A stretch of 64,000 nt of DNA, from the NCBI RefSeq assembly GCF_028435265.1, contig NZ_JAGTJK010000012.1, positions 102,900-166,899 of the forward strand, written 5' to 3'. Of this stretch, positions 1 through 64,000 are shown in pieces. The position numbers were made by a program, and so were the translations under genes. The notes beneath the pieces were generated by a model. The model saw only the letters and a list, made by a program, of their open reading frames with translations. It had not been told where the DNA came from and ran no database searches. Each line of letters opens with the position of its first letter. The stretch's first letter is position 1. The DNA is from Polyangium jinanense. GTDB taxonomy: Bacteria; Myxococcota_A; Polyangia; Polyangiales; Polyangiaceae.

Positions 1-136
1 CGGCGGGCTCGGGCGCGAGGAGCGGGGCGTTCGCTTGCGAATCGGACTTCGGCGTGGGGGAGCACGCGGCGAAGCCGAGGAGGGCGAAGCGGGCGAGGGA
101 CCGGGGCGCGAATCGAGGGGCCGAGGGGAAGGCCAT
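1..136 (-). CDS. Lipoprotein precursor, N-terminal part only; the gene runs leftwards out of the window
   Basis: Not in the ORF track because there is no stop in the window. The reverse complement from the ATG at 136 reads MAFPSAPRFAPRSLARFALLGFAACSPTPKSDSQANAPLL. That gives a basic n-region, a hydrophobic core and a lipobox-like FAAC. It is divergent from the HAD gene across a 167-bp spacer. Confidence 0.4.
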   Translation of the reverse strand, partial: MAFPSAPRFAPRSLARFALLGFAACSPTPKSDSQANAPLLAPEPA

Positions 137-169
137 GTGGCCGTGAGCGTGGATCGAATCGAGCAGGCG

Positions 170-300
170 CGCTCGCGCCTTGGAGCGGCTTTTGCGTGTG
201 GAAATGGCGAATGCCTCACCGTGTTACCATGATGTCGTGAAAATGGTGTTCACGGGATTCGAGCTTTCCGTGGTAGGGTGATCTCAGAAAGGGGATCCTT
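170..300. repeat. Copy 1 (U1) of a ~130-bp upstream-region repeat, directly 5' of the HAD lipoprotein gene
   Basis: Aligns by eye with 2058..2197. Shared blocks are ggagcggcttt, gtgtggaaat, gtgttacca(t/c)gatgt, ttcac(g/c)ggattcgagctttc and (a/t)gggga. It lies in a divergent promoter region. Confidence 0.6.
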
Positions 301-303
301 GCC

Positions 304-1758
304 ATGATCAAGATTCGATCTTTTCTTCCCGTCGCGCTCGTTGTGGGGATGGCGACGCTCTCGGCGGCTTGCACGGACGAGGGAGAGAACGGCTCCGGAG
401 GCAACGGGGGAGCAGGCGCGACCGGTGGCACGGGCGGTACGGGCGGCACCGGTGGAATGGGCGGCACGGGCGGAATGGGCGGGGCCGGGGGAATGGGCGG
501 CGCGGGTGGAATGGGCGGCGTCGGCGGGATGGGCGGCGCGGGAGGCGCGATGGCCGCGCCGGACCTGGATTCGAATCTGATGTGGTACGGCCAGAACCGC
601 GAAGCGCTCGACAAGATGATCGACGAGGTCGGGGTGAACAGCGCGTCGTACGATCCGGCGCAGAAGCCCGTCGCGATTTTCGACTGGGACAACACGGTCA
701 TCAAGAACGACGTGGGGGATCTCGTGTTCTTCTGGCTCGTGAAGAACGACAAGATCATGCAGCCGCCGAACAAGGATTGGCGCACGACGAGCCGTTTCCT
801 GACGAATGACGCGCGGAACGCGCTGAACCAGGCGTGCGGAGCGCTGGTCGACGCGGGGATGCCGCTGCCAACGAGCACGAACGCGGAATGCGCGGACGAG
901 ATCCTCGCGGTGTATACGACGGGGAAGACGGTGGACGCGAAGGCGGCGTTCGAGGCGTGGAACTATCGCACGATGGAGCCTGCGTACGCCTGGGCCGCAG
1001 AGGTGCAGGCGGGATACACGCCGGCCGAGATGAAGGCATTCGCGAACACGGCGATCGAAGAGGGGCTCGCCGCGGCGGAGGGGACGAAGCAGACGATCGG
1101 GACGACGTCGGTCAATGCGTACGTGCGGATCTACGAGCAAATCAACGATCTGATCGACGTGATGCAGAAGAATGGGCTCGACGTGTGGGTGATTTCAGCA
1201 TCGCCGCAGCCGAACGTGGAGGCGTTCGCGGAGCGCGTGAACGTGGGCGCGGATCACGTGATCGCGATCCGGAACCTGCTCGACGGGGCCGGGAAGCTGA
1301 CGTACGACTTCGAGGGATGCGGATCGGTCGTGGATGGGTCGGGGAACGGCGCGAATCCCGTCGGCAATACGATGATCACGTACATCGAGGGCAAACGCTG
1401 CTGGATGAACAAGGTGATCTACGGGGTGACCGGGGCCGACGCGGAGAAGCCGAACGCGGACATGAAGAAGCGGCCGGTGTTCGGCGCGGGCGACTCGGAT
1501 ACGGACATCTCGTTCCTGCACGACGCGACGGTGCTGAAGCTCGCGGTGAACCGCAACAAGAACGAGCTCATGTGCAACGCATACGCGAACTACATGAACA
1601 AGTGGCTCGTGAACCCGATGTTCATCCTCCCAAACCCGCAGAAAGCCGCGCCGTACCCGTGTGCGACGACGGGCTGCAAGGACGCGTCGGGCGCCTCCGT
1701 TTCGTGCGTGAACGAGGTGGGTGAGGGGATCCCGGATCAGATGGATACGGTGTTCTGA
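304..1758 (+). CDS. Secreted HAD-superfamily (HAD-IB/SerB-like) phosphatase lipoprotein with a Gly-rich linker
   Basis: 484-aa ORF. The signal peptide plus lipobox reads LSAAC. A GGTGG/GGMGG low-complexity linker is encoded by short tandem repeats at ~400..545. HAD motifs are FDWDNT (DxDxT), ISASPQP, and K...GAGDSDTDISFL. Confidence 0.85.
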   Translation: MIKIRSFLPVALVVGMATLSAACTDEGENGSGGNGGAGATGGTGGTGGTGGMGGTGGMGGAGGMGGAGGMGGVGGMGGAGGAMAAPDLDSNLMWYGQNREALDKMIDEVGVNSASYDPAQKPVAIFDWDNTVIKNDVGDLVFFWLVKNDKIMQPPNKDWRTTSRFLTNDARNALNQACGALVDAGMPLPTSTNAECADEILAVYTTGKTVDAKAAFEAWNYRTMEPAYAWAAEVQAGYTPAEMKAFANTAIEEGLAAAEGTKQTIGTTSVNAYVRIYEQINDLIDVMQKNGLDVWVISASPQPNVEAFAERVNVGADHVIAIRNLLDGAGKLTYDFEGCGSVVDGSGNGANPVGNTMITYIEGKRCWMNKVIYGVTGADAEKPNADMKKRPVFGAGDSDTDISFLHDATVLKLAVNRNKNELMCNAYANYMNKWLVNPMFILPNPQKAAPYPCATTGCKDASGASVSCVNEVGEGIPDQMDTVF

Positions 1759-1773
1759 TCGCGGAAACGAAAA

Positions 1774-1799
1774 GGGAGGGCTCCGCGCGGGGCCCTCCC
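1774..1799. terminator. GC-rich hairpin between the convergent HAD gene and the FGE fragment (candidate bidirectional terminator)
   Basis: GGGAGGGC (1774..1781) pairs with GCCCTCCC (1792..1799). It starts 16 nt after the HAD stop. There is no U-tract, which is common in high-GC genomes. Confidence 0.45.
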
Positions 1800-1806
1800 C
1801 GGGTGT

Positions 1807-2053
1807 TCACGGGTTCCGGACGCAACGAAAGCCGAGCCCGGGGACCTCGTAGGTGTGAATGGCGGCGCCGCGGAAGGCGGTCTGGATGCCGAGGTTCGAT
1901 CGATTCCAGCCGCCGCCACGCACGACGTGCACGAGCACGCCGGGCTTTTGCACGTGGGGATCCGTGACGGCGTCGGCGCCATATTTGGCATAGGTGTCGT
2001 CGCACCACTCCCAGACGTTGCCCGCGAGGTCGTGGAGCGTGCCGGTGGGCCAG
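1807..2053 (-). pseudogene. 3' fragment of the FGE/SUMF1-family gene (duplicate of the C-terminal ~82 codons of 3328..4371)
   Basis: Lies inside repeat A copy 1. It encodes ...HDLAGNVWEWCDDTYAKYGADAVTDPHVQKPGVLVHVVRGGGWN...GFRCVRNP. Homology to the intact gene stops abruptly at 2053/2054. Confidence 0.85.
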
Positions 2054-2057
2054 ATGC

Positions 2058-2197
2058 GGTCGCGCCCTGGAGCGGCTTTGGGCGTGTGGAGTGCGTGTGG
2101 AAATAGGGAATGGTTCAGCGTGTTACCACGATGTAAATAAAATTACGTTCACCGGATTCGAGCTTTCTGGCGCGGGATGACCTCTTGGGGGAGTGGG
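2058..2197. repeat. Copy 2 (U2) of the ~130-bp upstream-region repeat, 5' of the small lipoprotein ORF
   Basis: Diverged copy of 170..300, with an extra gtgcgtgtgga (a local duplication of gtgtgga). It begins right at the breakpoint of the FGE fragment. Confidence 0.6.
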
Positions 2198-2235
2198 CGC
2201 GACCAGCTGCACGAACACATATCAATTGTTCAGTG

Positions 2236-2265
2236 TTGTGGCGCATGTCTGTTCCATACTATAGT
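2236..2265 (+). promoter_or_regulatory. Candidate sigma-70-type promoter for the small lipoprotein ORF
   Basis: TTGTGG (2236..2241), an 18-nt spacer, then TATAGT (2260..2265), inside a conspicuously AT-richer patch at 2100..2360. This is a pattern match only. Confidence 0.3.
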
Positions 2266-2361
2266 TCCTTGCCTCTCTGCGAGGGCGTAGTGCTAGGTGG
2301 CACGGGGCGCAGCGCAGCCAGGTGCGGTCAGGATGATCGATAGCAGAGGACGAGGTGAATC

Positions 2362-2793
2362 ATGCCTTCGAGCAAGATCGACGCGATGATGTTCACGGTT
2401 CTCATCGGAATGGTGTCGGCAGGCTGCATCGCCGAGGACGGCTCCGTCCAAGACGAGTATGCGATGCGTGCAGAGGAAGAGGTCGAGGCGGTTGAGGAGG
2501 CCGCGCAGGCGCTCGATACATGCACGACGACCGGCGGCGGCACCTGGGGAAACATCATTACCCTCTGCAGGACGTCGAACAACAGCCTCTACGTCAAGAA
2601 ACGCGACGGTGGGGCGTTTACGTCTTCGGGGACGATGAAGCTCAAGACGTGGTTGGGTACCATCGACACGAGGCCCGTATACGTCGGACAAAAGGAGGTC
2701 TGGTTCGGCCCCCCGGGGCCGGGATGGTATTCTGCTCTCTACGAGTCTAATGCGCCCGGGACGGCTTATACGGGCGAGATTCAGGTCCAGTAA
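2362..2793 (+). CDS. Small hypothetical lipoprotein (143 aa) carried on the low-GC insert
   Basis: A gaggacgagg RBS-like purine run precedes the ATG. The signal/lipobox reads MMFTVLIGMVSAGC. An acidic stretch is followed by a Gly/Thr/Tyr-rich ~90-aa domain with 2 Cys. A perfect hairpin follows the gene. No family was recognised. Confidence 0.55.
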   Translation: MPSSKIDAMMFTVLIGMVSAGCIAEDGSVQDEYAMRAEEEVEAVEEAAQALDTCTTTGGGTWGNIITLCRTSNNSLYVKKRDGGAFTSSGTMKLKTWLGTIDTRPVYVGQKEVWFGPPGPGWYSALYESNAPGTAYTGEIQVQ

Positions 2794-2803
2794 TGATCGT
2801 CTG

Positions 2804-2832
2804 CCCAGCGCCGCTACCCAAGCGGCGCTGGG
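2804..2832 (+). terminator. Perfect 12-bp stem hairpin after the small lipoprotein ORF
   Basis: CCCAGCGCCGCT, loop accca, then AGCGGCGCTGGG, starting 10 nt after the TAA stop. Its 3' arm overlaps the start of direct repeat B. Confidence 0.55.
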
Positions 2833-3047
2833 CGGGTGGGATCAGTCGAGGCCGAGGCGCGCGCGGGCGTCGGCGTACGCGTCGCTCACCGAGAACACGA
2901 TGAGCTCGCGGGCCTCGGCATTGCGACCGATCCAGGTGAGGCGCTCCTTGCCGGACGCCGGAGGCTGGTTCGTGTGGCCGCCAGCCCAGGCAATGCCCGT
3001 GAGCGCGATGTTGGGATCACCGACCGCGAGCAAGCCCGCGCGCGCAC
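2830..3047 (-). pseudogene. 3' fragment of the giant TPR gene (direct repeat B, copy 1, 218 bp)
   Basis: Identical to 4331..4548 apart from 2 mismatches seen by eye. It encodes ...AVGDPNIALTGIAWAGGHTNQPPASGKERLTWIGRNAEARELIVFSVSDAYADARARLGLD, which is the C-terminus of the 4343..9343 protein. Confidence 0.85.
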
Positions 3048-3279
3048 GACGGTGCTGAAGCTCGCGGTGAACCGCAACAAGAACGAGCTCATGTGCAACG
3101 CATACGCGAACTACATGAACAAGTGGCTCGTGACCCCGATGTTCATCCTGCCAAACCCGCAGAAAGCCGCGCCGTACCCGTGTGCGACGACGGGCTGCAA
3201 GGACGCGTCGGGCGCCTCCGTTTCGTGCGTGAACGAGGTGGGTGAGGGGATCCCGGATCAGATGGATACGGTGTTCTGA
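3048..3279 (+). pseudogene. 3' fragment of the HAD phosphatase gene (last ~76 codons)
   Basis: Encodes TVLKLAVNRNKNELMCNAYANYMNKWLV(T)PMFILPNPQKAAPYPCATTGCKDASGASVSCVNEVGEGIPDQMDTVF. It is fused in the ORF track (2836..3279) to the antisense of the TPR fragment, so the ORF is a chimera with no HAD catalytic motifs. Confidence 0.85.
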
Positions 3280-3294
3280 TCGCGGAAACGAAAA

Positions 3295-3320
3295 GGGAGG
3301 GCTCCGCGCGGGGCCCTCCC
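3295..3320. terminator. Second copy of the GC-rich hairpin (between the HAD fragment and the intact FGE gene)
   Basis: Same sequence as 1774..1799, offset by 1521 bp. Confidence 0.45.
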
Positions 3321-3327
3321 CGGGTGT

Positions 3328-4371
3328 TCACGGGTTCCGGACGCAACGAAAGCCGAGCCCGGGGACCTCGTAGGTGTGAATGGCGGCGCCGCGGAAGGCG
3401 GTCTGGATGCCGAGGTTCGATCGATTCCAGCCGCCGCCACGCACGACGTGCACGAGCACGCCGGGCTTTTGCACATGGGGATCCGTGACGGCGTCGGCGC
3501 CATATTTGGCATAGGTGTCGTCGCACCACTCCCAGACGTTGCCCGCGAGGTCGTGGAGCGTGCCGGTGGGCCAGCTTCGCGCGCCCTTCGGATGCGAACG
3601 CACGGGCGAGGTGCCACCGCCGTGGCAGCCGGAGTCGCCTCCGGGCGAGACGAGGACACCAATGGTGAAATCGGCGTGCTCGCAGGTGGGTTCGTCGTTG
3701 CCCCAGGGCCATTTGCGTCCGTCGCCGCCGGTCGCCGCCCATTCCCATTGCGCCTCGGTGGGGAGGTCTTTGCCTTGGGCCTTGCAATACTTCTTGGCCT
3801 TGTCCCAGGAGACCTCGTTGGCGGGGTGATCGGGGCGGCGCGGATAGTTCGCAAAGACTTCGAGGGTCTTCGGCGGGTCGCAGGTCTTTTCGTCGACGCA
3901 TGGTTTCATGGCGGCGACGGTGACCTCGGTCTCGTCCATGCAAAACGGGCGCGTGAGGACGACGCGGTGCGGGCGATCGGAGTCGGGCTGGTGTCCCTTG
4001 CGGAGGCGGCGCGCGCCGCCATTCAAGGTAAAACCTTTGCCCATGACGAATCCGTCAGGGCCGGTTTTCGGGATGTAAACCTCGCCCGCAGGGCAATGCG
4101 GGACACACGCGCCCGTGGCCTCGTCGCAGCGCTCGATCGAGGCGCAGGTGACGCCAGCGCAGCGGGAAGGTTCGGGCGGGGGCGCGGCCGAGGGGAGGGG
4201 CGTGGGCGCCGGCGGCGGAGATGCCGCAGACGCGGGTGGGGTGGGCGCGGGGGAGGCGTCCGGGGAGGAGCAGGCGGCGGCCCCGAGGAGGAGGGCCGCC
4301 GCAGAGGAGAGCAGGCGCGAGGCCAAGCGAGGGCGGGTGGGATCAGTCGAGGCCGAGGCGCGCGCGGGCAT
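3328..4371 (-). CDS. Formylglycine-generating-enzyme (FGE/SUMF1) family lipoprotein
   Basis: 347 aa. The signal/lipobox reads LLLGAAAC, followed by a Pro/Ala-rich linker. C-terminal motifs GNVWEWCDD, VVRGGGWN and GFRCVRNP are typical of the FGE-sulfatase domain. Its start overlaps the stop of the upstream TPR gene by 29 nt. Confidence 0.85.
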   Translation of the reverse strand: MPARASASTDPTRPRLASRLLSSAAALLLGAAACSSPDASPAPTPPASAASPPPAPTPLPSAAPPPEPSRCAGVTCASIERCDEATGACVPHCPAGEVYIPKTGPDGFVMGKGFTLNGGARRLRKGHQPDSDRPHRVVLTRPFCMDETEVTVAAMKPCVDEKTCDPPKTLEVFANYPRRPDHPANEVSWDKAKKYCKAQGKDLPTEAQWEWAATGGDGRKWPWGNDEPTCEHADFTIGVLVSPGGDSGCHGGGTSPVRSHPKGARSWPTGTLHDLAGNVWEWCDDTYAKYGADAVTDPHVQKPGVLVHVVRGGGWNRSNLGIQTAFRGAAIHTYEVPGLGFRCVRNP

Positions 4372-4548
4372 CGGCGTACGCGTCGCTCACCGAGAAGACG
4401 ATGAGCTCGCGGGCCTCGGCATTGCGACCGATCCAGGTGAGGCGCTCCTTGCCGGACGCCGGAGGCTGGTTCGTGTGGCCGCCAGCCCAGGCAATGCCCG
4501 TGAGCGCGATGTTGGGATCACCGACCGCGAGCAAGCCCGCGCGCGCAC
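4331..4548. repeat. Direct repeat B, copy 2 (218 bp; covers the TPR gene 3' end and the FGE gene 5' end)
   Basis: See 2830..3047. Confidence 0.9.
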
Positions 4549-7500
4549 CCCAGCCGTTCACCGCGGTGTTGAGGGTCGAGGCGCGGTTGCCGATGTTGGC
4601 GATGACGTCGGTCGCGAGCGTGCGCACCTGCGGATCGAGGCTCGCCGGGAGCGCCTTGGCGACGCGCGCCGACGCATCGTTGAGCTTGGCCGGGTCGACA
4701 CCTTGCGGGGCAAACCCGGGGCTCAGCGCCTTGAGGTACGCGGCGAGCAGCGGCCAGAGGTCGATCGGCGCGGTGCGCGCGAAGGCCGTGGCATTCGCCT
4801 GGACGACCTTGAGCGCGCGGTGAACGAGGAACGTGCGGACAGCCTCGTTCGTCGCGGCCACGAGCGGCGCGCCGAGCACGATCGTCGGTGGATGCGCGCT
4901 CGCTGCGACGCACACCGAGCCGAGCGTGGACGACTGCAGCACCTTGAGATCCTCGATCCCGTAGGCGCGTGCGAGCTCCTTGATCTCCTCGGCGAGGTGC
5001 GCCTGCGGGGGCGGGAAGGGCGTCGCGCGGACCGACGTGACGTCGAACGGCACGGCCGTGTCGAGCATCGGCCCAGTGCGCTGCAGGAGGTCGCGGAACG
5101 CAGGCGTCATCACGTCGGGCGCGACCAGCTCGTCGAGCGAGAGGTCGCCGGCCGCCACGCCCGCGCCCGGAAGATCGACCGCGCCGCCGTCGAGGGCCGC
5201 CACGCTGCCACGCGCGATGCGCGCGACCTCGGGCCTTCCGCGTAGATCGGCGACGGTGGCGACGGTGCTGAAGAGGTACGGCTCGAAGCGGCCGGTGCCG
5301 AGCGCGCGGCGCGCGTCGGCGACGGCACGATCGAGCAGGACGTTCGCAGCCTGCGCCTGATCGGTGCGCTGGTAGAAGCTCGCGAGCGCGCCGAGCGCGA
5401 CGTCGTCCTTGGGCCAGGTCTTGCGCGCCTGGAGCAAGGTCTGCTCGGCCTTCTTGAGGTCGCCCATCGCCTCGTAGATCTCGGCGAGCTGCGTCGTGCG
5501 ACGGCACTTCGCCTCGGGCTCCTCGACGTTGTTGATGAGGATCGTCTGCTGCTCGAGGGCCTTCGCCGTGTCGCCGAGGTTCTTGTAGAGGTCGACGAGG
5601 CGCTCACGCGCGGGCTCGTTGTTCGCGAAGCGCTTCAAGACCTCCTGGTAGGAGAGCTCGGCGCGCTCGGCGTTCGGCAACGGTCCGTTGTAGAGGTCGC
5701 CGAGGCGCATGTAGAGCTCGGCCTGGCGCTCGGGCTCCGCGACGAGGCGCGCGAGCCGGATCCAGGCCTGCTCCGCGCCGCCCCAGTCGTCTTCCCTCGC
5801 GCAGACGTCGGCAAACGCCGTCAGAGCCTCGACGTGGTCGGGGTTCTGATCGAGCGCCGCCGCGAGAGCCTGCTTCGCCGCCGCCGCGTCGCCGACGTCG
5901 GCGAGCGCGCGGCCACGCAGGACCTCCATCTCGACACGCTCGGCCGGATCGGTGACGGCGTCGAGGCGACGTTCGAGGAGCGCGGCGAGCTCGGCCCGCG
6001 CGCCACTCGCGACGTAGATCGCCTGTAAGCGCTGGAAGACGTCGAGGTACGAGGGATCAACCGCGAAGACGCTCTCGAAGGCGCCACGCGCGCGCTCGGT
6101 CTCGCTCGTCTTGTCGGCCCAGAGGACCGCGGCGAGGTAGAGGTTGCGCACGCGCTCCTCGGCCGTCGCGCTGGTCTGCGCGGCAGCTTCGAGCGTGGTC
6201 GCAGCCCCGACGAAGTCGCCGCTCTGCTCGAGGGCGCGGGCACGTTCGAGGTGCACCACGAGGTGACCAGGCACGAGCTCGATCGCCTTTTCGAGGAGCT
6301 CGCGGGCCTTCTCGGTTTGCCCCGCACGCGTCGCGGACTCGGCAGCGCGCAGCGAGAGCGTGGCGATCTCGGAGGCGCGCTCGGTGCGGTTCGCGAGCTC
6401 GAGGTCGGCTTCGAGCGCCGTCGCCTCGTCGCCGCGCGCGCGAGCATGCGCCGCCGTTTGGCGGAGCGCCCAGAGCCCGCGAGGCTCGTTGCGATAGGCG
6501 ATCTCGACCGGCTCGCGCGTCTCGTCCCAGCCGTGGATGCGGAGGCGGAGGCGCGCGGAGAGGTGCGCATGCGCGATGGCCTCGGGGCCTTCGAGCGTCC
6601 TCGCGAGCGTGAAGACGACCGGCTCGAGCTCCTCGTCGCGGCCGCCCGCGATGAGGGCGCTCGCCACGCGGCGGAGCGTCGGCAGGTGCGTAGGCGTCTC
6701 TTCGAGGATCGTGCGGCGCCAGAGCAGGCCGCTCGCCGCGTCGCCACGGCCGATCTCGTCGAGCTCGGCGAGGCGCTCGTACGCCTGGAGCCGCTCGACG
6801 GAATCCTCCGTCGCGCGGGCGTACTGCAAGAGGCCGTCGACGAGATCACTCGTGCCATGGCCCGCGAGCGCGGCGCGGTACGCGCAGAGCGGCGCGAGGA
6901 GCGTCTCGCCCGCGGCGATGGCTTGCCGCGAGAGGGCCGCGGCCTTCTCGAGGTCGCCGTCGCGCTCGTACTCGAGCGCGGCTTCGAGCGAGAAGCGCGC
7001 GGCGTCGGAGCCCGTGGAGGCAGCCGCGCGCTCGGCACGCCAGGCCGCGCGATCCGCGGGGCGCTCCGGCGAGAGGCGCTCGTAGAGCTCGCGCAGGCCG
7101 ATGTCGTCGGGACGCGCCGTGAGCGCCTGCGCGAGCAGGCCCGCCGCATGCGCCGCGCCTTCCGGCGTGATGAGGGCTTCGCGCACGAAGTCGCGGGCCT
7201 GCTCGATCGGATCCTCGCTCGCCTGACGGCGGAGGTGGAGCCACTCGATGAGGCCGTCGCGATCGCCCACGCCGCGCGCCGTGCGCTCGCCGAGGTGCAC
7301 GGAGAGCGGGAGGCGCGCGTCGATCTCGGCCGCGCCGCGGAGGAGTTTGTCGCGTTCGTCGTCGATCGAGGTGTCGGGGACCTCGACCTCGAGCAAGCGG
7401 ATCGCCGCCTCCGTGAGCAAGAGCGCGGCGCGCGTGCCAGGCTCGATCGACTGCGCGAGGCCGGCGAGGACACTCGAAGCGGTCGCGGCGTCGGCGCCCG

Positions 7501-9343
7501 TCGCGCGAGCGCGCGTGGCGCCTTCGTGGGCCGGATCCGATTGGCGCGCGCGATCGTACCCTTCGGCCGCGAGCTCCGCGTCGCCCGCGAGCTCGGCGAG
7601 GAGCGCGCTCGCCAGCGCGCTGTCGCGATCCCCGTCCTCTGCACCGCGCCACGCGGCGACGGCGCGGGCGACGTTCGCGCCAGCCTTCGACTCGAGGTCG
7701 AGCTCGAGCTTGAGCGCGCGGCCCGTGCCGCTGTCGGCGGCGTGCTCGGTGTAGCCGAGGATCGCCGCCGCGAGGGCGTCGTTCTCGCCGAGGGGCTTGC
7801 CGTCGGGGCGAGCGTCGGCGAGGGCGCGGCCGAGCGCCGCGGAAGCACGCGCGCTCGGGCTGCCAGCGCCGATGACGCTGCTCGAAGACGCGTCGGTTTC
7901 GCGGGAGGCCGCGCTCGCCGCGGCGAGCAGCGGCGCGAGCTCGTCGTCGCCCGCGGCCGCGTCGACGGCCTGGTCGAAGAGCTCGCGCGAGCCTCCGGTG
8001 AGCGCCGTCAAGGAGAGGCGGTCGGCAGCCGAGAACGCGATCGTGTCGCTGCCCTCGACGGCCGCGCGCGCCGCGGCGGCGTCGCCGAGCTCGATCGCGC
8101 GGGCCGCGAGGGCGCGCCGCGCGTCGGCGTCGTGCGTGCCGTCGAGCGCGCCGCGCAGGGCCTCGATCGAGCCCGGACGCGTGTCCTTGCGCGCGGCCGC
8201 GAGCATGCCCGCGAGCCAGCCCGCGCCGCCCTTGAGGGAGGCGGTGCTGCGCAGGCGCCCGAGGCTCGACACCGCGAGGGACACGTCGCCCGCTTCGAGC
8301 GCGGCGCGCGCGCGGAGGAGCGCGTCGTACGCGGAGACGACACCGCGGATGCCACGCGGCACCACGCCGCGGTGGATCGCGACCTGCGTGAACGCGTCGC
8401 GCAGCGCCGAGAGCTCGCTCGTTTCCGGCGCGCGAACCTTCGTGAAGGCGTCGTCGGCGCTGCCGAGCGCCTCGGAGAAGCGCTGCACGTGCGGGCGCGG
8501 ATCCGTGGGCAGCGAGCGCTGCGCGAGGTCCATGCGCTTCTGGGCGCCTTCCTCGTCCTCCTGGCGGATGCGCAGGACCTCGGCGCCGAGCACGGCGGCG
8601 TGGGCCCGCGCGGCCGGCGTCGGCGCGATGCGCGCCTCGGTGTCGAGCACCTCGATCGTGCCTTGCCAGTCCTGATCACGCGCGAGGAGCCCGCGGATCT
8701 GGCGATGCGCGAGCGGAGAGCTCGGCGCGAGCTCGCGCGCCTCGGCCGCGATCGCGCGCGCTGTCTGCTCCTCGCCCGCCATCGCGTAGATCTCGGACAC
8801 CGCCACGAGCGCTCGCGCGCGCGCGGCCTTGTCCTCCATCGCCTCGGCTTCGGCGCGCAGCCACGCGGCCCGCTCGGCCCACGCGTCACGCTGCTGCGTG
8901 CGCACGAGGTGCGCGCTCGCGTCCTGCTCGTCGTCGAACGTGGGCGCTCCCGCGACGGGCGCGCGCTCGCGCCGCGACGGCGCGATCGGCACGTCGTCCT
9001 CGGCTTCCACCTCGGCCACGACCGCGGCCACCGGCGTCTCCACGACGGAAGGTCCCGCGGGCGTCACCGCGTCGTGGGCGCTCGTGTCCGCGGCCGGCAG
9101 CGTGTTCGTCTCGTCGACGAGGGCCTCCACGAGCCCGTCGTCCTCGGGCCTCGTGGGCAACTCGTGCCGCACGTCCTCCTTCATGCGCGCGGTCACCTCG
9201 CCGATCTCCGGCTCGCTGCCGGAGTTCCGCAGCGACGCCATCAGCTCGTCGGGCACGTGCGCCATGATGGTCGCAGCGTCGTCGTCGTCGTCTTCGATCG
9301 CGTCCTCTGCGAGGTCGATCTCGTCGTCTTGGGGCTCGCTCAC
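4343..9343 (-). CDS. Giant TPR-repeat protein (~1666 aa) with an acidic N-terminus and a non-TPR C-terminal domain
   Basis: The ORF-track ORF 4343..11602 is trimmed. Upstream of 9343 its translation is Arg/Gly junk that overlaps the next gene in another frame. A GTG at 9343 is preceded by aaggatcaagg; an alternative ATG lies at 9265. The body consists of TPR-like A/L/E/R helical repeats. No signal peptide. Confidence 0.75.
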   Translation of the reverse strand: MSEPQDDEIDLAEDAIEDDDDDAATIMAHVPDELMASLRNSGSEPEIGEVTARMKEDVRHELPTRPEDDGLVEALVDETNTLPAADTSAHDAVTPAGPSVVETPVAAVVAEVEAEDDVPIAPSRRERAPVAGAPTFDDEQDASAHLVRTQQRDAWAERAAWLRAEAEAMEDKAARARALVAVSEIYAMAGEEQTARAIAAEARELAPSSPLAHRQIRGLLARDQDWQGTIEVLDTEARIAPTPAARAHAAVLGAEVLRIRQEDEEGAQKRMDLAQRSLPTDPRPHVQRFSEALGSADDAFTKVRAPETSELSALRDAFTQVAIHRGVVPRGIRGVVSAYDALLRARAALEAGDVSLAVSSLGRLRSTASLKGGAGWLAGMLAAARKDTRPGSIEALRGALDGTHDADARRALAARAIELGDAAAARAAVEGSDTIAFSAADRLSLTALTGGSRELFDQAVDAAAGDDELAPLLAAASAASRETDASSSSVIGAGSPSARASAALGRALADARPDGKPLGENDALAAAILGYTEHAADSGTGRALKLELDLESKAGANVARAVAAWRGAEDGDRDSALASALLAELAGDAELAAEGYDRARQSDPAHEGATRARATGADAATASSVLAGLAQSIEPGTRAALLLTEAAIRLLEVEVPDTSIDDERDKLLRGAAEIDARLPLSVHLGERTARGVGDRDGLIEWLHLRRQASEDPIEQARDFVREALITPEGAAHAAGLLAQALTARPDDIGLRELYERLSPERPADRAAWRAERAAASTGSDAARFSLEAALEYERDGDLEKAAALSRQAIAAGETLLAPLCAYRAALAGHGTSDLVDGLLQYARATEDSVERLQAYERLAELDEIGRGDAASGLLWRRTILEETPTHLPTLRRVASALIAGGRDEELEPVVFTLARTLEGPEAIAHAHLSARLRLRIHGWDETREPVEIAYRNEPRGLWALRQTAAHARARGDEATALEADLELANRTERASEIATLSLRAAESATRAGQTEKARELLEKAIELVPGHLVVHLERARALEQSGDFVGAATTLEAAAQTSATAEERVRNLYLAAVLWADKTSETERARGAFESVFAVDPSYLDVFQRLQAIYVASGARAELAALLERRLDAVTDPAERVEMEVLRGRALADVGDAAAAKQALAAALDQNPDHVEALTAFADVCAREDDWGGAEQAWIRLARLVAEPERQAELYMRLGDLYNGPLPNAERAELSYQEVLKRFANNEPARERLVDLYKNLGDTAKALEQQTILINNVEEPEAKCRRTTQLAEIYEAMGDLKKAEQTLLQARKTWPKDDVALGALASFYQRTDQAQAANVLLDRAVADARRALGTGRFEPYLFSTVATVADLRGRPEVARIARGSVAALDGGAVDLPGAGVAAGDLSLDELVAPDVMTPAFRDLLQRTGPMLDTAVPFDVTSVRATPFPPPQAHLAEEIKELARAYGIEDLKVLQSSTLGSVCVAASAHPPTIVLGAPLVAATNEAVRTFLVHRALKVVQANATAFARTAPIDLWPLLAAYLKALSPGFAPQGVDPAKLNDASARVAKALPASLDPQVRTLATDVIANIGNRASTLNTAVNGWGARAGLLAVGDPNIALTGIAWAGGHTNQPPASGKERLTWIGRNAEARELIVFSVSDAYADARARLGLD

Positions 9344-9375
9344 GGGACCTTGATCCTTTGCTCCAGAGTCGTGGC

Positions 9376-12300
9376 TCACCGGACACCCATGCCGAGCTTC
9401 TTGCGCAGCTCGAGGTAGCTGGGGGAAAGCACGAACGAGAGAAGGCGACGCGAGCGCTCGCTCTCGGTGACCACCGAGCCGAGCTGATCCCGCGGCACGC
9501 TCACGATGTCGCTCAGAACGATCGAGACGTCGCCGGCGGCGATCACCGCCATGCGATCCAGGCTGCGACGCGCCGCGTTCGTCCACGCGCGTGCATCCTG
9601 CTTGCTCGACACGACCTTCTGGCAGACCTCGCCGATGCTCTTGCGGATCTTGCGCGAGATCTCCTTGTGCACCGCGCGCTGGATCTCGCCGTAGACCGCG
9701 TAGCCGGGGTTTTGGACCTTGATGTCGACCTCGTTGCACGCCGCGATGACCACGGACGCGACCGTGGCCTCGTCGCGCGTGCGGAGCGAGGTGATCCCGC
9801 GCCGCAGGGCGAAGACCGTGCGTGCGATGGCCGAGCGCGCCGCCGCGTCGAGCGGCGTCGTGATCCCGGGCCCGACGACGATCGCGGGCACCTCGCCGGC
9901 GACGCCGTGCACGCCCTTCGGCTCGGGGCCGCCCACGTAGAGCTCGAAGTCGCCCTCGAAGCCCACCGCGCCCATCCACTCGGCGACCGCCACGCGCAGC
10001 GGGTGGCCGCCGCGCGAGTCGATGCGCTCCTTCTTGCCGACGTTCAGCGAGCCGAGCGTCGGGCCGAGCGCGAGCGTCACCGTCTCGGCCATGAGCACGA
10101 AGAGCTCCGCGATCGGGCCGTTGTCCTCCGGATCGGCGATCTCGGCCATGGCCTTCGCGTCGAGCACGATCTGCGGCCGCGTCGCGACGCGACCGTCGAT
10201 CCGTTTGAGCTCCGTCGAGATCGCGTCGTCGTCGCGACCGAGCGAGACGAGGCAGCCGAGCGTCGCCTGGCGGAGCGCCGCGTCCTGCCCGGCCTGCGCG
10301 ATCTTCGCGAGCCGCTCGACGCGGTCGGCGTCGCACGGATCCTCGGAGAGCTTCTGCACGAGCACGTTCTTCGCGCGGCCGAGCAGGCGCTGACGGAGCG
10401 ACGCCTCGTAGCTCGTGGTGAGCACGAGATCGAGCGCCTCGCCGTCGTCCGGCGACTCGTCGAGCAGCTTCACGACCGCGCTCTCGGCCTTGAGCGGATC
10501 GTTCTGCTTGTCGCGCCAGATGGCCATCGCGAGCCGCGCGGCCTCCATGCGACCCTCGCGCTTGTCGCGCTCCTGCATGAGCTGCTCGAGGATCGACGTC
10601 GCGCGCGACCACGCGCCCGTCTTCGCCGCGACGCGCGCGAGGCGCTCGCGCACGGGCGGCGTGGACAGGCCCGCCTCGTGGAGACCCACGAGCACCTTGA
10701 GCGCCTTCTCCGGGGCGTTCAGCTTGTTCTCGTAGATGTCCACCGCCGCGACGCCGGACATCAGCCGCTGCTGCGCCGGCGCCTCGCCGATGCCCGAGAG
10801 CCGACCGAGCAGGTCCGCCGCCTCGGCGAACTTGCCCATCGTGATCGAAATCTCGCCGGCGAGCGCGAGCGCGCCGACGTGATCGGGCTCGAGCATCGTG
10901 ACGTTCTCGAGCGCCGACAGCGCGCCCTCGCGATCGCCCTTCTTGCGAAGCACGCGCGCGCGCTCCCAGAAGAGCTTGCCGATTTCCGCCTCGTCGTCGG
11001 CCACGTCGAGACGGCGCCCGATGATGTCGAGCAGCTTGTCGTCCTCGTTGCGCGAACGGACGCGGCGGAAGAGTTTGTCGAAGGCGACCGAACGGCTCGG
11101 ATCCCGATCGAATGCGCGGGCGAACGCGATCTCCGCGTCGTCGTGCGCGTCGGTGTGATCGAGCAGGATGATGCCCGCGGACTCCCAGAACGCCGCGCCG
11201 CGCGTGTCGTCCTTGCTGAGGGCGCCGAGCTGCGCGAGCGCGAGCGCCGTGGAGACGTGGTCGCCGAGCGCCTCGCTCGCCGCGCGCACGCCCTCCCACG
11301 ACACGATGTCGTCCTGGCGGCGCTCGACGGCCGCGCGGAAGGTGGCGAGCGCCGCCTCCACGTTGCCCGCCGCGAGCTCCGACCAGCCGGAGAGCGCCGA
11401 AGCGTCGCTGCCCGCATCCTCGCCGAGCGCCCCGCCCACGTTCTGCAGGGCGAAGGCGCGGCGGCGCGGATCGCAGCCGGGCATCGCGAGCTCCAGGTTC
11501 GCGAGGCGCGTCGCGTCCGACGTGCCGGCGAGCAGGGGCTGCGGCGTGCTCGGCTGATCCAGCATCGCCACGAGCGCGGCCGACGCGTCCATCGCCGACC
11601 ACGGCTCGTCGTCGAGGAACGTTCCCACCGCGCGGCGCGCGGCCACCTCGGCATCACGATCCTTCGCGGCGAGCGCCGCCCCGAGCCACTCGAGCGCGGC
11701 GTAGAGCTTCGGCTCCGCGTCCGCCCAGGCCGCCGCGCGCGACACCGCCGCGCCCGGGTCCTGATCGACCGTGCGCGCAAGGCGATACCGCTCCGCGCGG
11801 GCGATCGCCGTCGCTTCGTCGCCCTGGTCTTCCAGACGATCGAGCGCGCGATCGATCGCCCCACGATCACTCTGCGCCTCGGGCCACGTCAGGCGCGCGA
11901 GCCCCGCGGCGACCGTGATGTCGCCCGAGCCCTCGGCCTCCGCCGTCTCCAGCGCCGTGAGCGCCTCGGGGCGGTCACCCGCCTCGCCCTGGCCCACCTC
12001 CAGGCCGAAGCGCTCGATCGCGATGCTCGCCGGATCGGCGCCCGCCTCCGCTGCCGTGAGCAGCGCGCGGCGACGACCGTCGAGGCTGTCGGGATCGGCC
12101 CCGCGCAGCGCCCACGCGAGCAGCGCCGCGGCCGCCTTCGACGCGCTGCCGCGCGCCTGCTCGATGAGCTCGATCGTCTTCTGCCGATCGCCGATCCGCC
12201 ACGTGAGAAGCGCGGCTTCCAGGTAGAGCGCGGCGCCGAGGTCGATGTCCTCGGTCGCCGTCGCGCATGCCGACAGGATGTTCGACGCGGCCGCGAGGTC

Positions 12301-14178
12301 CCCTGCGCGGCGCTCGAGGTCCGCGAGGAAAAGCGCCACCACCTCGTCCGACGGCTGCGCCTCGTGCAGCTCGCGCAGTCGCGCGCGCGCCGCATCGAGG
12401 TTGCCCGCGCGCGTGCTGCGCAGTGCAGCGACCACCCAGAGGCCCCGCGCGAGGCTCGGGTCCGTCTCGACCTTCGCGAGCTCCTCGATCGTCGCCGCGA
12501 TCGGGCGGAACGCGCTCACCTCGCCCGGCGCCGGCTTCTTCGCGCCGAGCGCGTAGGCCGCGAGCACACGCCCGAGCCACGTGGAGGCATCACCGTCGAG
12601 CGCCGCGAGCTTCGAGAACGCCTCGGCCGCGCCGTCCGCATCGCCTCGGATCGAGCGGCTCCGGCCGAGCTCGAACCAGAGGCTCGCCTCTTCGCCCGGC
12701 TCCGCGCCGCTCGCCACGAGCTCCGCCGTCACCTGCTCGTACCACGCCGCATCGCCCCGAACCGACGCGAGCGTGCGGGCGATCCGCGCGAGCAGCGGCG
12801 CCGGCGTACCGAGCGCCGCGGCCCGACCGAGCGCCGCCTTCGCGGCGTCCGAGTCTCCGGCCTGGCAGGCCCACACGTAGGCCGCGATGATCTCCGCGCG
12901 CGCCTTCGCCTCGTTCGTCGGGCACGACGCGCCCGAAGCTTCGAGCGATCGCGCGAGCGCCGCCGGATCCTGCGCGTCGCTCAAGAGGTCGAGCTCGAGC
13001 GCGCGCGCCATGATCGACGCCGGGTCTGCTTCGAGCGCGCTGCGCAGCGCGGCGAGTGCGCCATCCCGGTCGTTGTCGAGCATCGCCGCCTCGGCGATAC
13101 GCAGCCACAGCGCCGCCGCGGCCGGGCCCGGGGTGCCGCGCTCGAGCTCGGCCCGCGCGAGATCCGCCGCGCCCTTCGCGTCGCCGTTCGTCTCCAGCGA
13201 TGCGAGCCGCGAGCGCGCGATGAGCGACGACTGCGGGAGCTGCTCGGCGGCTCGCGCGAGCAGCTTCACCCAGCCTTCTTGATCCCCCGCGCGCCGCTTC
13301 AGCTCTGCCGCGCGCAGCCACGCGTCGGCTGCGTACTCGGCGCGCCGCGCGTAGCGGGGCACGCCGCTCGCGTCACCGCGCTCTGCGTCTTCGAGGGCCT
13401 CCTCGATGAGCTGCGCTTGACCTTCGAGGGCCCGCGCGAGCGCCGTCGTGTTGTCCTCCCGCGCCGCGATCGCTTCGAGCGTCACCTGCGACCGGAAACG
13501 GCCCTGACCATCCAGCGCGGCGGCGGCGTCGATCAGATCGTAGGCGCGCTGCGTGTCGCCGGCCTTCGCCGACAGCTCCGCGAGCTCGATGAACAGGAAC
13601 GCCTTCCACGTCGGATCGGATGCGAGCTCGGCGCGCGCCTCGATGGCGCGCATGCGGCCGGGCAGATCACCGTCCTTCGCCGCGATGAGCTCGAGCTCGA
13701 GCCACGGCGTCGGGTCCTCGGGGCTCGCGCCGACGGCCTCTTCGAGCGCTTCTTTTGCGCCCGGAAGATTCTGCTCGTAGTCCTGCAAGAACGCGGCGCG
13801 CTCCCAGAACGCGCGGGCACGCTCCTCCGGGGTCACGGAGGCGCGCGTCAGCGCTTCGAGCAGTTTCCCGAGGTTCTTGATGGACTTGCGTCGGGTCAAG
13901 ATCCGGACGAGAGCCTCGAGCGACTCGCGGTTTTGCGGATCCGCGTTGAAGGCGGCGAGGTAGTCCCGCGCGGCGGACGGCTCCTCCCCGTGCTTCTCTT
14001 CGAGGACGCCGCACTCGTGCAGGAGCAGCGCTTGGAGCGCGTTGTCCTCCTGCGCGGCGTGCTCGGACCGTAAACGATTGAGGAAGGCCGCCGCATCCTC
14101 GGCCTGCCCCGTGGGCATGGGTGTCTCTACCGTCATTGGGCTCGACGCGCCTCCCGCGGAGACGGGTTTCTGGTCCAT
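9376..14178 (-). CDS. Giant TPR-repeat protein (~1600 aa), paralogue of the downstream gene
   Basis: ORF 9376..14205 opens on TTG. The first ATG is at 14178 (MDQKPVSAGG...). The body is TPR-like repeats throughout. The C-terminal ~300 aa align by eye with the C-terminal domain of the 4343..9343 protein. The stop lies 32 nt upstream of the next start. Confidence 0.75.
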   Translation of the reverse strand: MDQKPVSAGGASSPMTVETPMPTGQAEDAAAFLNRLRSEHAAQEDNALQALLLHECGVLEEKHGEEPSAARDYLAAFNADPQNRESLEALVRILTRRKSIKNLGKLLEALTRASVTPEERARAFWERAAFLQDYEQNLPGAKEALEEAVGASPEDPTPWLELELIAAKDGDLPGRMRAIEARAELASDPTWKAFLFIELAELSAKAGDTQRAYDLIDAAAALDGQGRFRSQVTLEAIAAREDNTTALARALEGQAQLIEEALEDAERGDASGVPRYARRAEYAADAWLRAAELKRRAGDQEGWVKLLARAAEQLPQSSLIARSRLASLETNGDAKGAADLARAELERGTPGPAAAALWLRIAEAAMLDNDRDGALAALRSALEADPASIMARALELDLLSDAQDPAALARSLEASGASCPTNEAKARAEIIAAYVWACQAGDSDAAKAALGRAAALGTPAPLLARIARTLASVRGDAAWYEQVTAELVASGAEPGEEASLWFELGRSRSIRGDADGAAEAFSKLAALDGDASTWLGRVLAAYALGAKKPAPGEVSAFRPIAATIEELAKVETDPSLARGLWVVAALRSTRAGNLDAARARLRELHEAQPSDEVVALFLADLERRAGDLAAASNILSACATATEDIDLGAALYLEAALLTWRIGDRQKTIELIEQARGSASKAAAALLAWALRGADPDSLDGRRRALLTAAEAGADPASIAIERFGLEVGQGEAGDRPEALTALETAEAEGSGDITVAAGLARLTWPEAQSDRGAIDRALDRLEDQGDEATAIARAERYRLARTVDQDPGAAVSRAAAWADAEPKLYAALEWLGAALAAKDRDAEVAARRAVGTFLDDEPWSAMDASAALVAMLDQPSTPQPLLAGTSDATRLANLELAMPGCDPRRRAFALQNVGGALGEDAGSDASALSGWSELAAGNVEAALATFRAAVERRQDDIVSWEGVRAASEALGDHVSTALALAQLGALSKDDTRGAAFWESAGIILLDHTDAHDDAEIAFARAFDRDPSRSVAFDKLFRRVRSRNEDDKLLDIIGRRLDVADDEAEIGKLFWERARVLRKKGDREGALSALENVTMLEPDHVGALALAGEISITMGKFAEAADLLGRLSGIGEAPAQQRLMSGVAAVDIYENKLNAPEKALKVLVGLHEAGLSTPPVRERLARVAAKTGAWSRATSILEQLMQERDKREGRMEAARLAMAIWRDKQNDPLKAESAVVKLLDESPDDGEALDLVLTTSYEASLRQRLLGRAKNVLVQKLSEDPCDADRVERLAKIAQAGQDAALRQATLGCLVSLGRDDDAISTELKRIDGRVATRPQIVLDAKAMAEIADPEDNGPIAELFVLMAETVTLALGPTLGSLNVGKKERIDSRGGHPLRVAVAEWMGAVGFEGDFELYVGGPEPKGVHGVAGEVPAIVVGPGITTPLDAAARSAIARTVFALRRGITSLRTRDEATVASVVIAACNEVDIKVQNPGYAVYGEIQRAVHKEISRKIRKSIGEVCQKVVSSKQDARAWTNAARRSLDRMAVIAAGDVSIVLSDIVSVPRDQLGSVVTESERSRRLLSFVLSPSYLELRKKLGMGVR

Positions 14179-14385
14179 TGCATGCTGCGTGTGGAGACTA
14201 GCCAAACGGTGCGTCGGGAGTAAAGCGTGCTCGCGACGGATCGCGACGATCGCGCGCCTTGCCGCGATGCGCGGGTATTCCCGTGCGGCACGTGTTCGAC
14301 GCGGCCGGTCCCGATCGTGGGCGAGAGCCCCGCCCGTGGACCCCGGTGGGGGCGCCTTCCCGGCCTCGCCTGCTCGCTTGCTCGC

Positions 14386-14682
14386 TCAGGCCTTGCCGAG
14401 CATCGCGTCGAGCTTTTCGTGCAGCTTCGACTCGACCACGGGGCGCATCGCGCGGAGCAGGAGCGGCAGCTCCACCCGGATCCGCACGGCCTCCGCGGTC
14501 ACGCGCACCGACCCCCGCGTCCCCTTCGCAGGCCCGTTTGGCGCGTCGAGCCGGAGCTCGTCGCCCTCCCAGCGCCAGCGCACCCCGCGGCGTTGTTCCA
14601 GCCGCCTCGCCAGGTCCTCGGCGCGCCGCCGCGCCGCGTCCTCGCTCATGCCGTGGGGCCTCAGGATGTCGATCTGCGCCAT
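14386..14682 (-). CDS. Small polyhydroxyalkanoic-acid-system family protein-like (98 aa)
   Basis: The pattern MAQIDILRPHGMSEDAARRRAEDLARRLEQRRGVRWRWEGDELRL...VRVTAEAVRIRVELPLLLRAMRPVVESKLHEKLDAMLG matches my recollection of the putative PHA system protein family (H...A....E....L......W.W.GD.L.F.....G.i.v....v.i...L). Confidence 0.55.
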   Translation of the reverse strand: MAQIDILRPHGMSEDAARRRAEDLARRLEQRRGVRWRWEGDELRLDAPNGPAKGTRGSVRVTAEAVRIRVELPLLLRAMRPVVESKLHEKLDAMLGKA

Positions 14683-14707
14683 CGCGTCCGTCCCCTTCGT
14701 ATCGTGC

Positions 14708-15298
14708 CTACTCGATCCGTGTCACGATCCAGTAGCCGCGCGGCGTGTCGACGACCTCGCTCACCGCGCCCTTGGCCAGGCTGAAGAGAACATACTCCGG
14801 CGCGGGCTCCAAAATTCCGCGCGGCAGCCGCCCCGCGTTCTCCATCGAGCCCTTGTCGCCCTTCGCCACCGCCGCCTTGAAGTCCGTCTTCGCCTCCTCG
14901 GCGAGCTGCTTGGCGAGCGTCAGCGCCTCCTCGCGCGGCCGCGCGTTCGGGAGCGCGCCCTGCGCGCCCTTGTACTGCACGAGGATCACCCCGAACACGA
15001 CCGACTTCGGCACCTCACCCGCGAGGGGCGGCGGCGCCTCGCCCGTGAGCAGCAACGTCCCGCCCGCGTCGACCGGACCCGCCGGTTCCACCTCGCTGCC
15101 AGGCTCGCCGCTCGCGCCTGCATCCGAGGGCTCCGCGCCTCCGTCCGCCGCCGTCGCCGCGCCCGCGTCGCTCGGCGCGCCTGCATCGGCCGTCGCCGTC
15201 TCGGTGGACGGGCTTCCGCCGCGACCGCGCGGGACGACGACGAGCGCGATGGCCCCGAGGACCAACACGGCGAAGAGGAAGGCGGTCGCTTTCTGCAT
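14708..15298 (-). CDS. Secreted parvulin-type peptidyl-prolyl isomerase (PpiC/SurA-like rotamase domain)
   Basis: 196 aa with an N-terminal TM/signal segment (FLFAVLVLGAIALVVV) and an Ala/Gly/Asp-rich linker. The C-terminal VILVQYKGA...DFKAAVAKGDKGS...AGRLPRGILEPAPEYVLFSLAKGAVSEVVDTPRGYWIVTRIE resembles a parvulin domain. Confidence 0.6.
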   Translation of the reverse strand: MQKATAFLFAVLVLGAIALVVVPRGRGGSPSTETATADAGAPSDAGAATAADGGAEPSDAGASGEPGSEVEPAGPVDAGGTLLLTGEAPPPLAGEVPKSVVFGVILVQYKGAQGALPNARPREEALTLAKQLAEEAKTDFKAAVAKGDKGSMENAGRLPRGILEPAPEYVLFSLAKGAVSEVVDTPRGYWIVTRIE

Positions 15299-15482
15299 GG
15301 GGCGAGCGCGTTAGCATATTTCCCCGGCCCAGCGGAAGCGAGAGGCGCGAATCCACGCCGCTCGGCCGCCCGCTCGGCCCGCGCTCGCCGCCCTCCTCGT
15401 GTCGCAAAAGAGCCGCGAAGCCTCAAACCCTGGTAGAAGTGAGCAACGCGAACCATCGCGCGCCCCAGGGCCCCTCGAAGGC

Positions 15483-18400
15483 ATGAGCATGGTCAAGGTC
15501 GAGTGCGACTCCTGTAAGTCGCCGTACCAGGTGGAGGAACGACGGATCCCGGCGACGGGGCTCAAGATGCGCTGCTCGAAGTGCGGCACGAGCCTCTTGG
15601 TCCGCAAGCCCTCGGAGCCGGCGGAGGAGGAGATCGATCTCCCCTCGCCGGTCGCGCCGCGCGCGAAAGGTGGCTCCGAGCCGCTGCTCCCGCGCCCCGT
15701 GGCGGGCAAGGCGCCTGCCGCTCCGCTCGCGCCGAAGCCGCCCGTGCTCCCCGCCCAGCCGAAGCCGGCCGCGCCCGCAAAGCCCGCCGCGCCCGCAAAG
15801 CCTGTCGCGCCCGCAAAGCCTGTCGCGCCGGCGAAGCCCGTCGCGTCCGCGCCCGCGCCGAAGCCCGCCGAAGCCACGGAGCTCGATCTGTGGGGCGAAG
15901 GCGACGATCCGGGGTTCGGCGAGATCGATCTTCCCTCGCCCGCGAAGCCGACGGTGCGGCAGATGCCGGCGTCCTTGCCCGCGGCCGAAGAGGAAGAGCT
16001 CGTGGATCTGCCGGTGCCCGCGAAGCCCACGGTCCGGCAGATGCCCGCGGCGGCCGTGAACGAGTTCCCCCTCGATGAGGAAGAGGAGGAAGACGCCGCG
16101 CTCGCGGCGATCGAGCTGCCCCCCGGGATGCCCTCGACCAAGCCGACGGTCCGGCAGATGAAGGCCGTGGCGGCGACGACGTCGCTCGAAGTGGATCTGC
16201 CGTCGCCGTCGCCCTCGCCGACGCGCGCGGCCGCGTCCAAGCCGGGTCCTCCGAAACCGGAGGACAAACCGACCGCGCCCGCGCGTCCCGCGACGAAGGG
16301 GTTCGGCGAGATCGACCTGCCCTCGCCCGCGCGCCCCGCCGCGCCGAAGCCGCCGCCGAAGCCGGACGAAAAGCTCCCCGCGCCCGCGCGTCCCGTCGCG
16401 AAGAGCGCGCCCGAACCGGAGATCGATCTGCCGAGCCCGGCGCGCGCTGCGAAGAAGAGCACGCCCGAGCTCGATCTGCCGGCCCCCGCGCGCCCCGCGC
16501 CCGCGGCCAAGGGCTTCGGCGAGATCGACCTCCCCGCGCCGGCGAGGCCCGCCGCCGCGCGCCCCGCGCCGCCTGCGGCGAAGGGGTTCGGCGAGATCGA
16601 TCTCCCCGCGCCGGCGCGGGCTCCCGCGAAGAACGAGCCCCCCGATCTCCCCGCGCCGGCCCCGCCCGGCCCGAAGCACCGCTCCTCGGGCGCGATGACG
16701 GCGCTGCGCGGAAAACCCTTGAGCAGCTTCGACCTGCCCGCCGTTACCGCCGACACCGACCTCGGCAATTTCGGCGAGATCGATCTCCCGGCGCCCGATC
16801 TCGGCGGCTTCGGCGAGCTCGACCTGCCCGCGCCCGAAGGCCCGTCGTTCGGCGACCTCGAGCTCCCGCTGCCGCCGACCGCGGGCTCCGCGACACGGAA
16901 CGACGTGACCCGCAGGATGGATCCTGGCGCGACCGTCCCGTCCAGCGCGATCGCGGCCTTTGATCCGGGCGACCTCGGCGAGCTCGAGTTTCCCCTCGCG
17001 AGTGACCCTCCGCCTGCGCCCGCCGCCGCGCCCGCCGCGCCTCCGCGCGCCGCTCAGCCCTCGACGCCCAGCTTCGAGCTCGACGACGCGGCCTTCGACG
17101 CCGCGTTCGCCGATCCCCCGCCGAACAGGACCGCTGCCGCGCCCAAGACCACGCCGCATCCGCCGAACAGCACGCGTGCCGCGGCCCCTGTCTCCAAGCC
17201 GGGCGAGGAGTTTTCCCTCGAGCCGGCCATCGACCTCGCGGTGAGCGCGCCGATCAGCACGGGCGCGCCGACCCAGCGCGCCGAGGTCGACCTCGGCGCC
17301 GCGCCCGAGCCGCCTCCGGACGACAGCGCGGGCATCGGCGACGAGGTCGACCTTGCGCCGGGCGAGTCCGACGGAGCTGATGCGCCGCTCGCCAAGCGCG
17401 ACAAACCTCCGAAGAGCGTCGCCAGACCCGCGAGTGAAACGCGTCCCCGCGGCCGTGGCCGCGTCTATGGCATCGGCGCGGCCGTCCTCATCGCGATCGG
17501 CGGCGGCGCGCTCGCGCTCCTGCCCGACATCGGCCCGTTCGGCGTGCACGCCGTGAGTGATCTCGTGAATGCCTCCGCGCACGCCGAGGCGCTCACCGGC
17601 CTCGAAAAGAACACGCAGGCCACGCTCGACGAGGACACCGCCGCGGCCGCCGCGCGCGCGCTCGAAGCTGCCAAGGCCGCGCAGGTCTCGCGCCCGCGCC
17701 ACCGCGCGACGGCTGCGTACGCCGCGTACGTCGCCTTCGCGCGTAGCCTCCGCCATGGCCGCCGTGGCGACGACGAGACCCTCGGCAAGCAGCTCCTCGG
17801 ACAGACCGAGAGCCCGAGCCGCGAGCGCACCCTCGCGGTTGCCGCAGAGCACGCGCTCGCGGGCCGCCTTGAACCAGCCCGTCGCCTCGCCAAGGACGCG
17901 CTCGACGCCAATACGAACGACATCGACGCCGCGGTTCTGATCGGCGAGATCGAGCTCGCCTCCGGCGCCGCCGCCGACGCGCTCGTCGCGTGGAAACGCG
18001 CCGTCTCCCTTCACAAGGGCGCCCGCTCCCTTTATGGCCTCGCCCGCGCCGAGCTCGCCAAGGGCGACGCCGCGAGCGCCGAAAAGACTGCCCGCGCCGC
18101 GCTCGAAGCCTCCCCCAAGCACGCCGGCGCGCGCACCTTGCTCGCCTCGATCCTCGGCCGCGACCCTGCCAAAGAAACCGAGGCCCTCGATCTCCTCGGC
18201 AAGGTCACCGCCGACGGCGACATTCGCGCCTCTGCCAGCGAACGCGAGCTCGTCGAGGCCTACATCGAAATCGGCCGCATTCACCTCGGTCGCTCCCGCA
18301 TCACCGCGGCCGAGCAGGCCTTTGCTGCGGCGCTCAAGATCGACCCGCGCAGCGCGGCCGCGCTCATCGGCGACGGCGAGCTCTTTTATCGATCGAGCCG

Positions 18401-19898
18401 CTTCTCCCAGGCGCTCCTCCGCTTCGAGGAGGCCATGCGCGTCGACGAGACCAGCCTTCCGGCCCGCATCGGCGCCACGAAAACCCTCCTCGCGCTCGAA
18501 CGCCTCAAGGACGGAAAGGCCCTCGCCGAAAAACTCCGCGCCGACAAACCCGACGCCGCCGCCTCCGCCTACTGGCTCGGCCGCGTCGAGGATGCGCTTG
18601 GCAACAAGAAAGAAGCCGAGGCCCTTTACGCCCAGGCCATCAAGCTCGGCGGCGTGCAGACCGAGGCCGTCGAGGCCTACGTCGCGCTCGCCTCGCTCCT
18701 CTCGGCGGCCGGCCGCAATGACGAGGCGCAGGCCAAGCTTGGCGAGGCCAGCACCAAGTTCCCCGATCTCCCGGCGCTCCACCGCGCCAAGGGCGAGGTC
18801 TTCTCGCAGGCGGGCCGTTATTCCGAGGCGCGCACCGAATTCGAGGCTGCGCTCGCCAAGGAGGACGACCTCGGCACGCGCTTCCGCCTCGGCGTCACGC
18901 TCCGCCGCATGGGCTCGTTCGAGGAATCGCAGAAGGTCTTCGACCAGATCGCGACCATCGACAAGGAATTCCCGGGCCTCTCGCTCGAGCGCGGCCTTCT
19001 TTACGAGGAGACGGGCCAGAGCGAGCGCGCGCTCGAGATGTATGCGGCGGCGCTGGAGAAGGCGCCGAATGACATCGACCTCAAAATGCGCGTCGGCTCG
19101 GCGCAGGTCATGGCGGGCCATGCGGCGCAAGCCGAGCCGATTTTGCGTGAGGTCTTGAAGGAGCGCGGAAGCTCCTCGGACGCGAACCATTTCCTCGGCC
19201 GCGCGCTCCTCTTGAAGGGTGGCTCGACGGCGGCGGGGGATGCGATCCGCTTCCTCGAGCGGGCCACGGAGATCGACGGCAATCGCGCTGAATATTACCT
19301 GTACGTCGGCTGGGCGGCGAACGTCCTCGGCCAGTTCCCGAAGGCCGAGGCGGCCTTGAAGCGCGCGCTCGAGCTCGACCGCGAGCTCGCGGACGCCTAC
19401 TGGCAACGCGGCGTCTTGCTCCACAAGCAAGGCCGCACGCTCGATGCCCTCGCGGACCTCGAGATTGCCTTGCAAAAGCGCCCCTCCCGGCACGAGGCGC
19501 ACGCCACGATGGCGCTCTGTTATCAGGAGCTCGGCCGCTGGCCGGAGGCGCAGACGGCGTGGCAAAAGGCGATCGCCGGCAATGGCTCGGTCGCCGAGTG
19601 GCATTATCGGCTCGGGAAGATCTTCGAATCGAACGGGAACAAGCACGCGGCAACGCCGGAGCTCGACAAGGCCGTGGAGCTGCTCCTGCAGAAGGGCGGA
19701 CCGGCGGAGAGCTGGCACGCCGACGCGTATTTCCTCCACGGCGAGGCGATGCGCGCGACGGGGCAAAAGGACAAGGCCGTGAAGAGCTTCCTCCGATTCA
19801 AGGACGTGGCGGCGATGGATAATGCGTACCGCACCGACGTGGAGCGGGCGCTCGTGTCGCTGGGGCAGGGGGGAACCCCCCCTCGCCCCAATCCTTGA
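15483..19898 (+). CDS. MJ0042-type zinc-ribbon / Pro-rich FGEIDLP-repeat / single-TM / TPR protein (~1471 aa)
   Basis: The ATG at 15483 is in frame with track ORF 15399..19898. MSMVKVECDSCKSPYQVEERRIPATGLKMRCSKCGTSLLV is a CxxC...CxxC ribbon. At least 8 copies of (G)FGEIDLP(S/A)PA(K/R)P and 3 of KPTVRQM(P/K)A follow. A predicted TM helix reads VYGIGAAVLIAIGGGALALLP. The C-terminal ~800 aa is TPR-like. Confidence 0.8.
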   Translation: MSMVKVECDSCKSPYQVEERRIPATGLKMRCSKCGTSLLVRKPSEPAEEEIDLPSPVAPRAKGGSEPLLPRPVAGKAPAAPLAPKPPVLPAQPKPAAPAKPAAPAKPVAPAKPVAPAKPVASAPAPKPAEATELDLWGEGDDPGFGEIDLPSPAKPTVRQMPASLPAAEEEELVDLPVPAKPTVRQMPAAAVNEFPLDEEEEEDAALAAIELPPGMPSTKPTVRQMKAVAATTSLEVDLPSPSPSPTRAAASKPGPPKPEDKPTAPARPATKGFGEIDLPSPARPAAPKPPPKPDEKLPAPARPVAKSAPEPEIDLPSPARAAKKSTPELDLPAPARPAPAAKGFGEIDLPAPARPAAARPAPPAAKGFGEIDLPAPARAPAKNEPPDLPAPAPPGPKHRSSGAMTALRGKPLSSFDLPAVTADTDLGNFGEIDLPAPDLGGFGELDLPAPEGPSFGDLELPLPPTAGSATRNDVTRRMDPGATVPSSAIAAFDPGDLGELEFPLASDPPPAPAAAPAAPPRAAQPSTPSFELDDAAFDAAFADPPPNRTAAAPKTTPHPPNSTRAAAPVSKPGEEFSLEPAIDLAVSAPISTGAPTQRAEVDLGAAPEPPPDDSAGIGDEVDLAPGESDGADAPLAKRDKPPKSVARPASETRPRGRGRVYGIGAAVLIAIGGGALALLPDIGPFGVHAVSDLVNASAHAEALTGLEKNTQATLDEDTAAAAARALEAAKAAQVSRPRHRATAAYAAYVAFARSLRHGRRGDDETLGKQLLGQTESPSRERTLAVAAEHALAGRLEPARRLAKDALDANTNDIDAAVLIGEIELASGAAADALVAWKRAVSLHKGARSLYGLARAELAKGDAASAEKTARAALEASPKHAGARTLLASILGRDPAKETEALDLLGKVTADGDIRASASERELVEAYIEIGRIHLGRSRITAAEQAFAAALKIDPRSAAALIGDGELFYRSSRFSQALLRFEEAMRVDETSLPARIGATKTLLALERLKDGKALAEKLRADKPDAAASAYWLGRVEDALGNKKEAEALYAQAIKLGGVQTEAVEAYVALASLLSAAGRNDEAQAKLGEASTKFPDLPALHRAKGEVFSQAGRYSEARTEFEAALAKEDDLGTRFRLGVTLRRMGSFEESQKVFDQIATIDKEFPGLSLERGLLYEETGQSERALEMYAAALEKAPNDIDLKMRVGSAQVMAGHAAQAEPILREVLKERGSSSDANHFLGRALLLKGGSTAAGDAIRFLERATEIDGNRAEYYLYVGWAANVLGQFPKAEAALKRALELDRELADAYWQRGVLLHKQGRTLDALADLEIALQKRPSRHEAHATMALCYQELGRWPEAQTAWQKAIAGNGSVAEWHYRLGKIFESNGNKHAATPELDKAVELLLQKGGPAESWHADAYFLHGEAMRATGQKDKAVKSFLRFKDVAAMDNAYRTDVERALVSLGQGGTPPRPNP

Positions 19899-20017
19899 CC
19901 CGCGTTTCCTTCCTCGCCGAGCCAGACCCCAGAAAGCACTTCCTTCCATCCGCTGGCACGTGGTACAGGACCCTACCACGATTGTGCAGTGTGTACTGCT
20001 ACAGTGGATGAGGGGTT

Positions 20018-23000
20018 ATGTCTGGACTCGTATCTTCGTGTCCGAGAAAGGGAGCCGCGTCCGGTGTCGCGGCTCGTGATCGTATTCGGCGCGGCATCGG
20101 GGCCGCGCTCGTCGTCTGGCTCGTCGCGCTCGTCGCGTCGTGCTCCGCCCGCGATGCGGAGCTCTCGATGGGCGAGACCGCGCCTCCGGAGCCGGCGCCT
20201 CTGCGCGCGCCGGGGAAACGCACGCAGACGTCCGCTCCGTTTGATCTCGACGGGGTCATGCGGCAGGTCCATTTCGCTTTCCGGAAGGACGGCGAACGCT
20301 GGACGGGCGGGCACAGCACCTACGAGGTGCGCGCCTCGACCTCGGCCTTCGCGGTTCGGCCCGCGTCTACCGAGGCGCAGGGCGCGGAGGCCACGTTCGA
20401 AACCGTCTCGATGACCCGCGGCGCGGCCCGCAACCTTCGTGGCGTCGAAGGGCGCGTCGAGCAGGATGGCCACCTCGCCATCGCGCGGGGCGACGTCACC
20501 GAGCACCTGCGGAACGACGACGAGGGCGTCGAGCAGAGCTTCTCGTTCGAGGCGCAGCCGAAGGGCCGCGGCGATCTCGAAATCCGCGTCCGGGTCACGG
20601 GCCAGGCCTACGCGGGCGAGACCGCGGCGGGGCACCATTTCGTCGATCCGGCGACGGGCCTCGGGCTTCGGTATGGCCTGGCGACGTGGATCGACGGGCG
20701 CGGGGAACGGACGGCGGTCCCGGTGCGGTATGCCAAGGCCGGGGGCGAGCTCGTCTTGACCGTGCCCGCGGCCGTCGTGGAGGGCTCCGCTTACCCTGCG
20801 GTGCTCGACCCGACGATTGGCCCGGAGTTTGGCCTGGATGCCCCCATTTATTTCCCGGTGTCCGCAGCGCAGACGTACCCGCAGGTCGCCTTCGACGGGA
20901 CGAACTTTCTCGTTACCTGGCTCGACGCGCGGCAGATCAACAAAGTCGGCCTGCAAACGGTCGTGGGCGTCCGCGTCACGCCCGCGGGCGTGATCCTCGA
21001 CCCGGGGGGCTTCGAGATCGGAAACGCGGTACACTCCAACGGCCCAACCAAGGGGCCGGCCGTGGCCTTCACCGGCACCCATTACCTCGTGGTATGGGCG
21101 GGGGGCAGCGCCGAGGGCGGCGTCGTGGTAGGCGCGCGCGTCACGCCGGACGGCGCCGTGCTGGACCCGAAGAAATTGGGAAGCCAGACCGCCGGGGTAA
21201 GCGCGATCGACGTGGCCGCCGCGGGCGCGAATTCCCTTGTCGTCTGGGCGGCCGACGGGAAGGTGCAAGCTGTGCGCGTCGACGCGACGGGCGCGGCCGT
21301 CGGCAGTCAATTCCCCGTCCTCGCGAGCACGGCCAAGATCGAGTCCAACCCCGTGGTGGGGTCGAATGGAACCGACTTCCTCGTCGCGTGGGAAGACACG
21401 CGAAACAACGCCATCGCGGACATCTACGGCGCGCGCGTGACAGCGGCCGGGGCCGTGCTCGATCCCACTGGCTTTGCCATCTCGCTCGGGGCGCAGACCC
21501 AGCTCCTCCCCTCCGTCGCCTCCAATGGAACGGACTACTTCGTCGCCTGGGAAGACGGCAGGTGGGGAAACAAAGACATCTACGGCGCGCGGGTCTCGTC
21601 GTCCGGAGCCTTGCTGGATCCGATCGGCGTGCAGGTTTCCAAGAACGCGGGAACGCAGACGTCCCCCGCTGTCGCGTTCGACGGCAGCGGGTACGTCGTC
21701 GTCTGGAACGACAATCGCACGGGCGACTCCGACATCTGGCAGGGGCGGGTCTCGGTCGCCGGCGCTGCGCTCGATGGGACCGGGACCGCGGTCGCCGTCG
21801 CCACGAACCAGCAATCCCGGCCGAGCGTCGCGTGCGCGGGCGGCGCTTGTTTCGCTGCCTGGGAAGACCTGCGCGCCGGCGGCAATGCGGCCGCCTATGG
21901 TGCGCGCTTCACGGGGAGCACGGTCGACGATGCGGGCGGCCTGATGCTCCTCTCGGCCGCCAACCAGCAGGACGCGCCCTCCCTCGCCTACGACGGCACG
22001 AACTACCTGGTCGTCTGGCAGGACCTGCGCAACAACACGAACCTCGACATCTATGGCGCGCGGGTCTCGCCGGCCGGCGACGTGCTCGATCCCTCGGGCA
22101 TCCAGGTGTCGGCCGCGACCGGCGATCAATCCTCCCCGAAGGTCGTTTGGGGCGGCAGCCAGTACATGATCGTCTGGGAAGACAAGCGCTCGGGGACCTA
22201 TTACGACCTCTACGCCGCGCGCATGACCGCGGCCGGCGTCATCACCGATCCCAGCGGGATCCCCCTCGTCGCCGTCGCCAACCGGCACGAACAAGCCCCG
22301 CAGCTCGCGTTTGACGGCACGAATTACCTCGTCACCTGGCAGGACAATCGTTCGAGCGCCTCCTCCTTCAGCGTCTACGGCGCCCTGCTGACCCAGGCCG
22401 GCACGCTGCTCCAGCCGACCGGCTTCCAGATCGGATCGCTCGGCGTGGCCGGTTTCTCTCACGCCATGGCGTTCGGCGGGGGCCAATACTTCGTGGCATG
22501 GTATACTCCGGGTATCTTGGGCGGCGTGGGGGGCTTCCGAGGGGGGCGCGTCACGACCGCCGGGGCGCTCCTGGACAACACGGCGATCGTCATTCGTAAC
22601 ACCACGACCAACGGCCCCGTTGCGACGGCGTACGACGGGCTGAACTTCACCGTCGCGTACACCAGCACTCGCGTCTTTCTGGCCCGCGTGACGGGCGCCG
22701 GGGTCCTCATCGACACCCTCGACGTCGAGCTGACCCCCTCCAATATCTACAGCAGCCATCCCGCCATCGCCTTCGACGGGACCGATTGCCTCCTCGTCTG
22801 GCGTGACGGGAGGCATGGCAACAATGGTGCCATTTACGGCAGTTGGGTGACCGAGGCCGGCGACGTCCTCACCCCCGGCGGCCAGCCCTTCGCGGGCAAT
22901 GGCGCCATGTTCCACGGTCGCCCGGCGCTCGCGAGCGACGGCGCGGGCCACCTGCTCCTCGCTTATACGAAGGGCGATACCGCGCCTCCCTTCGGAAGCA

Positions 23001-23725
23001 ACCGCATCCGCGCCCGTCTCCTCACGACCTCCCAGCCCCTCGGCGCCGCCTGCTCCGCATCGACCGATTGCGCGAGCGGCTTCTGCGCCGACGGCGTCTG
23101 CTGCAACACGAGCTGCGGCGGCTCCGCGCCCGATTGCCAGGCCTGCGCGGCCGCGCTCGGCGCCTCCGCCGACGGCACCTGCACGCCGCTCACGGGCGCG
23201 ACCTGCAACGACGACAATGCCTGCACGCAAAGCGACACCTGCAATGCGGGCGCGTGCGTCGGCGCCGCTCCCGTCGTCTGCACGGCCCAGGACGAATGCC
23301 ACGATCCCGGCACCTGTGATCCGGCGACGGGCACCTGTGACGACCCGGCGAAGGCGGACGGCGAAGCCTGCGCGGGCGGCACCTGCATGGGCGGGGTTTG
23401 CCAGAGCAGCGGAGCCGGCACGGGCGGGAGTGGCGGCAATGGTGGGAGCGGCGGCAATGGTGGAAGCGGCGGGAGCGGCGGAAGCGGCGGAAGCAGTGAA
23501 TCCAGCTCCTCGGGCACCGGCGTGACCACGACCGGCGCGGGCGGTGGAAACGACCTGGCCCCGGGCGGCGGAGCCGACCAGGCCAAGGGCTCGGCCGTAT
23601 CCGTCGGCTGCCAGGCCGCGAATGCGCCTGCGACGGGCGCTCCGATCGCCGCGCTGATGCTCGCCGCCGGGCTCCTCGCTCGTCGACGCGTCACCTCGCG
23701 CCGCCGCGCCGCCTCTCTCGCCTGA
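20018..23725 (+). CDS. Repeat (beta-propeller-like) surface lipoprotein with a Cys-rich module, Gly/Ser linker and MYXO-CTERM-type tail (1235 aa)
   Basis: The lipobox reads LVALVASC. About 15 repeats of ~50 aa follow the pattern (D)IYGARV(T/S)..G.VLDP.G..(V/I)S....Q..P.VA.(D)G..YLVVW.D.R. The Cys-rich part is CSASTDCASGFCADGVCCNTSCGG...CQAC. The linker is (GGS/GGN)n. The tail is SVGCQAANAPATGAPIAALMLAAGLLARRR. Confidence 0.8.
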   Translation: MSGLVSSCPRKGAASGVAARDRIRRGIGAALVVWLVALVASCSARDAELSMGETAPPEPAPLRAPGKRTQTSAPFDLDGVMRQVHFAFRKDGERWTGGHSTYEVRASTSAFAVRPASTEAQGAEATFETVSMTRGAARNLRGVEGRVEQDGHLAIARGDVTEHLRNDDEGVEQSFSFEAQPKGRGDLEIRVRVTGQAYAGETAAGHHFVDPATGLGLRYGLATWIDGRGERTAVPVRYAKAGGELVLTVPAAVVEGSAYPAVLDPTIGPEFGLDAPIYFPVSAAQTYPQVAFDGTNFLVTWLDARQINKVGLQTVVGVRVTPAGVILDPGGFEIGNAVHSNGPTKGPAVAFTGTHYLVVWAGGSAEGGVVVGARVTPDGAVLDPKKLGSQTAGVSAIDVAAAGANSLVVWAADGKVQAVRVDATGAAVGSQFPVLASTAKIESNPVVGSNGTDFLVAWEDTRNNAIADIYGARVTAAGAVLDPTGFAISLGAQTQLLPSVASNGTDYFVAWEDGRWGNKDIYGARVSSSGALLDPIGVQVSKNAGTQTSPAVAFDGSGYVVVWNDNRTGDSDIWQGRVSVAGAALDGTGTAVAVATNQQSRPSVACAGGACFAAWEDLRAGGNAAAYGARFTGSTVDDAGGLMLLSAANQQDAPSLAYDGTNYLVVWQDLRNNTNLDIYGARVSPAGDVLDPSGIQVSAATGDQSSPKVVWGGSQYMIVWEDKRSGTYYDLYAARMTAAGVITDPSGIPLVAVANRHEQAPQLAFDGTNYLVTWQDNRSSASSFSVYGALLTQAGTLLQPTGFQIGSLGVAGFSHAMAFGGGQYFVAWYTPGILGGVGGFRGGRVTTAGALLDNTAIVIRNTTTNGPVATAYDGLNFTVAYTSTRVFLARVTGAGVLIDTLDVELTPSNIYSSHPAIAFDGTDCLLVWRDGRHGNNGAIYGSWVTEAGDVLTPGGQPFAGNGAMFHGRPALASDGAGHLLLAYTKGDTAPPFGSNRIRARLLTTSQPLGAACSASTDCASGFCADGVCCNTSCGGSAPDCQACAAALGASADGTCTPLTGATCNDDNACTQSDTCNAGACVGAAPVVCTAQDECHDPGTCDPATGTCDDPAKADGEACAGGTCMGGVCQSSGAGTGGSGGNGGSGGNGGSGGSGGSGGSSESSSSGTGVTTTGAGGGNDLAPGGGADQAKGSAVSVGCQAANAPATGAPIAALMLAAGLLARRRVTSRRRAASLA

Positions 23726-23815
23726 TTCGCTCCCCCCTCATTCTTGTGCGCTCGATTTGCCATCCCGTAACCTGGGTCGCCACGGGACTCCTGCGGCCTG
23801 TAGGGAGGGCTTGTC

Positions 23816-25396
23816 ATGACCTCGCACCGTGCGCTCTCACCCTCGTCGAATGCTCGCCTTTGGGGCAACGGTGCCGCCCTGATGCTCGTGGGCGCTGCTG
23901 TGCGGTTTCTTCGGCTTGCGTTTCCGCTGCTCTTCGCTGTTTGCGTCTCGGTATGGCTCGTCGGGTGCGGGGCGGCGGGCGTGCGCGCGGAGGGATGGGC
24001 GCAGGAGCTCCAGGGCAAGAGCTTGTTTCGCGTCTGCCGGCGTCATCCCCGCGTCGGCCCGCATGCGCGCTACTGGTACGAGCTCGGGGACGGAGTGCAT
24101 CGACCGGCGTTCGAACCGCTCGAAAAGCTCCTGGAAAACCCTTCGGTCAAGGCCGTCTTCATCCATGACCCCCACGCGCCGCCCGAGAGCCGGAGGCTTT
24201 TGGGGCTCGCGTATCAGGATCTGCCCTGCGACAAGCCGCCGCCGCCGCCGCCGCCGCCGCCCGAGAAGATTGCGGCGGAAGAGCCGGAAGCCGGGCCGGC
24301 CAAGCGCACCACGGTCCGAACCGAGACGCGGACGTCGGCGATGAGGCCCTGCGAGAGGCCGCGCAAGAGGCCACCCGATCAGCGTTTCCTCGGGCAAACG
24401 GCGCCCACGCCCGCTCCGATGCCTGGGACGAGGGTGCCGTGTCCGCCGCCTCCTCCGGGGAAGACATACGAAGAACAGAAAGTCAACCTGGCGCGGAGGG
24501 ACGCCGAGGAGGAGGCGAGGCGCACGGGGGAGCGGATCGGGCGCGAGTGGGGGGCGACGCTCGGCAAGGCGGCTGGAGTGAAGGACTCCATCGACGTCAC
24601 GTATTTAGGAAACTTCGATTATGACATTCGGGACAAACCTGATGCCGAAGTCTTCGAAGTCATCCGGACCAATCTTGCCAAACAACTCGATGCAATCCCT
24701 GACCTGCCGACATACGACGACGAGCGGCTCGCCACGATCGCCTGGGAGGGCTTCCTCAAGGGGTATGGGCGAGGCTGGGCGGACGCCGAGCTGAAATTCG
24801 CGATCGTGAACGCCCTGGCGGACACCTTGTTGATGGTCGCCTCCGGGGGAGCGGCGGCCCTGGAGACCGTGGGGGCGAGGGTGCTGCGGGGCGCCCAGCA
24901 GAGGCTACGAAGTATGCCGGTGTTCCTGCCGAGCGCGGCGGGCGGACCGGGCGGGTTCTTGCGGCGGCCGAAGCTGCCGAGTCCGCCGGCCGCGAGCACG
25001 CCGAAGGCAGTGGCACCGCCCAGCGCGACGACAGTCACGACGACGACGAAGCCGGTCAGGGCGCCGAACGGCGCGGCGGGGCAGGCGGGGGCGCCGAAAA
25101 TTCGGAACCAGCACCTCGCGGGCAAGAACCACCCCAAGACCGGGGTGCCCTTCGATGCCGAGGGGTATCCGGATTTCAAGGCTGCTGGCGTCGTAAAAAG
25201 GGAGGTAAAGATCACCCAGACGGGGGACCGGCCTCATGATTACCGGCTCGCGAATGAGGCAGCGGGAGAGAAAGTAACGCCCAAAGACCATACGTGGCAC
25301 CATCACCAGGACGGGAAGACGATGCAGCTCGTGCCCACACAAATTCATGCGGACACAGGACATACCGGCGGGGTCGCAACGAAGGGGAGACCATGA
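23816..25396 (+). CDS. Polymorphic-toxin lipoprotein with a C-terminal HNH/EndoVII-fold nuclease domain (WHH / GH-E-like)
   Basis: A GGGAGGG RBS lies 7 nt upstream. The signal/lipobox reads FAVCVSVWLVGC. The middle is Pro-rich (PPPPPPPPP). The C-terminal ~100 aa reads HLAGKNHPKTGVPFDAEGYPDFK...DYRLANEAAG...HTWHHHQDGKTMQLVPTQIHADTGHTGG, the signature of the WHH/GH-E clade of HNH/EndoVII toxin domains. Confidence 0.75.
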   Translation: MTSHRALSPSSNARLWGNGAALMLVGAAVRFLRLAFPLLFAVCVSVWLVGCGAAGVRAEGWAQELQGKSLFRVCRRHPRVGPHARYWYELGDGVHRPAFEPLEKLLENPSVKAVFIHDPHAPPESRRLLGLAYQDLPCDKPPPPPPPPPEKIAAEEPEAGPAKRTTVRTETRTSAMRPCERPRKRPPDQRFLGQTAPTPAPMPGTRVPCPPPPPGKTYEEQKVNLARRDAEEEARRTGERIGREWGATLGKAAGVKDSIDVTYLGNFDYDIRDKPDAEVFEVIRTNLAKQLDAIPDLPTYDDERLATIAWEGFLKGYGRGWADAELKFAIVNALADTLLMVASGGAAALETVGARVLRGAQQRLRSMPVFLPSAAGGPGGFLRRPKLPSPPAASTPKAVAPPSATTVTTTTKPVRAPNGAAGQAGAPKIRNQHLAGKNHPKTGVPFDAEGYPDFKAAGVVKREVKITQTGDRPHDYRLANEAAGEKVTPKDHTWHHHQDGKTMQLVPTQIHADTGHTGGVATKGRP

Positions 25397-25397
25397 C

Positions 25398-25916
25398 ATG
25401 GAAATCACAGACCGCGGAGAACCTTTGAGCGAGCAGGCCCTCCGAGAGTTGGAGGAGAAGCTCGGCGTGCGCCTGCCCGAACCCTATCGCCGGTTTTTGC
25501 AAGAGTACAATGGAGGCCGGCCAGACCCGGACATACTCGACATCGCCGGAGCCCCCTTCAAGGGCGCGGACGTCCACGTATTCTTTGGCCTAGGACGAGA
25601 GTACGAATCCGAGGATCTCTTGTGGAACAATGAGGACTGGAAGCGGCCCAGCTTGGGCAATGATGTCCTCGCAATCGCGTGTGATTCAGGCGGAAGCCTC
25701 TTCGGCATCGTCACCGAGGGGGAGCAGCGAGGCCGCGTGTACTATTTCGACTACTATGCGGACTGGGAGCCCTACTTCGTCGCCAGCGACTTCGACGCGT
25801 TCCTCCAGAAACTGCGAGCGTGGACGCCCGAGGAGCTAGCCGAGATCAAAAAGCTCGCGGCGGAGAACGCGGCGGCGAACGCCGCGGAGCTTGACCCCGA
25901 CAAACCTGCCGAGTAG
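25398..25916 (+). CDS. SMI1/KNR4 (SUKH-1) family immunity protein
   Basis: The ATG lies 1 nt after the toxin stop, preceded by gaaggggaga. LSEQALRELEEKLGVRLPEPYRRFLQEYNGG...VLAIACDSGGSLFGIV...GRVYYFDYY...FVASDFDAFLQKL is the classic SUKH-1 pattern. Confidence 0.8.
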   Translation: MEITDRGEPLSEQALRELEEKLGVRLPEPYRRFLQEYNGGRPDPDILDIAGAPFKGADVHVFFGLGREYESEDLLWNNEDWKRPSLGNDVLAIACDSGGSLFGIVTEGEQRGRVYYFDYYADWEPYFVASDFDAFLQKLRAWTPEELAEIKKLAAENAAANAAELDPDKPAE

Positions 25917-25932
25917 GATTCGCGGCAGAGAC

Positions 25933-26616
25933 ATGGACGACCAACTCGACCTCGGTCCGGCGTACGCGCCGTCCGCCGCGTCGCCGCCCGCCGCGCCCCT
26001 CCCCAGCGTGGTCGCGCCCTACGAAAGGGTGGTGATGTTCTCTTTCCCGGTCGGCGTCGTGGTCGGGCTGGTTGTAGGCTCTGTGGAGTATCTCCGGTTC
26101 GCCTACGCGCTGAGCTTCTTCGATCCGGACAAGCTCCTCCCGTATTTCACGGGCATCGCCGTGCTCCGCGTGATAGGCCCCTCCAGCGCCATGATCGCCG
26201 CATCGATCACGGCGGTCCTCGTCCTTCATCGCGCCGGGCGCAGGGCAAGCGGACCCATCGAGATCGATCACGCGCGCGTGCTCCTCGTCCTGGCGGCGCT
26301 CCCACATCTCACGGTCGTGACGATGCCATTCTGCGTCCTCGGCGCCCTGCTGGTGTGGCTTGCAAGAACCGCGGGAGCCGTGACCGTGTTTTTGAAAGCC
26401 ATGCTCGACGTCGGGGTGATATGGACCCATTTCGCTTTCGGCCTGGCCTTCACCGCGCTCTGCGGGCTTTGGCTCACGTACCTGCTCCGCATCGGGGCAA
26501 ACTGGCTCACCACGAAGAAGCACGGCCTCGCCCTGAAGCTCTTCGTCGCATTCGCCTCGCTCGCCATACCCAATGCTGTTCTACGGGCTGTCCTTTCGCT
26601 CGTGGATCCGGTTTGA
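25933..26616 (+). CDS. Hypothetical polytopic membrane protein (~227 aa)
   Basis: ATG at 25933 (MDDQLDLG...), in frame with track ORF 25891..26616. About 5-6 hydrophobic helices. No family was recognised confidently; any MlaE-like resemblance is too weak to call. Confidence 0.5.
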   Translation: MDDQLDLGPAYAPSAASPPAAPLPSVVAPYERVVMFSFPVGVVVGLVVGSVEYLRFAYALSFFDPDKLLPYFTGIAVLRVIGPSSAMIAASITAVLVLHRAGRRASGPIEIDHARVLLVLAALPHLTVVTMPFCVLGALLVWLARTAGAVTVFLKAMLDVGVIWTHFAFGLAFTALCGLWLTYLLRIGANWLTTKKHGLALKLFVAFASLAIPNAVLRAVLSLVDPV

Positions 26617-26644
26617 GCCCGCTCTTCCGGTTGCACACCTCAGC

Positions 26645-26926
26645 TACCCAGCGGGTCGTCCTCAGCGAGCCGGCAGGCCGTCCTCGTCCTTCCGCAGGCC
26701 GTCGTCACCTACGCGGCAAGCCGTCCTCGTCCTTCCGTAGGCCGTTCTCATCTACGCGGCAGGCCGTCCTCACCTAACCGGAAGGCCGTCCTCACCTACC
26801 CGGCAGGCCGTCCTCGTCCTCCCGCAGGCCGTCGCCACCTACCCGGCAGGCCATCCTCAGCCTCCGAGAGCCTGGCCTCAGCGAGGCAAAAGCCCATCCT
26901 CGTCCTCCCGCACCCCGTCCTCAACC
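26645..26926. repeat. Non-coding array of ~13 degenerate tandem repeats (20-23 bp; alternating long/short units give a ~43-bp super-unit)
   Basis: Example units are tacgcggcaggccgtcctcacc, tacccggcaggccgtcctcgtcc and tcccgcaggccgtcgccacc, sharing the core GGCCGTC(C/G)TC. The array fills most of the 393-bp gap between 26616 and 27010. Stops interrupt the frames I read through the array and no track ORF spans it. Confidence 0.85.
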
Positions 26927-27009
26927 TCCGCCCCTGACGAGATCGTGCTGCCCCTGAAGGAAATATCCGGCGTCAGCGTCTCTCGCGCACCCCTAACCGG
27001 AGGTGCTCG

Positions 27010-27510
27010 ATGACGACGGATACGTTCTCTCCTTATGCTGGCCCTTATGATGTGACCCTCGCTGACGTGAAGGACGATCTCGTCGATCTCCCCGCTGGAT
27101 CCTCCAAGGGCTTCCGTGGCGTGCAGCCTGGCATCGAGGACGTCGTCGACGAGCTTGCCGGCGCCATTCCCGTGTTCGGTGATGCCGCGGGGATCCCCGC
27201 GAAGGTCTACGAGCGCTTCACCGTCGAGACGATGAGCATCGACGCCCTCACCAGGAAGGAGGCGCTCCTCGAAAAGATGCTCGAGGCCACCCGCGAGTCG
27301 AGGCGCCTCAAGGTCCACCAGCGCGAGAACACCATCGCCCAGATGGTCGACATCGCCAAGTCCACCGCCCAGCGCACCCGCAACAAGGGCATCCTCGCGC
27401 CCTTCGAGAAGACCGTCCGCTACAACGCCCAGACCGCGCTCAAGGCCGTGAAGACCCGCCGCAAGAACGAAGCCGCGAAAGCCGCGGCCACGTCAAGCCT
27501 CGAAAAGTAG
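27010..27510 (+). CDS. Hypothetical protein (166 aa), no signal peptide, immediately upstream of the T6SS operon
   Basis: A GGAGG RBS lies 7 nt upstream of the ATG. The N-terminal half is acidic. The C-terminal half is a Lys/Arg-rich helix (RKEALLEKMLEATRESRRLKVHQRENTIAQMVDIAKSTAQRTRNKG...). No family was recognised. Confidence 0.55.
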   Translation: MTTDTFSPYAGPYDVTLADVKDDLVDLPAGSSKGFRGVQPGIEDVVDELAGAIPVFGDAAGIPAKVYERFTVETMSIDALTRKEALLEKMLEATRESRRLKVHQRENTIAQMVDIAKSTAQRTRNKGILAPFEKTVRYNAQTALKAVKTRRKNEAAKAAATSSLEK

Positions 27511-27692
27511 CCCTTCGTTCGACGCTCGGGGGCTACGCGCGGGCAAGCCGAGCTACGCCCCCAAACCCCCGCCCCCTCCTCGGCCATCCCACAGCCGTCC
27601 CCCCTAACCCATCGATTCCGCTCTCCTCTGTAGTCTACCTTCGCGAGTTTGTAGACCCGTCCCGCACGATCGCTCTACCCTATACGACACTC

Positions 27693-28190
27693 ATGGGTTC
27701 GTGTAGGCACGCTCGGGGCGGAGCGAGGGGCAGGGCGCGATGGATCGCAGCGCTTGCCCTGGTCTTGCCTTTGGGCCTCGGGTGCTCCGCGGGTCCCCCG
27801 CCGACCCGGTTTCTCGTCGAGGTCGCAATCACCGCCAAGGCGAACCGGAATTCGCCCGTCCCCATGACCCTCGTCGCGGTCCAGGACGCGAAGCTCTTCG
27901 ACCAGATCATCAAGCTCACCGCCAAGCAGTGGTACGAGCAGCGCGAGCAGATGCGCCGGGATTTCCCGAGCGGCACCGCGTTCACCGAGTGGGATTGGGA
28001 ATTCGTCCCGGGCCAGGCCCCACCACCCATGGTCGTCGAGGTCGACGGCAAGGCCCTCGGCGCCGTCATCTTTGCAAACTACCGCTCGCCCGGCGATCAT
28101 CGCTTTCGTATTGGCCCGCAACGCCGGATGCGGGTCGACCTCGGCGACGACGACCTCGTCGTGAGCCCCCTCGATGCTCCGGAGGATTGA
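27693..28190 (+). CDS. tssJ: T6SS outer-membrane lipoprotein TssJ
   Basis: 165 aa with lipobox LPLGLGC. The fold pattern EVAITAKANRNSPVPMTLVAVQDAKLF...AVIFANYRSPGDHRFRI resembles SciN/TssJ. Its position directly 5' of tssK-tssL-tssM supports the call. Confidence 0.75.
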   Translation: MGSCRHARGGARGRARWIAALALVLPLGLGCSAGPPPTRFLVEVAITAKANRNSPVPMTLVAVQDAKLFDQIIKLTAKQWYEQREQMRRDFPSGTAFTEWDWEFVPGQAPPPMVVEVDGKALGAVIFANYRSPGDHRFRIGPQRRMRVDLGDDDLVVSPLDAPED

Positions 28191-28191
28191 C

Positions 28192-29520
28192 ATGCGCGCC
28201 GACGACATTCCGCTCGCGATTCAATGGCACGACGGGATGCTCCTGTCGCCGCAGCACTTCCAGGAAGCCGATCGCAGATCCGAACGCCTGCTCGCCTATC
28301 ACCTCGGACAAGCCGCGCCGTATCACCACGGCATCGTCGAACTCAAGCTCGCCGAAGGCACGCTCGGCAGCGGTCTCCTCCGTGTTCAGAAGGTCGAAGC
28401 CATCATGCCCGATGGCACCCTCGTCCATCACGCCGGCGGCAAACACGACCTCTCCGTCGACCTCCGCCCCCAGGCCGCGCTCGTCCGCGACGCACCCGCC
28501 ACCGTCTTCCTCGCCGTCCCGCGCGCGCAGGCCGCCGTCTCCGCCTCCGCCGCGGACCTTGCGCGCCACCGCTCCGCCGAAGGCGCGGCCGTCGTCGACG
28601 AACACACCGGCGAAGATCCCCTCGAGATCCCGCGCATCGCCCCGAGCGTCCGCCTCCTCGTCGCGGCCGAACCTCCGCCGCGCCTCGTCTGTTTGCGCAT
28701 CGCGCGCGTTCGCCTCGAAGGCGAGGCGTTCGTCGCGACCGACTACATCCCGCCGACCCTCGGCGTCGCCCCGGGCTCGCCCCTCGACGAGATGTGTCAA
28801 CGCCTTGCCGGTCGCCTCCGCGAGAAGGCCATGCGCCTCGCCGAAAAGGCGAACTTCCTCTCACGCACCACCGATCGCGAGCTCATCGGCGAGATCCGCC
28901 GCCAGATCCAGTGCCTCGTCGCCGCGCTCCCTCCCTTCGAGGCCGTCCTCTACTCCGAGCGCCCGCATCCGTTCTCCCTGTTCGTCACGCTCACGGGCCT
29001 CGTCGGCCAGATCTCCTCGCTCGCGCGCACGCCCGTGCCGCCGCTCCTGCCGAGGTACCGGCACGACGACCTCCGCGCGACCTTCGAGAATGCCCGCGAT
29101 CACATCTTCCGCATGGTCGACGAGGGCATCATCGAGTCGTTCACGGCCTATCCGTTCGACCTCAAGGAGGGCAAGTACAACGTCCTCTTCCAGCGCGAGT
29201 TCCGAACGCGCGCCGTCGTCATCGCCGTCCGCGCCCCGCGTGGCGTGCGCGAGGATCAGCTCCTCAACTGGATGAACGGCGCGCTCATCGGCGCCCCGGG
29301 GCGCCTGCGCACCATGCAGGAGAGCCGCATCCTCGGCGCTGGCAGGAAGCGCGTCGAGCGCCACGGCGACCTCGTCGCCACGCCCGGCACCTTGCTCTTC
29401 GAGCTCGAAGAGCAGAGCGTCTACCTCGACCCGGGCGAGCCGCTCACCTTGTGCAACACGGCCGATCCGACGGGCCAGAGCGGACCGTCCGAGGCGGTCC
29501 TCTACGTGAAGAGCGGGTAG
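28192..29520 (+). CDS. tssK: T6SS baseplate subunit TssK
   Basis: The ATG at 28192 follows a ggagga RBS. The N-terminus MRADDIPLAIQWHDGMLLSPQHFQEADRRSERLL is the canonical TssK start (W.eGm.L.PqHFQq.dr). ~442 aa. Confidence 0.9.
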   Translation: MRADDIPLAIQWHDGMLLSPQHFQEADRRSERLLAYHLGQAAPYHHGIVELKLAEGTLGSGLLRVQKVEAIMPDGTLVHHAGGKHDLSVDLRPQAALVRDAPATVFLAVPRAQAAVSASAADLARHRSAEGAAVVDEHTGEDPLEIPRIAPSVRLLVAAEPPPRLVCLRIARVRLEGEAFVATDYIPPTLGVAPGSPLDEMCQRLAGRLREKAMRLAEKANFLSRTTDRELIGEIRRQIQCLVAALPPFEAVLYSERPHPFSLFVTLTGLVGQISSLARTPVPPLLPRYRHDDLRATFENARDHIFRMVDEGIIESFTAYPFDLKEGKYNVLFQREFRTRAVVIAVRAPRGVREDQLLNWMNGALIGAPGRLRTMQESRILGAGRKRVERHGDLVATPGTLLFELEEQSVYLDPGEPLTLCNTADPTGQSGPSEAVLYVKSG

Positions 29521-29527
29521 GGGCGCG

Positions 29528-30283
29528 ATGGCTGCTTCTCCGGGACGCTTTGCGCTCGGCCCCAAACAGGCCGCCCTGCGGGACCAGCGCGTCCTCGTCG
29601 ACGCGTTCTGCAACTTCCACGCGGACGTCGTCACGCAGAAGCGCATCGTCGTCGCCTCGGGCGGCGTCATGCCCTACGACGCCGTCCAGCAGCGCCTCCT
29701 CGACGCCTTCGAACAGCAGGCCGGCAAGATCCAGAGCTCGCTCCCCGAGCACGAACGCCGCCTCTTCGAGGAGACCCGCTACGTCATGATCGCCATGGCC
29801 GACGAGGTCTTCCTCCACCTCGACTGGTTTGGCAAAGAGTACTGGGCAGACAAACCGCTCGAATCGATCGTCTTTCAGACCCGCGACTCGGGCGATCGTT
29901 TCTTCAATCGCATCGACGACGCCCTCAACGGACGCACCCCGGCGTCGTCGCAGCTCCTCACGGTGTACCTCACGGCCCTCGCGCTCGGCTTCCGCGGCCG
30001 GTACGCGCCCCTCGGCACCGGCGAGCCCGAGACCTACCGCGCGCGTATCGTCGACTTCCTCGCCCGCACCGATCCCGAGATCGTCCGCGGCGAAGACCTC
30101 TGCCCCCAGGCGCACGAGCACACCGCGACCGATACGCCCCAGAAACGTTTGCCCTCCCTCTCCCGAGGCATCCTGCCGTTCCTCGTCGTCATCCTCGGCT
30201 GGATCGTCATCGGTGAGATCCTCTGGCTTTATCGCACGGCCGAGCTCGACACCGTGCTCGACCGCATCGAGGACGCCACGTGA
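29528..30283 (+). CDS. tssL: T6SS membrane-complex protein TssL (DotU/IcmH family), without a peptidoglycan-binding extension
   Basis: YVMIAMADEVFL...SGDRFFNRIDDAL...LLTVYLTALALGFRGRY followed by a C-terminal TM helix (ILPFLVVILGWIVIGEILWLY) is the DotU pattern. 251 aa. Confidence 0.9.
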   Translation: MAASPGRFALGPKQAALRDQRVLVDAFCNFHADVVTQKRIVVASGGVMPYDAVQQRLLDAFEQQAGKIQSSLPEHERRLFEETRYVMIAMADEVFLHLDWFGKEYWADKPLESIVFQTRDSGDRFFNRIDDALNGRTPASSQLLTVYLTALALGFRGRYAPLGTGEPETYRARIVDFLARTDPEIVRGEDLCPQAHEHTATDTPQKRLPSLSRGILPFLVVILGWIVIGEILWLYRTAELDTVLDRIEDAT

Positions 30284-33200
30284 CCGTCGGCACCCTCCTC
30301 AAGATCGTCGCCGGCCTGATCGCGCTCGCCGTCGTTGGCGTCGGGATCTACGCGTTCGTCCTCGCGCAGAAAAAGAAAGCGCAGAAGGCCGCGGAGCTCG
30401 CGAGGCAGGGCGGCGCGCCCGATCCCATCGCCGAGATCCGCGCCTCCGTGGCCAAGGCCAAAGCCGCGCTCGTCAAGAAGGTCCAGGACAAGACCGCGCG
30501 CGAGGAGATGCCGCGCTACCTCGTCCTCGGCGAACCCTCGTCCGGAAAAACCACGCTCCTCGGCGGCTCGGGCCTCAGCGTCCAGCTCATGGAGGGCGGC
30601 GATCCCGCGCCCGGCGATACGTCGTCCGTCAACCTCTGGATGCTCGGCAAGGCCCTCATCGTCGACGTCGCCGGCCGCCTCCTCTTCGGCGAGGGCGGCA
30701 CGGCCGCGCCCGATCCGCCGTATCGCGCCCTGCTCCAGGAGCTCAAGCGCCTCCACCCCGATCGCCCCATCGACGGCATCCTGCTCACGGTCCCTTGCGC
30801 CGAGGTCATGCAGACGGCGCGCTCCACGCCCGCCGAGCGCAAGCGCAAGGCCACGATCCTGCGCGCCGCCATCTCCTTGGCGCAGCAGACCCTCGGCATG
30901 AACGTCCCGGTCTACGTGATCGTCACGCAGACCGATCGCCTCGCCGGTTTCCGTAGCCTCGGCATGGAGGTCGCGCAGACCCGTCGCGACGACATCCTCG
31001 GCTGGTCGAGCCCGCACCCGCCCTTCACCGACGGCTCCGAGGACTGGGCCTCCGAAGCGCTCGGCACCGTCCGCGATGCACTCCTCCGTTACCAGGCGCG
31101 ACGCTTCGCCGGCCCCTCCGTCGTCCGCGCGCCTGACGACTTTTTCCTGTTCCCGAGCGAGATCGAGGCGCTCACCGACGGCCTGCAAACCTACGTCGAC
31201 CCCGTCTTTCTCGAAGGCGCCGGCCAGGACACGCTCACCCTCCGCGGCATCTACTTTTGCGGCCTCGCCGATCCGCCCGGTCCTCCGCAGCTCACGGCCC
31301 CGGGCGCCACGCCCGCCGCGCTCGCGCCGCCGCCCGCGGCCGCGGCTGGGTCGGGCAAGGTCCTCTTCTCGAAGGACCTCTTCGAGCACAAAGTGTTTGC
31401 CGAGCGGAACCTCGGCCAGCCCGCGGCCGCCGCGCTCAGGAGCCGCCGGCGTATCAACCTCGCGCTCCAGATCGCGGCGTGTTGCCTCGGCGGCGCCTTC
31501 CTCGCGGCCCTCTGGATCGACGCCTCGCGCCTCGAACGCCGCACGAACGCGCTGATGCCGTTCCTCCGCGACGTGCAGAGCAACGTCCTTTCGGCGAAGA
31601 GCGAGGCCCCGGGCACCGAGGCGAACTTCGACGCCAAGAAGCTCCGCGCCAAGGCCCTGATCGAAAAACTCGAAACGATCGAAGAGTCGGGCCGCCTCCG
31701 CTCCCCGCTGAACCCCTCTTCCTGGTGGGGCCGCCTCGATCGCCGCGTCGATCAGGCGTTCGTCGTGGCCCTCGAGAGTGTCCTCGTCGACACCTTCCGC
31801 GCCGGCCTCAACGAGGAGGCCGCGCACCTCTTGCGCCCGCTCCCGCCGCAGCCCCCGCCCGACGCGTTTTTCCCCCTCAGCGTCGAGAAGAGCCAGGAGT
31901 ACATCAACCTGGAGACGTGGCTGCGCGAGCTCACCGCGTTCGAGGCCCACGTCGCGCGCCACGACGGCCTGCTCGGCGAGTTGCCCAAGGACGCCACGCC
32001 CGACGCCCGCATGCAGAGCGTCGCCGACCTCTCGGATTACCTGCTCGGCTACAAGACTTCGCCCACGATCGCGGTCGACTACTACCGCAACGCCCTCGCG
32101 CGCGGCGCGCGCCGTCAGCCCTTTGACGTCGCCCCGCGCCGCGATCCGGCTCGGGAGAAGGCCACGGCGCTCTTCAAGGGCCTGCAGGATCGGGTCCTCG
32201 AAGCCTACAGCGACGCCGTCGTCCGCGCCGACGTCGAGCAGCTCGTGCAGAGCCTCAAGGACCTCGAAACGAAGGGCGCCGAGTACACCGTGCAGGACCT
32301 CTGGACCTTGCGCGACACGATCGCCCGGGTCGAAGCGCACCTCGGCGCGCCCACGCTCTCCTGGGTCTCGGGCGAGTCGCTCCCGCCGAACGAGGGCATC
32401 GCGAACCTGCTCAAGACCGTCAAGAATTCGCGCCTCCTCGGCCCCGACGTCGAGGCGTCCTTGCGCGGCGGCGTCGACGCGCGCCTGCTCGACCTCAAGA
32501 CCTACGTCGCGAGCGCGGGCGCGCCCCTCTCCGGGCCCATCCTGGAGCGCAAGGGCGGCGTCCTGCTCATGCGCCTCTCGCCCTTCATCCTCGGGCTCAA
32601 GGCGCCCATCGACGCGCTCCGCCAGCAGACGTTCATGACGGCCGAGGAGGAGAAGACCCTCACGCCCGACGTCGATCGCTCGCGTGTCGACTGGGACGGC
32701 GAGGTGCTCAAAGAGGCCGCGCGTTTGCCCAAGGACTACGAGGCCTTCGTCCAGGGCGGCGTCCTCAAGACGGTCGATTCGCGCATCCGCAACACCATCT
32801 CCGACCTCACGGTCCGCCAGGTCAAGGCGAACACCCTCGGCGCCGTCGCCCGCGCCGCGCGCCCGGCCACGCCGCTGTCGGGGAACAACAATCGCCAGTT
32901 CGAGAACGTCCGCGCCGACGCCGCGAACCTCGGCCAGGCGATGGCGCCCATTCGCGAGATGATCGGCGCGTTCGTGCGCCTGCGCATGGACGACGCCCGC
33001 GATCGCCTGCGCGAGGTCTTGCGTGGCCAGGGCTCCGAGGTCCTCGGCCGCGGCGCCGACGTCCTGCGCGCCGAGAACCTCTACGGCCTCAAGAAGGGCG
33101 GCTTCACCTGGTGGGATGGCAAATCGACGCCGGCGTTCGAGGCGTTCAGCGTCCCCGACGCCGGGCGTTTGTCCGAGTATGCCGCGGCCCAGCGCACGCG

Positions 33201-34326
33201 CGCGGCCACGTTGCACAAGGAGCTCGCCGAGCCGCTGCTCACGGCCATGGAGAGCCCCGAGGTCGCGGGCGACGCGAGCGGTGATCCCAACGTCTCGCTC
33301 TGGCAGAACGTCGCCTGGCCGCTCAAGGATTACGAGAACAAGAAGGCGGGCAACGGGGTCTCGAACCTGGAGACCTTCATGCTCTCGGATCTCCCGCTCA
33401 TCACGGCGAAGAACTGCATCGCCGAGCTCGACAAACGCGCCGGCGTCGACGGCTCGGGCGGCTTCTTCGCGGGCAAGCAGAAGTACATCGTCGAGGAGCT
33501 GCGCGAGCGGTGCCGCGTCCTTGCCGGCGAGGAGATGCGTGATCGTTATGCCGCGCTCCGCCGCACCTTCAACCGCGAGCTGTCGGGCAAGTTCCCCTTC
33601 GTGAAGATCGAGCCGGGCATCCGCGTCGAGGACGCGCGGCCCGAGACCGTGCGGCGTTTCCTCCAGGACGCCGCCGATTTCCGTTCCGATTTCGGCTACG
33701 TCCTCGGCAAGGACACGAAGGCCTCGGCCGGCGAGGTCGGGCGATTCCTCGAAAAGATCGAGGCTGTCCGCGCCTTCATGATGCCCATGTGGGCGCAGGT
33801 CGAGTCGGCCGAGGACGGCATCTACGACGTCAAGGTCGAGTTCCGCGTCAATCCCGGCCTCGAGGTCGGCGGCAACCGCATCGCCGAGTGGGCCGTGCGC
33901 CTCGCGGACGAACGCCTGTGGCGCGACGGCCCCAAGGCCGAGGCGAGCTGGCGCGTGAACGACTCGGTCCGCCTCGATCTGCGCTGGGCGAAGAGCAGCC
34001 TCGACGTCCCGCTGCCGACGCAGGGCCCCAATGTCTTCGTCAATGATCGGACCGTCACGTTCGAGGAGCGCGGCCCCTGGGCGCTCTTGCGCATGATCGC
34101 GTTCCATCAGACCGCGGCGCGCGACGGCTCGCAGAAGACCGAGGGGGGCTCGCACGTGCTCGGCTTCGTCGTGCAATCGTCGCCCGATCCGACGGGTGGC
34201 TTCATCGAGCGCGTCGGCACCGACGCCAACACCGTCCGTGTCTTCATCCGCGTCGCGCTCACCGGCGTCGAGAAGGACCGGCTCCTCCGATACCCCGAGT
34301 TTCCGGCGATCGCCCCGAACCTTTAG
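30280..34326 (+). CDS. tssM: T6SS membrane-complex protein TssM (IcmF family)
   Basis: A GTG start overlaps the tssL stop (GTGA). There is an N-terminal TM helix and a Walker A motif LGEPSSGKTTLL. 1348 aa, in the syntenic position after tssL. Confidence 0.9.
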   Translation: MTVGTLLKIVAGLIALAVVGVGIYAFVLAQKKKAQKAAELARQGGAPDPIAEIRASVAKAKAALVKKVQDKTAREEMPRYLVLGEPSSGKTTLLGGSGLSVQLMEGGDPAPGDTSSVNLWMLGKALIVDVAGRLLFGEGGTAAPDPPYRALLQELKRLHPDRPIDGILLTVPCAEVMQTARSTPAERKRKATILRAAISLAQQTLGMNVPVYVIVTQTDRLAGFRSLGMEVAQTRRDDILGWSSPHPPFTDGSEDWASEALGTVRDALLRYQARRFAGPSVVRAPDDFFLFPSEIEALTDGLQTYVDPVFLEGAGQDTLTLRGIYFCGLADPPGPPQLTAPGATPAALAPPPAAAAGSGKVLFSKDLFEHKVFAERNLGQPAAAALRSRRRINLALQIAACCLGGAFLAALWIDASRLERRTNALMPFLRDVQSNVLSAKSEAPGTEANFDAKKLRAKALIEKLETIEESGRLRSPLNPSSWWGRLDRRVDQAFVVALESVLVDTFRAGLNEEAAHLLRPLPPQPPPDAFFPLSVEKSQEYINLETWLRELTAFEAHVARHDGLLGELPKDATPDARMQSVADLSDYLLGYKTSPTIAVDYYRNALARGARRQPFDVAPRRDPAREKATALFKGLQDRVLEAYSDAVVRADVEQLVQSLKDLETKGAEYTVQDLWTLRDTIARVEAHLGAPTLSWVSGESLPPNEGIANLLKTVKNSRLLGPDVEASLRGGVDARLLDLKTYVASAGAPLSGPILERKGGVLLMRLSPFILGLKAPIDALRQQTFMTAEEEKTLTPDVDRSRVDWDGEVLKEAARLPKDYEAFVQGGVLKTVDSRIRNTISDLTVRQVKANTLGAVARAARPATPLSGNNNRQFENVRADAANLGQAMAPIREMIGAFVRLRMDDARDRLREVLRGQGSEVLGRGADVLRAENLYGLKKGGFTWWDGKSTPAFEAFSVPDAGRLSEYAAAQRTRAATLHKELAEPLLTAMESPEVAGDASGDPNVSLWQNVAWPLKDYENKKAGNGVSNLETFMLSDLPLITAKNCIAELDKRAGVDGSGGFFAGKQKYIVEELRERCRVLAGEEMRDRYAALRRTFNRELSGKFPFVKIEPGIRVEDARPETVRRFLQDAADFRSDFGYVLGKDTKASAGEVGRFLEKIEAVRAFMMPMWAQVESAEDGIYDVKVEFRVNPGLEVGGNRIAEWAVRLADERLWRDGPKAEASWRVNDSVRLDLRWAKSSLDVPLPTQGPNVFVNDRTVTFEERGPWALLRMIAFHQTAARDGSQKTEGGSHVLGFVVQSSPDPTGGFIERVGTDANTVRVFIRVALTGVEKDRLLRYPEFPAIAPNL

Positions 34327-34340
34327 GAGACAGAGCCTCG

Positions 34341-35420
34341 ATGTCGACGAAGGCCCCGCTCATCGATCTGGAGATCCTGCTCCAGCCCATCTCCGAGGAG
34401 GCGCCTTGTGGCACGTCTCTCCGGTACGAAGGCACCTACGATCGGGTCCGCGAGGCGCGCCGCGAGGACGACCCCTCGCTGCCGATGGGCGAATGGGAGA
34501 CCAAGCTCAAGGTCTCCGACCTCGCGCTCGTGGACAAACTTTGCCAGGAAGCGCTGCGCAAGAAATCGAAGGACCTCCAGATCGCGGCCTGGCTCGTGGA
34601 GGCGTGGCTCCGGCGTTACCGCGTGAAGGGCCTCGGCCATGGTTTGTCCCTCGTCACCGGGCTCTGCGAGCGATTCTGGGACGGCCTCTTCCCCGAGGTG
34701 GGCGACGACCCCGACGCCGCGGCGCGCGCCGCGCTTTACGAGTGGATGGACGACGTCCTCTCCGATCGCCTGCGCCGCACGCCTTTCACGGAGGGCGACG
34801 GATCCTTTTCGCTGCTCGATTGGGAGCTCGGCGGCGCGTCTGTGTCCGCCGACGGGGAAGGGGAGGGCGCGCGGCCCACGCGAGAATCGCTGCTCGCCAA
34901 GATCTCGCTCGGCGGCGCGGGCACGCGCTGGACCGACATCGCGCTCGACGCGGGCACGGCCATCATGGCGGCCGAGGCGGCCGAGGCGGCGATCGCCGCG
35001 CAGATCTCGCGCCCGCCCACGCTCCGCCGCGTGCGGGAGGTCCTCACGCAGATCGAGCTCCTCGCGCGCGAAACGGCGCGTATCAACGGCGAGAGCGTGC
35101 CCGTGGCGAGCGCGCCCGCGGCGAGCCCGCCGCCGCTCGGATCGGCCGCTGCGGCTGCGGCGGCGTTCACGGCGCCTTCCGGGGGAGGGGCGGGCGGCTC
35201 GTTTGCGATCACGAGCCGCGCCGACGCCTATTATCGGCTCGCCGAGGCGGCCGAGTACCTCATGCGGACCGAGCCGCACAGCCCTGTGCCGTACCTGGTC
35301 AAACGTGCGGTGCAGTGGGGCAACATGTCGCTCGCCCAGCTCCTCTACGAGTTCGTAGGAAACCCCGATGATCTCGTGGCGATACAGCGCTTGCTCGGGA
35401 TGCGCGGGAGGGAGGAGTAA
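34341..35420 (+). CDS. tssA: T6SS protein TssA (ImpA N-terminal domain)
   Basis: PISEEAPCGTSLRYEGTYDRVREARREDDPSLPMGEWETKLKVSDLALVDKLCQEALRKKSKDLQIAAWLVEAWL...GLCERFWDGLFP is the ImpA_N signature. 359 aa. Confidence 0.9.
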   Translation: MSTKAPLIDLEILLQPISEEAPCGTSLRYEGTYDRVREARREDDPSLPMGEWETKLKVSDLALVDKLCQEALRKKSKDLQIAAWLVEAWLRRYRVKGLGHGLSLVTGLCERFWDGLFPEVGDDPDAAARAALYEWMDDVLSDRLRRTPFTEGDGSFSLLDWELGGASVSADGEGEGARPTRESLLAKISLGGAGTRWTDIALDAGTAIMAAEAAEAAIAAQISRPPTLRRVREVLTQIELLARETARINGESVPVASAPAASPPPLGSAAAAAAAFTAPSGGGAGGSFAITSRADAYYRLAEAAEYLMRTEPHSPVPYLVKRAVQWGNMSLAQLLYEFVGNPDDLVAIQRLLGMRGREE

Positions 35421-35593
35421 CGCCGGGGGGAAAAAGGGGGGGTGCGAGAGAGCGCCCCTACGAGGGTGTTGTGTTGACGAGCCTGGGCACGGTAAAAGGG
35501 TAATGCGCCAGCCTTACGCGCCGTGCGCGGGCGGGTTTTCGGAGAGTTCGCAAGCCGCGGCGCCGCCGCGAGAGCCGAGGAAGGGAGCCATCG

Positions 35594-36094
35594 ATGGCAG
35601 AGAGCAAGCAGCACTGGCTGGACCGAAACCGTCCGCCGCGTGTGCAGATCACCTATGACGTCGAGACGGGCAACGCAATCGAGAAGAAAGAGATCCCGTT
35701 CGTGGTCGGCGTGCTCAGCGACCTGGGGCGGAACGAGGCAAACCCGCTGCCCAAGCTGAAGGATCGCAAGTTTGTCGAGATCGACCGCGACAATTTCAAC
35801 GACGTCCTCGCCTCGACGAAGCCCGAGATCACGGTGAAGGTCGACGACGTCCTCAAGGGCACCGGCAAGATCGGGATTCCGCTGACGTTCACGCACCTCG
35901 ACGATTTCCGGCCCGAGCGTCTCGTCGAGCGGATCCCGGAGCTCCGCAAGCTTCTTCGCGCGCGCGAGCGCCTGAACGATCTTCTCGCCAAGCTCGAGGG
36001 CAACGACGAGCTTTCGGCGGCGCTGCGTGAGGTCATGGAGAGCACGGATGCTCTCCAGAAGATCACGGCGGAAGTCTCCAAGGATCAGAGCTAG
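35594..36094 (+). CDS. tssB: T6SS contractile sheath small subunit TssB (VipA)
   Basis: RPPRVQITYDVETGNAIEKKEIPFVVGVLSDL... is the canonical TssB pattern. 166 aa, followed 20 nt later by tssC. Confidence 0.92.
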   Translation: MAESKQHWLDRNRPPRVQITYDVETGNAIEKKEIPFVVGVLSDLGRNEANPLPKLKDRKFVEIDRDNFNDVLASTKPEITVKVDDVLKGTGKIGIPLTFTHLDDFRPERLVERIPELRKLLRARERLNDLLAKLEGNDELSAALREVMESTDALQKITAEVSKDQS

Positions 36095-36114
36095 GCCGCG
36101 CGGAGGGTACGAAC

Positions 36115-37617
36115 ATGCCGGAAACTGTAAGCGTCAAGCAACTCATCGCCTCGAGCGCGGACGGCTCTGCCATCATCGATCAGATCCTCTCCGAGGGCGC
36201 GATGGTTCGCGGGGACAACCCCGTTCAGAAGAAGCACGCGCGCGACATCATCGGGGAGTTTTGCCAGCAGATCCTCGACGAGCGGGATCCGAACGACAAG
36301 CAGCGGGCCCTCGATCTCGGCGCGGTCGCGGCCATTCAGGATCGCATCAACGAGATCGACGAGATCATCGGCAAGCAGCTCGACGCGATCCTGCACGCGC
36401 CCGAGTTCCAGTATCTCGAGTCGCGTTGGCGGGGGCTTCACTACCTCGTCATGAACACGGAGACGAGCACGCGTCTCAAGATTCGCGTGATGAACGTCCG
36501 CAAGGACGAGCTACGCAAGGATTTTGAAGCCTCGCCCGAGTTCGATCGCAGCTCGCTTTTCAAGAAGGTGTACGAGGAGGAGTACGGCACGTTTGGCGGC
36601 GCGCCCTACGGCCTGCTTCTCGGCGACTACGAGTTCGACGGTTCGAATCCGGACGTCGGCCTTTTGACCGAGCTTTCGAAGGTCGCGGCGGCGGCGCACG
36701 CGCCCTTCATCTCGGCGGCGAGCCCGCACCTCTTCGACATGGAGAACTTCGGCCAGATCGGCGTGCCCGGTGATCTCGCCAAGCTCTTCGAGAGCACGCA
36801 GCTCATCAAGTGGAAGGAGTTCCGCGAGAGCGAGGACAGCCGTTATGTCGGCCTCGTCCTGCCGCACGTCCTCGTGCGCCTGCCGTATGGCCCGAAGGGC
36901 GTCCCCGTGGACGGGTTCGTCTACGAGGAGAACGTCGGCGCCGAGGACAAGAACTTCCTCTGGGGCAACGCGGCGTACGCGCTCGGCCAGCGCATCACGA
37001 ACGCGTTCGCGCATTATGGCTGGTGCGCGGCGATCCGCGGCGTCGAGGGCGGCGGCCTCGTCGAGAACCTCCCGGTGCACGTCTTCAAGACGAGCGAGGG
37101 CGATCTCGCGGTGAAGACGCCGACCGAGGTGGCGATCACCGATCGCCGCGAGAACGAGCTCTCGGAGCTCGGCTTCATCGGGCTTTGTTATCGCAAGAAC
37201 AGCGGCCAGGCCGCGTTCTTCGGCGGCGCGACCGCGAACAAGCCCAAGGTGTACAACCTGCCCTCGGCGACGGCGAACGCCCGTTTGTCGGCGCAGCTCC
37301 CGTACATCCTCGCGACGAGCCGGTTCGCCCATTACATCAAGGTCATGATGCGCGACAAGATCGGCAGCTTCATGACGAAGGACAACGTGTCGTCGTACCT
37401 CAACAACTGGATCGCGGACTACGTGCTCCTGAACGACGACGCGGGTCAGGACACGAAGGCGCGACTGCCTTTGCGTGAGGCGCGGATCGACGTGACGGAC
37501 GTGCCCGGCAAGCCCGGCGCGTACCGTGCTGTCGTTTTCTTGAAGCCGCACTTCCAGCTCAACGAGCTCACGGTCTCGATGCGCCTCGTGGCGGATCTTC
37601 CGCCTCCGGCTGCGTGA
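36115..37617 (+). CDS. tssC: T6SS contractile sheath large subunit TssC (VipB)
   Basis: 500 aa. Motifs are ILHAPEFQYLESRWRGLHYLV, EEEYGTFGGAPYGLLLGDYEF and LPLREARIDV. Confidence 0.92.
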   Translation: MPETVSVKQLIASSADGSAIIDQILSEGAMVRGDNPVQKKHARDIIGEFCQQILDERDPNDKQRALDLGAVAAIQDRINEIDEIIGKQLDAILHAPEFQYLESRWRGLHYLVMNTETSTRLKIRVMNVRKDELRKDFEASPEFDRSSLFKKVYEEEYGTFGGAPYGLLLGDYEFDGSNPDVGLLTELSKVAAAAHAPFISAASPHLFDMENFGQIGVPGDLAKLFESTQLIKWKEFRESEDSRYVGLVLPHVLVRLPYGPKGVPVDGFVYEENVGAEDKNFLWGNAAYALGQRITNAFAHYGWCAAIRGVEGGGLVENLPVHVFKTSEGDLAVKTPTEVAITDRRENELSELGFIGLCYRKNSGQAAFFGGATANKPKVYNLPSATANARLSAQLPYILATSRFAHYIKVMMRDKIGSFMTKDNVSSYLNNWIADYVLLNDDAGQDTKARLPLREARIDVTDVPGKPGAYRAVVFLKPHFQLNELTVSMRLVADLPPPAA

Positions 37618-37720
37618 CGGGCCTCGCGAATCGGTGTAGGGTACATCAGGATGTTGCCGTCCCGCGCTCGAAGGGAGCGCGCGGGCGGCGACGGTCGACG
37701 GGGACGCGGAGGATTGCACG

Positions 37721-38215
37721 ATGGAAACTAGTTTCTTGGAGATCGAGGGCGTCAAAGGCGAGAGCACGGCGAGCCAGGGGAAGGACAAGATCGAGATCCT
37801 TTCCTTCAGCCACACCGTCGCGATGCCTCTGACGGCGGGCGGCTCGGCGAACGCGCGCGCGCACGGCCGCACGGTTCATTCGGACTTCACGTTCAGCAAG
37901 TATCTCGACATCTCGTCGCCCACGCTGAACCTCAAGTGCAGCGGCGGCGACAACATCAAGAAGGCCGAGCTCACCGTCTTCCAGGCCGACAAGAATGACG
38001 GCGACATGGTTCTTTATTACAAGATCACGTTCGAGGACGTGATCCTGACGAACGTCGCGGTGAGCGGCGGCAGCGGCGGTCGTCCGGTCGAGACGGTCAC
38101 GTTCAACTACCGCAAGATCAAGTGGTCGTACGCCCAGCAGGGCCAGCCTTCGCCGGCCGGCAAGAAGGGCACGGCCGAGGCGGGGTGGACGCTCGAGGAA
38201 AACAAGAAGCTCTAA
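37721..38215 (+). CDS. hcp: T6SS inner tube protein Hcp (TssD)
   Basis: 164 aa. FLEIEGVKGESTASQGKDKIEILSFSHTV...FTFSKYLDISSPTLNLKCSGGDNIKKAELTVFQA...YYKITFEDVILTNV is the Hcp pattern. Confidence 0.92.
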   Translation: METSFLEIEGVKGESTASQGKDKIEILSFSHTVAMPLTAGGSANARAHGRTVHSDFTFSKYLDISSPTLNLKCSGGDNIKKAELTVFQADKNDGDMVLYYKITFEDVILTNVAVSGGSGGRPVETVTFNYRKIKWSYAQQGQPSPAGKKGTAEAGWTLEENKKL

Positions 38216-38251
38216 CCCGAGGACGATTCGGCGTCCCAGGGGAACGACAGA

Positions 38252-38728
38252 ATGGCGAAAGCGTGGGGAGCCACGAGCGCGGGCAGGGTTCCCCTGTTCG
38301 ACCGGCTGGTCGACGAGAACCCTGCTCAAAAACAGGAAGCCGTCCCCTATTGCACCCTCGATCGAGACGGGCTGCGCGCCTCGGTGGCCCGCGAGCTCGG
38401 TCGAATCCTCGGCACCCGCAGCCCCATCTCCGGCGACGAGGCTCTCTCCCGGCAGCGCACGACCATCGATTATGGTTTGCCCGACCTCGAGCTCGGCGGC
38501 CGTGCGCTCGTCCCGGAGGAGCTTCGCCGTCTCGTGCGCCTCGTGCAAAAGACGATCGAGGCGTACGAGCCGAGGCTCCAGAACGTACGCGTGGAAATCA
38601 AGCGATGCGAGGACGCGCCGCCGCATGCGCGCCTCGTGGTCGCGCTCTCGGCGACGCTCGTCACCGACGAGGTGCGTGAGCCCCTCTCGTTCGAGGCGCC
38701 GCTCGAAGGAGGCCCGGGGGCCGCATGA
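38252..38728 (+). CDS. tssE: T6SS baseplate subunit TssE (gp25-like)
   Basis: 158 aa. PLFDRLVDE...LRASVARELGRILGTRS...TTIDYGLPDL is the GPW/gp25-like signature. The stop overlaps the tssF start by 4 nt. Confidence 0.88.
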   Translation: MAKAWGATSAGRVPLFDRLVDENPAQKQEAVPYCTLDRDGLRASVARELGRILGTRSPISGDEALSRQRTTIDYGLPDLELGGRALVPEELRRLVRLVQKTIEAYEPRLQNVRVEIKRCEDAPPHARLVVALSATLVTDEVREPLSFEAPLEGGPGAA

Positions 38729-40533
38729 GCAAGGGTGATCCGGATCGGGAAATGCTCGAGCTGTATGCGCGTGAGCTCGCGTATCTGCGCGAGCGTGGCG
38801 CCGAGTTCGCCAAGGATTATCCGAAGATCGCGGCGCGCCTCGGCACCTCGAACCAGGCCTCGTCCGATCCACACGTCGAGCGCCTGGTCGAGGCATTCGC
38901 GTTCCTCTCGGCGCGCCTCACGCGCGACATCGAGGCGGAGCTGCCGATTTACACGACCTCGCTGCTCGGCACCCTTTATCCGCAGCTCGCGTGTCCCGTG
39001 CCGGCGATGGCGATCGCCGGGTTCGAGATCGACCCGAAGGAGGCCAAGCTCGGCTCCGGGTACACGGTCGAGAAGCACACGCCGCTTTTCGCGGCCTCGC
39101 AAACCGGGCCGGTCTGTCATTTCCGCACCGCGTATCCGGTCACGCTCTGGCCGATCGAGATCGTCAATGCGGGCATGGTCCCGCCCGAGAACCTCGACGT
39201 TCCCTCGTGGCTGCTCACGAACGCGGCGGCGGCGCTGGAGATCGAGATCGCGACGGGCGGCGTTCCGCTCGACAAACTCGGCATGCGCTCGCTCCGCTTC
39301 CACATCACGGGCGGGGGCATGGGCGCGGCGCGCCTCTACGATCTGCTCGCGGCGCACGCCGTGCAGGTCCTCGTGGTCGGGGAAAAACCCTCGGAGGACT
39401 GGGCCTACGGAAAGATCCGGCCCGTCGGCTTCGAGGCGAACGAGGACGTCCTGCCGTATCCGCCGCACGCGCACCGCGGCCATCGCCTCGTGCAGGAGTA
39501 TTTCGCGTTCCCGGAGAAGTTCCATTTCTTCGACCTCGAACTGCCGAAGCTCCCGCCGCGCAAGAACGCGAAGATCCTCGTCCTCTTCGATCAGAAGCCG
39601 CCGGCCGGCGTCGCGGTTCGCCCGACGACGTTGAAGCTCGGCTGCACCCCGATCATCAACCTCTTCCCGCGCAGCGCCGAGCCCATCCGCGTCGATCACA
39701 CCCGGCCCGAATATCGCCTCGTCGCGGACGCGCGTCGCGAGCGGACCACGGAGATCCATTCGATCACGCGCGTCGCGGCCACGGCGCCCGGCGAGCCCAA
39801 GCAGATCGATTACGCGCCTTTCTTCTCGTTCGTGCACCACCGCGCGGGCGAAAGACCCCGCGCGTTCTGGCACGCGCGCCGCGTCGCCACGGGCCGCAAG
39901 GATCTGCCGGGCACCGACGTCTGGCTCACGTTCGTCGACACCGATTTCAAGCTCTCACGTCCCCCGTCGGAGACCGTTTACGCCGGCGTCCTCTGCACGA
40001 ACCGCGACCTCGCGAACGAGATCGCCAAGGACACGCAGCTCTCCCCCGAGCGCCCCGTCCCGGCCAAGAAAATCGTTTGTCTGACGAAACCAACCCCCCA
40101 GCGCGCCGCGCCGATGGGCGGCGAAGCGCTCTGGCGGCTCGTCTCGAACCTTTCGCAGAACCACCTCTCGATCACGGACGGCAAGACCGGCGTCGCCGCG
40201 CTCCGCGAGATCCTGCGCGCCTACGTCTTCGGCGATTCGCCCGACGCCGAGCGCCAGATCGACGCGCTCCTCGAAATTTCGAGCCGCGTGGTCACGCGTC
40301 GCCTCGGCAATGACGCGTGGCGGGGGTATTGCCGGGGCCTCGAGATCACGCTCACGCTCGCGGACGAGCAGTTCGCCGGATCGAGCCCGGTCCTTTTGGC
40401 CTCGGTCTTGAGCCGATTTTTCGCCTTGCAGGCGCACATCAATGCGTTCACCGAGCTCGTCCTGAAGCGCGCCTCGCGCGCGGAGGTCTGGAAACGATGG
40501 CCGCCCACGGCTGGCGAAAGAGCCCTTCTGTAG
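38725..40533 (+). CDS. tssF: T6SS baseplate subunit TssF
   Basis: 602 aa. LELYARELAYLRERGAEFAKDYPKIAARLG...DPHVERLVEAFAFLSARL is the canonical TssF N-terminus. Confidence 0.9.
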   Translation: MSKGDPDREMLELYARELAYLRERGAEFAKDYPKIAARLGTSNQASSDPHVERLVEAFAFLSARLTRDIEAELPIYTTSLLGTLYPQLACPVPAMAIAGFEIDPKEAKLGSGYTVEKHTPLFAASQTGPVCHFRTAYPVTLWPIEIVNAGMVPPENLDVPSWLLTNAAAALEIEIATGGVPLDKLGMRSLRFHITGGGMGAARLYDLLAAHAVQVLVVGEKPSEDWAYGKIRPVGFEANEDVLPYPPHAHRGHRLVQEYFAFPEKFHFFDLELPKLPPRKNAKILVLFDQKPPAGVAVRPTTLKLGCTPIINLFPRSAEPIRVDHTRPEYRLVADARRERTTEIHSITRVAATAPGEPKQIDYAPFFSFVHHRAGERPRAFWHARRVATGRKDLPGTDVWLTFVDTDFKLSRPPSETVYAGVLCTNRDLANEIAKDTQLSPERPVPAKKIVCLTKPTPQRAAPMGGEALWRLVSNLSQNHLSITDGKTGVAALREILRAYVFGDSPDAERQIDALLEISSRVVTRRLGNDAWRGYCRGLEITLTLADEQFAGSSPVLLASVLSRFFALQAHINAFTELVLKRASRAEVWKRWPPTAGERALL

Positions 40534-41558
40534 AGGCCTGGCTCTTCGACGAGGGGCACGCCTTCGATTTTTATCAGGCCGTCTCCCTCCTCGAACGCTT
40601 TCGGGAAGGCGACGCCGTCCCCGTCGGCGAGGGCTCCGATCCTTCGCGCGAGTCCGTGCGATTCGCCGGGAGCATCGCGCTCGCCTTCCCCGAGACCGAC
40701 GTCGCGCGCATTCGCCCGCCGCACCGCGAACGCGAGCCCGCGCAGATGCTCGTGAACTTCCTCGGTCTCGGCGGCGCCCTCGGCCCACTGCCGCCGCCGA
40801 TCGTCGAGTCGATTTACATGCGCGCCGTCCGCGGCGACACCGCGGCGCGGGATTTCCTCGACATCTTCAACCATCGCCTCGTCTCGTTCGCATATCGCAT
40901 CCGCAAGAACCATCGCCTCGGCCTCGGCATCTCCTCGCCCGAAAAAGACGGCGCGGCGCGGCACCTCTTCGCGCTCATGGGCCTCGGCTTTCAGGCGCTC
41001 GAAGGCCGCCTCGCGGTCCAGGATCGCGCCCTGCTCGAACACGCGGCAAACCTCGGAAGCGAGTCCCGTTCGCTCGAAGGCCTCGTCGCCATTCTCCGCC
41101 GGCATTTCGGCGTCCCCATCGAGCCCATCCCGCTCACAGGCGCCTTTCACCCGATCGAGGAAAACGATCGCACGGCGATCGGCCGATCCGGTCAGAACCG
41201 CGCACTCGGCCGCGACGCATGTCTGGGGGGCCGTTTCTGGGATCAGGAGTCCACGTTCGATCTGCGCATCGGGCCCATGAAGCTCGATGAATTCCTGCGA
41301 TTCCTCCCGGACGGCGACGCGCTCCGGCCTCTCTGCTCCCTCGTCCGTTTTTATGCAGGCGCACGATTCCACTTTGGCCTCATCCTCGTGCTGGCCGAGG
41401 GCGAGGCGCCGCGGATCGAGCTCGGCCGCGCCACGTGCGCGCTCCTCGGCCAAATCGCCTGGCTCGGAAACGTGAACAAGCACGGCGGCAGGGTGCGCGA
41501 GGTGCGTTTGTCGCGTGCGGCCATTCGGAAAGGCCTCGGTGAGGCGCCGGGCGGCTGA
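40497..41558 (+). CDS. tssG: T6SS baseplate subunit TssG
   Basis: The ATG at 40497 is in frame with track ORF 40317..41558 and overlaps tssF by 37 nt. FDFYQAVSLLERF...VRFAGSIALAFPETDV...MLVNFLGLGGALGPLP is the TssG pattern. Confidence 0.88.
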   Translation: MAAHGWRKSPSVEAWLFDEGHAFDFYQAVSLLERFREGDAVPVGEGSDPSRESVRFAGSIALAFPETDVARIRPPHREREPAQMLVNFLGLGGALGPLPPPIVESIYMRAVRGDTAARDFLDIFNHRLVSFAYRIRKNHRLGLGISSPEKDGAARHLFALMGLGFQALEGRLAVQDRALLEHAANLGSESRSLEGLVAILRRHFGVPIEPIPLTGAFHPIEENDRTAIGRSGQNRALGRDACLGGRFWDQESTFDLRIGPMKLDEFLRFLPDGDALRPLCSLVRFYAGARFHFGLILVLAEGEAPRIELGRATCALLGQIAWLGNVNKHGGRVREVRLSRAAIRKGLGEAPGG

Positions 41559-41611
41559 AACACTCCCTTGTCAACCGTCTGCGCGCCGGGATATCGTTCT
41601 GCTGAGGCCTT

Positions 41612-44600
41612 ATGACGACTGCAGAACAGAGCCAGGGCGCCACGGAGAGCATTCCGAGCAAGCTCGGGAAGTTCGCCACGGAGCAGATCGACAAGGCCGA
41701 GGTCACGGTCACGAAGGGCGTCTCTACCGTCCGTGACTCCACGAACCAGATCATCAGCAAGGCCGAAGAGCAGATCCTCAAGCTCAACAAGGCCCTCTAC
41801 GAGACCAAGAACGGCATCTCGTCCGGCATCGACACGGCCATCAAGGAGACGGAAGGCCAGCTCAAAGGGATCACGCCCGAGCTCAAGAAGATGGGCGAGG
41901 ATGCGATCAAGACGGCCAAGGACAAACTCGACGGACTCGTCGACGAGGTCGAGGGCAAGCTCGAATCGCAAAAAGACTCGCTCGTCAAGACGGCGCAGGA
42001 TCAGATTCGGAACGCGGCCGATCAGGCGAAGGGCAAGATCGACGAGATCGGACAGCTCGGCGAGGATCAGGCGAAGAAGGTCCTCGATGCGGTCAAGACG
42101 CAGGCCGACACCGTCGATCAGAAGCTCGGCGATCTCGAGGGGCAGATCGACGGCAAGATCCAGGCGATCGGCGACGACGTGCGCGGCAAGTTCGAAGCGG
42201 CGCTCGCCAAGGTGCCGGATCACGACGGCGCGAAGGTCGAGATGTCGGCGAACGTCGACGCCGTCGTCGCGGAGCTGCGTAGTGCCACGAAGGACTCGAT
42301 CGAGCAGGCGCGCGAGACGCTCAAGTCGCTGGTCAAGCAGACCGACGACACGATCATGCAGACGATCGGCGACGTGCGGCGCGCGATCGGCGAGGTCCCC
42401 GCTCGCATCAACCAGTGTGCGCAGGACATCCTCGCGAAGGTCAATGACGCGATCCAGAAGACGATCGACGAGATCTCGAACCTCGCGCACGGGCTCGTGG
42501 CGCGCACGGCGGAGCTGCTCAACCAGGCGCTGCTCACGATCACGAGCACCGTCGACAAACTCCTCGCCGACGGCTTCGCGCTCGTGCGTGGGATCAAGGC
42601 GGATCTCGATCGTCTCCTCGACAAACTGCTCGAACAGATCCGGGATCTGACGCTCGGCACGCTGGAGGACGTCCGCAAGGCGGCGAACGAGCTACTCGGC
42701 ACGTTCGAGGCTGAATGCAAGAAGATCCTCCAGACGATGGAGGAGTCCGTCATCGGCTCGGTCGAGGAGCTCGGCGGCAAGATGAACGCCTCGATCAAGG
42801 CGCTCCAGGCCGACCTGAACCTCGATGCCGACAAGATCGTCCGGGACCTCGTGGCCGAGGGCGCGAAAGGGCACGACGACGCGCTCGCCGACTTCATCAG
42901 CGCTGGTTATTCCGAGGACACCTCGGTCATCCCCAAGATCCGGGCCAAGGGCGAGGCTGCGATCAAGCAGATCGAGGCCAAGACGAAGGCCCAAGGGGAG
43001 AAGCTGATCAAGGACTTCGAGATGCAGGCGACCCTGCTGAAGCCCAAGATCCAGGCGCAGGGTATCAAGGTCGTCGCGCAGATCGCCGCGCTCGGACCGA
43101 AGCTTGCGATGCAGGCGGTCCAGATTGCGACGAGCATCGCGTCGTCCATCAAGGACAAGGGCGAGGCGGTCAAGAAGACGTTCGAGGAGCTGCAAAAGAC
43201 GCTCGTCGACGCGATCACGAAGAAGATCCCCGATTACCTCGAAAACTGCAAGAAGCAGATCAAGGCCGCGGCCGATGCGCTCGTCGAGGCGGGCAAGACG
43301 TTCTACGAGAAGACGCTCGCCGACATCATGGGGGCGATCAAGGCGGCCGAGGCGCGGTTCAAGCAGCTTGCCTCGGAGATGAAGGACCTCATCGAGACGC
43401 AGGTCCTCGCGCTCGTGGCCTCCATTCGCAGGACGGTGGAGACGTCCATCCAGCGCTTCAAGGATCTCGGCGCCGCGTTCGAGGAAAAGACGAATGCGCT
43501 CGTCAACGACATCCCGGCGCGGCTCATCAAGCTGGAGCAGGTCGCGCGGCTCGCGGTCGAGCGCGAGATCACGCTGGCGAAGGGGCTCGCCAATGCGACG
43601 AAGGACGACATTCTCCTGAAGGCGCGGACGACGCTGTCGGAGATCAAAAAAGCGGCGTACGGGGTCCTCGGCGGCATCCGGGGCGATTTCGGCGCGGTGC
43701 AGGGATCGCTCGCGCTCATCGTCCCGGCGGGCGCGGGGCTCGACGCGGCGGGCGCGATCAACCTCGCGGTCTCGGGCGGGCTCGAAGGGATGATCGCGTC
43801 GGCGGCGAATGCGGCGCAGGCCGCGGTGACGGCGGGCGTGAATGCGGCCGAGGCCGTGAACAATGCAGCCGAGCAGGCGGCGGCCGCGATGAGCGCGGCT
43901 GGATTCGACGGCGCGGCGAAGTCATTGACGGACGTGCTCTCGCAGCAGATGGGCGAGGTGCGGACGGAGGGCGAGAAGGCCAAGAACGTCATTGCCGCGG
44001 CGAAGGAGAAGATGACGGCGGTCGCCAAGGAGGCGACGGACACCTGCACGCAGGCGGCGCAGGCGGCGCAGGCCGCGGCCGCGGAGGTCGTGGCGGCCGC
44101 GAATTCGACGGGCGACGCGATCAAGGCGTCGGCGGAGAACCTGACGAAGGGCCTCGAAAAGGCGAAGGACATCGTCAAGGATGCCGGCAAGGCCGCGATG
44201 CAATCGATGAAAGAGGCCCAGGACGTGCGCAAGGGAGGCGACGGCGCGCAAGCCGGCGCGGGTGCGCAGGCCAAGGCCGGCGGGGCGGATGGCGCGGCGG
44301 CGGGCGCGGATGCGGGCGGCGCGGATGGCTTGGCGGTGCCCGAGGGCGAGGCGGCGGCTCCGGAAGGGGAGGCGGCCGCGGCTCCGGGCGGCGCGGAGGC
44401 GGCTCCGGACGGCGCGGCGGCGGCTCCGGATGTCAAGGCAGCGGCTCCGGATGCCAAGGCGGCGGTTCCGGATGCCAAGGTGGCGGTTCCGGATGCCAAG
44501 GTGGCGGTTCCGGATGCCAAGGTGGCGGCTCCGGATGCCTCGAAATCGGCGCCGGATGTCCCGAAATCGGCGCCGGATGTCTCGAAACCGGAACTGGACG

Positions 44601-45289
44601 TCTCGAAACCGGAACCAGGCGCCGATGTAGCGGCGGTGGCCGCCAAGGTACCGGATCCGGCTGCCAAGGTAGCGGCTCCGGCCGCCAAGGTAGAGGTGCC
44701 GGCCGCCAAGGTAGAGGCGCCGGCCGCCAAGGTAGAGGCGCCGGCCGCCAAGGTAGAGGCGCCGGCCGCCAAGGTAGAAATTCCGGGCGCCCCGAAAGCG
44801 GCGCCGGCCGCCAAGGTAGAAATTCCGGCCGCCCCGAAGGCGGCGCCGGCCGCCAAGGTAGACATTCCGGCTGCCAAGGTAGACGTTCCGGCTGCCAAGG
44901 CGGTGCCCGGCGTGCCGGAAGGCAAGGCTCCGGCGCCCCCAGGCAAAGCTGCGATGCCGGAAGGCAAACCGCAGGTGCCCGAAGGCGGCATGCCCGGGGT
45001 GCCAAAAACCGGCGAAAAGCCCGCCTTTCCTCCCGCCCCCGCGCCTCAGGCCCCCGCGCCTCCCGCTCCGGCGGACGTGGCCCCCTTCGCGCCCGCGCCG
45101 AAGCCGCCGGCCGCGCCCGCCGTCCCTGCCGGCGCGAAACCCGCGCCCGCCGCGCCCGCCGCCCCCGTGATCCCTGCCGGCGCGAAACCCGCGCCCGCCG
45201 CGCCCGCGCCGCCCGCCACGCCCGCGGCCAAGCCCGTCGTTCCCGCCGCCCCCGGCAGCAAATGGCCTGGCAGCGGCAACAAGCCTTGA
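41612..45289 (+). CDS. Uncharacterised 1225-aa helical-repeat protein with a Pro/Ala/Lys-rich tandem-repeat C-terminus, last gene of the T6SS core operon
   Basis: It starts 53 nt after tssG on the same strand. No signal peptide or TM helix is evident. The first ~870 aa are K/E/D/A/Q-rich amphipathic-helix-like sequence (for example KAEEQILKLNKALYETKNGISSGIDTAIKETEGQLKGITPELKKMGEDAIKTAKDKLDGLVDEVEGKLES). The last ~350 aa contain AVPDAKV, SAPDV(P/S)K and PAAKVE(A/V/I) heptad repeats and then an AP-rich tail. No enzymatic motif was recognised. Confidence 0.75.
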   Translation: MTTAEQSQGATESIPSKLGKFATEQIDKAEVTVTKGVSTVRDSTNQIISKAEEQILKLNKALYETKNGISSGIDTAIKETEGQLKGITPELKKMGEDAIKTAKDKLDGLVDEVEGKLESQKDSLVKTAQDQIRNAADQAKGKIDEIGQLGEDQAKKVLDAVKTQADTVDQKLGDLEGQIDGKIQAIGDDVRGKFEAALAKVPDHDGAKVEMSANVDAVVAELRSATKDSIEQARETLKSLVKQTDDTIMQTIGDVRRAIGEVPARINQCAQDILAKVNDAIQKTIDEISNLAHGLVARTAELLNQALLTITSTVDKLLADGFALVRGIKADLDRLLDKLLEQIRDLTLGTLEDVRKAANELLGTFEAECKKILQTMEESVIGSVEELGGKMNASIKALQADLNLDADKIVRDLVAEGAKGHDDALADFISAGYSEDTSVIPKIRAKGEAAIKQIEAKTKAQGEKLIKDFEMQATLLKPKIQAQGIKVVAQIAALGPKLAMQAVQIATSIASSIKDKGEAVKKTFEELQKTLVDAITKKIPDYLENCKKQIKAAADALVEAGKTFYEKTLADIMGAIKAAEARFKQLASEMKDLIETQVLALVASIRRTVETSIQRFKDLGAAFEEKTNALVNDIPARLIKLEQVARLAVEREITLAKGLANATKDDILLKARTTLSEIKKAAYGVLGGIRGDFGAVQGSLALIVPAGAGLDAAGAINLAVSGGLEGMIASAANAAQAAVTAGVNAAEAVNNAAEQAAAAMSAAGFDGAAKSLTDVLSQQMGEVRTEGEKAKNVIAAAKEKMTAVAKEATDTCTQAAQAAQAAAAEVVAAANSTGDAIKASAENLTKGLEKAKDIVKDAGKAAMQSMKEAQDVRKGGDGAQAGAGAQAKAGGADGAAAGADAGGADGLAVPEGEAAAPEGEAAAAPGGAEAAPDGAAAAPDVKAAAPDAKAAVPDAKVAVPDAKVAVPDAKVAAPDASKSAPDVPKSAPDVSKPELDVSKPEPGADVAAVAAKVPDPAAKVAAPAAKVEVPAAKVEAPAAKVEAPAAKVEAPAAKVEIPGAPKAAPAAKVEIPAAPKAAPAAKVDIPAAKVDVPAAKAVPGVPEGKAPAPPGKAAMPEGKPQVPEGGMPGVPKTGEKPAFPPAPAPQAPAPPAPADVAPFAPAPKPPAAPAVPAGAKPAPAAPAAPVIPAGAKPAPAAPAPPATPAAKPVVPAAPGSKWPGSGNKP
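44420..44900 (+). repeat. In-frame 21-bp tandem repeat blocks inside the 1225-aa gene
   Basis: Block 1 (~44420..44625) has units like gcggttccggatgccaaggtg and ggcgccggatgtcccgaaatc. Block 2 (~44655..44900) has units like ccggccgccaaggtagaggcg. Several adjacent units are identical. Confidence 0.85.
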
Positions 45290-45296
45290 AGAGCGC

Positions 45297-45686
45297 TCAG
45301 GGCACCTGCACCGTGACCTGCCCGGGGAACGAGATCTGAATCACCCCGCCCCACATGCACATCAGCTTCGAGCTGTTGTTCAGCGCGGGCATGTTCGCGA
45401 GCAGCACCGTTGGGGCACCGACGATCCACGGCGCCGGCGTGTTCGGAATGCACGGCATTGGCGTGAGCACGCCCATCGCCGCCGCCGTCGCCGCGGCCAC
45501 CGTCGGGTTCGCCAGGCTCTGACACATCCCGAACGGCAGCACGTTCAGCATGGGCTTGCCGTCCATGATGTTCGCCAGCGGCCCCGCGCTGTTCATCGTC
45601 CGGTTCGCGGGAAGCACCGTGAGCGAGCTCGGCGCCACGCCGAAGCTGCATTGCATCATCGCCCCCATGCATACGTGCTGGCCCAT
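45297..45686 (-). CDS. DUF4280 (PAAR-like) spike-tip protein, stand-alone
   Basis: 129 aa. GAMMQCSFGVAPSSLTVLP...NVLPFGMCQSLANP...PCIPNTPAPWIVGAPTVLLANMPALNNSSKLMCMWGGVIQISFPGQ matches the DUF4280 pattern (C.FG...L.V...FG.C...C.P...W...C..GG.I.I...GQ). It is the last gene of the vgrG operon. Confidence 0.8.
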   Translation of the reverse strand: MGQHVCMGAMMQCSFGVAPSSLTVLPANRTMNSAGPLANIMDGKPMLNVLPFGMCQSLANPTVAAATAAAMGVLTPMPCIPNTPAPWIVGAPTVLLANMPALNNSSKLMCMWGGVIQISFPGQVTVQVP

Positions 45687-45688
45687 CG

Positions 45689-46441
45689 TCAGCCTCCCGC
45701 GAGCTTGTTCACGACCTTGTCGAAGAAGGACTCTTTTTTCTCCTCCTTCGCCTTCGGAATGCCCTTGTCGTCGTACTCGACCTCGCCGCGCTTCTCGCCG
45801 TCCTTGTACGTCGCCTTCGCCTTCAGCTTGCCCTGCACGTCGTAGCTGAACGCGTCGCCTTGCTTCTTGCCGTTGTCATAGATGGCGCGCTCGCGGACCT
45901 CGCCGTTCGGGAAGTACTCGATCACCTCCCCGTGCAGTTTGTCGGCCTTGTAGCTCGCTTTGCGCAGGGTGTTGCCCTTGCCGTCGAGGAACAAGGATTC
46001 CCCTTCGAGCTTGCCGTTCTTGTAGAACGACCGGACGACCTCGTTGCCCTGCTCGTCGAACGACATGAACGGGCCGTTCTGCTTGCCCTTCTCGAAATGC
46101 ATGAGCGTCCGGAGCCGGCCGTCGTCGTAGAGCCGCGTCGGCCCGTGCTGCTCGCCCTTCGCGAACGTGACGATCTGCGAGACCTTGCCGTTCTCGTCTA
46201 CGATCTTCGTCTCGCCGTGGAGCACGCCGTCCTGGAATGACGAACGCTCGACCTCGCGTCCTTCCGGATCGTACGTGATCGACAAACCGTGCAGCTTGCC
46301 GTTCTTGTAATTCGCCCGGTGCGCGATCTGCTTTTCGGTCTCCCCGTACTGGACGAACTCGCCGTGGAGCACGCCGTCTTCCATCTCGAACCGGGAGATC
46401 AGCTTGCCGTTCTCGTCGCGCTCTTCGTGGTCGGTCGGCAT
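45689..46441 (-). CDS. MORN-variant repeat protein (YwqK-family-like)
   Basis: 250 aa with ~9 repeats of the form Y.NGK.HG....Y...G (NYKNGKLHGLSITYDPEG, FQDGVLHGETKIVDENG, FYKNGKLEGESLFLDGKG, YKADKLHGEVIEYFPNG...) and a Lys-rich tail. It lies between vgrG and the DUF4280 gene with 10- and 2-nt spacers. Confidence 0.75.
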   Translation of the reverse strand: MPTDHEERDENGKLISRFEMEDGVLHGEFVQYGETEKQIAHRANYKNGKLHGLSITYDPEGREVERSSFQDGVLHGETKIVDENGKVSQIVTFAKGEQHGPTRLYDDGRLRTLMHFEKGKQNGPFMSFDEQGNEVVRSFYKNGKLEGESLFLDGKGNTLRKASYKADKLHGEVIEYFPNGEVRERAIYDNGKKQGDAFSYDVQGKLKAKATYKDGEKRGEVEYDDKGIPKAKEEKKESFFDKVVNKLAGG

Positions 46442-46451
46442 CGGATCCTCG

Positions 46452-48452
46452 CTAATTGATCTTCACCATGCCGCCCTTCAAGGTCAGCATGCCGCCGCCC
46501 TCCACCGCCGCCTGCGCGCCGCCCTTCGCCTTCAGCGCGATCGCGCCCTCGAGCGTCATGTTCGTCCCGCCCTTGGCCTTGAAATCGGTGCCGGCCTTCA
46601 GGTCCATCGCCGTCCCGGACTCGGCCTTGAAATCCGTGCCCGCCTTCATCGAAAACGCCTGCTTGGCCTTGATCGTGACGCTCTTCGCCTCGATCACGAG
46701 GTCGCCGTCGACCTTGATCGTGTAGTTCTTCGTCACCTTGTAATCGAGGTTCGCCTTGTTCGTGTGCGCCTCGTCCTTGGTGACCGTGAGCGTGCGTTTG
46801 CCCTTCACGCTGTGCGTCTCGTCGCCCTTGTCGACCTTGATCGTGCGGTTGCCCTTGGTGACCGTGAGCGTCTCGTCGCCCTCCTCGATCGTCACCTTCC
46901 GCTCGTTTTTGACGTTCTTCGTGTAATCGTGGAGGACCTTGACCGTCCAGTCGTTCTCCACCTCGAAGAGCATGTCCTTCTGGGCGTGCGCGTAAAACTC
47001 CTCGTTATCCTTCTTGTCGTCGAAGCGCAGTTCGTTCCCCGCCTCGCCCTCCTTCGACGATCGGCTCAGGATCGTGCTCTTCGTCTGCGCGCCCGGCAGC
47101 CCATAAGGCACCGTCTGCTCGGCGTTGTACACCGAGCCCGTCACGAGCGGCCTGTCCGGGTCGCCGTCGATGAAGCTCACGACGACCTCCTGCCCGATGC
47201 GCGGCAAGAACCACGCGCCCCAGCTCTTGCCCGCCCACGCCTGCACGACGCGCACGAAGCACGAGCTCTTGTCGTCCTTCGCGCCCTTGCGATCCCAGTG
47301 GAACTGGACCTTGATGCGCCCGTATTCGTCGGTCCACTGCTCCTCGCCGCTCTTGCCCACGACGACGGCCGTCTGCGTGCCGGGGATCGCGGGCTTCGGC
47401 GTGATGCGCGGCGGGCGGTACGACGTCTTCTTCGGGAACGCCTCGAAGGTATTCGTGTACCCCTCCTGGCTTGCGCGGTGCATGATCGAGGTGAGAACCC
47501 AGTCCGTGTTCGCGTCGTCCCGATCGTGCTCGTCGAGCTTGAACGCGTGCCCCGCCGTGAAGGCGCGGCAGCTCGATGTACCCGACAAACGCACCGCCCG
47601 CGCCTCCTCGGCCTCGATGCGGAGCTTCGCGCGCGTGTCGCCCGGGCTTTTCTCGATGTGCCCGCCCGGGTACTCGAAGAGCTCGAGCTTGGCCGTTTCG
47701 CCCGAGACCTCCGCGAGCAGCGACGTGCTCGGCATCTCGAAGTTGTAATCCGTCGACGCGTACTTTCCCGCGACGATCTCCTCTTCGAGCGTGCACTCGA
47801 GGACGGCGTCCTCGTCCGTCGACGTGGAGAACTGCTCGACGAACCGCGCCTTGTCGAGGTTCGGGCACGGCGCGGCCGACGCGCTGTCGTCCGAGAGCAC
47901 CATCACGTGCTTGCCGTCCTCGTGCTTGAAATAATAATGGATCCCCTCGTCCTCCATGAGCCGCGACACGAAATCGAGCGCGGTCTCCTGGTACTGCACG
48001 CAGTAGGGGCGCGGGGTGTAGGAGCCCTTCAGCGAATCCTTGAAGTGCTCGCCCGACGAGAAGCCGAGCTCCTGGAAGAGCGCCTTCAGGATGTCGGGCA
48101 CGCTCTTCTCCTGGAAGATCCGGCAATCGCTGGTCTTGCCGAGCAGCCATAACCACGGGTGCAGCTCCGCGCGGTAACGCGTCTGCTTGCCGACGCGCCC
48201 CGCCTGGACGAACCGCGTGCAGATCCCGTGGATGAAGCGCGGCTTCTCCTTGGCCATGCCCCGGATCGTCAAGGTCACGCCCTTGCCGACGATCGCCTTG
48301 AAGTCGAGCGCCTTCTCCGGCGACAAAAGCTCGAGCTCGAAGCGGAAGAGCCCCGAGATCCGCTCTTCGCCATGCAGATCGACGAGCAGCACCGCGTCCG
48401 CGCCGAAGGGCGTCGAGATGGCGATGCCGAGGGTGCCCTGCGGATAAGGCAT
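46452..48452 (-). CDS. vgrG: T6SS spike protein VgrG (TssI), no C-terminal effector extension
   Basis: 666 aa. LLVDLHGEERISGLFRFELELLS..., YRAELHPWLWLLGKTSDCRIFQEKSVPDILKALF and RVVQAWAGKSWGAWFLPRIGQEVVVSFIDGDPDRPLVTGSVYN are followed by gp5-like beta-helix repeats (HSVKGKRTLTV.., DYKVTKNYTIKVDGDL..). Confidence 0.92.
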   Translation of the reverse strand: MPYPQGTLGIAISTPFGADAVLLVDLHGEERISGLFRFELELLSPEKALDFKAIVGKGVTLTIRGMAKEKPRFIHGICTRFVQAGRVGKQTRYRAELHPWLWLLGKTSDCRIFQEKSVPDILKALFQELGFSSGEHFKDSLKGSYTPRPYCVQYQETALDFVSRLMEDEGIHYYFKHEDGKHVMVLSDDSASAAPCPNLDKARFVEQFSTSTDEDAVLECTLEEEIVAGKYASTDYNFEMPSTSLLAEVSGETAKLELFEYPGGHIEKSPGDTRAKLRIEAEEARAVRLSGTSSCRAFTAGHAFKLDEHDRDDANTDWVLTSIMHRASQEGYTNTFEAFPKKTSYRPPRITPKPAIPGTQTAVVVGKSGEEQWTDEYGRIKVQFHWDRKGAKDDKSSCFVRVVQAWAGKSWGAWFLPRIGQEVVVSFIDGDPDRPLVTGSVYNAEQTVPYGLPGAQTKSTILSRSSKEGEAGNELRFDDKKDNEEFYAHAQKDMLFEVENDWTVKVLHDYTKNVKNERKVTIEEGDETLTVTKGNRTIKVDKGDETHSVKGKRTLTVTKDEAHTNKANLDYKVTKNYTIKVDGDLVIEAKSVTIKAKQAFSMKAGTDFKAESGTAMDLKAGTDFKAKGGTNMTLEGAIALKAKGGAQAAVEGGGMLTLKGGMVKIN

Positions 48453-48570
48453 GGATCTTCAGACGAGAGCGTACCGGGCTTCTCGGGTTTTCGGCAAGAG
48501 GCTTGATCTCCGGCGCACACTCATCGATGATCGAGCGCGCTGTGGTGTGCTTTCAGGAAGAGACCTGCCG

Positions 48571-49860
48571 ATGACGTTCTTCCGAACGGGCCATGGTCTC
48601 TTCCAGTTCGGGAGGCCGAAGCGCCTCGACAGGCACGGGATCCTCGCCTTTCTGCGCAGCGTCGCGACCGATCGTGGAGGCATGCTGGAGCTTCGGCGCA
48701 TCCTCGCCGACGAGCTGCATCGCACGTCGATCCACAACATGCGCGACGAGCTCGTGATCGAGCAGCTCGCGGACCGTTACCTGCGCGGCTCGCTCACGCT
48801 CGTCCACGTGCGCCCGCTCGACATCGGGATCGAGCTCGAGGGCTTCCTCGTCGAAGGCGCGGACGCCACGCCTTTGACCGGCCCGAAGAACGAGGCCGGC
48901 GACCTGCGCCCCGCGCCCGAGGTCCCACCCGAATATCCGGTCCTCGCGCGTGTCGAGTCCGATCAGATCATCGACTCCACGCTGAAGCTCGTCGCGAAAC
49001 TCGGCGATCTGCTCTTCGGGGCGTTTGGCCTGCAAAAACGTCCCTCGACGCTCGCGAAGGAGCTCGTGCTGCTCGCCGCCGAAGAGGCGAGCGGCGTGAA
49101 GCTCGCGAACACGAAGGTCGATCTCGATCTCGGGTTGCAACTGCATCCGCAGGGCAAGATCCTGCTGCCCGATCCGCAAGTGAAGGACGCGTACGTCGCC
49201 GCGGCGGCCGAGATCGCGGCGGGGCCGCGTCCGGCGGCAAAGGGTCTCATCGATTTGATGTGGCCGCTCACGCGGGTCGACACGAACCGCCGCTTCGACA
49301 ATCCCGTCGGGGCCGGGCCGGTGAAGAGCGATCAAAGCGACGGGAAGAAGGGCCCCGAGGCCGCGCTGGATTGGGTCGAAATCGAGCTCGTCGACGACGG
49401 CGATCCGCCGAAGCCCTACGCCGGCGCGCGGTATCGAATCGAGCTCGAGGGCGGCAAGGTGATCGAGGGGACGCTCGACGACGACGGCAAGGCGCGCGTC
49501 GATGGGATTCCGTCGGGCAGCGGGACCGTCACGTTCCCGGACATCGACGCCGGGTTTTGGGGGACGAACGGCGCAGGCAGCGCAGGCGCCGCCGCGCCGC
49601 CGCCTCCGTCTTCGTCGTCGTCCTCCGCGGTCTCCGCGGACGAGGCGTGGGTCGAGATCGAGCTCGTCGACGACGACGACCCGCCGAAGCCCCGCGCCGG
49701 CGCGCGATATCGTATCGAGCTCGAGGGCGGCAAGGTGGTCGAGGGGACGCTCGACGACCAAGGGAAAGCGCGCGTCGACGGGATTCCGTCGGGCAGCGGG
49801 ACCGTCACGTTCCCGGATATCGATGGCAGCACGTGGGGGCCGGGAGAACGAGGCACATGA
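48571..49860 (+). CDS. Hypothetical protein (~429 aa) with two copies of a ~59-aa beta-rich module; first gene of the putative effector operon divergent from vgrG
   Basis: The ATG at 48571 follows caggaagag and is in frame with track ORF 48451..49860, whose first 40 codons would overlap the vgrG start. No signal peptide. The C-terminal modules read WVEIELVDD(G/D)DPPKP.AGARYRIELEGGKV.EGTLDD.GKARVDGIPSGSGTVTFPDID. Confidence 0.65.
   Translation: MTFFRTGHGLFQFGRPKRLDRHGILAFLRSVATDRGGMLELRRILADELHRTSIHNMRDELVIEQLADRYLRGSLTLVHVRPLDIGIELEGFLVEGADATPLTGPKNEAGDLRPAPEVPPEYPVLARVESDQIIDSTLKLVAKLGDLLFGAFGLQKRPSTLAKELVLLAAEEASGVKLANTKVDLDLGLQLHPQGKILLPDPQVKDAYVAAAAEIAAGPRPAAKGLIDLMWPLTRVDTNRRFDNPVGAGPVKSDQSDGKKGPEAALDWVEIELVDDGDPPKPYAGARYRIELEGGKVIEGTLDDDGKARVDGIPSGSGTVTFPDIDAGFWGTNGAGSAGAAAPPPPSSSSSSAVSADEAWVEIELVDDDDPPKPRAGARYRIELEGGKVVEGTLDDQGKARVDGIPSGSGTVTFPDIDGSTWGPGERGT
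49372..49824 (+). repeat. Internal duplication: two 177-bp units (49372..49548 and 49648..49824) separated by a Ser/Pro/Ala linker
   Basis: The two units align colinearly without gaps, with most positions identical at the nucleotide level by eye. Confidence 0.85.
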
Positions 49861-50072
49861 GCGACGAAGTCCTTTACTCCGATCTCGGGATTCCCGAGTG
49901 GGATCCGGACCGCGAACCTGCGGCGGAGCCCGAGGCCGGCGCGTCCCCCCCGGGGCCGCCCGCGCAGGGCTCCATCGAGGATATGGGCGTGCGCTGCGTG
50001 GCGCGGTCGGCGGACGGGACACGAGCGGTGTGTACGCTCGAAGTGCTGCGGCCGTTTGTCCTGTCCGCTTGA
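49857..50072 (+). CDS. Small hypothetical protein (71 aa), start overlapping the upstream stop (ATGA)
   Basis: MSDEVLYSDLGIPEWDPDREPAAEPEAGASPPGPPAQGSIEDMGVRCVARSADGTRAVCTLEVLRPFVLSA. It is in frame within track ORF 49260..50072. The ATGA overlap suggests translational coupling. No family, signal peptide or TM was recognised. Confidence 0.4.
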   Translation: MSDEVLYSDLGIPEWDPDREPAAEPEAGASPPGPPAQGSIEDMGVRCVARSADGTRAVCTLEVLRPFVLSA

Positions 50073-50098
50073 GCTGACGACGCATCCTGGAGAACGCC

Positions 50099-53000
50099 AT
50101 GAGCAAGAAGATGCCGACGAAAGGGGTGCTCACGTTCGAGGCCGAGGGCAGCGACTCGAGCAGCTCGCCTTATTACTCGCGCGTGCTCCACCACCCGACG
50201 ATGGGGTCGGGCGTGACGATCGGCCGCGGCTACGACATGAAGGACCGTTCGTCCGCGGACGTCGAAAAAGATTTCGTCGCGGCGGGTCTGTCCGCGGATG
50301 TCGCGAAGAAGTATGCCAAAGGCGCGGGGCTCACGGGGTCCGAGGCGCGGACGTTCGTCACGAACAACAAGGGCGTCTTGCCCGAGCTCACGTGGGACCA
50401 GCAGCTCGCGCTCTTCGAGTCCACGTATGCGTGGCACGAGAAGGACGTCAAGCGCATCTGCGACAAGGAAGATTGTCAGAACATCTACGGCGTCGTGGAC
50501 TTCAAGACGCTCCACCCGCGCATCCTCGACGTGCTCGTGGATCTCAGGTTCCGCGGCGACTACACGCCCGCGTCGCGCAAGCGCATCCAGAAGCTCGTCG
50601 TCGAGAACGATTATGCGCGCTTCCGCGCGGACCTCTCCAATCGGTCGAACTGGAGCGCGGTGCCGGAGGACCGTTTCGATCGGCGGAGCAAGTACCTGAA
50701 GGACGCGCCGCAGACGGACGACACGGCCGATCACGAGGATGTGACGTACAGCACGCCGACCAAATCGTTTGACCTCAAGACGATGGGCGAGGCAGAGCTC
50801 TACGATCACCTCCGGAGCGTGTGGAAGGCGGAGCAGAAGGCGTTCGGCAACGAGGGCAAACCCGAATTCGACTTCCAGGACGAGGAGGGCCGCGTGAACC
50901 TGCTCGGCGCGCGCGGGTTCGACGCCGACCAGATGGTGCCCGTGCCGAGCACGAACACGAAATACGACGACACGCTTTTCCTCGTCTACAAGAAGGACGG
51001 CGCGAAGCACGTCGAGAAGTTCCACTACTCGAGCGAGTGGACGAGGACGGGCTCGAAGGGGGCCGTGATCATCCTCGGGCAGCACAAGTACTGCCTGGCG
51101 ATCCACAAGAAGCTCAAGGAAGACGGCACGCCCTACCCGTACAACAAGCTCCCCGCGTGGCGCGATTACTACAACACGAACAAGACGCAGCCGCCGGGAG
51201 CCGGTTACCGCGCATTGAACCCGGACCCGACGGTCGGCATCGTCCGCGTGCACGATGCAAGCGCGGCAGGATCCGTGGGCGCTGAGACCACGGGGGTCAC
51301 GCAGAACGCCTCGATCAACATCCATTACGGCGGCGAGGTGCCGAGCGGCTGGACGCCCAGCAAGGGGTGGTCCGACGGGTGCCAGGTCCTCATGCGCGGC
51401 GACCGGTACCTGCGGTTCATGGAGGTCATCGAGTCCGATCACTCCCTGAAGGGCACGATCAACAACGAGCTCGCGCCCAAGCCTTCGGCCGACGGGAAGC
51501 GGTCGCTCATCTACACGCTCGTCAAGGGCGACTCCCTCGCGCCGAGGGACGCGCCGTCCATGGGGTTCCCCGTGGACATCGGCAAAGGGAAGAAGATCGA
51601 CAATTCGACCACGCTCGCGATGTTCGAGCACACCGAGAAGACGATCGACAGCGGCTATTTCCCTCTCGGGACGAATACGACCTGGCACGGCGGCGCCCAT
51701 TTGCACGTCGCCGAGGGGACCGCGGTCCACGCGATGTTCGACGGGCGGATCGTCGCCGCGCGGCTGCCCGCGGCGGCGGACAAATCGAAGGGGGCCTTCG
51801 GCAGCAGGAACTTCATCCTGATCCGGCACGAGATCGACGGGGATCGCTTGAACAAGGCGAATGCCCTGCTCAAGCGCACCCTCATCGGGTACACGATCCG
51901 CGCCGAGACGCTCGTGCTCCGCAAGGAGCCGGGCAACGCCGCGGCCGTCGTCGATACCTTGAAGGTGGGCGACGAGGTGCTGCTGAAGACCGTCCCCCAT
52001 CCGAAGAAGGACGGCGTCTCGTGGGCGCACGTCGTCGTTTCCAAATCGGCGAAGGAAGGCCTGAAGGACAAGGTCGGCTATGTGGCCGCCACGTCCTTGC
52101 TCGTCACGCCCAGGTACGCGCCGCCGAAGGAGCGCGTGAAGCCGTCCGAGACGCGGGTGGTGTATTCGCTCTACATGCACCTCGGGCCCCAGGCGCTCGA
52201 CACGACGAACTCCGTCCTCGCCTCGATCCCCTGGGTCTCGGGGGCGCAGTGGAGCGTGTCGGACGACGTCCGGCTCCGCAGCGCGCCGGGCGTCCCGGAT
52301 CCGGACAAGACGCAGATCGGTACGCTCGTCTCCGGCGACACGTTCGTGCAGCTCACCCCCGACCTCGTGACCGCGGGGAGTTATCAGTGGATGAAGGTCC
52401 GCGTCACCAAGGCGAAAGACGCGAAGCTCGCGAACAAGGAGGGGTTCGTCGCGAAGCTCGACAAACGCATGAGCCTCACGAAGGCGCCGAGCGCGGAGAT
52501 CCTCGACAAGCTCAAGTCCGGCGACGTGGTCAAGCTCGACAAACCGGTGGTCGCGGGGGAGCAGATCTGGACGGCGGGCACGATGACGGGGGCCTCGGGT
52601 GGGGCGCAGGCGGGCATTCACTGGGAGGTCTTCTCGGAGCAGCCCCTCTTCCCGGACTGGCCGTCCGCCGACGATCCCGACGAAAATCTGAACATGGACG
52701 TGAAGAAGATTTTCGACATGATCGAGCAGGAGTTCTGGGGGTACAACGACACGATCTCCGCGTCCGAGCTGAACGATTTCTACAAGAACAATCCCAAGGC
52801 GAAATCGCTGCGATACTACGCGTGCCGGTTCATGAGCGAGTGGGGCTGCGACATCGACAAGGCCGTCGCGCAGATCCAATCGAGGGGGCTCTACAGCGTC
52901 TCGGGGCTCGCCGACAAGATGCGGCCCTACCTGTGGTGGAAGGAGGCGGAGGGCAAGAAGGTGGAGCTGCCGAAGAGCCCGATCGTCTGGCACTACAACC

Positions 53001-53986
53001 CGATCGGGTTCGTCTACGCGATGACCAAGATCGAGGAGACCCCCGCCCCGCGCACCGAGCCGGCGCAGACGAAGGAGGATCCGAAGGTCGCCACGGAGAC
53101 GCAATGGTCCGGCGTCGCGTACGGCGATTACGTGCTGAAGAAGGGCGACGACGACGGCAAGCAGACCTGGGGCGGCCTCGCGCGCAAGGAGAAGGGCACA
53201 TACGTGGTCGAGCTGCAGAAGGATCTGCTCGAGCTCGGCTACTGGATCAGCGCCGCGAGCTCGAACAAGGGGATGAACGCCGACGGCAATTTCGGCGGCA
53301 CGGTGCGCGGCGCCGTCATGCTCTTCCAGCGCGAGCACGGGTTGAAGGAGACGGGGGAGGTCGACGCGGCGACGGCGAAGCTCATCAAGGAAAAGACGAA
53401 GGTAGCGAACTACGAGCGGCCCGGGCACAAGGCGGGCGATTACGGTCAGTTTTATCAGCTCCCGCCTTCGGAGAACTACGAGCGGTACGACGAGGTGCGC
53501 GACGACAATTGCATCCCGAAGGACAACTGGGGCACGAAGGAGATGATCAAGATGCTCACCTCCGCGGGCAAGGCCTGGAAGGAGCAAGGAAAGTCGCTGT
53601 TCCTGGTCGGGGACGTCTCGCTCTACAACGGTGGCAAGATGGACCCGCACAAGTCCCACCAGGACGGCACCGGCGTGGACCTCGACTCCGATGAGCTGTG
53701 CAGCATCAACCGGGCGACGTTCAAGAAAGAGGAGTCCCTGTCGCTCACGCAGCTGCTCATCAAGCACGGCGCGAAGCGCGTCCTCTTCAATTGCAAGTAC
53801 GTGACCGACCAGGTGCCCGAGGCGTTCGCGTTATCGGGGCACCACCACCATTACCACGTCGACGTGAAGCCGGGGCTGAAGACGAACGAGCACCCCGAGG
53901 AGGAGTGCAAGTGGTGCCACAAGTCGGTGTACAAGAAGTGCGACTACGCCAAGAAGGCGAAGCGCTCGGACTCGGAGCTCACCTGA
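50099..53986 (+). CDS. Multi-domain peptidoglycan-hydrolase protein (1295 aa), candidate T6SS antibacterial effector
   Basis: No signal peptide. Modules read by eye, in order:
- A lysozyme/pesticin-like N-terminus (FEAEG...GVTIGRGYD, ~50100-50700).
- A region with INIHYGG...WSDGCQV (~50900-51500), reminiscent of the YkuD-fold H...(S)xGC active site.
- An M23/LytM-like domain split by two SH3b-like inserts (WHGGAHLHVAEGTAVHAMFDGRIV, FILIRHEIDG, YSLYMHLGP, AGIHWEVF; ~51660-52650).
- PG_binding_1 (VVELQKDLLELGYW...DGNFGGTVRGAVMLFQREHGLKETGEVD, ~53190).
- A MepA/LAS-type metallopeptidase (DPHKSHQDGTGVDLD ... GHHHHYHVD, ~53500-53900). Confidence 0.8.
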   Translation: MSKKMPTKGVLTFEAEGSDSSSSPYYSRVLHHPTMGSGVTIGRGYDMKDRSSADVEKDFVAAGLSADVAKKYAKGAGLTGSEARTFVTNNKGVLPELTWDQQLALFESTYAWHEKDVKRICDKEDCQNIYGVVDFKTLHPRILDVLVDLRFRGDYTPASRKRIQKLVVENDYARFRADLSNRSNWSAVPEDRFDRRSKYLKDAPQTDDTADHEDVTYSTPTKSFDLKTMGEAELYDHLRSVWKAEQKAFGNEGKPEFDFQDEEGRVNLLGARGFDADQMVPVPSTNTKYDDTLFLVYKKDGAKHVEKFHYSSEWTRTGSKGAVIILGQHKYCLAIHKKLKEDGTPYPYNKLPAWRDYYNTNKTQPPGAGYRALNPDPTVGIVRVHDASAAGSVGAETTGVTQNASINIHYGGEVPSGWTPSKGWSDGCQVLMRGDRYLRFMEVIESDHSLKGTINNELAPKPSADGKRSLIYTLVKGDSLAPRDAPSMGFPVDIGKGKKIDNSTTLAMFEHTEKTIDSGYFPLGTNTTWHGGAHLHVAEGTAVHAMFDGRIVAARLPAAADKSKGAFGSRNFILIRHEIDGDRLNKANALLKRTLIGYTIRAETLVLRKEPGNAAAVVDTLKVGDEVLLKTVPHPKKDGVSWAHVVVSKSAKEGLKDKVGYVAATSLLVTPRYAPPKERVKPSETRVVYSLYMHLGPQALDTTNSVLASIPWVSGAQWSVSDDVRLRSAPGVPDPDKTQIGTLVSGDTFVQLTPDLVTAGSYQWMKVRVTKAKDAKLANKEGFVAKLDKRMSLTKAPSAEILDKLKSGDVVKLDKPVVAGEQIWTAGTMTGASGGAQAGIHWEVFSEQPLFPDWPSADDPDENLNMDVKKIFDMIEQEFWGYNDTISASELNDFYKNNPKAKSLRYYACRFMSEWGCDIDKAVAQIQSRGLYSVSGLADKMRPYLWWKEAEGKKVELPKSPIVWHYNPIGFVYAMTKIEETPAPRTEPAQTKEDPKVATETQWSGVAYGDYVLKKGDDDGKQTWGGLARKEKGTYVVELQKDLLELGYWISAASSNKGMNADGNFGGTVRGAVMLFQREHGLKETGEVDAATAKLIKEKTKVANYERPGHKAGDYGQFYQLPPSENYERYDEVRDDNCIPKDNWGTKEMIKMLTSAGKAWKEQGKSLFLVGDVSLYNGGKMDPHKSHQDGTGVDLDSDELCSINRATFKKEESLSLTQLLIKHGAKRVLFNCKYVTDQVPEAFALSGHHHHYHVDVKPGLKTNEHPEEECKWCHKSVYKKCDYAKKAKRSDSELT

Positions 53987-53990
53987 GCCG

Positions 53991-54665
53991 CTAGAGCCCG
54001 TACACCTTCGCGAGCGCCTTCTGCGTCGTCGCGTCGTACTTGCCCGTCACGGAGATCTTTTCGGCGCGCTGGAAGGCCTCGATCGCCGCGGTCGTCGCCT
54101 CGTCGAGCGTGCCGCTCGGCTCGTCGGCATGAAGCCCGAGGTTCTTGAGGCGCGTTTGCGCCCCGCGGATCGTGTCGATCGGCTCGAGCTCGCCGAGCGC
54201 GAGCTTGTACGTTTGTCGCCGGTTCGGCAGCTTCAGCACCGCCTCGGCCTGATCCGCCGGCACCTCGGCTTCCAGTGTCCCGTCGTCCCCTGTCGTCCCC
54301 TCGAGCTTGCGCTCGCCGCACTCGATCTCCCAGGGCTCGTTCGCGAGCGGCTCCTGGCCCGCGGTGAGCTTCAGGTAGACCCGGACCTTTTCGCGCTTGA
54401 CCACGAACCTGTGCGACTTGCCCGTCTCGATCGGCGACGGCTTCGGCTTCGGCTGCGGCACCGTCACCTTGTCGCCCGGCGCGAGCACGTTCGGATCCTT
54501 GCGCAGCTTGCGCAGCGCCGCGTTCTCCGGCGCCTCCCATACCGTCTTCCACGGAAGACCGTATTTCGCCGCGATCGTCGCGATGCACTCCCCCGCCTGG
54601 ACGTCGTGTGTCGTGCCTGCCATGGCGATTCCCAGGCGATGATACACGTCGCGCTGTCCGATCAC
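53991..54665 (-). CDS. LysM plus PG_binding_1 peptidoglycan-binding protein with a central beta-rich module
   Basis: The LysM domain reads THDVQAGECIATIAAKYGLPWKTVWEAPENAALRKLRKDPNVLAPGDKVTVP. The C-terminal IRGAQTRLKNLGLHADEPSGTLDEATTAAIEAFQRAEKISVTGKYD is PG_binding_1-like. A GTG at 54665 overlaps the upstream stop (GTGA); an alternative ATG is at 54623. No signal peptide. Confidence 0.75.
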   Translation of the reverse strand: MIGQRDVYHRLGIAMAGTTHDVQAGECIATIAAKYGLPWKTVWEAPENAALRKLRKDPNVLAPGDKVTVPQPKPKPSPIETGKSHRFVVKREKVRVYLKLTAGQEPLANEPWEIECGERKLEGTTGDDGTLEAEVPADQAEAVLKLPNRRQTYKLALGELEPIDTIRGAQTRLKNLGLHADEPSGTLDEATTAAIEAFQRAEKISVTGKYDATTQKALAKVYGL

Positions 54666-56206
54666 TCCATCAAAAAGCCCATCCGCGCAAAGCGCAGGAG
54701 CTTCTGCTCGGTGATCTCGGCGAACACCTCCGCATCCGTGCAGGGCGCGCCGTTCATCTCCACCGACACCACACAGCGACGCGCGTCCTCGAGCGCCGCC
54801 TCCGTGAGCGCCGAAGCGTCACGCGTCCCATCCATGCGCGCGAGGATCGCCCGATCGAACGTGTCGACCTGCACGCCCTCGTGCAGGAGCGTGGTGCAAA
54901 ACGGGCTGCCCACGCTCGCCTGATAACGCGCGAACGGGAAGACGCGCGGGCGCTCGGCGGGCGCCTGGGCCACGGGCTTTGGCGAGGCCCAGAGCCGGAT
55001 CGCGCCTTTCGTGTAGAGCCCGAGGAGGTTTCGCGCGAGCCGCGCCCGCGCCTCGCCCTCGAACGCCGCGAGCCCGAGCTTCTCGCCGGTTTGCCACGCG
55101 AGCGCGTCGAACGGGAGCCCGCCGGGCGTGTATTCGGAGAGCGTGACGAGCGCGGCCTTGAGCGTGGCCTGATCGGTGCCGATCGCCCCGCCTGGCCCGA
55201 TGAACGTTTCCTCCACGCCCTCGGCGAGGTTTGGCGCCGTGACCCCCGGCGCGAGCGGCGAGGCGAGCACGAGCGAAAAGATTCGATCGGCCGAGACGCG
55301 GGGCGAGAGCGGGGCGTCGTCGCGGCAAAGGACGGCGCGGCGAAAACACCGGAGCTCGAGGAGGTCGAGCGATTGCTGGAGGGAGACGAGGTCGCCACTG
55401 CCTGCCCGCGCCCGGACGGCCTCGTCGGCGGCGGGCCCGAGGCGCTCGGGAAACACGAGCGGCACGTGGGCGTCGGTGACGAACGCGAGCCCCGCGCCTT
55501 CCATGTCGCGGACGAAGTCGGCGAAATACTCGGCGTGGTTGTTCGGGGCGAGGTGCTCACCGATCAGGTAGTGGTCCGAGAGCTCGGCGAGGGTTTGCAG
55601 CTCGCTCGCGAGCCAGGCGCGCGTGGGATCGGAGCCTGTGGCCTCGGTGCCGAGGAAACGCAAAAAAGCGCGCGCCTTCGCGACGCGCTCGGCGGCGGAT
55701 CCTTCCGTGCCGACCTCACGCCGTAGCATGTCGCGGATCGCGCCGCGCAGGTGCCAGCCGGGCAAGGTATTGAAGCTGATGTAGGCGAGGCCGTGGGGCG
55801 CGAGGTGCCGGCGGACGACGCGGCGAATGGCTTCGCGGGCGTCGTCGGGGACCCACGAGTAGACGCCGTGGCAGACGATGTAATCGAAGGAGCCGGGTTC
55901 GTCCTCGAATTCGCGGATGTCGGCGAGGTGGAGGGCGAGGTTTGCGAGCCGGGCGCCCTCGGCGTGTTTTCGAGCGACGGCGAGCGAGTCTTCGGCGCGA
56001 TCGAGGGCGACGAAGCGGCTCTCGGGGAAGGCGGCGGCCATGGGAAGGACGTTGCCGCCGGTGGCGGTGCCGATCTCGAGGACGCGGCATCGAGCGGGCG
56101 GGGCGGGCCGGAGGCCAAAGAGGACGCCGATCGCGCCGAGGTGGTCGGGGTGCGTCTCGGCGAAGGGCAGGGCCTCGTAGAAATAATCCTCGTTCGCGTC
56201 GGCCAA
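54662..56206 (-). CDS. Class I SAM-dependent methyltransferase fused to a C-terminal methyltransferase-regulatory-type domain (~514 aa)
   Basis: Track ORF 54662..56902 is trimmed; its first ~230 codons are the antisense of the coiled-coil gene. A TTG at 56206 is preceded by GGAGGA with a 5-nt spacer. YEALPFAETHPDHLGAIGVLFGLRPAPPARCRVLEIGTATGGNVLPMAAAFPESRFVALD is motif I (E.G...G). The C-terminal ~300 aa resemble the predicted methyltransferase regulatory domain family. Confidence 0.75.
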   Translation of the reverse strand: MADANEDYFYEALPFAETHPDHLGAIGVLFGLRPAPPARCRVLEIGTATGGNVLPMAAAFPESRFVALDRAEDSLAVARKHAEGARLANLALHLADIREFEDEPGSFDYIVCHGVYSWVPDDAREAIRRVVRRHLAPHGLAYISFNTLPGWHLRGAIRDMLRREVGTEGSAAERVAKARAFLRFLGTEATGSDPTRAWLASELQTLAELSDHYLIGEHLAPNNHAEYFADFVRDMEGAGLAFVTDAHVPLVFPERLGPAADEAVRARAGSGDLVSLQQSLDLLELRCFRRAVLCRDDAPLSPRVSADRIFSLVLASPLAPGVTAPNLAEGVEETFIGPGGAIGTDQATLKAALVTLSEYTPGGLPFDALAWQTGEKLGLAAFEGEARARLARNLLGLYTKGAIRLWASPKPVAQAPAERPRVFPFARYQASVGSPFCTTLLHEGVQVDTFDRAILARMDGTRDASALTEAALEDARRCVVSVEMNGAPCTDAEVFAEITEQKLLRFARMGFLME

Positions 56207-56312
56207 GCGCGTCCTCCGGAAGGGCCGCCACCTTGGCGGGATCGGGAGGCGGGCGCAAGTGTTTGCCTTGAAGGGCCTGCCTGCCCCATGCTGGGCGCGC
56301 GCCGGTGCGCGT

Positions 56313-57233
56313 ATGGATGGGCTCTCGTTGATTCTGGTCGCGGTGGTCTGCGCGCTCGCGCTCGTGATCGGAGTGCTTTTGCGATCACGAGGCGCGCTCG
56401 CGCGGGAGCTCGGGGCCGCGCGGGAAGAGGCGCGGGCGCTCGGGAAAGCCGCCGCCGAGGCGAAGCGGGCTCTGCCGCAGGCGGAGGCGGAAGCGGGAGC
56501 GGCGGCGGCAGCGGAGGCGGCGGCGGCAGCGGAGGCGGCGGCGGCAGCGGAGGCGCGCGCGAGATCCGCGGAGCTGGAAAGCGAGCTCCGGGAAGCGCGC
56601 GAGCGGTCCGAAGAGCTGTCCCGAGTGGTCGGGGAGGCGCGCAAGAGCGCCGAAGAGCTGTCCCGAGACGTCAGGGAGGCGCGCAAGAGCTCCGAAGTGC
56701 TGTCCCAAGAGGTCGGGGAGGCGCAAAAGAGGTCCGAAGAGCTGTCCCGCGACGTCGGGGAGGCTCGCAAGAGCTCCGAAGCGCTGTCCGGAGAGCTCCG
56801 GGAGGCGCGCGCAAGGGCCGAGGCGCTCGAACGTGAGCTCGCCGAGGCCCGCAGCAAGACCGATGACAGGGGAGGGGACCTCGCCGCCGCGATGCGCCGC
56901 ATCGAGGAGCTTTCGCGCGCCTATCGGCAAGCCGAGCAGGACGTCGAGGCCCTCTCGATACAAAAGGACGCCTTTGCCGCCGAGGTGCGCGCCCTCAGGG
57001 ACGAACTCGAGCGCCGCAAGAAGGCCGCGGAGGCCGCAGCCGCCGTCGAAGGAAAACCGCTCGCCGCGCCGCCGTCCCGGCAGCCAGCCAAGAAGCCGCC
57101 GCCGCCCGAGCCTATCACCGCGTTTTTCTGTCTCATTTGCGGGGAGGGGAGCTCGGGGGCAAAGCCGCACCGCTGCCTCGTCGAGGAGGCGGAGCTCGCG
57201 AAGAAGAAAGCTGCGGCGACAGTGAAGCGGTAG
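56313..57233 (+). CDS. Membrane-anchored coiled-coil protein with 14-aa tandem repeats and a C-terminal Cys/His cluster (~306 aa)
   Basis: ATG at 56313 (MDGLSLILVAVVCALALVIGVLL is the TM anchor). An (AAAAEA)3 tract is followed by 7 repeats of the form EELSRDVGEARKSS. The C-terminus reads FFCLICGEGSSGAKPHRC. Confidence 0.65.
   Translation: MDGLSLILVAVVCALALVIGVLLRSRGALARELGAAREEARALGKAAAEAKRALPQAEAEAGAAAAAEAAAAAEAAAAAEARARSAELESELREARERSEELSRVVGEARKSAEELSRDVREARKSSEVLSQEVGEAQKRSEELSRDVGEARKSSEALSGELREARARAEALERELAEARSKTDDRGGDLAAAMRRIEELSRAYRQAEQDVEALSIQKDAFAAEVRALRDELERRKKAAEAAAAVEGKPLAAPPSRQPAKKPPPPEPITAFFCLICGEGSSGAKPHRCLVEEAELAKKKAAATVKR
56568..56861 (+). repeat. Seven in-frame 42-bp tandem repeats
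   Basis: The units start at 56568, 56610, 56652, 56694, 56736, 56778 and 56820. An example is gaagagctgtcccgagacgtcagggaggcgcgcaagagctcc. Confidence 0.85.
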
Positions 57234-57346
57234 GCGGCGGGGTGCGGCGCGTATCGCCTGGATCGGCCGCAACACTCTTGTAAGGAGGTCCTCGCTGCGG
57301 ATACGATGGGACCGCCCTCTCACCTTTTTATCAGGCAGGCAGCCCT

Positions 57347-60300
57347 ATGACGCGGCGGACCGGGTACTCCTTGCTGGGGCTCTTGATGGCGGCGATGACC
57401 ATCCTGAGCTGCACCACGATCCTCGGCATTGATACCGAGAGCGACGAGAACCCGTGCAGCGCCGGGGACCTGCCGCCGCTCGAGTGCGGCGTCGGCGCCT
57501 GCCGCACGATCCGGCCCGCGTGCGTGAACGGCCTGCCGATGACCTGTCCGCCCGTCGACTCCCAGGCCGACGAGATCTGCGACGGCATCGACAACAACTG
57601 CGACGGGCTCATCGACGAGGGGTGTCCCTGCATGGAAGGGGCGGTCCAGAGTTGTTATAGCGGCGCGCCCCTCACCCGGAACGTCGGTATCTGCGTCACC
57701 GGCATCCAGACCTGCACGAACGGCATCTGGCTCGATTGCACCGGCGAGGTGCTACCGGGCCTCGAGAACTGCGACGACAGCTTCGACAACGATTGCAACG
57801 GCAAGGTCAACGACAACTGCGCCTGCACCGAGGGGCAGACCCGCAAGTGTTACGGCGGCCCGCCGATCACGCAGGGCGTCGCGAACTGCAAGGAAGGTGA
57901 TCAGACCTGCCTGAACGGCTTCTGGGGCGACTGCAAGGCGGACGTCATCCCCGGCGGCGAGGTCTGCGACGGCGTCGACAACAACTGCGATGGCGCCATC
58001 GACGAGATTTCCGGCTGCGAGTGCTCCGGGGATCAGACGAAGGAGTGTTACACGGGCGACGACAAGTTCGTCGGCATCGGCGTCTGCAAGAAGGGGTATT
58101 ACCCCTGCAAGGGCGGCAAGTTCGACGAGACGAAGTGCCTGACCGAGGTGCTCCCCGGCGCCGAGGTCTGCAATGGCCTCGACGACGATTGCAACGGCCT
58201 GCCCGACGACGCGATGGGCCTCGGCCTCGATTGCACGACGAAGCTGCCCGGCATCTGCAAGTTCGGCAAGACGGATTGCGGCATCGACGAGGAGACGGGC
58301 AAGCCGGGCACGATCTGCACGCCCGACGTCAAGCCCTTCCAGAACCCCGAGCAGGGCTGCAACCTGGTCGACGACAACTGCGACGGCGTCATCGACGAGG
58401 GCGTCCTCTGCTGCCCGGAAGACGGCATTCAGAACGGCAGCGAGACCGACGTCAACTGCGGCGGCACCTGCGTGATCAAGTGCCCCGACGGCAAGAAGTG
58501 CAACACGGGCGACGACTGCGTCTCGCAGGTCTGCGTGAGCGGCATCTGCGTCGGCGACACGTGCGACGACGCGACGGAGAACGGCACGGAGACGGACGTC
58601 GATTGCGGCGGCTCCGCCTGCCCCGGCTGCCAGCCCACGAAGAACTGCGAGTACGGGTCCGACTGCCTCTCGAACGTGTGCGTCGGCGGCAAGTGCCAGG
58701 CGCCGACCTGCTTCGACGGCGTGGAGAACGGTAACGAGAGCGACAAGGACTGCGGCGACGCCTGCAAGCCTCTGCTCTGCGTCAACCTCCAGAATTGCAA
58801 CAGCGCGCTCGATTGCGTGAGCCTCTCCTGCAAGGACAAGGTCTGCCAGGCGGCGACCTGCGGCGACACCACGAAGAACGGCAGCGAGACGGACATCGAT
58901 TGCGGCGGTGGCCAGTGCCAGGGCTGCGGCACGGGGCAGGGCTGCAACGTCGGCGCCGATTGCAAGGAGAAGGTCTGCGGGGCGAACAAGACGTGCCTCG
59001 CGCCGACGTGCACCGACAGCGCGGCGAACGGGCAGGAGACGGACGTCAACTGCGGCGGCCCCGACTGCGTCGCCCGCTGCGACACGGGCCAGAAGTGCCT
59101 CGTGGCGACCGACTGCCAGAGCAAGATCTGCACGAACAACATCTGCGCCCCCTCGCAGTGCACGGACTTCGTGCAGAACGGGACCGAGACGGACGTCGAT
59201 TGCGGCGGCGGTTGTCCGGAGAAATGCGACCCGTCCGAGAAGTGCAAGACCAACGTCGACTGCAAGAGCGACGTCTGCACGGGCGGCATCTGCCTTTCGC
59301 CGACCTGCTCGGACAACAAGAAGAACGGCGCCGAGACGGACCTCGACTGCGGCGGCCCGTGCGTGCAGGAGCAGAAGAAGTGCTCGGACGGCAAGCAGTG
59401 CCAGTTCGCCGGCGACTGCCAGAGCGGCGTCTGCACGGGCGGCATCTGCGTGCCCGCGCAGTGCAACGATCAAACGAAGAACGGCAACGAGACGGACATC
59501 GACTGCGGCGGCGGCCTGCCCTGCCAGGCCTGTGACATCGGCAAGAATTGCCTGAACGCCATCGACTGCAAGACGAACATCTGCTCGGCCGGCAAGTGCG
59601 CGCCGAAGCCGATCGGCGAGTTCTGCCTCTCGGCGCTCGAGTGCGCGAGCGGCAACTGCGTCGACGGGTTCTGCTGCAACAGCTCCTGCGACGGCACCTG
59701 CTTCGCGTGCTCGGCCGCCAAGAAAGGCCAGGGCAACAACGGCTTCTGCCAGGCGATCGTCGGCAACGCCGATCCGGACAACGAGTGCGCGTCGGACAAC
59801 CCGAGCAGCTGCGGCAACACGGGCTTCTGCAACGGCGCCGGGGCGTGCGCGAAATACAGCAATAGCGTCGAGTGCGTGGTGGCGACGTGCAAGGACATCA
59901 CGACGGCGAAGCTGCCGCAGTTCTGCAACGGCAACGGCGCGTGCCTGACGAGCGCCGAGCAGTCGTGCGTGCCGTACACGTGCAGCGCCGGCCAGTGCAA
60001 CACGAGCTGCGCGATCGACGCGCAATGCGCGGGCGGGTACTACTGCAACAATAGCCAGTGCATTCCGAAGGGCACCATCAGTTCGTCGTGCCAGACGAAC
60101 AACCAGTGCGCGAGCGGCAACTGCGTCGACGGCGTCTGCTGCGACTCGGCCTGCACGGGCACCTGCTACGCGTGCTCGGCGGGCAAGAAGGGCCAGGGTA
60201 GCGACGGCATCTGCGGGCCGGTCGTGAACAACGGAGACCCCGACAACGAGTGCGCGACGACGTCGATCGCGAGCTGCGGGACGACGGGCGTCTGCGACGG

Positions 60301-63300
60301 CACGGGCAAATGCGCCCTGCACCCGAACGGCGCCCCCTGCGCCGCGGCGGAGTGCCTCAACGCGACGACCCTGAGCCCGAGCTCGACCTGCAACGGCTCC
60401 GGCACCTGCACGGCCACGTCGCAGATCTCGTGCGCGCCATACCTCTGCAAGAACAACGCGTGTTCGAGCACGTGCGTGGGCGACGTGGACTGCGCGACGG
60501 GCAACTACTGCCTGCTTTCGTCTTGCCAGGCGAAGAAGGCGGACGGCAACTCGTGCATTGGCAACAACGAGTGCGCGAACGGCAACTGCGTCGACGGCGT
60601 CTGCTGCAACAACGCGTGCACGGGCCTCTGCCAGGCCTGCTCGGCGGGCAAGAAGGGCAGCGGCGCGGACGGTACGTGCGGGCCGATCGCGAACGGCCAA
60701 GACCCCGACAACGATTGCATGGACGGCCAGTGCGCGGACAGCACCACGCTCAACGTGACGCAGGTCTGCAACGGCGCGGGTGCGTGCAAGGCCGGGGTCA
60801 CGGCGAGCTGCACGCCCTACGTGTGCGCGCCGGGCGTCTCCTGCCCGACGACGTGCACGAGCGACGCAAACTGCGCGTCGACGCATTATTGCAACGCCTC
60901 GAACCAGTGCGTCTCGAAGAAGGCGACGGGACAGACCTGCACGAACCCGACCGGCAACGAGTGCACGAGCGGCAACTGCGTCGACGGCTATTGCTGCAAT
61001 GAGGCGTGCGCGGGGACGTGCCGGGCGTGCTCGATCGCGGCGGGCGCGGCGACGAACGGCTCCTGCGCGAACATCCAGAACGGCGGCACGGACGCGAACC
61101 CGGTCTGCGGCGGGCTCAACACGTGCGACGGCGGGGGCGTCTGCAAGAAGGCGCTCGGTCAGGCGTGCGGCGTGGGGAGCGATTGCTCGAGCGGTTTCTG
61201 CGCGGACGGCGTCTGCTGCAACGAGGCGTGCGGCGGGACGTGCCGGGCCTGCACGCTGGCGAAGAAGGGCGCCGGGACCGACGGGCAATGCGGCAACATC
61301 GCGTCGGGCAGCACGGATGACGCGCCCGTTTGCGGCGGCGCGAACGTGTGCGACGGGACCGGCGCGTGCAAGAAGAAGATGGGCGAGGCTTGCGTCGTCG
61401 GGACGGAGTGCGTGAGCGGCTCCTGCGTCGACGGCGTTTGCTGCAGCTCGGGGTCGTGCTCGACGTGCCAGACCTGCAACAAGAACATCATGACCGCCGG
61501 CACGTGCCAGAACATCAACGCCGGCACGACGGACAACAACCCCGTCGGCGCCTGCACCGGCACGAACACCTGCGACGGGAGCGGGACCTGCAAGAAGAAC
61601 GACGGGCAGGTCTGCGGGAACGCCAGCGAATGCCTGAGCGGCAACTGCGTGGACGGGGTCTGCTGCAACGGCACGTGCACCGGTGAATGCCAGGCGTGCT
61701 CGGTGGCGGCGGGCGCCGCGACGAACGGCGTTTGCGGCAACATCACGTCGGGCCAGCCCGACAATTACCCCGCGAACACGTGCGCCGCGCCGAAAGCCTG
61801 CGACGGCGGCGGGGTGTGCAAGAGCGCGAATGGCATCGTGTGCGCGACGGGCAGCGACTGCGTCACCGGCAACTGCGTGGACGGGGTCTGCTGCGACACC
61901 TCGTGCACCGGCGTCTGCAAGGCGTGCTCGGTGGCGAAAGGCGCCGCGGCGAACGGCGTCTGCGGGAACATCGCGCCGGGCAGCACGGACGACGCGCCCG
62001 TCTGCGGTGGCTCGAACGTCTGCAACGGCAGCGGCGCGTGCCTGAAGACGAAGGGCGAGGTGTGCTCGACGGCCTCCGAGTGCGCGAGCGGCGCGTGCGT
62101 CGACGGGGTTTGCTGCACGGCGATGGCCTGCGGGTCGTGCCAGACCTGCAACAAGAACATCATGCTCGCCGGCACCTGCACGAACATCGACAGCGGTCAG
62201 CCGGACAATTTCCCGGCGGGCAACTGCACGGGGACGAACGTGTGCGACGGCGCCGGCGTGTGCAAGGAGCTGAACGGCAGCGCGTGCTCCACGGCCGGCG
62301 AGTGCTTCAGCGGCAACTGCATCGACGGGTTCTGCTGCGACTCCGCGTGCAACGGCACCTGCCGGACGTGCGCGGCGGCATCGGGCGCGCCGGCAAACGG
62401 CACGTGCGGCAACGTCACGTCGGGCACGCAGGACACGGTCCCGGCGAACGCCTGCACCGGGACGAACGTGTGCGACGGTACGGGCACATGCAAGAAGTCG
62501 AACGGCGCGGTGTGCGGCGCGGGGAACGAATGCCTGAGCGGCAACTGCGTGGACGGGGTCTGTTGCAACAGCACGTGCACGAGCACCTGTCAGGCGTGCT
62601 CGGCGGCGGCGAAGGGGCAAGGCTCGGACGGCACGTGCGGCAACATCGTGTCGGGCATGCAGGACAACGTCGCGGCGAGCACCTGCGTCGGGATGAACGC
62701 GTGCAACGGCTCGGGCGTCTGCAAGGAGACGAATGGCTCGGCGTGCTCGACGACCGGCGAATGTTTGAGCAACTTCTGCGCGGACGGGGTCTGCTGCAAC
62801 GCGGCATGCACGGGCACCTGTGATGCCTGTTCGATCGCGGCCGGCGGGACCACGGACGGCACGTGCGGCGACATGATCCCCGGCCTGGAGGACACGAACG
62901 CGACGACTGTCTGCAGCGGCGCGAACGCGTGCGGGCCGAGCGGCACGTGCGTCAACAACAAGAAGGAAAATGGCCAGTCTTGCACCATGGCGAACGACTG
63001 CGCCTCGGGGCAATGCGTCGAGGGGGTCTGCTGCAACTCGGCGTGCACTGGCACGTGCCAGTCGTGCAGCGTGACGGGCAATGTCGGTATGTGCTCGCCG
63101 ATCCCGGCAGGACAGCCGGACAACGTGCCAGCGAACACGTGCACGGGGACGAGCGCCTGCGACGGCGCGGGCACCTGTGAAAAGGCCAATGGCCAGACCT
63201 GCTCGACGCCCGACGAATGCGGCAGCGGCAATTGCGTGGACAACGTCTGCTGCAACTCGTCGTGCAACGGGGTCTGCCAGGCGTGCAATACCGCCGGAAA

Positions 63301-63625
63301 CCCGGGCGTGTGCTCGCCCGTCCCCGTGGGCACGTCCGATTCGCTCTGCCCCACGGGCCAGGGCTGCGACGGCGCGGGCGGCTGCAAGAAGCTGAACGGG
63401 CAGGCGTGCGCCAGTGCAGCGGAGTGCAACAGCGGCCACTGCGTGGACGGCGTCTGCTGCAACGGCGCCTGCTCGGGTGTCTGTGAGGCTTGCTCGGCGG
63501 CGGCGAAGGGCAGCGGGGGCAACGGGACCTGTCAACCGATCACCTCGGGTAAGTACGACGACTTCCCGGCGAACACCTGCGTCGCCCCGAGCGCCTGCAA
63601 CGGCGCCGGCGTCTGCTCCCCGTGA
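57347..63625 (+). CDS. Giant Cys-rich modular lipoprotein (2092 aa): MopE-like CDGxDNDCDG motifs, NGxETDVDCGG modules and ~15 CxSGxCVDGVCC modules
   Basis: The lipobox reads MTILSC. There are 5 copies of E(I/V)CDG(I/V)DNNCDG.IDE-type motifs (57.5-58.4 kb), ~8 modules of ~47 aa of the form C.D...NG.ETD(V/I)DCGG..C..C..G..C....DC.S.VC..G.C..P.C (58.4-59.5 kb), then ~15 larger modules each containing G..C....(E/D)C.SG.CVDGVCC...C.G.C.ACS.A..G...G.CG.I..G..D....C (59.6-63.6 kb). Confidence 0.85.
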   Translation: MTRRTGYSLLGLLMAAMTILSCTTILGIDTESDENPCSAGDLPPLECGVGACRTIRPACVNGLPMTCPPVDSQADEICDGIDNNCDGLIDEGCPCMEGAVQSCYSGAPLTRNVGICVTGIQTCTNGIWLDCTGEVLPGLENCDDSFDNDCNGKVNDNCACTEGQTRKCYGGPPITQGVANCKEGDQTCLNGFWGDCKADVIPGGEVCDGVDNNCDGAIDEISGCECSGDQTKECYTGDDKFVGIGVCKKGYYPCKGGKFDETKCLTEVLPGAEVCNGLDDDCNGLPDDAMGLGLDCTTKLPGICKFGKTDCGIDEETGKPGTICTPDVKPFQNPEQGCNLVDDNCDGVIDEGVLCCPEDGIQNGSETDVNCGGTCVIKCPDGKKCNTGDDCVSQVCVSGICVGDTCDDATENGTETDVDCGGSACPGCQPTKNCEYGSDCLSNVCVGGKCQAPTCFDGVENGNESDKDCGDACKPLLCVNLQNCNSALDCVSLSCKDKVCQAATCGDTTKNGSETDIDCGGGQCQGCGTGQGCNVGADCKEKVCGANKTCLAPTCTDSAANGQETDVNCGGPDCVARCDTGQKCLVATDCQSKICTNNICAPSQCTDFVQNGTETDVDCGGGCPEKCDPSEKCKTNVDCKSDVCTGGICLSPTCSDNKKNGAETDLDCGGPCVQEQKKCSDGKQCQFAGDCQSGVCTGGICVPAQCNDQTKNGNETDIDCGGGLPCQACDIGKNCLNAIDCKTNICSAGKCAPKPIGEFCLSALECASGNCVDGFCCNSSCDGTCFACSAAKKGQGNNGFCQAIVGNADPDNECASDNPSSCGNTGFCNGAGACAKYSNSVECVVATCKDITTAKLPQFCNGNGACLTSAEQSCVPYTCSAGQCNTSCAIDAQCAGGYYCNNSQCIPKGTISSSCQTNNQCASGNCVDGVCCDSACTGTCYACSAGKKGQGSDGICGPVVNNGDPDNECATTSIASCGTTGVCDGTGKCALHPNGAPCAAAECLNATTLSPSSTCNGSGTCTATSQISCAPYLCKNNACSSTCVGDVDCATGNYCLLSSCQAKKADGNSCIGNNECANGNCVDGVCCNNACTGLCQACSAGKKGSGADGTCGPIANGQDPDNDCMDGQCADSTTLNVTQVCNGAGACKAGVTASCTPYVCAPGVSCPTTCTSDANCASTHYCNASNQCVSKKATGQTCTNPTGNECTSGNCVDGYCCNEACAGTCRACSIAAGAATNGSCANIQNGGTDANPVCGGLNTCDGGGVCKKALGQACGVGSDCSSGFCADGVCCNEACGGTCRACTLAKKGAGTDGQCGNIASGSTDDAPVCGGANVCDGTGACKKKMGEACVVGTECVSGSCVDGVCCSSGSCSTCQTCNKNIMTAGTCQNINAGTTDNNPVGACTGTNTCDGSGTCKKNDGQVCGNASECLSGNCVDGVCCNGTCTGECQACSVAAGAATNGVCGNITSGQPDNYPANTCAAPKACDGGGVCKSANGIVCATGSDCVTGNCVDGVCCDTSCTGVCKACSVAKGAAANGVCGNIAPGSTDDAPVCGGSNVCNGSGACLKTKGEVCSTASECASGACVDGVCCTAMACGSCQTCNKNIMLAGTCTNIDSGQPDNFPAGNCTGTNVCDGAGVCKELNGSACSTAGECFSGNCIDGFCCDSACNGTCRTCAAASGAPANGTCGNVTSGTQDTVPANACTGTNVCDGTGTCKKSNGAVCGAGNECLSGNCVDGVCCNSTCTSTCQACSAAAKGQGSDGTCGNIVSGMQDNVAASTCVGMNACNGSGVCKETNGSACSTTGECLSNFCADGVCCNAACTGTCDACSIAAGGTTDGTCGDMIPGLEDTNATTVCSGANACGPSGTCVNNKKENGQSCTMANDCASGQCVEGVCCNSACTGTCQSCSVTGNVGMCSPIPAGQPDNVPANTCTGTSACDGAGTCEKANGQTCSTPDECGSGNCVDNVCCNSSCNGVCQACNTAGNPGVCSPVPVGTSDSLCPTGQGCDGAGGCKKLNGQACASAAECNSGHCVDGVCCNGACSGVCEACSAAAKGSGGNGTCQPITSGKYDDFPANTCVAPSACNGAGVCSP

Positions 63626-63634
63626 AATGGCAGC

Positions 63635-63663
63635 GGCCCGGCTCCCTTCGCGGGGGCCGGGCC
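63635..63663. terminator. GC-rich hairpin between convergent genes
   Basis: GGCCCGGCTCCC, loop ttcgc, then GGGGGCCGGGCC. This is a 12-bp stem with one U-G pair, starting 10 nt after the stop at 63625. Confidence 0.5.
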
Positions 63664-63715
63664 GGCAGAAGGCGGGCGCCGCAAGGGCGTCCGCGGTGCT
63701 TCGAGGGACGACCGA

Positions 63716-64000
63716 TCAGAACTTCGCGCGGAACGACGCGATCATGCGCATCCCCTCGGTACGCGTCGACTCCGGCGCGCTCTTCTCGAACAGATAAAAG
63801 ACGAAGGTCTTCTCCTCGCGTCCCGCGTCGACGACGGCATACTGGAAGCCCGCTTCGCCCATGGCGATGCGGCATGCGCCGTCGCTCGCCTTCGCCTCGA
63901 GCTGCCCCTCACCCACGCGAATCGAGCGTTCCTCGGCGAGACGCACCTCGGTCGCGCCGAACACGGCGAGCGCGGCGTCGCGCTTGCCGGCCAGGGTGTC
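63716..64000 (-). CDS. C-terminal part of a protein ending in an outer-membrane beta-barrel-like signature; the gene starts beyond the window
   Basis: The frame stays open to the window edge; track ORF 63716..63964 merely begins at an internal GTG. The protein ends ...TEGMRMIASFRAKF. A terminal Phe with alternating hydrophobics is typical of OMP C-termini. The functional call is weak. Confidence 0.35.
   Translation of the reverse strand, partial: DTLAGKRDAALAVFGATEVRLAEERSIRVGEGQLEAKASDGACRIAMGEAGFQYAVVDAGREEKTFVFYLFEKSAPESTRTEGMRMIASFRAKF

Follow-up and report, generated by a model that had tools for sequence, protein, structure and literature searches.

The closest described relatives of the locus analysed here are the WHIX effectors of subclass II, the 'double-blade' proteins such as Awe1 of Aeromonas jandaei (Fridman et al. 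2025, PMC12135965). They combine a central M23-like module containing a WHxxxH motif with peptidoglycan-targeting domains on both sides, among which pesticin-like lysozyme and M15/MepA-like peptidase types are listed. They have no signal peptide and are encoded adjacent to vgrG in genomes with a type VI secretion system (T6SS); the hosts listed belong to proteobacterial orders. WHIX effectors studied so far bind the C-terminal tail of VgrG directly and without a LysM factor, as Awe1 does when it caps this tail. The great majority of the flanking genes in that survey encode signal-peptide proteins, and the reported loci carry such immunity genes (AwiU/AwiD). A second relative is TseP, which forms the pair TseP-TsiP in Aeromonas dhakensis (PMC11893102). 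It is a VgrG-dependent cargo that joins an M23-like Zn-amidase, equivalent to WHIX, to a pesticin/lysozyme-like domain, and both domains are inhibited by one small protein. Stand-alone LysM proteins were described in a study on dbVgrG (PMC10673891), in which their main association was with lysozyme-like, NlpD/M23 and NlpC/P60 toxins and co-immunoprecipitation showed that such a protein was needed for effector-VgrG binding. One of them, Kalk_10460 of Ketobacter alkanivorans, is a small non-toxic protein encoded between vgrG and cargo. In the VgrG1-Tle1 system of EAEC (PDB 6SJL), a TTR-type extension, a small beta-sandwich on the spike, serves cargo selection.

The window, which is the whole stretch of 64,000 nucleotides analysed here, stems from Polyangium jinanense and thus extends the comparison to Myxococcota. 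Its central gene encodes an effector of 1295 aa (50099..53986, plus strand; 100% identical to a P. jinanense protein). Upstream lie the genes for a 429-aa accessory protein (48571..49860, plus strand; start set by homologues opening with MTFFRTGHG) and a 71-aa protein (49857..50072, plus strand). The original prediction had described the latter two as translationally coupled by ATGA, and the overlap of the 71-aa gene with the stop of the 429-aa gene was confirmed (−4 nt). A 210-aa LysM protein is encoded convergently to the effector (53991..54623, minus strand); its ATG lies 14 codons inside a 224-aa GTG ORF, and its homologues have 207-214 aa. Divergent from the effector operon is vgrG (46452..48452, minus strand; Phage_GPD 3.5e-97, Gp5_trimer_C and Phage_base_V in Pfam; TIGR03361 3.8e-183 in NCBIfam). 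The 666-aa VgrG terminates with ...LTLKGGMVKIN and has no C-terminal extension domain. A DUF4280 PAAR-like spike tip of 129 aa (45297..45686, minus strand; Pfam DUF4280 1.1e-35, NCBIfam IglG-type PAAR-like 3.1e-17) is encoded nearby. Between these two genes lies one for a 250-aa MORN_2-repeat protein (45689..46441, minus strand; Pfam MORN_2 1.4e-18) without export signal, which is kept with vgrG in the related loci L001, L002, L004 and L091. Together with vgrG and the DUF4280 gene, a complete T6SS core (TssK, L, M, A, B, C, Hcp, E, F, G) adjoins the module, and core and vgrG lie within 20 kb. On the other side, the LysM gene is located 38 nt downstream of a gene for a PKMT-like methyltransferase of 514 aa (54662..56206, minus strand; Pfam Methyltransf_25, MethyTransf_Reg, PKMT_2nd). 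This gene is syntenic with the module (homologues of 513-527 aa with 60-91% identity in L001, L002 and L004) and probably stands outside the mechanism. We interpret the region of 48.5-54.7 kb as a vgrG-linked cargo module of the P. jinanense T6SS and not as an effector-immunity pair, with a probability of roughly 0.6. In this module, the three neighbours of the effector are most likely loading factors rather than immunity proteins.

The assignment of the 1295-aa protein as a T6SS peptidoglycan-hydrolase effector, already made in the original prediction, is supported by its WHxxxH motif, the alignment with WHIX/TseP proteins, its Pfam domains and the adjoining T6SS core. Judged from its sequence, it is a WHIX-class (TseP-like) 'double-blade' effector. 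In an approximate layout on the plus strand, it consists of a pesticin-like lysozyme domain (aa 1-205; nt 50099..50713), a domain with invariant H and C (His/Cys domain, aa 216-500; nt 50744..51598), a WHIX/TseP-N M23-like core with SH3 inserts (aa ~505-1000; nt 51611..53098), a PG_binding_1 domain detected by Pfam (aa 1033-1095; nt 53195..53383) and a LAS (M74/M15-like) peptidase domain (aa 1141-1290; nt 53519..53968). The motif WHGGAH (aa 529-534) aligns with WHGGIH/WHGGVH of homologues from Aeromonas and Stutzerimonas (BLASTP E=2e-10 and 7e-8), while the second WHIX region is represented by weak collinear BLAST pieces alone (YSLYMHL, HWEVF, ...SEW, WHxxP). Pfam places toxic domains on both sides of the WHIX region, which matches subclass II. 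Weak Pfam matches to Peptidase_M23 and Pesticin further indicate that M23-like amidase and lysozyme domains occur in one protein, as in TseP, and the lysozyme domain is ~40-47% identical to TseP-like homologues. However, the domain order is reversed relative to TseP, as the lysozyme domain is N-terminal in the Polyangium protein, which is also much larger and contains extra modules. Compared to Awe1, these additions are the His/Cys domain, the SH3 inserts and PG_binding_1. The His/Cys domain had no match in Pfam, nor in the PDB with a single sequence or a 13-sequence profile. The order of the invariant His and Cys in NIHYGG...WSxGCQV had prompted its consideration as a YkuD-like L,D-transpeptidase, an assignment that these searches did not support and that stays hypothetical. 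The effector has no export signal and should thus be harmless in the producer cytoplasm.

A dedicated immunity gene would be expected to encode an exported protein. We therefore scanned for signal peptides and lipoboxes with a self-written heuristic at every start codon of ORFs of at least 35 aa between 45.0 and 57.4 kb and additionally read the N-termini. None of the products of 48571..54665 showed a signal peptide, lipobox or transmembrane segment. In agreement with what had been claimed for the three neighbours, their maximal 19-residue Kyte-Doolittle values were 1.17 (429-aa protein), 0.67 (71-aa protein) and 0.53 (210-aa protein), all below 1.6. Between 48.4 and 56.2 kb, no ORF with coding-like GC3 carried a signal peptide or lipobox apart from short ORFs antisense to the effector, and the same short antisense ORFs were all that a search for a hidden signal-peptide ORF in 48.4-56.3 kb returned. 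The genes in 48571..54665 are tightly packed with gaps of −4, 26, 4 (convergent stops) and 38 nt, which leaves no space for an extra unannotated gene. With somewhat different cut-offs, the heuristic recovered a TssJ candidate, TssM and a 2092-aa lipoprotein from the whole window. The latter (57347..63625, plus strand; lipobox MAAMTILSC, MopE motifs with Pfam Cu-binding_MopE) is the sole lipobox-bearing gene product near the module. It is syntenic in L001, L002, L004, L011 and L091, and was rejected as a linked immunity protein as it is missing from L003 and L005. A TM-anchored 306-aa ORF (56313..57233) was discarded as well, since it encodes a coiled-coil protein conserved beside the methyltransferase.

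The same picture emerged for the related loci. According to the heuristic, the effector homologues of L001-L005, L010 and L011 have no flanking ORF with a signal peptide, and none was found at the effector locus of L091. In L012 (Chondromyces), the sole flanking signal-peptide ORF encodes a 510-aa protein convergent to the effector, which is an alpha/beta-hydrolase and was not retained as an immunity candidate. At the Aeromonas TseP-like locus, by contrast, a gene for a 118-aa signal-peptide protein overlaps the effector stop; tblastn with this protein gave no match in the window at E<=10, and a TsiP-like gene is thus missing here. The original prediction that a classical periplasmic immunity gene is lacking was therefore correct at this level, and such a gene appears to be absent from the module as well as from eight related myxobacterial loci. 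This is unusual and not a chance outcome, given the flanks in the WHIX survey, the Aeromonas 118-aa gene and the presence of a WHH nuclease with SUKH-1, a classic adjacent toxin-immunity pair, within the same window. What the prediction had missed was the nature of the neighbours, namely the membership of one in a vgrG-linked LysM family and the presence of a spike-extension beta-domain in another.

In the 429-aa protein, two CnaB/TTR-like beta-domains (nt 49366..49563 and 49639..49842, plus strand) are seen as repeats in the translation and matched by a beta-domain HMM (9e-29 and 6e-30). They are modelled confidently by AF2, and Foldseek assigns them to CnaB/Ig folds. The N-region is helical and Polyangium-specific; its model is of low confidence, with no informative fold match and no sequence match in the PDB. 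Elsewhere, the same beta-domain is appended to the C-terminus of VgrG or PAAR, with the LysM gene following directly downstream. It occupies this position next to the LysM gene as a VgrG extension or a ~130-aa protein in 37 of 79 loci. Across the Polyangium-type loci, homologues of the 429-aa protein differ in their count of beta-domains, and this count tracks the LysM and small-ORF genes in seven out of seven cases, with 2, 1, 1, 2 and 3 domains where both genes are present and 0 and 0 where both are absent. The family follows vgrG whatever the effector type and does not co-vary with the toxin domain. Hence, the 429-aa protein reads, on sequence grounds, as a detached C-terminal extension of VgrG/PAAR. 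It resembles the cargo-selecting domain of EAEC VgrG1, to which a weak Foldseek match was obtained (6sjl_A). However, that domain resides on VgrG itself, whereas the Polyangium domain occurs in two copies on a separate protein, has a generic CnaB/Ig fold match and is predicted to bind cargo.

The 210-aa protein consists of a LysM domain, an Ig-like beta-sandwich and PG_binding_1 (AF2 pLDDT 86, three domains). PG_binding_1 was detected by Pfam (2.6e-12), while the LysM match remained below the gathering threshold (224-aa ORF, 17.5 bits; 210-aa product, 17.8 bits; cut-off, 20.9 bits). The N-terminal beta-alpha-alpha-beta domain of the model nevertheless matches LysM domains in Foldseek (5k2l, 4uz2). 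As these were domain-level matches only and no NCBIfam family was found, an identity as an eCIS/phage baseplate LysM component or a known immunity protein was rejected. This LysM-Ig-PGB family comprises 80 loci from at least eight phyla, including Acidobacteriota, Planctomycetota and Myxococcota. Upstream sequence of 2.5 kb or more was covered for 69 loci, and 36 of these encode a VgrG; in 32, its gene precedes the LysM gene in the same orientation by no more than 7 kb, and in 23 the two are direct neighbours. About half of the loci have no VgrG within 10 kb, and in L005 the trio occurs with no T6SS gene nearby. The cargo encoded downstream is highly diverse (zincins, NlpC/P60, amidohydrolase, WHIX hydrolases and unassigned families), and the homologues precede unrelated cargo families rather than co-varying with the toxin domain. 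A conserved upstream partner combined with a variable cargo is the pattern of an adaptor and not of an immunity protein.

Although the LysM gene is indeed convergent in the window, as originally described, this arrangement does not extend to its relatives. In L001, L002, L005, L010 and L011, LysM gene, small ORF and effector gene are co-directional in this order, and in Polyangium-type loci the LysM gene precedes the effector gene in the vicinity of vgrG. The convergent orientation in the window is due to a local inversion. The likeness to Kalk_10460 is one of domain and gene position. In contrast to the stand-alone class of PMC10673891, the Polyangium protein joins LysM, Ig-like domain and PG_binding_1 in 210 aa, and its family is tightly coupled to the CnaB/TTR-like beta-domain on VgrG, PAAR or a separate protein. 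Furthermore, PG_binding_1 was confined to gamma-proteobacteria in that study, unlike in the family described here. By analogy, the 210-aa protein is a candidate VgrG-effector recruitment factor.

The 71-aa ORF has no Pfam or NCBIfam match, yet its conservation in seven loci indicates a real gene and a conserved partner of this effector type. Conservation is confined to the C-terminal ~32 residues (MGVRxVARSAxGT...V..PF..S). The gene is located immediately upstream of the effector in six of the seven loci (the window, L001, L002, L005, L010, L011), in the latter five between LysM gene and effector; the L022 homologue sits directly after the LysM gene. It is missing from the WHIX loci L003, L004, L012 and L091.

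Taken together, we propose that the 429-aa protein is anchored through its N-region to the short VgrG or to the DUF4280 tip, and that its two beta-domains replace the C-terminal extension found on VgrG/PAAR in other phyla. The LysM-Ig-PG_binding_1 protein would dock on a beta-domain and bridge it to the effector, following the precedent of the stand-alone LysM proteins encoded at other vgrG loci. As an effector-specific partner, the 71-aa protein would perhaps serve as a chaperone or a placeholder in the WHIX cavity. As read from the gene neighbourhood alone, the order would be VgrG, 429-aa protein, LysM protein and effector, and the effector would differ from Awe1 in being accompanied by LysM-Ig-PGB, beta-domain and small acidic proteins. 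Once fired into prey, the loaded complex could be held on the sacculus by its LysM, PG_binding_1 and SH3 modules. The producer would then owe its self-protection to an unlinked gene or to a means other than a classical immunity protein.

These two sources of protection can also be considered in their own right. Immunity genes are known to occur as orphans or at unlinked sites, and it is possible, if unlikely, that periplasmic inhibitors of, for example, DUF1311/LprI-, PliC/MliC-, Tai- or TsiP-like families are encoded elsewhere in the ~12-Mb genome or that the neighbouring 2092-aa lipoprotein serves this purpose. The latter is the only lipobox protein nearby, and in L001 and L002 its gene immediately precedes the LysM gene in the same orientation. 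It also evolves fast, with only ~35% identity to its syntenic homologues compared to 60-91% for the adjacent methyltransferase. However, L003 and L005 lack it although both have this effector type, it has no inhibitor-like domain in Pfam, and no gene of the inhibitor families was found in the window. Moreover, to neutralise three to four hydrolase modules, several unlinked immunity proteins would be required, with their genes kept separate in at least eight related loci, which is an unusual pattern.

Immunity-independent protection against T6SS wall effectors has been documented in other species. We tentatively consider that the effector is used on prey only and needs no dedicated immunity, with kin spared by regulation, target recognition, wall chemistry or envelope stress responses. 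The consistent lack of flanking signal-peptide genes, apart from the hydrolase gene in L012, is in line with this, as is the resemblance of the wall-binding modules (LysM, SH3, two PG_binding_1) to lysins aimed at foreign walls. Against it, the same cluster keeps the WHH and SUKH pair, which suggests that intoxication of kin does exert selection, and the T6SS of Myxococcus xanthus is reported to act on siblings (PMC5801462). A broader claim, which we regard as doubtful, combines a myxobacterial 'double-blade' WHIX clade without classical periplasmic immunity and with unconventional kin protection with, in parallel, a widespread spike-to-cargo coupling module of LysM-Ig-PGB and CnaB-like beta-domain, undescribed as a pair, in Acidobacteriota, Planctomycetota and Myxococcota. 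Kin protection in such a clade would stem from the 71-aa protein as a co-delivered or pre-export inhibitor, from a need of the effector for the LysM-Ig-PGB/beta-domain loading complex, or from properties of the producer's wall or regulation.

Since LysM and PG_binding_1 bind peptidoglycan, their presence fits a role on the target side as well as it fits loading. It may be speculated that the LysM-Ig-PG_binding_1 protein is no loader and is instead a co-secreted co-effector that retains or orients cargo on prey peptidoglycan in the periplasm. It has two bona fide peptidoglycan-binding folds and no toxicity domain, and where such domains are fused to VgrG, they must be secreted with it (PMC10673891). 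We consider this rather unlikely, since cytoplasmic-looking immunity genes and non-wall activities are found with many of the partner cargos (zincins with helical-repeat partners) and since the published role is loading (PMC10673891); both roles may coexist.

Of the cytoplasmic neighbours proposed earlier to hold the enzyme inactive, only the 71-aa protein is a candidate, if an improbable one. As a 'pre-export immunity', it would occlude a catalytic site, be it the WHIX/M23-like amidase cavity or a different one, and protect cytoplasmic peptidoglycan precursors until loading; it might even be delivered together with the effector. In favour of this are its conserved place upstream of the effector in the position of AwiU of double-blade WHIX effectors (PMC12135965), its acidity (13 D/E versus 5 K/R) beside a lysine-rich effector (9.3% K) and the TseP precedent (PMC11893102). 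Against it, the protein has no export signal and would leave the periplasm of a hit sister cell unprotected. It is also missing from four WHIX loci and shows no homology to any immunity family in Pfam or NCBIfam, and its long disordered N-terminus and short C-terminal motif would suit a function as chaperone or tether just as well.

The reading as a cargo module turns an anomaly, a wall toxin without antidote and with three unexplained neighbours, into a model of cargo loading on a short VgrG via detachable parts. It extends WHIX effectors and LysM-assisted recruitment to Myxococcota and poorly studied phyla, and the pairing of beta-domain and LysM-Ig-PGB could be a genomic marker for new effectors. 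Effectors are as a rule accompanied by an adjacent periplasmic immunity gene; the locus furthermore represents a conserved departure from this rule, which bears on how predatory and social bacteria avoid killing their kin with toxins directed at the cell wall.

The original prediction that no periplasmic immunity gene accompanies the 1295-aa peptidoglycan-hydrolase effector was borne out: the absence is real and is conserved across relatives. The effector gene (50099..53986, + strand), whose product was 100% identical to a Polyangium jinanense protein in the homologue search, starts 26 nt after a 71-aa ORF (49857..50072, +), which shares an ATGA overlap with the gene of a 429-aa protein (48571..49860, +; homologues begin MTFFRTGHG). 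On the other side, the gene of a 210-aa LysM protein (53991..54623, −) has its stop 4 nt from the effector stop, and 38 nt upstream of its start lies the end of a methyltransferase gene (54662..56206, −). The module is tightly packed and leaves no room for a missed gene. At 45.0-57.4 kb, we screened all starts of all ORFs of at least 35 aa for a lipobox or for an N-terminus with positive charges ahead of a hydrophobic core. Between 48.4 and 56.2 kb, only short ORFs antisense to the effector were picked up, and no 19-residue Kyte-Doolittle window exceeded 1.6 in any of the three neighbours. These calls stem from a heuristic scan; when a similar heuristic with somewhat different cut-offs was applied to the whole window, it picked up the TssJ candidate, TssM and a 2092-aa lipoprotein. 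By this heuristic, the scan and the hydrophobicity profiles agree that the neighbours lack a signal peptide, lipobox or TM segment, and no credible overlooked small ORF with a signal peptide was found near the effector at 48.4-56.2 kb.

As the window has a G+C content of ~68%, genes were picked by GC3 and homology. The + strand carries a complete T6SS core at 27.7-41.6 kb, comprising the TssJ candidate (27693; heuristic lipobox/signal scan), TssK (28174), TssL (29528), TssM (30280), TssA (34341), TssB (35594), TssC (36115), Hcp (37721), TssE (38252), TssF (38725) and TssG (40317). The window yielded no ClpV gene. The core is followed by a spike operon on the minus strand with genes for VgrG (46452..48452), a MORN_2 protein (45689..46441) and a DUF4280 PAAR-like protein (45297..45686); the module begins on the opposite strand, 118 nt away from the start of vgrG. 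The MORN_2 (YwqK-like) repeat protein, encoded between vgrG and the DUF4280 gene, has no export signal and is kept in all Polyangium-type loci. A 1225-aa protein with apolipoprotein-like helical repeats (41612..45289, +) is encoded between tssG and the DUF4280 gene; its gene is missing at the equivalent position in the related locus L001 and had no tblastn match in any fetched locus. Just upstream of the core, a 526-aa protein whose C-terminus is a WHH/colicin-DNase nuclease domain (23816..25396, +) and an overlapping SUKH-1 (SMI1/KNR4) immunity gene (25347..25916, +) form a classical adjacent toxin-immunity pair. The 1235-aa ORF preceding the WHH gene (20018..23725) has no Pfam match.

Pfam searches of the effector revealed weak matches to Pesticin (aa 36-91) and Peptidase_M23 (aa 530-577), together with SH3_3, PG_binding_1 (aa 1033-1095, 4e-12) and Peptidase_M74 (aa 1141-1216, 2e-7); the C-terminus has, as LAS enzymes typically do, an H..D ... 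HxH pattern. A WHGGAH motif (aa 529-534) lies in the central part, which can be aligned to the N-terminal domain of proteins from Aeromonas and Stutzerimonas that end in the same pesticin-like lysozyme. In TseP, this N-domain is the Zn-dependent amidase (PMC11893102); it is also the WHIX secretion domain defined by the WHxxxH motif (PMC12135965). In WHIX subclass II, the 'double-blade' effectors, toxic domains flank WHIX on both sides, and the flanking domains listed include pesticin-like lysozymes, M23, MepA-like and M15 peptidases (PMC12135965). Judged from its domain matches, the Polyangium effector would fit this subclass. Compared to it, the protein has an additional domain of 285 aa (aa 216-500, nt 50744..51598), which recurs in at least 24 multidomain wall-hydrolase effectors; one His and one Cys (NIHYGG...WSxGCQV) are invariant in it. 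It has no match in Pfam, nor in the PDB by sequence or profile, and is possibly a new catalytic domain.

According to the WHIX survey, 'the vast majority' of genes immediately beside toxic domains code for signal-peptide proteins, and two immunity proteins are required per double-blade effector (PMC12135965). The Aeromonas locus has the order Hcp, VgrG, an 856-aa TseP-like effector and a 118-aa ORF that overlaps the effector stop and has the N-terminus MQIKSSLLVLFLFFSLHANA. Whereas this signal-peptide gene adjoins the effector there, the window has no counterpart, and no relative of the 118-aa protein was found in it. Against the surveyed WHIX loci, the Aeromonas locus and the WHH/SUKH-1 pair, the absence here is notable. 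It extends to the effector homologues, as no credible signal-peptide ORF was found beside them in L001-L005, L010 and L011, and in a Chondromyces locus (L012) the sole nearby secreted protein is an alpha/beta-hydrolase. The 64 kb of sequence does not separate three readings: an immunity gene unlinked to the module, a complete lack of dedicated immunity, or an unconventional role of the 71-aa protein.

In four related loci (L001, L002, L010, L011), the methyltransferase, a giant MopE lipoprotein, the LysM protein (210 aa), a small acidic ORF (94-98 aa) and the effector are encoded on one strand. The gene of a homologue (331-515 aa) of the 429-aa protein comes next, on the opposite strand, and after it those of VgrG, the MORN protein and DUF4280. 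Since this order differs from that in the window, we conclude that the small ORF and effector (49857..53986) are inverted in the latter, which is why the LysM gene is convergent. Through the inversion, the small ORF came to overlap the 429-aa gene, and the LysM gene was left downstream of the methyltransferase. A more distant, metagenomic locus (L005) has a LysM protein (207 aa), a 67-aa ORF and a 994-aa effector in succession, with no T6SS gene within 10 kb. The small ORFs have a common C-terminal block (MGVRxVARSAxGTxVxNTIEVLxPFExS), which marks the 71-aa ORF as a real gene. In two other Polyangium species (L004, L091), the equivalent place is taken by a different WHIX effector of ~1700 aa. 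There, the LysM gene and the small ORF are both missing, and the homologue of the 429-aa protein comprises only 280 aa and lacks the C-terminal repeats.

The flanking methyltransferase is PKMT-like (protein-lysine methyltransferase-type) and is kept beside the module. A 746-aa ORF call for it overlaps a divergent gene for a TM-anchored coiled-coil protein (306 aa, 56313..57233, +); the homologues, of 513-527 aa, point to the TTG at 56206 as its start. The sole lipobox gene near the module encodes the 2092-aa lipoprotein with Cu-binding_MopE motifs (57347..63625, +). It is syntenic in Polyangium-type loci but only ~35% identical to its homologues, compared to 60-91% for the adjacent methyltransferase, and is missing from L003 and L005. 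This sequence divergence suggests a surface protein that diversifies rapidly.

The LysM protein was modelled confidently (pLDDT 86) as a LysM domain, an Ig-like beta-sandwich and PG_binding_1 (LysM-Ig-PGB), and Foldseek returned only domain-level matches (SleB N-domain, invasin/intimin Ig, LysM). The family also occurs outside myxobacteria: a scan with one genome per species yielded 80 loci from Acidobacteriota, Planctomycetota, Hydrogenedentota, Verrucomicrobiota, Gemmatimonadota, Thermodesulfobacteriota, Poribacteria and Myxococcota. Upstream sequence of at least 2.5 kb was available for 69 loci; 36 of these held a VgrG gene, which in 32 lay on the LysM gene's strand no more than 7 kb upstream of it and in 23 directly adjoined it. 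The gene 3' of the LysM gene is very diverse (several unrelated 550-920 aa families, zincin-like, NlpC/P60-ended, amidohydrolase-like, WHIX hydrolases), and in some loci a PAAR gene comes next. A conserved gene between vgrG and polymorphic cargo is the layout of a T6SS adaptor or co-effector, unlike that of immunity genes. It agrees with the stand-alone LysM proteins of vgrG loci: in a survey of 130,825 such loci, LysM and PG_binding_1 were among six domain families found fused to VgrG, fused to toxins or as own genes, and in Ketobacter alkanivorans the LysM protein of the stand-alone type is not toxic itself but is needed by the downstream effector to bind VgrG (PMC10673891).

Approximately 15 Acidobacteriota/Planctomycetota loci (L028, L029, L038, L040, L053, L058, L062, L067, L069, L070, L072, L073, L075, L079) have, with a 4-nt overlap after the LysM-Ig-PGB gene, a gene for a 170-197-aa paralogue-like protein consisting of a beta-domain and PG_binding_1 without LysM; it lies at about nt 10600..11190 in most loci and at other offsets in L053, L070 and L075. 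A Planctomycetota locus (L006, 2051..12974) contains two tandem units of a 129-145-aa beta-domain protein, LysM-Ig-PGB and a variable protein of 693 or 747 aa, the latter with an NlpC/P60-like motif at its end; no vgrG was called within 18.6 kb.

The two C-terminal repeats of the 429-aa protein (nt 49366..49563 and 49639..49842) match a ~65-residue beta-domain, with the pattern W[IV]E[IV]EL[VL]D...G..Y.[IV]...G....G.[LT][DN]E.G.A.[IV].G[IV]..G...[IV].FP..D...W. The domain forms the C-terminal extension of VgrGs directly upstream of LysM-Ig-PGB genes, a place also occupied by ~130-aa beta-domain proteins; in the protein database, PAAR and VgrG proteins carry it too. By HMM, 37 of 79 loci have it directly 5' of the LysM gene. 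The model of the 429-aa protein shows two confident CnaB/Ig-like sandwiches and is poor for the helical N-region; a VgrG-Tle1 complex was among its weak structural matches. The window's VgrG is short and lacks the beta-domain extension. In all seven Polyangium-type loci (7/7), the beta-domain number in the 429-aa homologue varies together with the presence or absence of the LysM and small-ORF genes. We infer that the 429-aa protein is a spike extension supplied in trans. The LysM-Ig-PGB protein would be mounted on this extension, and the effector would be mounted through the LysM-Ig-PGB protein.

The observation behind the explanations originally offered for the missing immunity gene thus stands, while their list overlooked a probable role of the neighbours as cargo-loading parts. 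The three neighbours are best read as such parts, whose kinds are known or nearly so: the LysM protein as a recruitment factor, the 429-aa protein as a detached spike extension and the 71-aa protein as a small partner specific to the effector. The system would be a WHIX effector with LysM-assisted recruitment, in which adjacent immunity is unusually absent.

What the first reader, a model, noticed from the sequence alone, without database searches (positions are those of the whole stretch)
50099..53986. Signal-less 1295-aa protein stacking three to four different cell-wall-cleaving modules: candidate T6SS mega-effector
It lies 1.6 kb from vgrG in the divergent operon and has no signal peptide. 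By eye it combines these modules:
- A lysozyme/pesticin-like N-terminal domain (E...G(V)TIGRGYD).
- A module with IH-x18-SDGC spacing, like YkuD-fold L,D-transpeptidase/carboxypeptidase sites.
- An M23/LytM-like domain interrupted by two SH3b-like inserts.
- A PG_binding_1 domain.
- A MepA/LAS-type metallo-endopeptidase (HKSHQDGTGVDLD ... HYHVD).

The M23-like module has non-canonical putative metal ligands: HGGAH where HxxxD is expected, and IHWE where HxH is expected.

Known T6SS peptidoglycan effectors are usually single-domain. A protein that could cut glycan strands, cross-links and stem peptides at once would be an unusual predatory or competitive weapon. It is also large for a VgrG-loaded cargo.
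Basis: partly seen in the sequence, partly recalled or inferred. Interest (0 to 1): 0.7.

Follow-up and report, generated by a model that had tools for sequence, protein, structure and literature searches.

The report
WHIX-type multi-enzyme T6SS cell-wall effector
This gene encodes a real 1295-residue toxin that strings three different cell-wall-cutting enzymes around a "WHIX" module, the handle used to load toxins onto the type VI secretion spike. It belongs to an effector class described in 2025, and this exact protein is already listed in that study's data files.

Summary
The ORF (50099..53986, +, 1295 aa) is real and is identical to Polyangium jinanense WP_272421927.1.
- a pesticin/T4-lysozyme-fold muramidase (aa 1-204)
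- a YkuD-fold Cys/His domain (aa 217-490)
- an M23/LytM-fold core split by two SH3b-like inserts (aa ~498-985)
- PG_binding_1 (aa 1033-1095)
- a MepA-like LAS metallopeptidase (aa ~1141-1257)

The decisive addition is that the "odd M23" with HGGAH is the WHIX domain (motif WHxxxH). WHIX is the T6SS secretion and VgrG-loading domain of the "double-blade" peptidoglycan effectors (Fridman et al., PLoS Biol 2025). A profile comparison with the founding WHIX effector gives 99% probability (E 2e-18). This accession also appears in that paper's supplementary tree and N-terminal-extension file.

The gene sits in a complete-looking T6SS cluster, 1.6 kb from vgrG. The same slot beside the same VgrG is occupied by polymorphic relatives in five other Polyangium-like loci.

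It is therefore a correct reading of an already catalogued class. It is an extreme example, with three flanking enzyme "blades" plus WHIX. Two points are not covered in the paper's text: the YkuD-fold blade family, and the absence of flanking genes with signal peptides that could encode immunity proteins.

The parts
50099..53986 (+). Effector gene, 1295 aa, no signal peptide (Polyangium jinanense WP_272421927.1)
50099..50710 (+). Blade 1 (aa 1-204): pesticin/T4-lysozyme-fold muramidase. Conserved E16 (FEAEG), T40 and D46 (GVTIGRGYD).
50747..51568 (+). Blade 2 (aa 217-490): YkuD-fold (L,D-transpeptidase/carboxypeptidase-like) Cys/His domain. H409 and C428 lie in INIH...WSDGCQV.
51590..53053 (+). 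WHIX domain (aa ~498-985): an M23/LytM-fold core in three pieces, two SH3b-like inserts and a C-terminal helical subdomain.
51683..51700 (+). WHxxxH motif (W529-H530-G-G-A-H534), the name-giving WHIX signature. It occupies the place of the M23 HxxxD motif.
   Evidence: motif definition in PMC12135965
51881..52138 (+). SH3b-like insert 1 (aa ~595-680), lying between 'LIRHE' and 'YSLYMHL'.
52232..52498 (+). SH3b-like insert 2 (aa ~712-800).
   Evidence: All-beta block in model 2. The sequence pattern DVRLRSAPG...GTLVSGD...WMKVRV...GFVA parallels insert 1 (read directly from the sequence). No Pfam hit of its own.
52700..53053 (+). Helical subdomain of WHIX region 2 (aa ~868-985). Conserved LRxxACxFxSEW, WW and WHYNP.
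53195..53383 (+). PG_binding_1 domain (aa 1033-1095).
   Evidence: Pfam E 4.3e-12, 46.5 bits against a 23-bit cut-off
53519..53869 (+). Blade 3 (aa ~1141-1257): MepA-like LAS zinc peptidase. H1184, H1187-x6-D1194, H1251-x-H1253, D1255.
   Evidence: Pfam Peptidase_M74 31.4 bits, above the 25-bit cut-off. A four-sequence profile gives MepA 1tzp as the top PDB hit (E 0.014) and aligns the HxSHQxGxxVD motif. All listed His/Asp residues are invariant. The AlphaFold model of this part is poor.
53870..53983 (+). Cys-containing C-terminal tail (aa 1258-1295; C1270, C1273 and C1281 are invariant in 4 homologues).
49857..50072 (+). Small acidic ORF (71 aa) directly upstream. Its start overlaps the stop codon of the preceding gene. 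It has no signal peptide. Its conserved C-terminal ~35 aa is also found directly upstream of the effector in 4 related loci.
48571..49860 (+). Conserved ~429-aa protein (probable start at M41 of the 469-aa ORF). It carries one or two C-terminal beta-sandwich repeats, has no signal peptide, and always lies between the effector and vgrG.
46452..48452 (-). VgrG spike protein (666 aa), divergent from the effector operon.
   Evidence: Pfam Phage_GPD E 3.5e-97. TIGR03361 609.7 bits. 84-96% identical VgrG lies next to the homologous effectors.
45297..46441 (-). MORN-repeat protein (45689..46441) and DUF4280/PAAR-like protein (45297..45686), both downstream of vgrG.
53991..54623 (-). Convergent LysM + beta-sandwich + PG_binding_1 protein (210 aa from M15). 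No signal peptide. A conserved neighbour of the effector cassette.
28174..41558 (+). T6SS core genes tssK, tssL, tssM, tssA, tssB, tssC, hcp, tssE, tssF and tssG.

Best explanation
The gene encodes a WHIX-class (subclass II, 'double-blade' type) type VI secretion cargo effector of Polyangium jinanense that attacks the prey cell wall.

**Delivery.**
- The protein is made in the cytoplasm without a signal peptide (shown).
- Its central WHIX module (aa ~498-985) is an M23/LytM-fold domain with the family motif WHxxxH, two SH3b-like inserts and a helical subdomain (shown).
- By homology with Awe1 and TseP, WHIX docks the protein onto the neighbouring VgrG spike (inferred).
- Sheath contraction then delivers the protein into the periplasm of a neighbouring Gram-negative cell (inferred).

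**Action in the periplasm (all inferred from fold and conserved catalytic residues).** Three flanking enzymes act on different peptidoglycan bonds:
- A pesticin/T4-lysozyme-like muramidase (E16/T40/D46) cuts the glycan strand.
- A YkuD-fold Cys/His enzyme (H409/C428) acts on the L,D bond of the stem peptide. It could work as a carboxypeptidase, as an endopeptidase, or by D-amino-acid exchange as Tlde1 does.
- A MepA-like LAS zinc endopeptidase (H1187/D1194/H1253) cuts peptide cross-links.

PG_binding_1 and the SH3b inserts would hold the protein on the sacculus. WHIX itself keeps three invariant His residues in the M23 metal site. By analogy with the reported Zn-dependent amidase activity of TseP-N, it may add a fourth activity (speculative).
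For: **WHIX identity**
- WHGGAH lies at aa 529-534.
- Profile comparison with the founding WHIX effector Va01435 covers both WHIX regions: probability 99.0, E 2.3e-18. Pairwise BLASTP gives E 8e-7.
- WP_272421927.1 appears in the WHIX paper's Fig 1B tree file and in the CLANS file of subclass II N-terminal extensions.
- The family-wide signature is conserved.

**T6SS context**
- tssA-G, tssK-M, hcp, vgrG and a DUF4280 PAAR-like gene are all in the window.
- In five other Polyangium-like loci, polymorphic homologues sit beside an 84-96% identical VgrG.

**Folds**
- PG_binding_1 and Peptidase_M74 score above the Pfam cut-offs. MepA is the top PDB profile hit and the metal motif aligns.

**Catalytic residues**
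- H409 and C428 are invariant in 73 sequences.
- The LAS His/Asp residues are invariant in 4 sequences.
- E16 aligns with the FDAEG glutamate of the Aeromonas WHIX-lysozyme homologue P0040.

**Modularity typical of polymorphic toxins**
- Relatives swap the C-terminal blade for M15_3, VanY, SLT, Amidase_2, NlpC/P60 or CHAP domains.

**Published function of WHIX**
- WHIX is sufficient for T6SS secretion and binds the VgrG C-terminal tail (PMC12135965).
- TseP-N binds VgrG2 and has Zn-dependent amidase activity (PMC11893102).
Against: - Nothing here is experimental for this protein. Secretion, VgrG binding and all enzyme activities are inferred.
- No flanking gene has a signal peptide. The WHIX paper reports that the vast majority of flanking genes encode signal-peptide proteins, which are the presumed immunity proteins.
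- The LAS domain and PG_binding_1 were modelled with low confidence. The M74 match covers only profile positions 31-109 of 240.
- The YkuD-like domain has D426 where classical L,D-transpeptidases have His in the (S/T)HGC motif. It also has no sequence-profile match to YkuD.
- VgrG here ends in a plain beta-helix sequence (...LKGGMVKIN). A dedicated C-terminal tail like the one Awe1 uses on VgrG4 was not demonstrated.
- No clpV/tssH or tssJ was identified in the window.
Confidence: 0.85

Rival explanations
1. It is the same protein and the same delivery route, but the WHIX module is only a loading handle with no catalysis. The protein would then have three enzymatic blades, not four.
For: [quoted passage not shown]
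- The position equivalent to the first His of the M23 HxH motif is never His in 66 homologues. The Asp of the M23 HxxxD motif is always His.
Against: - TseP-N, which Fridman et al. cite as WHIX-containing, released stem peptides from peptidoglycan. This was Zn-dependent and was lost in His-to-Ala mutants.
- H530, H534, H577, H694, H841 and E843 are 94-100% conserved. That is more conservation than a pure scaffold needs.
Confidence: 0.45
2. It is not a T6SS cargo. It would be a predatory or autolytic cell-wall hydrolase released another way (outer-membrane vesicles, lysis, or another contractile injection system), and it merely happens to lie near the T6SS genes.
For: - Myxobacteria export many lytic enzymes.
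- The pesticin-like module also occurs in proteins carrying an eCIS-associated domain (PF13699) in Bacteroidota.
- No adjacent signal-peptide (immunity-type) gene was found.
Against: - More than 98% of genomes with WHIX proteins have a T6SS, and WHIX suffices for T6SS secretion.
- The gene holds a conserved slot next to VgrG/MORN/DUF4280 in 6 loci, including this window.
- It has no signal peptide.
Confidence: 0.07
3. One or more of the flanking 'blades' is a catalytically dead binding module. For example, the YkuD-like domain with SDGC instead of SHGC, or the LAS domain, might only bind peptidoglycan.
For: - D426 replaces the motif His of classical L,D-transpeptidases. This position is variable across the family.
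- The LAS model has low confidence.
Against: - The nucleophile Cys428 and His409 are invariant across 73 sequences, as are R272 and D291.
- All LAS metal and catalytic residues are invariant, and the motif matches MepA residue for residue.
Confidence: 0.15

Closest known systems
WHIX 'double-blade' T6SS effectors, subclass II (e.g. Awe1 of Aeromonas jandaei; Fridman et al., PLoS Biol 2025, PMC12135965)
   Same: - Central bipartite WHIX domain with the WHxxxH motif.
- Peptidoglycan-targeting domains fused on both sides.
- Gene next to vgrG in a T6SS-positive genome.
- This accession is in their dataset.
   Different: - The N-terminal extension holds two separate enzyme domains (lysozyme plus YkuD-fold) rather than one. 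With the C-terminal LAS peptidase this makes three blades.
- There is an extra SH3b insert inside WHIX region 1.
- No flanking signal-peptide immunity genes.
- The host is a myxobacterium, whereas the paper's text names Enterobacterales, Burkholderiales, Pseudomonadales and Aeromonadales as examples.
TseP of Aeromonas dhakensis (Wang et al., eLife 2025, PMC11893102)
   Same: - An N-terminal Zn-binding, M23-like (3SLU-like) domain that binds VgrG, plus a pesticin-type lysozyme domain.
- Aeromonas homologues with the same architecture (P0040, P0042) match both our WHIX region 1 and our lysozyme module at 40-41% identity.
   Different: - The domain order is reversed: the lysozyme is C-terminal in TseP and N-terminal here.
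- TseP has two activities and one immunity protein (TsiP).
- I did not hold the TseP sequence, so residue-level mapping was not done.
Tlde1 / Tlde1a of Salmonella Typhimurium (T6SS L,D-transpeptidase-fold effector, PMC9638812)
   Same: A T6SS-delivered YkuD-fold Cys/His enzyme with the motif H-x(14-17)-(S/T)-x-G-C. It provides the mechanistic precedent for L,D-carboxypeptidase activity and D-amino-acid exchange.
   Different: - The motif here is SDGC, not SHGC.
- Here the domain is a module of 274 aa inside a WHIX protein, not a stand-alone effector.
Pesticin C-terminal domain and VgrG3 lysozyme-like domains
   Different: There is no FyuA-binding or translocation domain. The Pfam Pesticin score is below its cut-off.
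MepA (Peptidase_M74, LAS metallopeptidases)
   Same: The H-x-S-H-Q-x-G-x-x-V-D and H-x-H motifs align with E. coli MepA 1tzp. The Pfam score is above its cut-off.
   Different: - Only about 120 aa of core are matched.
- There is no signal peptide.
- It is preceded by PG_binding_1 and followed by a Cys-containing tail.
M23/LytM peptidases and degenerate LytM factors (LytM, ShyA, EnvC, NlpD)
   Different: - The Asp ligand is replaced by His.
- The first His of HxH is replaced by a hydrophobic residue in all 66 homologues.
- The domain is split by SH3b inserts and extended by a helical subdomain.
- Its documented role is T6SS loading.

Membership tests
WHIX domain T6SS effectors (PMC12135965) | Conserved WHxxxH motif in region 1 | tested here: met
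   W529-H530-G-G-A-H534. W and H530 are each kept in 65/66 homologues and H534 in 66/66.
WHIX domain T6SS effectors (PMC12135965) | Homology to both parts of the bipartite domain of the founding member WP_005373349.1 (aa 31-126 and 271-476) | tested here: met
   hhalign of the 66-sequence profile against Va01435 aa 1-452: probability 99.0, E 2.3e-18, 286 columns, Va 27-393. BLASTP E 8e-7 for region 1. Va residues 453-476 were not available.
WHIX domain T6SS effectors (PMC12135965) | Passes the authors' own detection (RPS-BLAST E<=1e-6, >=70% coverage) | tested here: met
   WP_272421927.1 and WP_272459081.1 occur in the Fig 1B tree file and in the S3 CLANS file of N-terminal extensions.
WHIX domain T6SS effectors (PMC12135965) | Encoded in a T6SS-positive genome, often next to VgrG/PAAR | tested here: met
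   T6SS core genes, vgrG and a DUF4280 gene are in the window. Conserved synteny in 5 related loci.
WHIX domain T6SS effectors (PMC12135965) | Subclass II: N-terminal extension >99 aa and a C-terminal extension, both peptidoglycan-targeting | tested here: met
   The N-terminal extension is ~497 aa (lysozyme plus YkuD fold). The C-terminal extension is ~310 aa (PG_binding_1 plus LAS).
WHIX domain T6SS effectors (PMC12135965) | Flanking genes encode signal-peptide (immunity) proteins (true of 'the vast majority', not a strict criterion) | tested here: not met
   None of the four flanking products has a signal-peptide-like N-terminus. These are the 71-aa protein, the 429-aa protein, the LysM-PGB protein and the MORN protein. 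Maximum 10-aa hydropathy is 1.7. This was a heuristic check, not SignalP.
WHIX domain T6SS effectors (PMC12135965) | T6SS-dependent secretion and binding of WHIX to the VgrG C-terminus | not testable with these tools
   Needs secretion and pull-down assays, or a complex structure prediction.
Pesticin C-terminal / GH24-like lysozymes (PF16754) | Profile match above the Pfam gathering score | tested here: not met
   18.9-20.6 bits against a cut-off of 25.8. Close homologues do carry PF16754.
Pesticin C-terminal / GH24-like lysozymes (PF16754) | T4-lysozyme-like fold with the catalytic Glu | tested here: met
   [not shown]
YkuD / L,D-transpeptidase fold (PF03734) | Sequence-profile match | tested here: not met
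   No YkuD hit at E<=1 in Pfam and none at E<=0.01 in NCBIfam.
YkuD / L,D-transpeptidase fold (PF03734) | YkuD beta-sandwich fold | tested here: met
   [not shown]
YkuD / L,D-transpeptidase fold (PF03734) | Catalytic motif H-x(14-17)-(S/T)-H-G-C | tested here: inconclusive
   H409-x15-S425-D426-G427-C428. H, S, G and C are conserved (100/93/100/100%), but the motif His is Asp or variable. Motif as stated in PMC9638812.
Peptidase M23 (PF01551) | HxxxD and HxH zinc/catalytic motifs and a profile match above the cut-off | tested here: not met
   17.6-20.5 bits against a cut-off of 28.7. The motifs are HxxxH and (L/F/M/G)xH across the family. The fold itself is M23.
PG_binding_1 (PF01471) | Profile match above the cut-off | tested here: met
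   46.5 bits against 23, aa 1033-1095.
LAS metallopeptidases / Peptidase_M74 (MepA) | Profile match above the cut-off, plus H-x6-D and H-x-H motifs | tested here: met
   31.4 bits against 25. H1187-x6-D1194 and H1251-x-H1253 are invariant and align to MepA 1tzp. The fold was not confirmed because the model confidence is low.

The most novel reading that the evidence does not exclude
This protein may represent an undescribed 'multi-blade' tier of WHIX effectors in Polyangiaceae.

- It would carry three independent toxin domains plus a catalytically competent WHIX module, giving up to four different peptidoglycan bond specificities in one polypeptide.
- One blade is a YkuD-fold toxin family that is almost exclusive to WHIX proteins. 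H409 and C428 are invariant in the 73 aligned members. The family is not named in the WHIX paper.
- Such effectors may be handled without classical periplasmic immunity genes. Instead they may use a conserved cytoplasmic 71-aa acidic partner and a 429-aa beta-sandwich protein as a new kind of chaperone, plug or inhibitor.
Probability: 0.3. Interest if true: 0.55.

Novelty: already known. Interest (0 to 1): 0.33.

Why it matters
- The locus shows how far the WHIX chassis can be loaded. One VgrG-borne cargo would bring a muramidase, an L,D-peptidase-type enzyme, a cross-link endopeptidase and perhaps an amidase into the prey periplasm in a single shot. That should make resistance by a single immunity protein or a single cell-wall modification difficult.
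- It extends WHIX effectors to predatory myxobacteria.
- It points to a compact YkuD-fold toxin family and to conserved accessory genes without signal peptides, both of which have not been studied.
- For enzyme engineering, the individual blades and the PG-binding and SH3b modules are candidate lytic parts.
- As a discovery it is incremental. The class, its motif and this accession were published in 2025.

Tried and rejected
- **Single-sequence searches of the PDB** with the whole protein, aa 1-204 and aa 1113-1295 gave only noise. The natural HHHHYH run matched His-tags of unrelated entries.
- **A profile that included full-length P0006** (A3) was dominated by that protein's other domains and missed MepA. 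A trimmed alignment (A4) fixed this.
- **The look-up of encoding contigs for the protein itself** found nothing on record.
- **The search for related loci:** the 66-sequence alignment was too divergent to seed. The single-protein scan of GTDB genomes returned only one locus, Polyangium sp. 6x1.
- **The third homologue search**, on the LAS domain, found only two extra fragments.
- **Mapping the published TseP residues** (H19, H23, H109, H339, H359, E539) onto the Aeromonas homologue P0040 failed. The numbering does not correspond, apart from an E at position 663, so no residue-level equivalence with TseP is claimed.
- **Pfam and NCBIfam** contain no WHIX model. They give nothing for the YkuD-like module, the helical subdomain, the 71-aa ORF or the 429-aa protein.
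- **A second WHIX protein in the window** was considered and rejected. There is only one WH[GS]GxH match in six frames.
- **The long antisense ORF** 49874..53767 was rejected as a gene on codon-position GC.

Full report
**1. The observation**

In this 64-75% GC window long ORFs occur by chance. The antisense strand carries a 1297-aa ORF over the same stretch. Only the + frame has the codon-position signature of a real gene, with GC3 0.92 and GC2 0.42.

The product is 100% identical to NCBI WP_272421927.1/MDC3956759.1, annotated 'penicillin-insensitive murein endopeptidase [Polyangium jinanense]'. The N-terminus (MSKKMPTKGVLTFEAEG...) has no hydrophobic core. The best 10-residue hydropathy mean in the first 45 aa is 0.56.

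**2. The surroundings**

The window holds a T6SS cluster on the + strand: tssK, tssL, tssM, tssA, tssB, tssC, hcp, tssE, tssF and tssG. A 1225-aa coiled-coil protein follows. On the - strand lie a DUF4280 (PAAR-like) gene, a MORN-repeat gene and vgrG (46452..48452).

Divergent from vgrG runs a three-gene + strand unit:
- a conserved ~429-aa protein (48571..49860);
- a 71-aa acidic ORF whose start overlaps the preceding stop codon (49857..50072);
- the effector, whose start is 1647 bp from the vgrG start.

A LysM/PG_binding_1 protein and a methyltransferase converge from the other side.

**3. Domain anatomy**

Pfam gives two hits above threshold: PG_binding_1 (aa 1033-1095, E 4e-12) and Peptidase_M74 (aa 1141-1216, 31.4 bits against a cut-off of 25).

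BLAST against the homologues shows four independently mobile blocks:
- aa 1-203
- aa ~223-487
- aa ~490-1000
- aa ~1030-1295

I predicted the structure in two halves.

- Second domain, a series of YkuD-fold enzymes:

The secondary-structure map shows the M23 sheet in three pieces: aa ~527-580, ~685-695 and ~811-846. These are separated by two all-beta SH3b-like blocks (aa ~595-680 and ~712-800) and followed by a helical subdomain (aa ~868-985).

*C-terminal enzyme.* I built a four-sequence profile. Its best PDB match is E. coli MepA (1tzp, E 0.014). The alignment pairs GDxSLxxGGxxxPHxSHQDGTGVD with MepA's [25 protein letters not shown], and HHHHFHVD with MepA's HRAHMHV. H1184, H1187, D1194, H1251, H1253 and D1255 are invariant in this profile. 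From memory of the MepA literature, H-x6-D plus H-x-H is the LAS zinc site. I did not verify the MepA residue numbers here.

**4. What the 'odd M23' is**

A literature search led to two 2025 papers.

Fridman et al. (PMC12135965) define WHIX as follows:
- It is a bipartite T6SS secretion domain named after a conserved WHxxxH motif.
- It is sufficient for T6SS secretion.
- It is proposed to cap the C-terminal tail of VgrG.
- It is flanked on one side (subclass I) or both sides (subclass II, 'double-blade') by peptidoglycan-targeting toxin domains.

I tested membership in three ways.

- **Direct comparison with the founder.** I transcribed residues 1-452 of the founding effector (V. alginolyticus Va01435 / WP_005373349.1) from the authors' AlphaFold file.
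  - BLASTP aligns Va 5-100 with our aa 490-578 (E 8e-7), and the YTLYMHLAP segment with our YSLYMHLGP.
  - hhalign of my 66-sequence profile against Va01435 gives probability 99.0 and E 2.3e-18. It covers 286 columns, Va residues 27-393, spanning both WHIX regions.
- **The authors' own dataset.** WP_272421927.1 and its 1292-aa allele WP_272459081.1 are present in the paper's supplementary tree and in the CLANS file of subclass II N-terminal extensions. The stored extension ends at ...DSLAPRDAPSMG, roughly aa 497.
- **Family-wide signature.**
  - In the 66 homologues, W529, H530, H577 and H694 are each kept in 65. H534 and H841 are kept in all 66. E843 is kept in 62.
  - The position matching the first His of the M23 HxH motif (aa 839) is L/F/M/G and never His.

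The non-canonical ligands are therefore the WHIX signature, not degeneration in this one protein.

The second paper (PMC11893102) reports the following for the N-terminal domain of the Aeromonas effector TseP:
- It is cited by Fridman et al. as a secreted WHIX protein.
- It binds VgrG2 and restores T6SS assembly.
- It is a Zn-dependent amidase, and it was superposed on the M23 structure 3SLU.

Whether WHIX is only a handle or also an enzyme is thus unsettled in the literature. I keep both readings.

**5. The YkuD-like blade**

An exhaustive HMMER search of 1.84 billion cluster representatives found only 67 relatives at E<=1e-3. In an alignment of 73 members, H409, G427, C428, R272 and D291 are invariant. 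S425 is kept in 93% and Q429 in 96%.

Most members have a shorter H-to-C spacing, because this protein has a 5-residue insertion. That fits the H-x(14-17)-(S/T)-x-G-C pattern of L,D-transpeptidases and of the T6SS effector Tlde1a. The motif His before Gly-Cys is Asp here and is variable across the family.

Of the 83 proteins in hand that carry this module, 64 also carry WHIX, usually directly downstream. Most of the remaining 19 are short and may be fragments. The main text and tables of the WHIX paper do not mention YkuD or an L,D-transpeptidase-type blade. This appears to be a WHIX-associated toxin family that has not been named.

No sequence profile in Pfam or NCBIfam detects it.

**6. Polymorphism and synteny**

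Relatives in Polyangium, Byssovorax and other Myxococcota, and in some other phyla, keep the WHIX core. They exchange the flanking domains for M15_3, VanY, SLT, Amidase_2, Peptidase_C39-like, NlpC/P60, CHAP and others. The lysozyme - YkuD-like - WHIX order recurs in at least 13 distinct proteins besides this one and its two near-identical variants.

Five related loci (L001-L005) show the same neighbourhood:
- methyltransferase;
- LysM/PG_binding_1 protein;
- small acidic ORF;
- effector;
- the 330-470-aa protein on the opposite strand;
- VgrG (84-96% identical);
- MORN protein;
- DUF4280 protein.

L004 (P. spumosum) lacks the LysM/PG_binding_1 gene and the small ORF. This is the pattern of a polymorphic cargo slot beside a fixed spike. 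In the window, the small ORF plus effector are inverted relative to the other loci.

**7. Mechanism**

*Shown:* the sequence, the folds, the conserved catalytic residues, the WHIX homology and the T6SS context.

*Inferred by homology:* WHIX loads the protein on VgrG, and contraction delivers it to the prey periplasm. There the following would act:
- The muramidase cuts glycan strands.
- The YkuD-fold enzyme attacks the mDAP-D-Ala (L,D) bond, 3-3 links or Lpp links, or exchanges D-amino acids as Tlde1 does.
- The MepA-like LAS enzyme cuts D-Ala-mDAP cross-links.
- PG_binding_1 and the SH3b inserts provide anchoring.

*Speculative:* WHIX adds an amidase activity as reported for TseP-N. My own inference is that the 'deep cavity' said to hold the VgrG tail is the M23 substrate groove.

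**8. What does not fit**

The WHIX paper reports that the vast majority of flanking genes encode signal-peptide proteins, the presumed immunity proteins. Here none of the four flanking products has a signal-peptide-like N-terminus. The related loci look the same.

The conserved 71-aa and 429-aa proteins have no family assignment. Their role is open; they could be chaperones, adaptors, inhibitors or co-cargo.

The LAS and PG_binding_1 parts were not modelled with confidence. No clpV or tssJ was recognised in the window.

**9. Verdict**

The object belongs to a class published in March 2025, and this accession is already in that class's dataset. No later paper in the library treats myxobacterial WHIX effectors.

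Novelty is therefore low ('already known' as to kind and membership). The residual interest lies in three points:
- the three-blade architecture;
- the unnamed YkuD-fold blade family;
- the missing immunity genes.

Interest 0.33.

Noticed in passing
window 49857..50072 (+); L001 7695..7973, L003 7684..7974, L005 ~7106..7231: A small acidic ORF (71 aa here, 92-96 aa elsewhere) has a conserved C-terminal ~35 aa (...GVRxVxRSAxGTxxVxTxEVLxPFxLS). It always lies directly upstream of the WHIX effector and here overlaps the stop codon of the preceding gene. It has no signal peptide and no family match. It could be a chaperone, plug or inhibitor.
   Followed up: partly
window 48571..49860 (+): A conserved ~429-aa protein lies between vgrG and the effector in all six loci (two paralogues in L005). 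Its C-terminus carries one or two ~60-aa beta-sandwich repeats (WVEIELVDD..PPKP..ARYRIELEGGKV.EGTLDD.GKARVDGIPSGSGTVTFPDID). There are only faint MalQ_N and CarboxypepD_reg hits. The listed 469-aa ORF probably starts at its Met41.
   Followed up: partly
window 49857..53986 compared with L001-L003 and L005: The small-ORF-plus-effector cassette is inverted in this genome relative to its orientation in the four related loci that carry both genes. The flanking vgrG, ~429-aa protein, LysM/PGB and methyltransferase genes keep their order.
   Followed up: partly
window 53991..54623 (-): A LysM + beta-sandwich + PG_binding_1 protein without a signal peptide is a conserved neighbour of the effector slot (57-70% identity in four loci). 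A cytoplasmically made peptidoglycan binder next to a T6SS spike might be co-secreted.
   Followed up: partly
window 57347..63625 (+): A 2092-aa ORF with MopE-type metal-binding Cys motifs (PF11617, E 5e-13) has 1980-2187-aa counterparts in L001-L004. The many short high-GC3 ORFs on the opposite strand there are probably artefacts.
   Followed up: partly
window 41612..45289 (+): A 1225-aa coiled-coil protein (apolipoprotein-like low-complexity hits only) sits at the end of the tssA-G operon, where no clpV/tssH was found. No clpV or tssJ was recognised anywhere in the window.
   Followed up: no
window 49874..53767 (-): A 1297-aa antisense ORF shadows the effector gene. It is a high-GC artefact and fails the GC3/GC2 test.
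   Followed up: yes
window 53840..53857 (aa 1248-1253) and 53906..53941 (aa 1270-1281): A natural HHHHYH run overlaps the LAS HxH motif and attracts spurious matches to His-tagged PDB entries. Downstream, an invariant CxxC...C tail (C1270, C1273, C1281) follows the LAS domain in all four homologues. It could be a disulfide or a metal site.
   Followed up: partly
homologues P0030-P0034 and P0037: The same pesticin-like module is fused to PF13699 (DUF4157, an 'eCIS core domain') in Sporocytophaga and related proteins. This suggests the blade is shared between T6SS and extracellular contractile injection system cargo.
   Followed up: no
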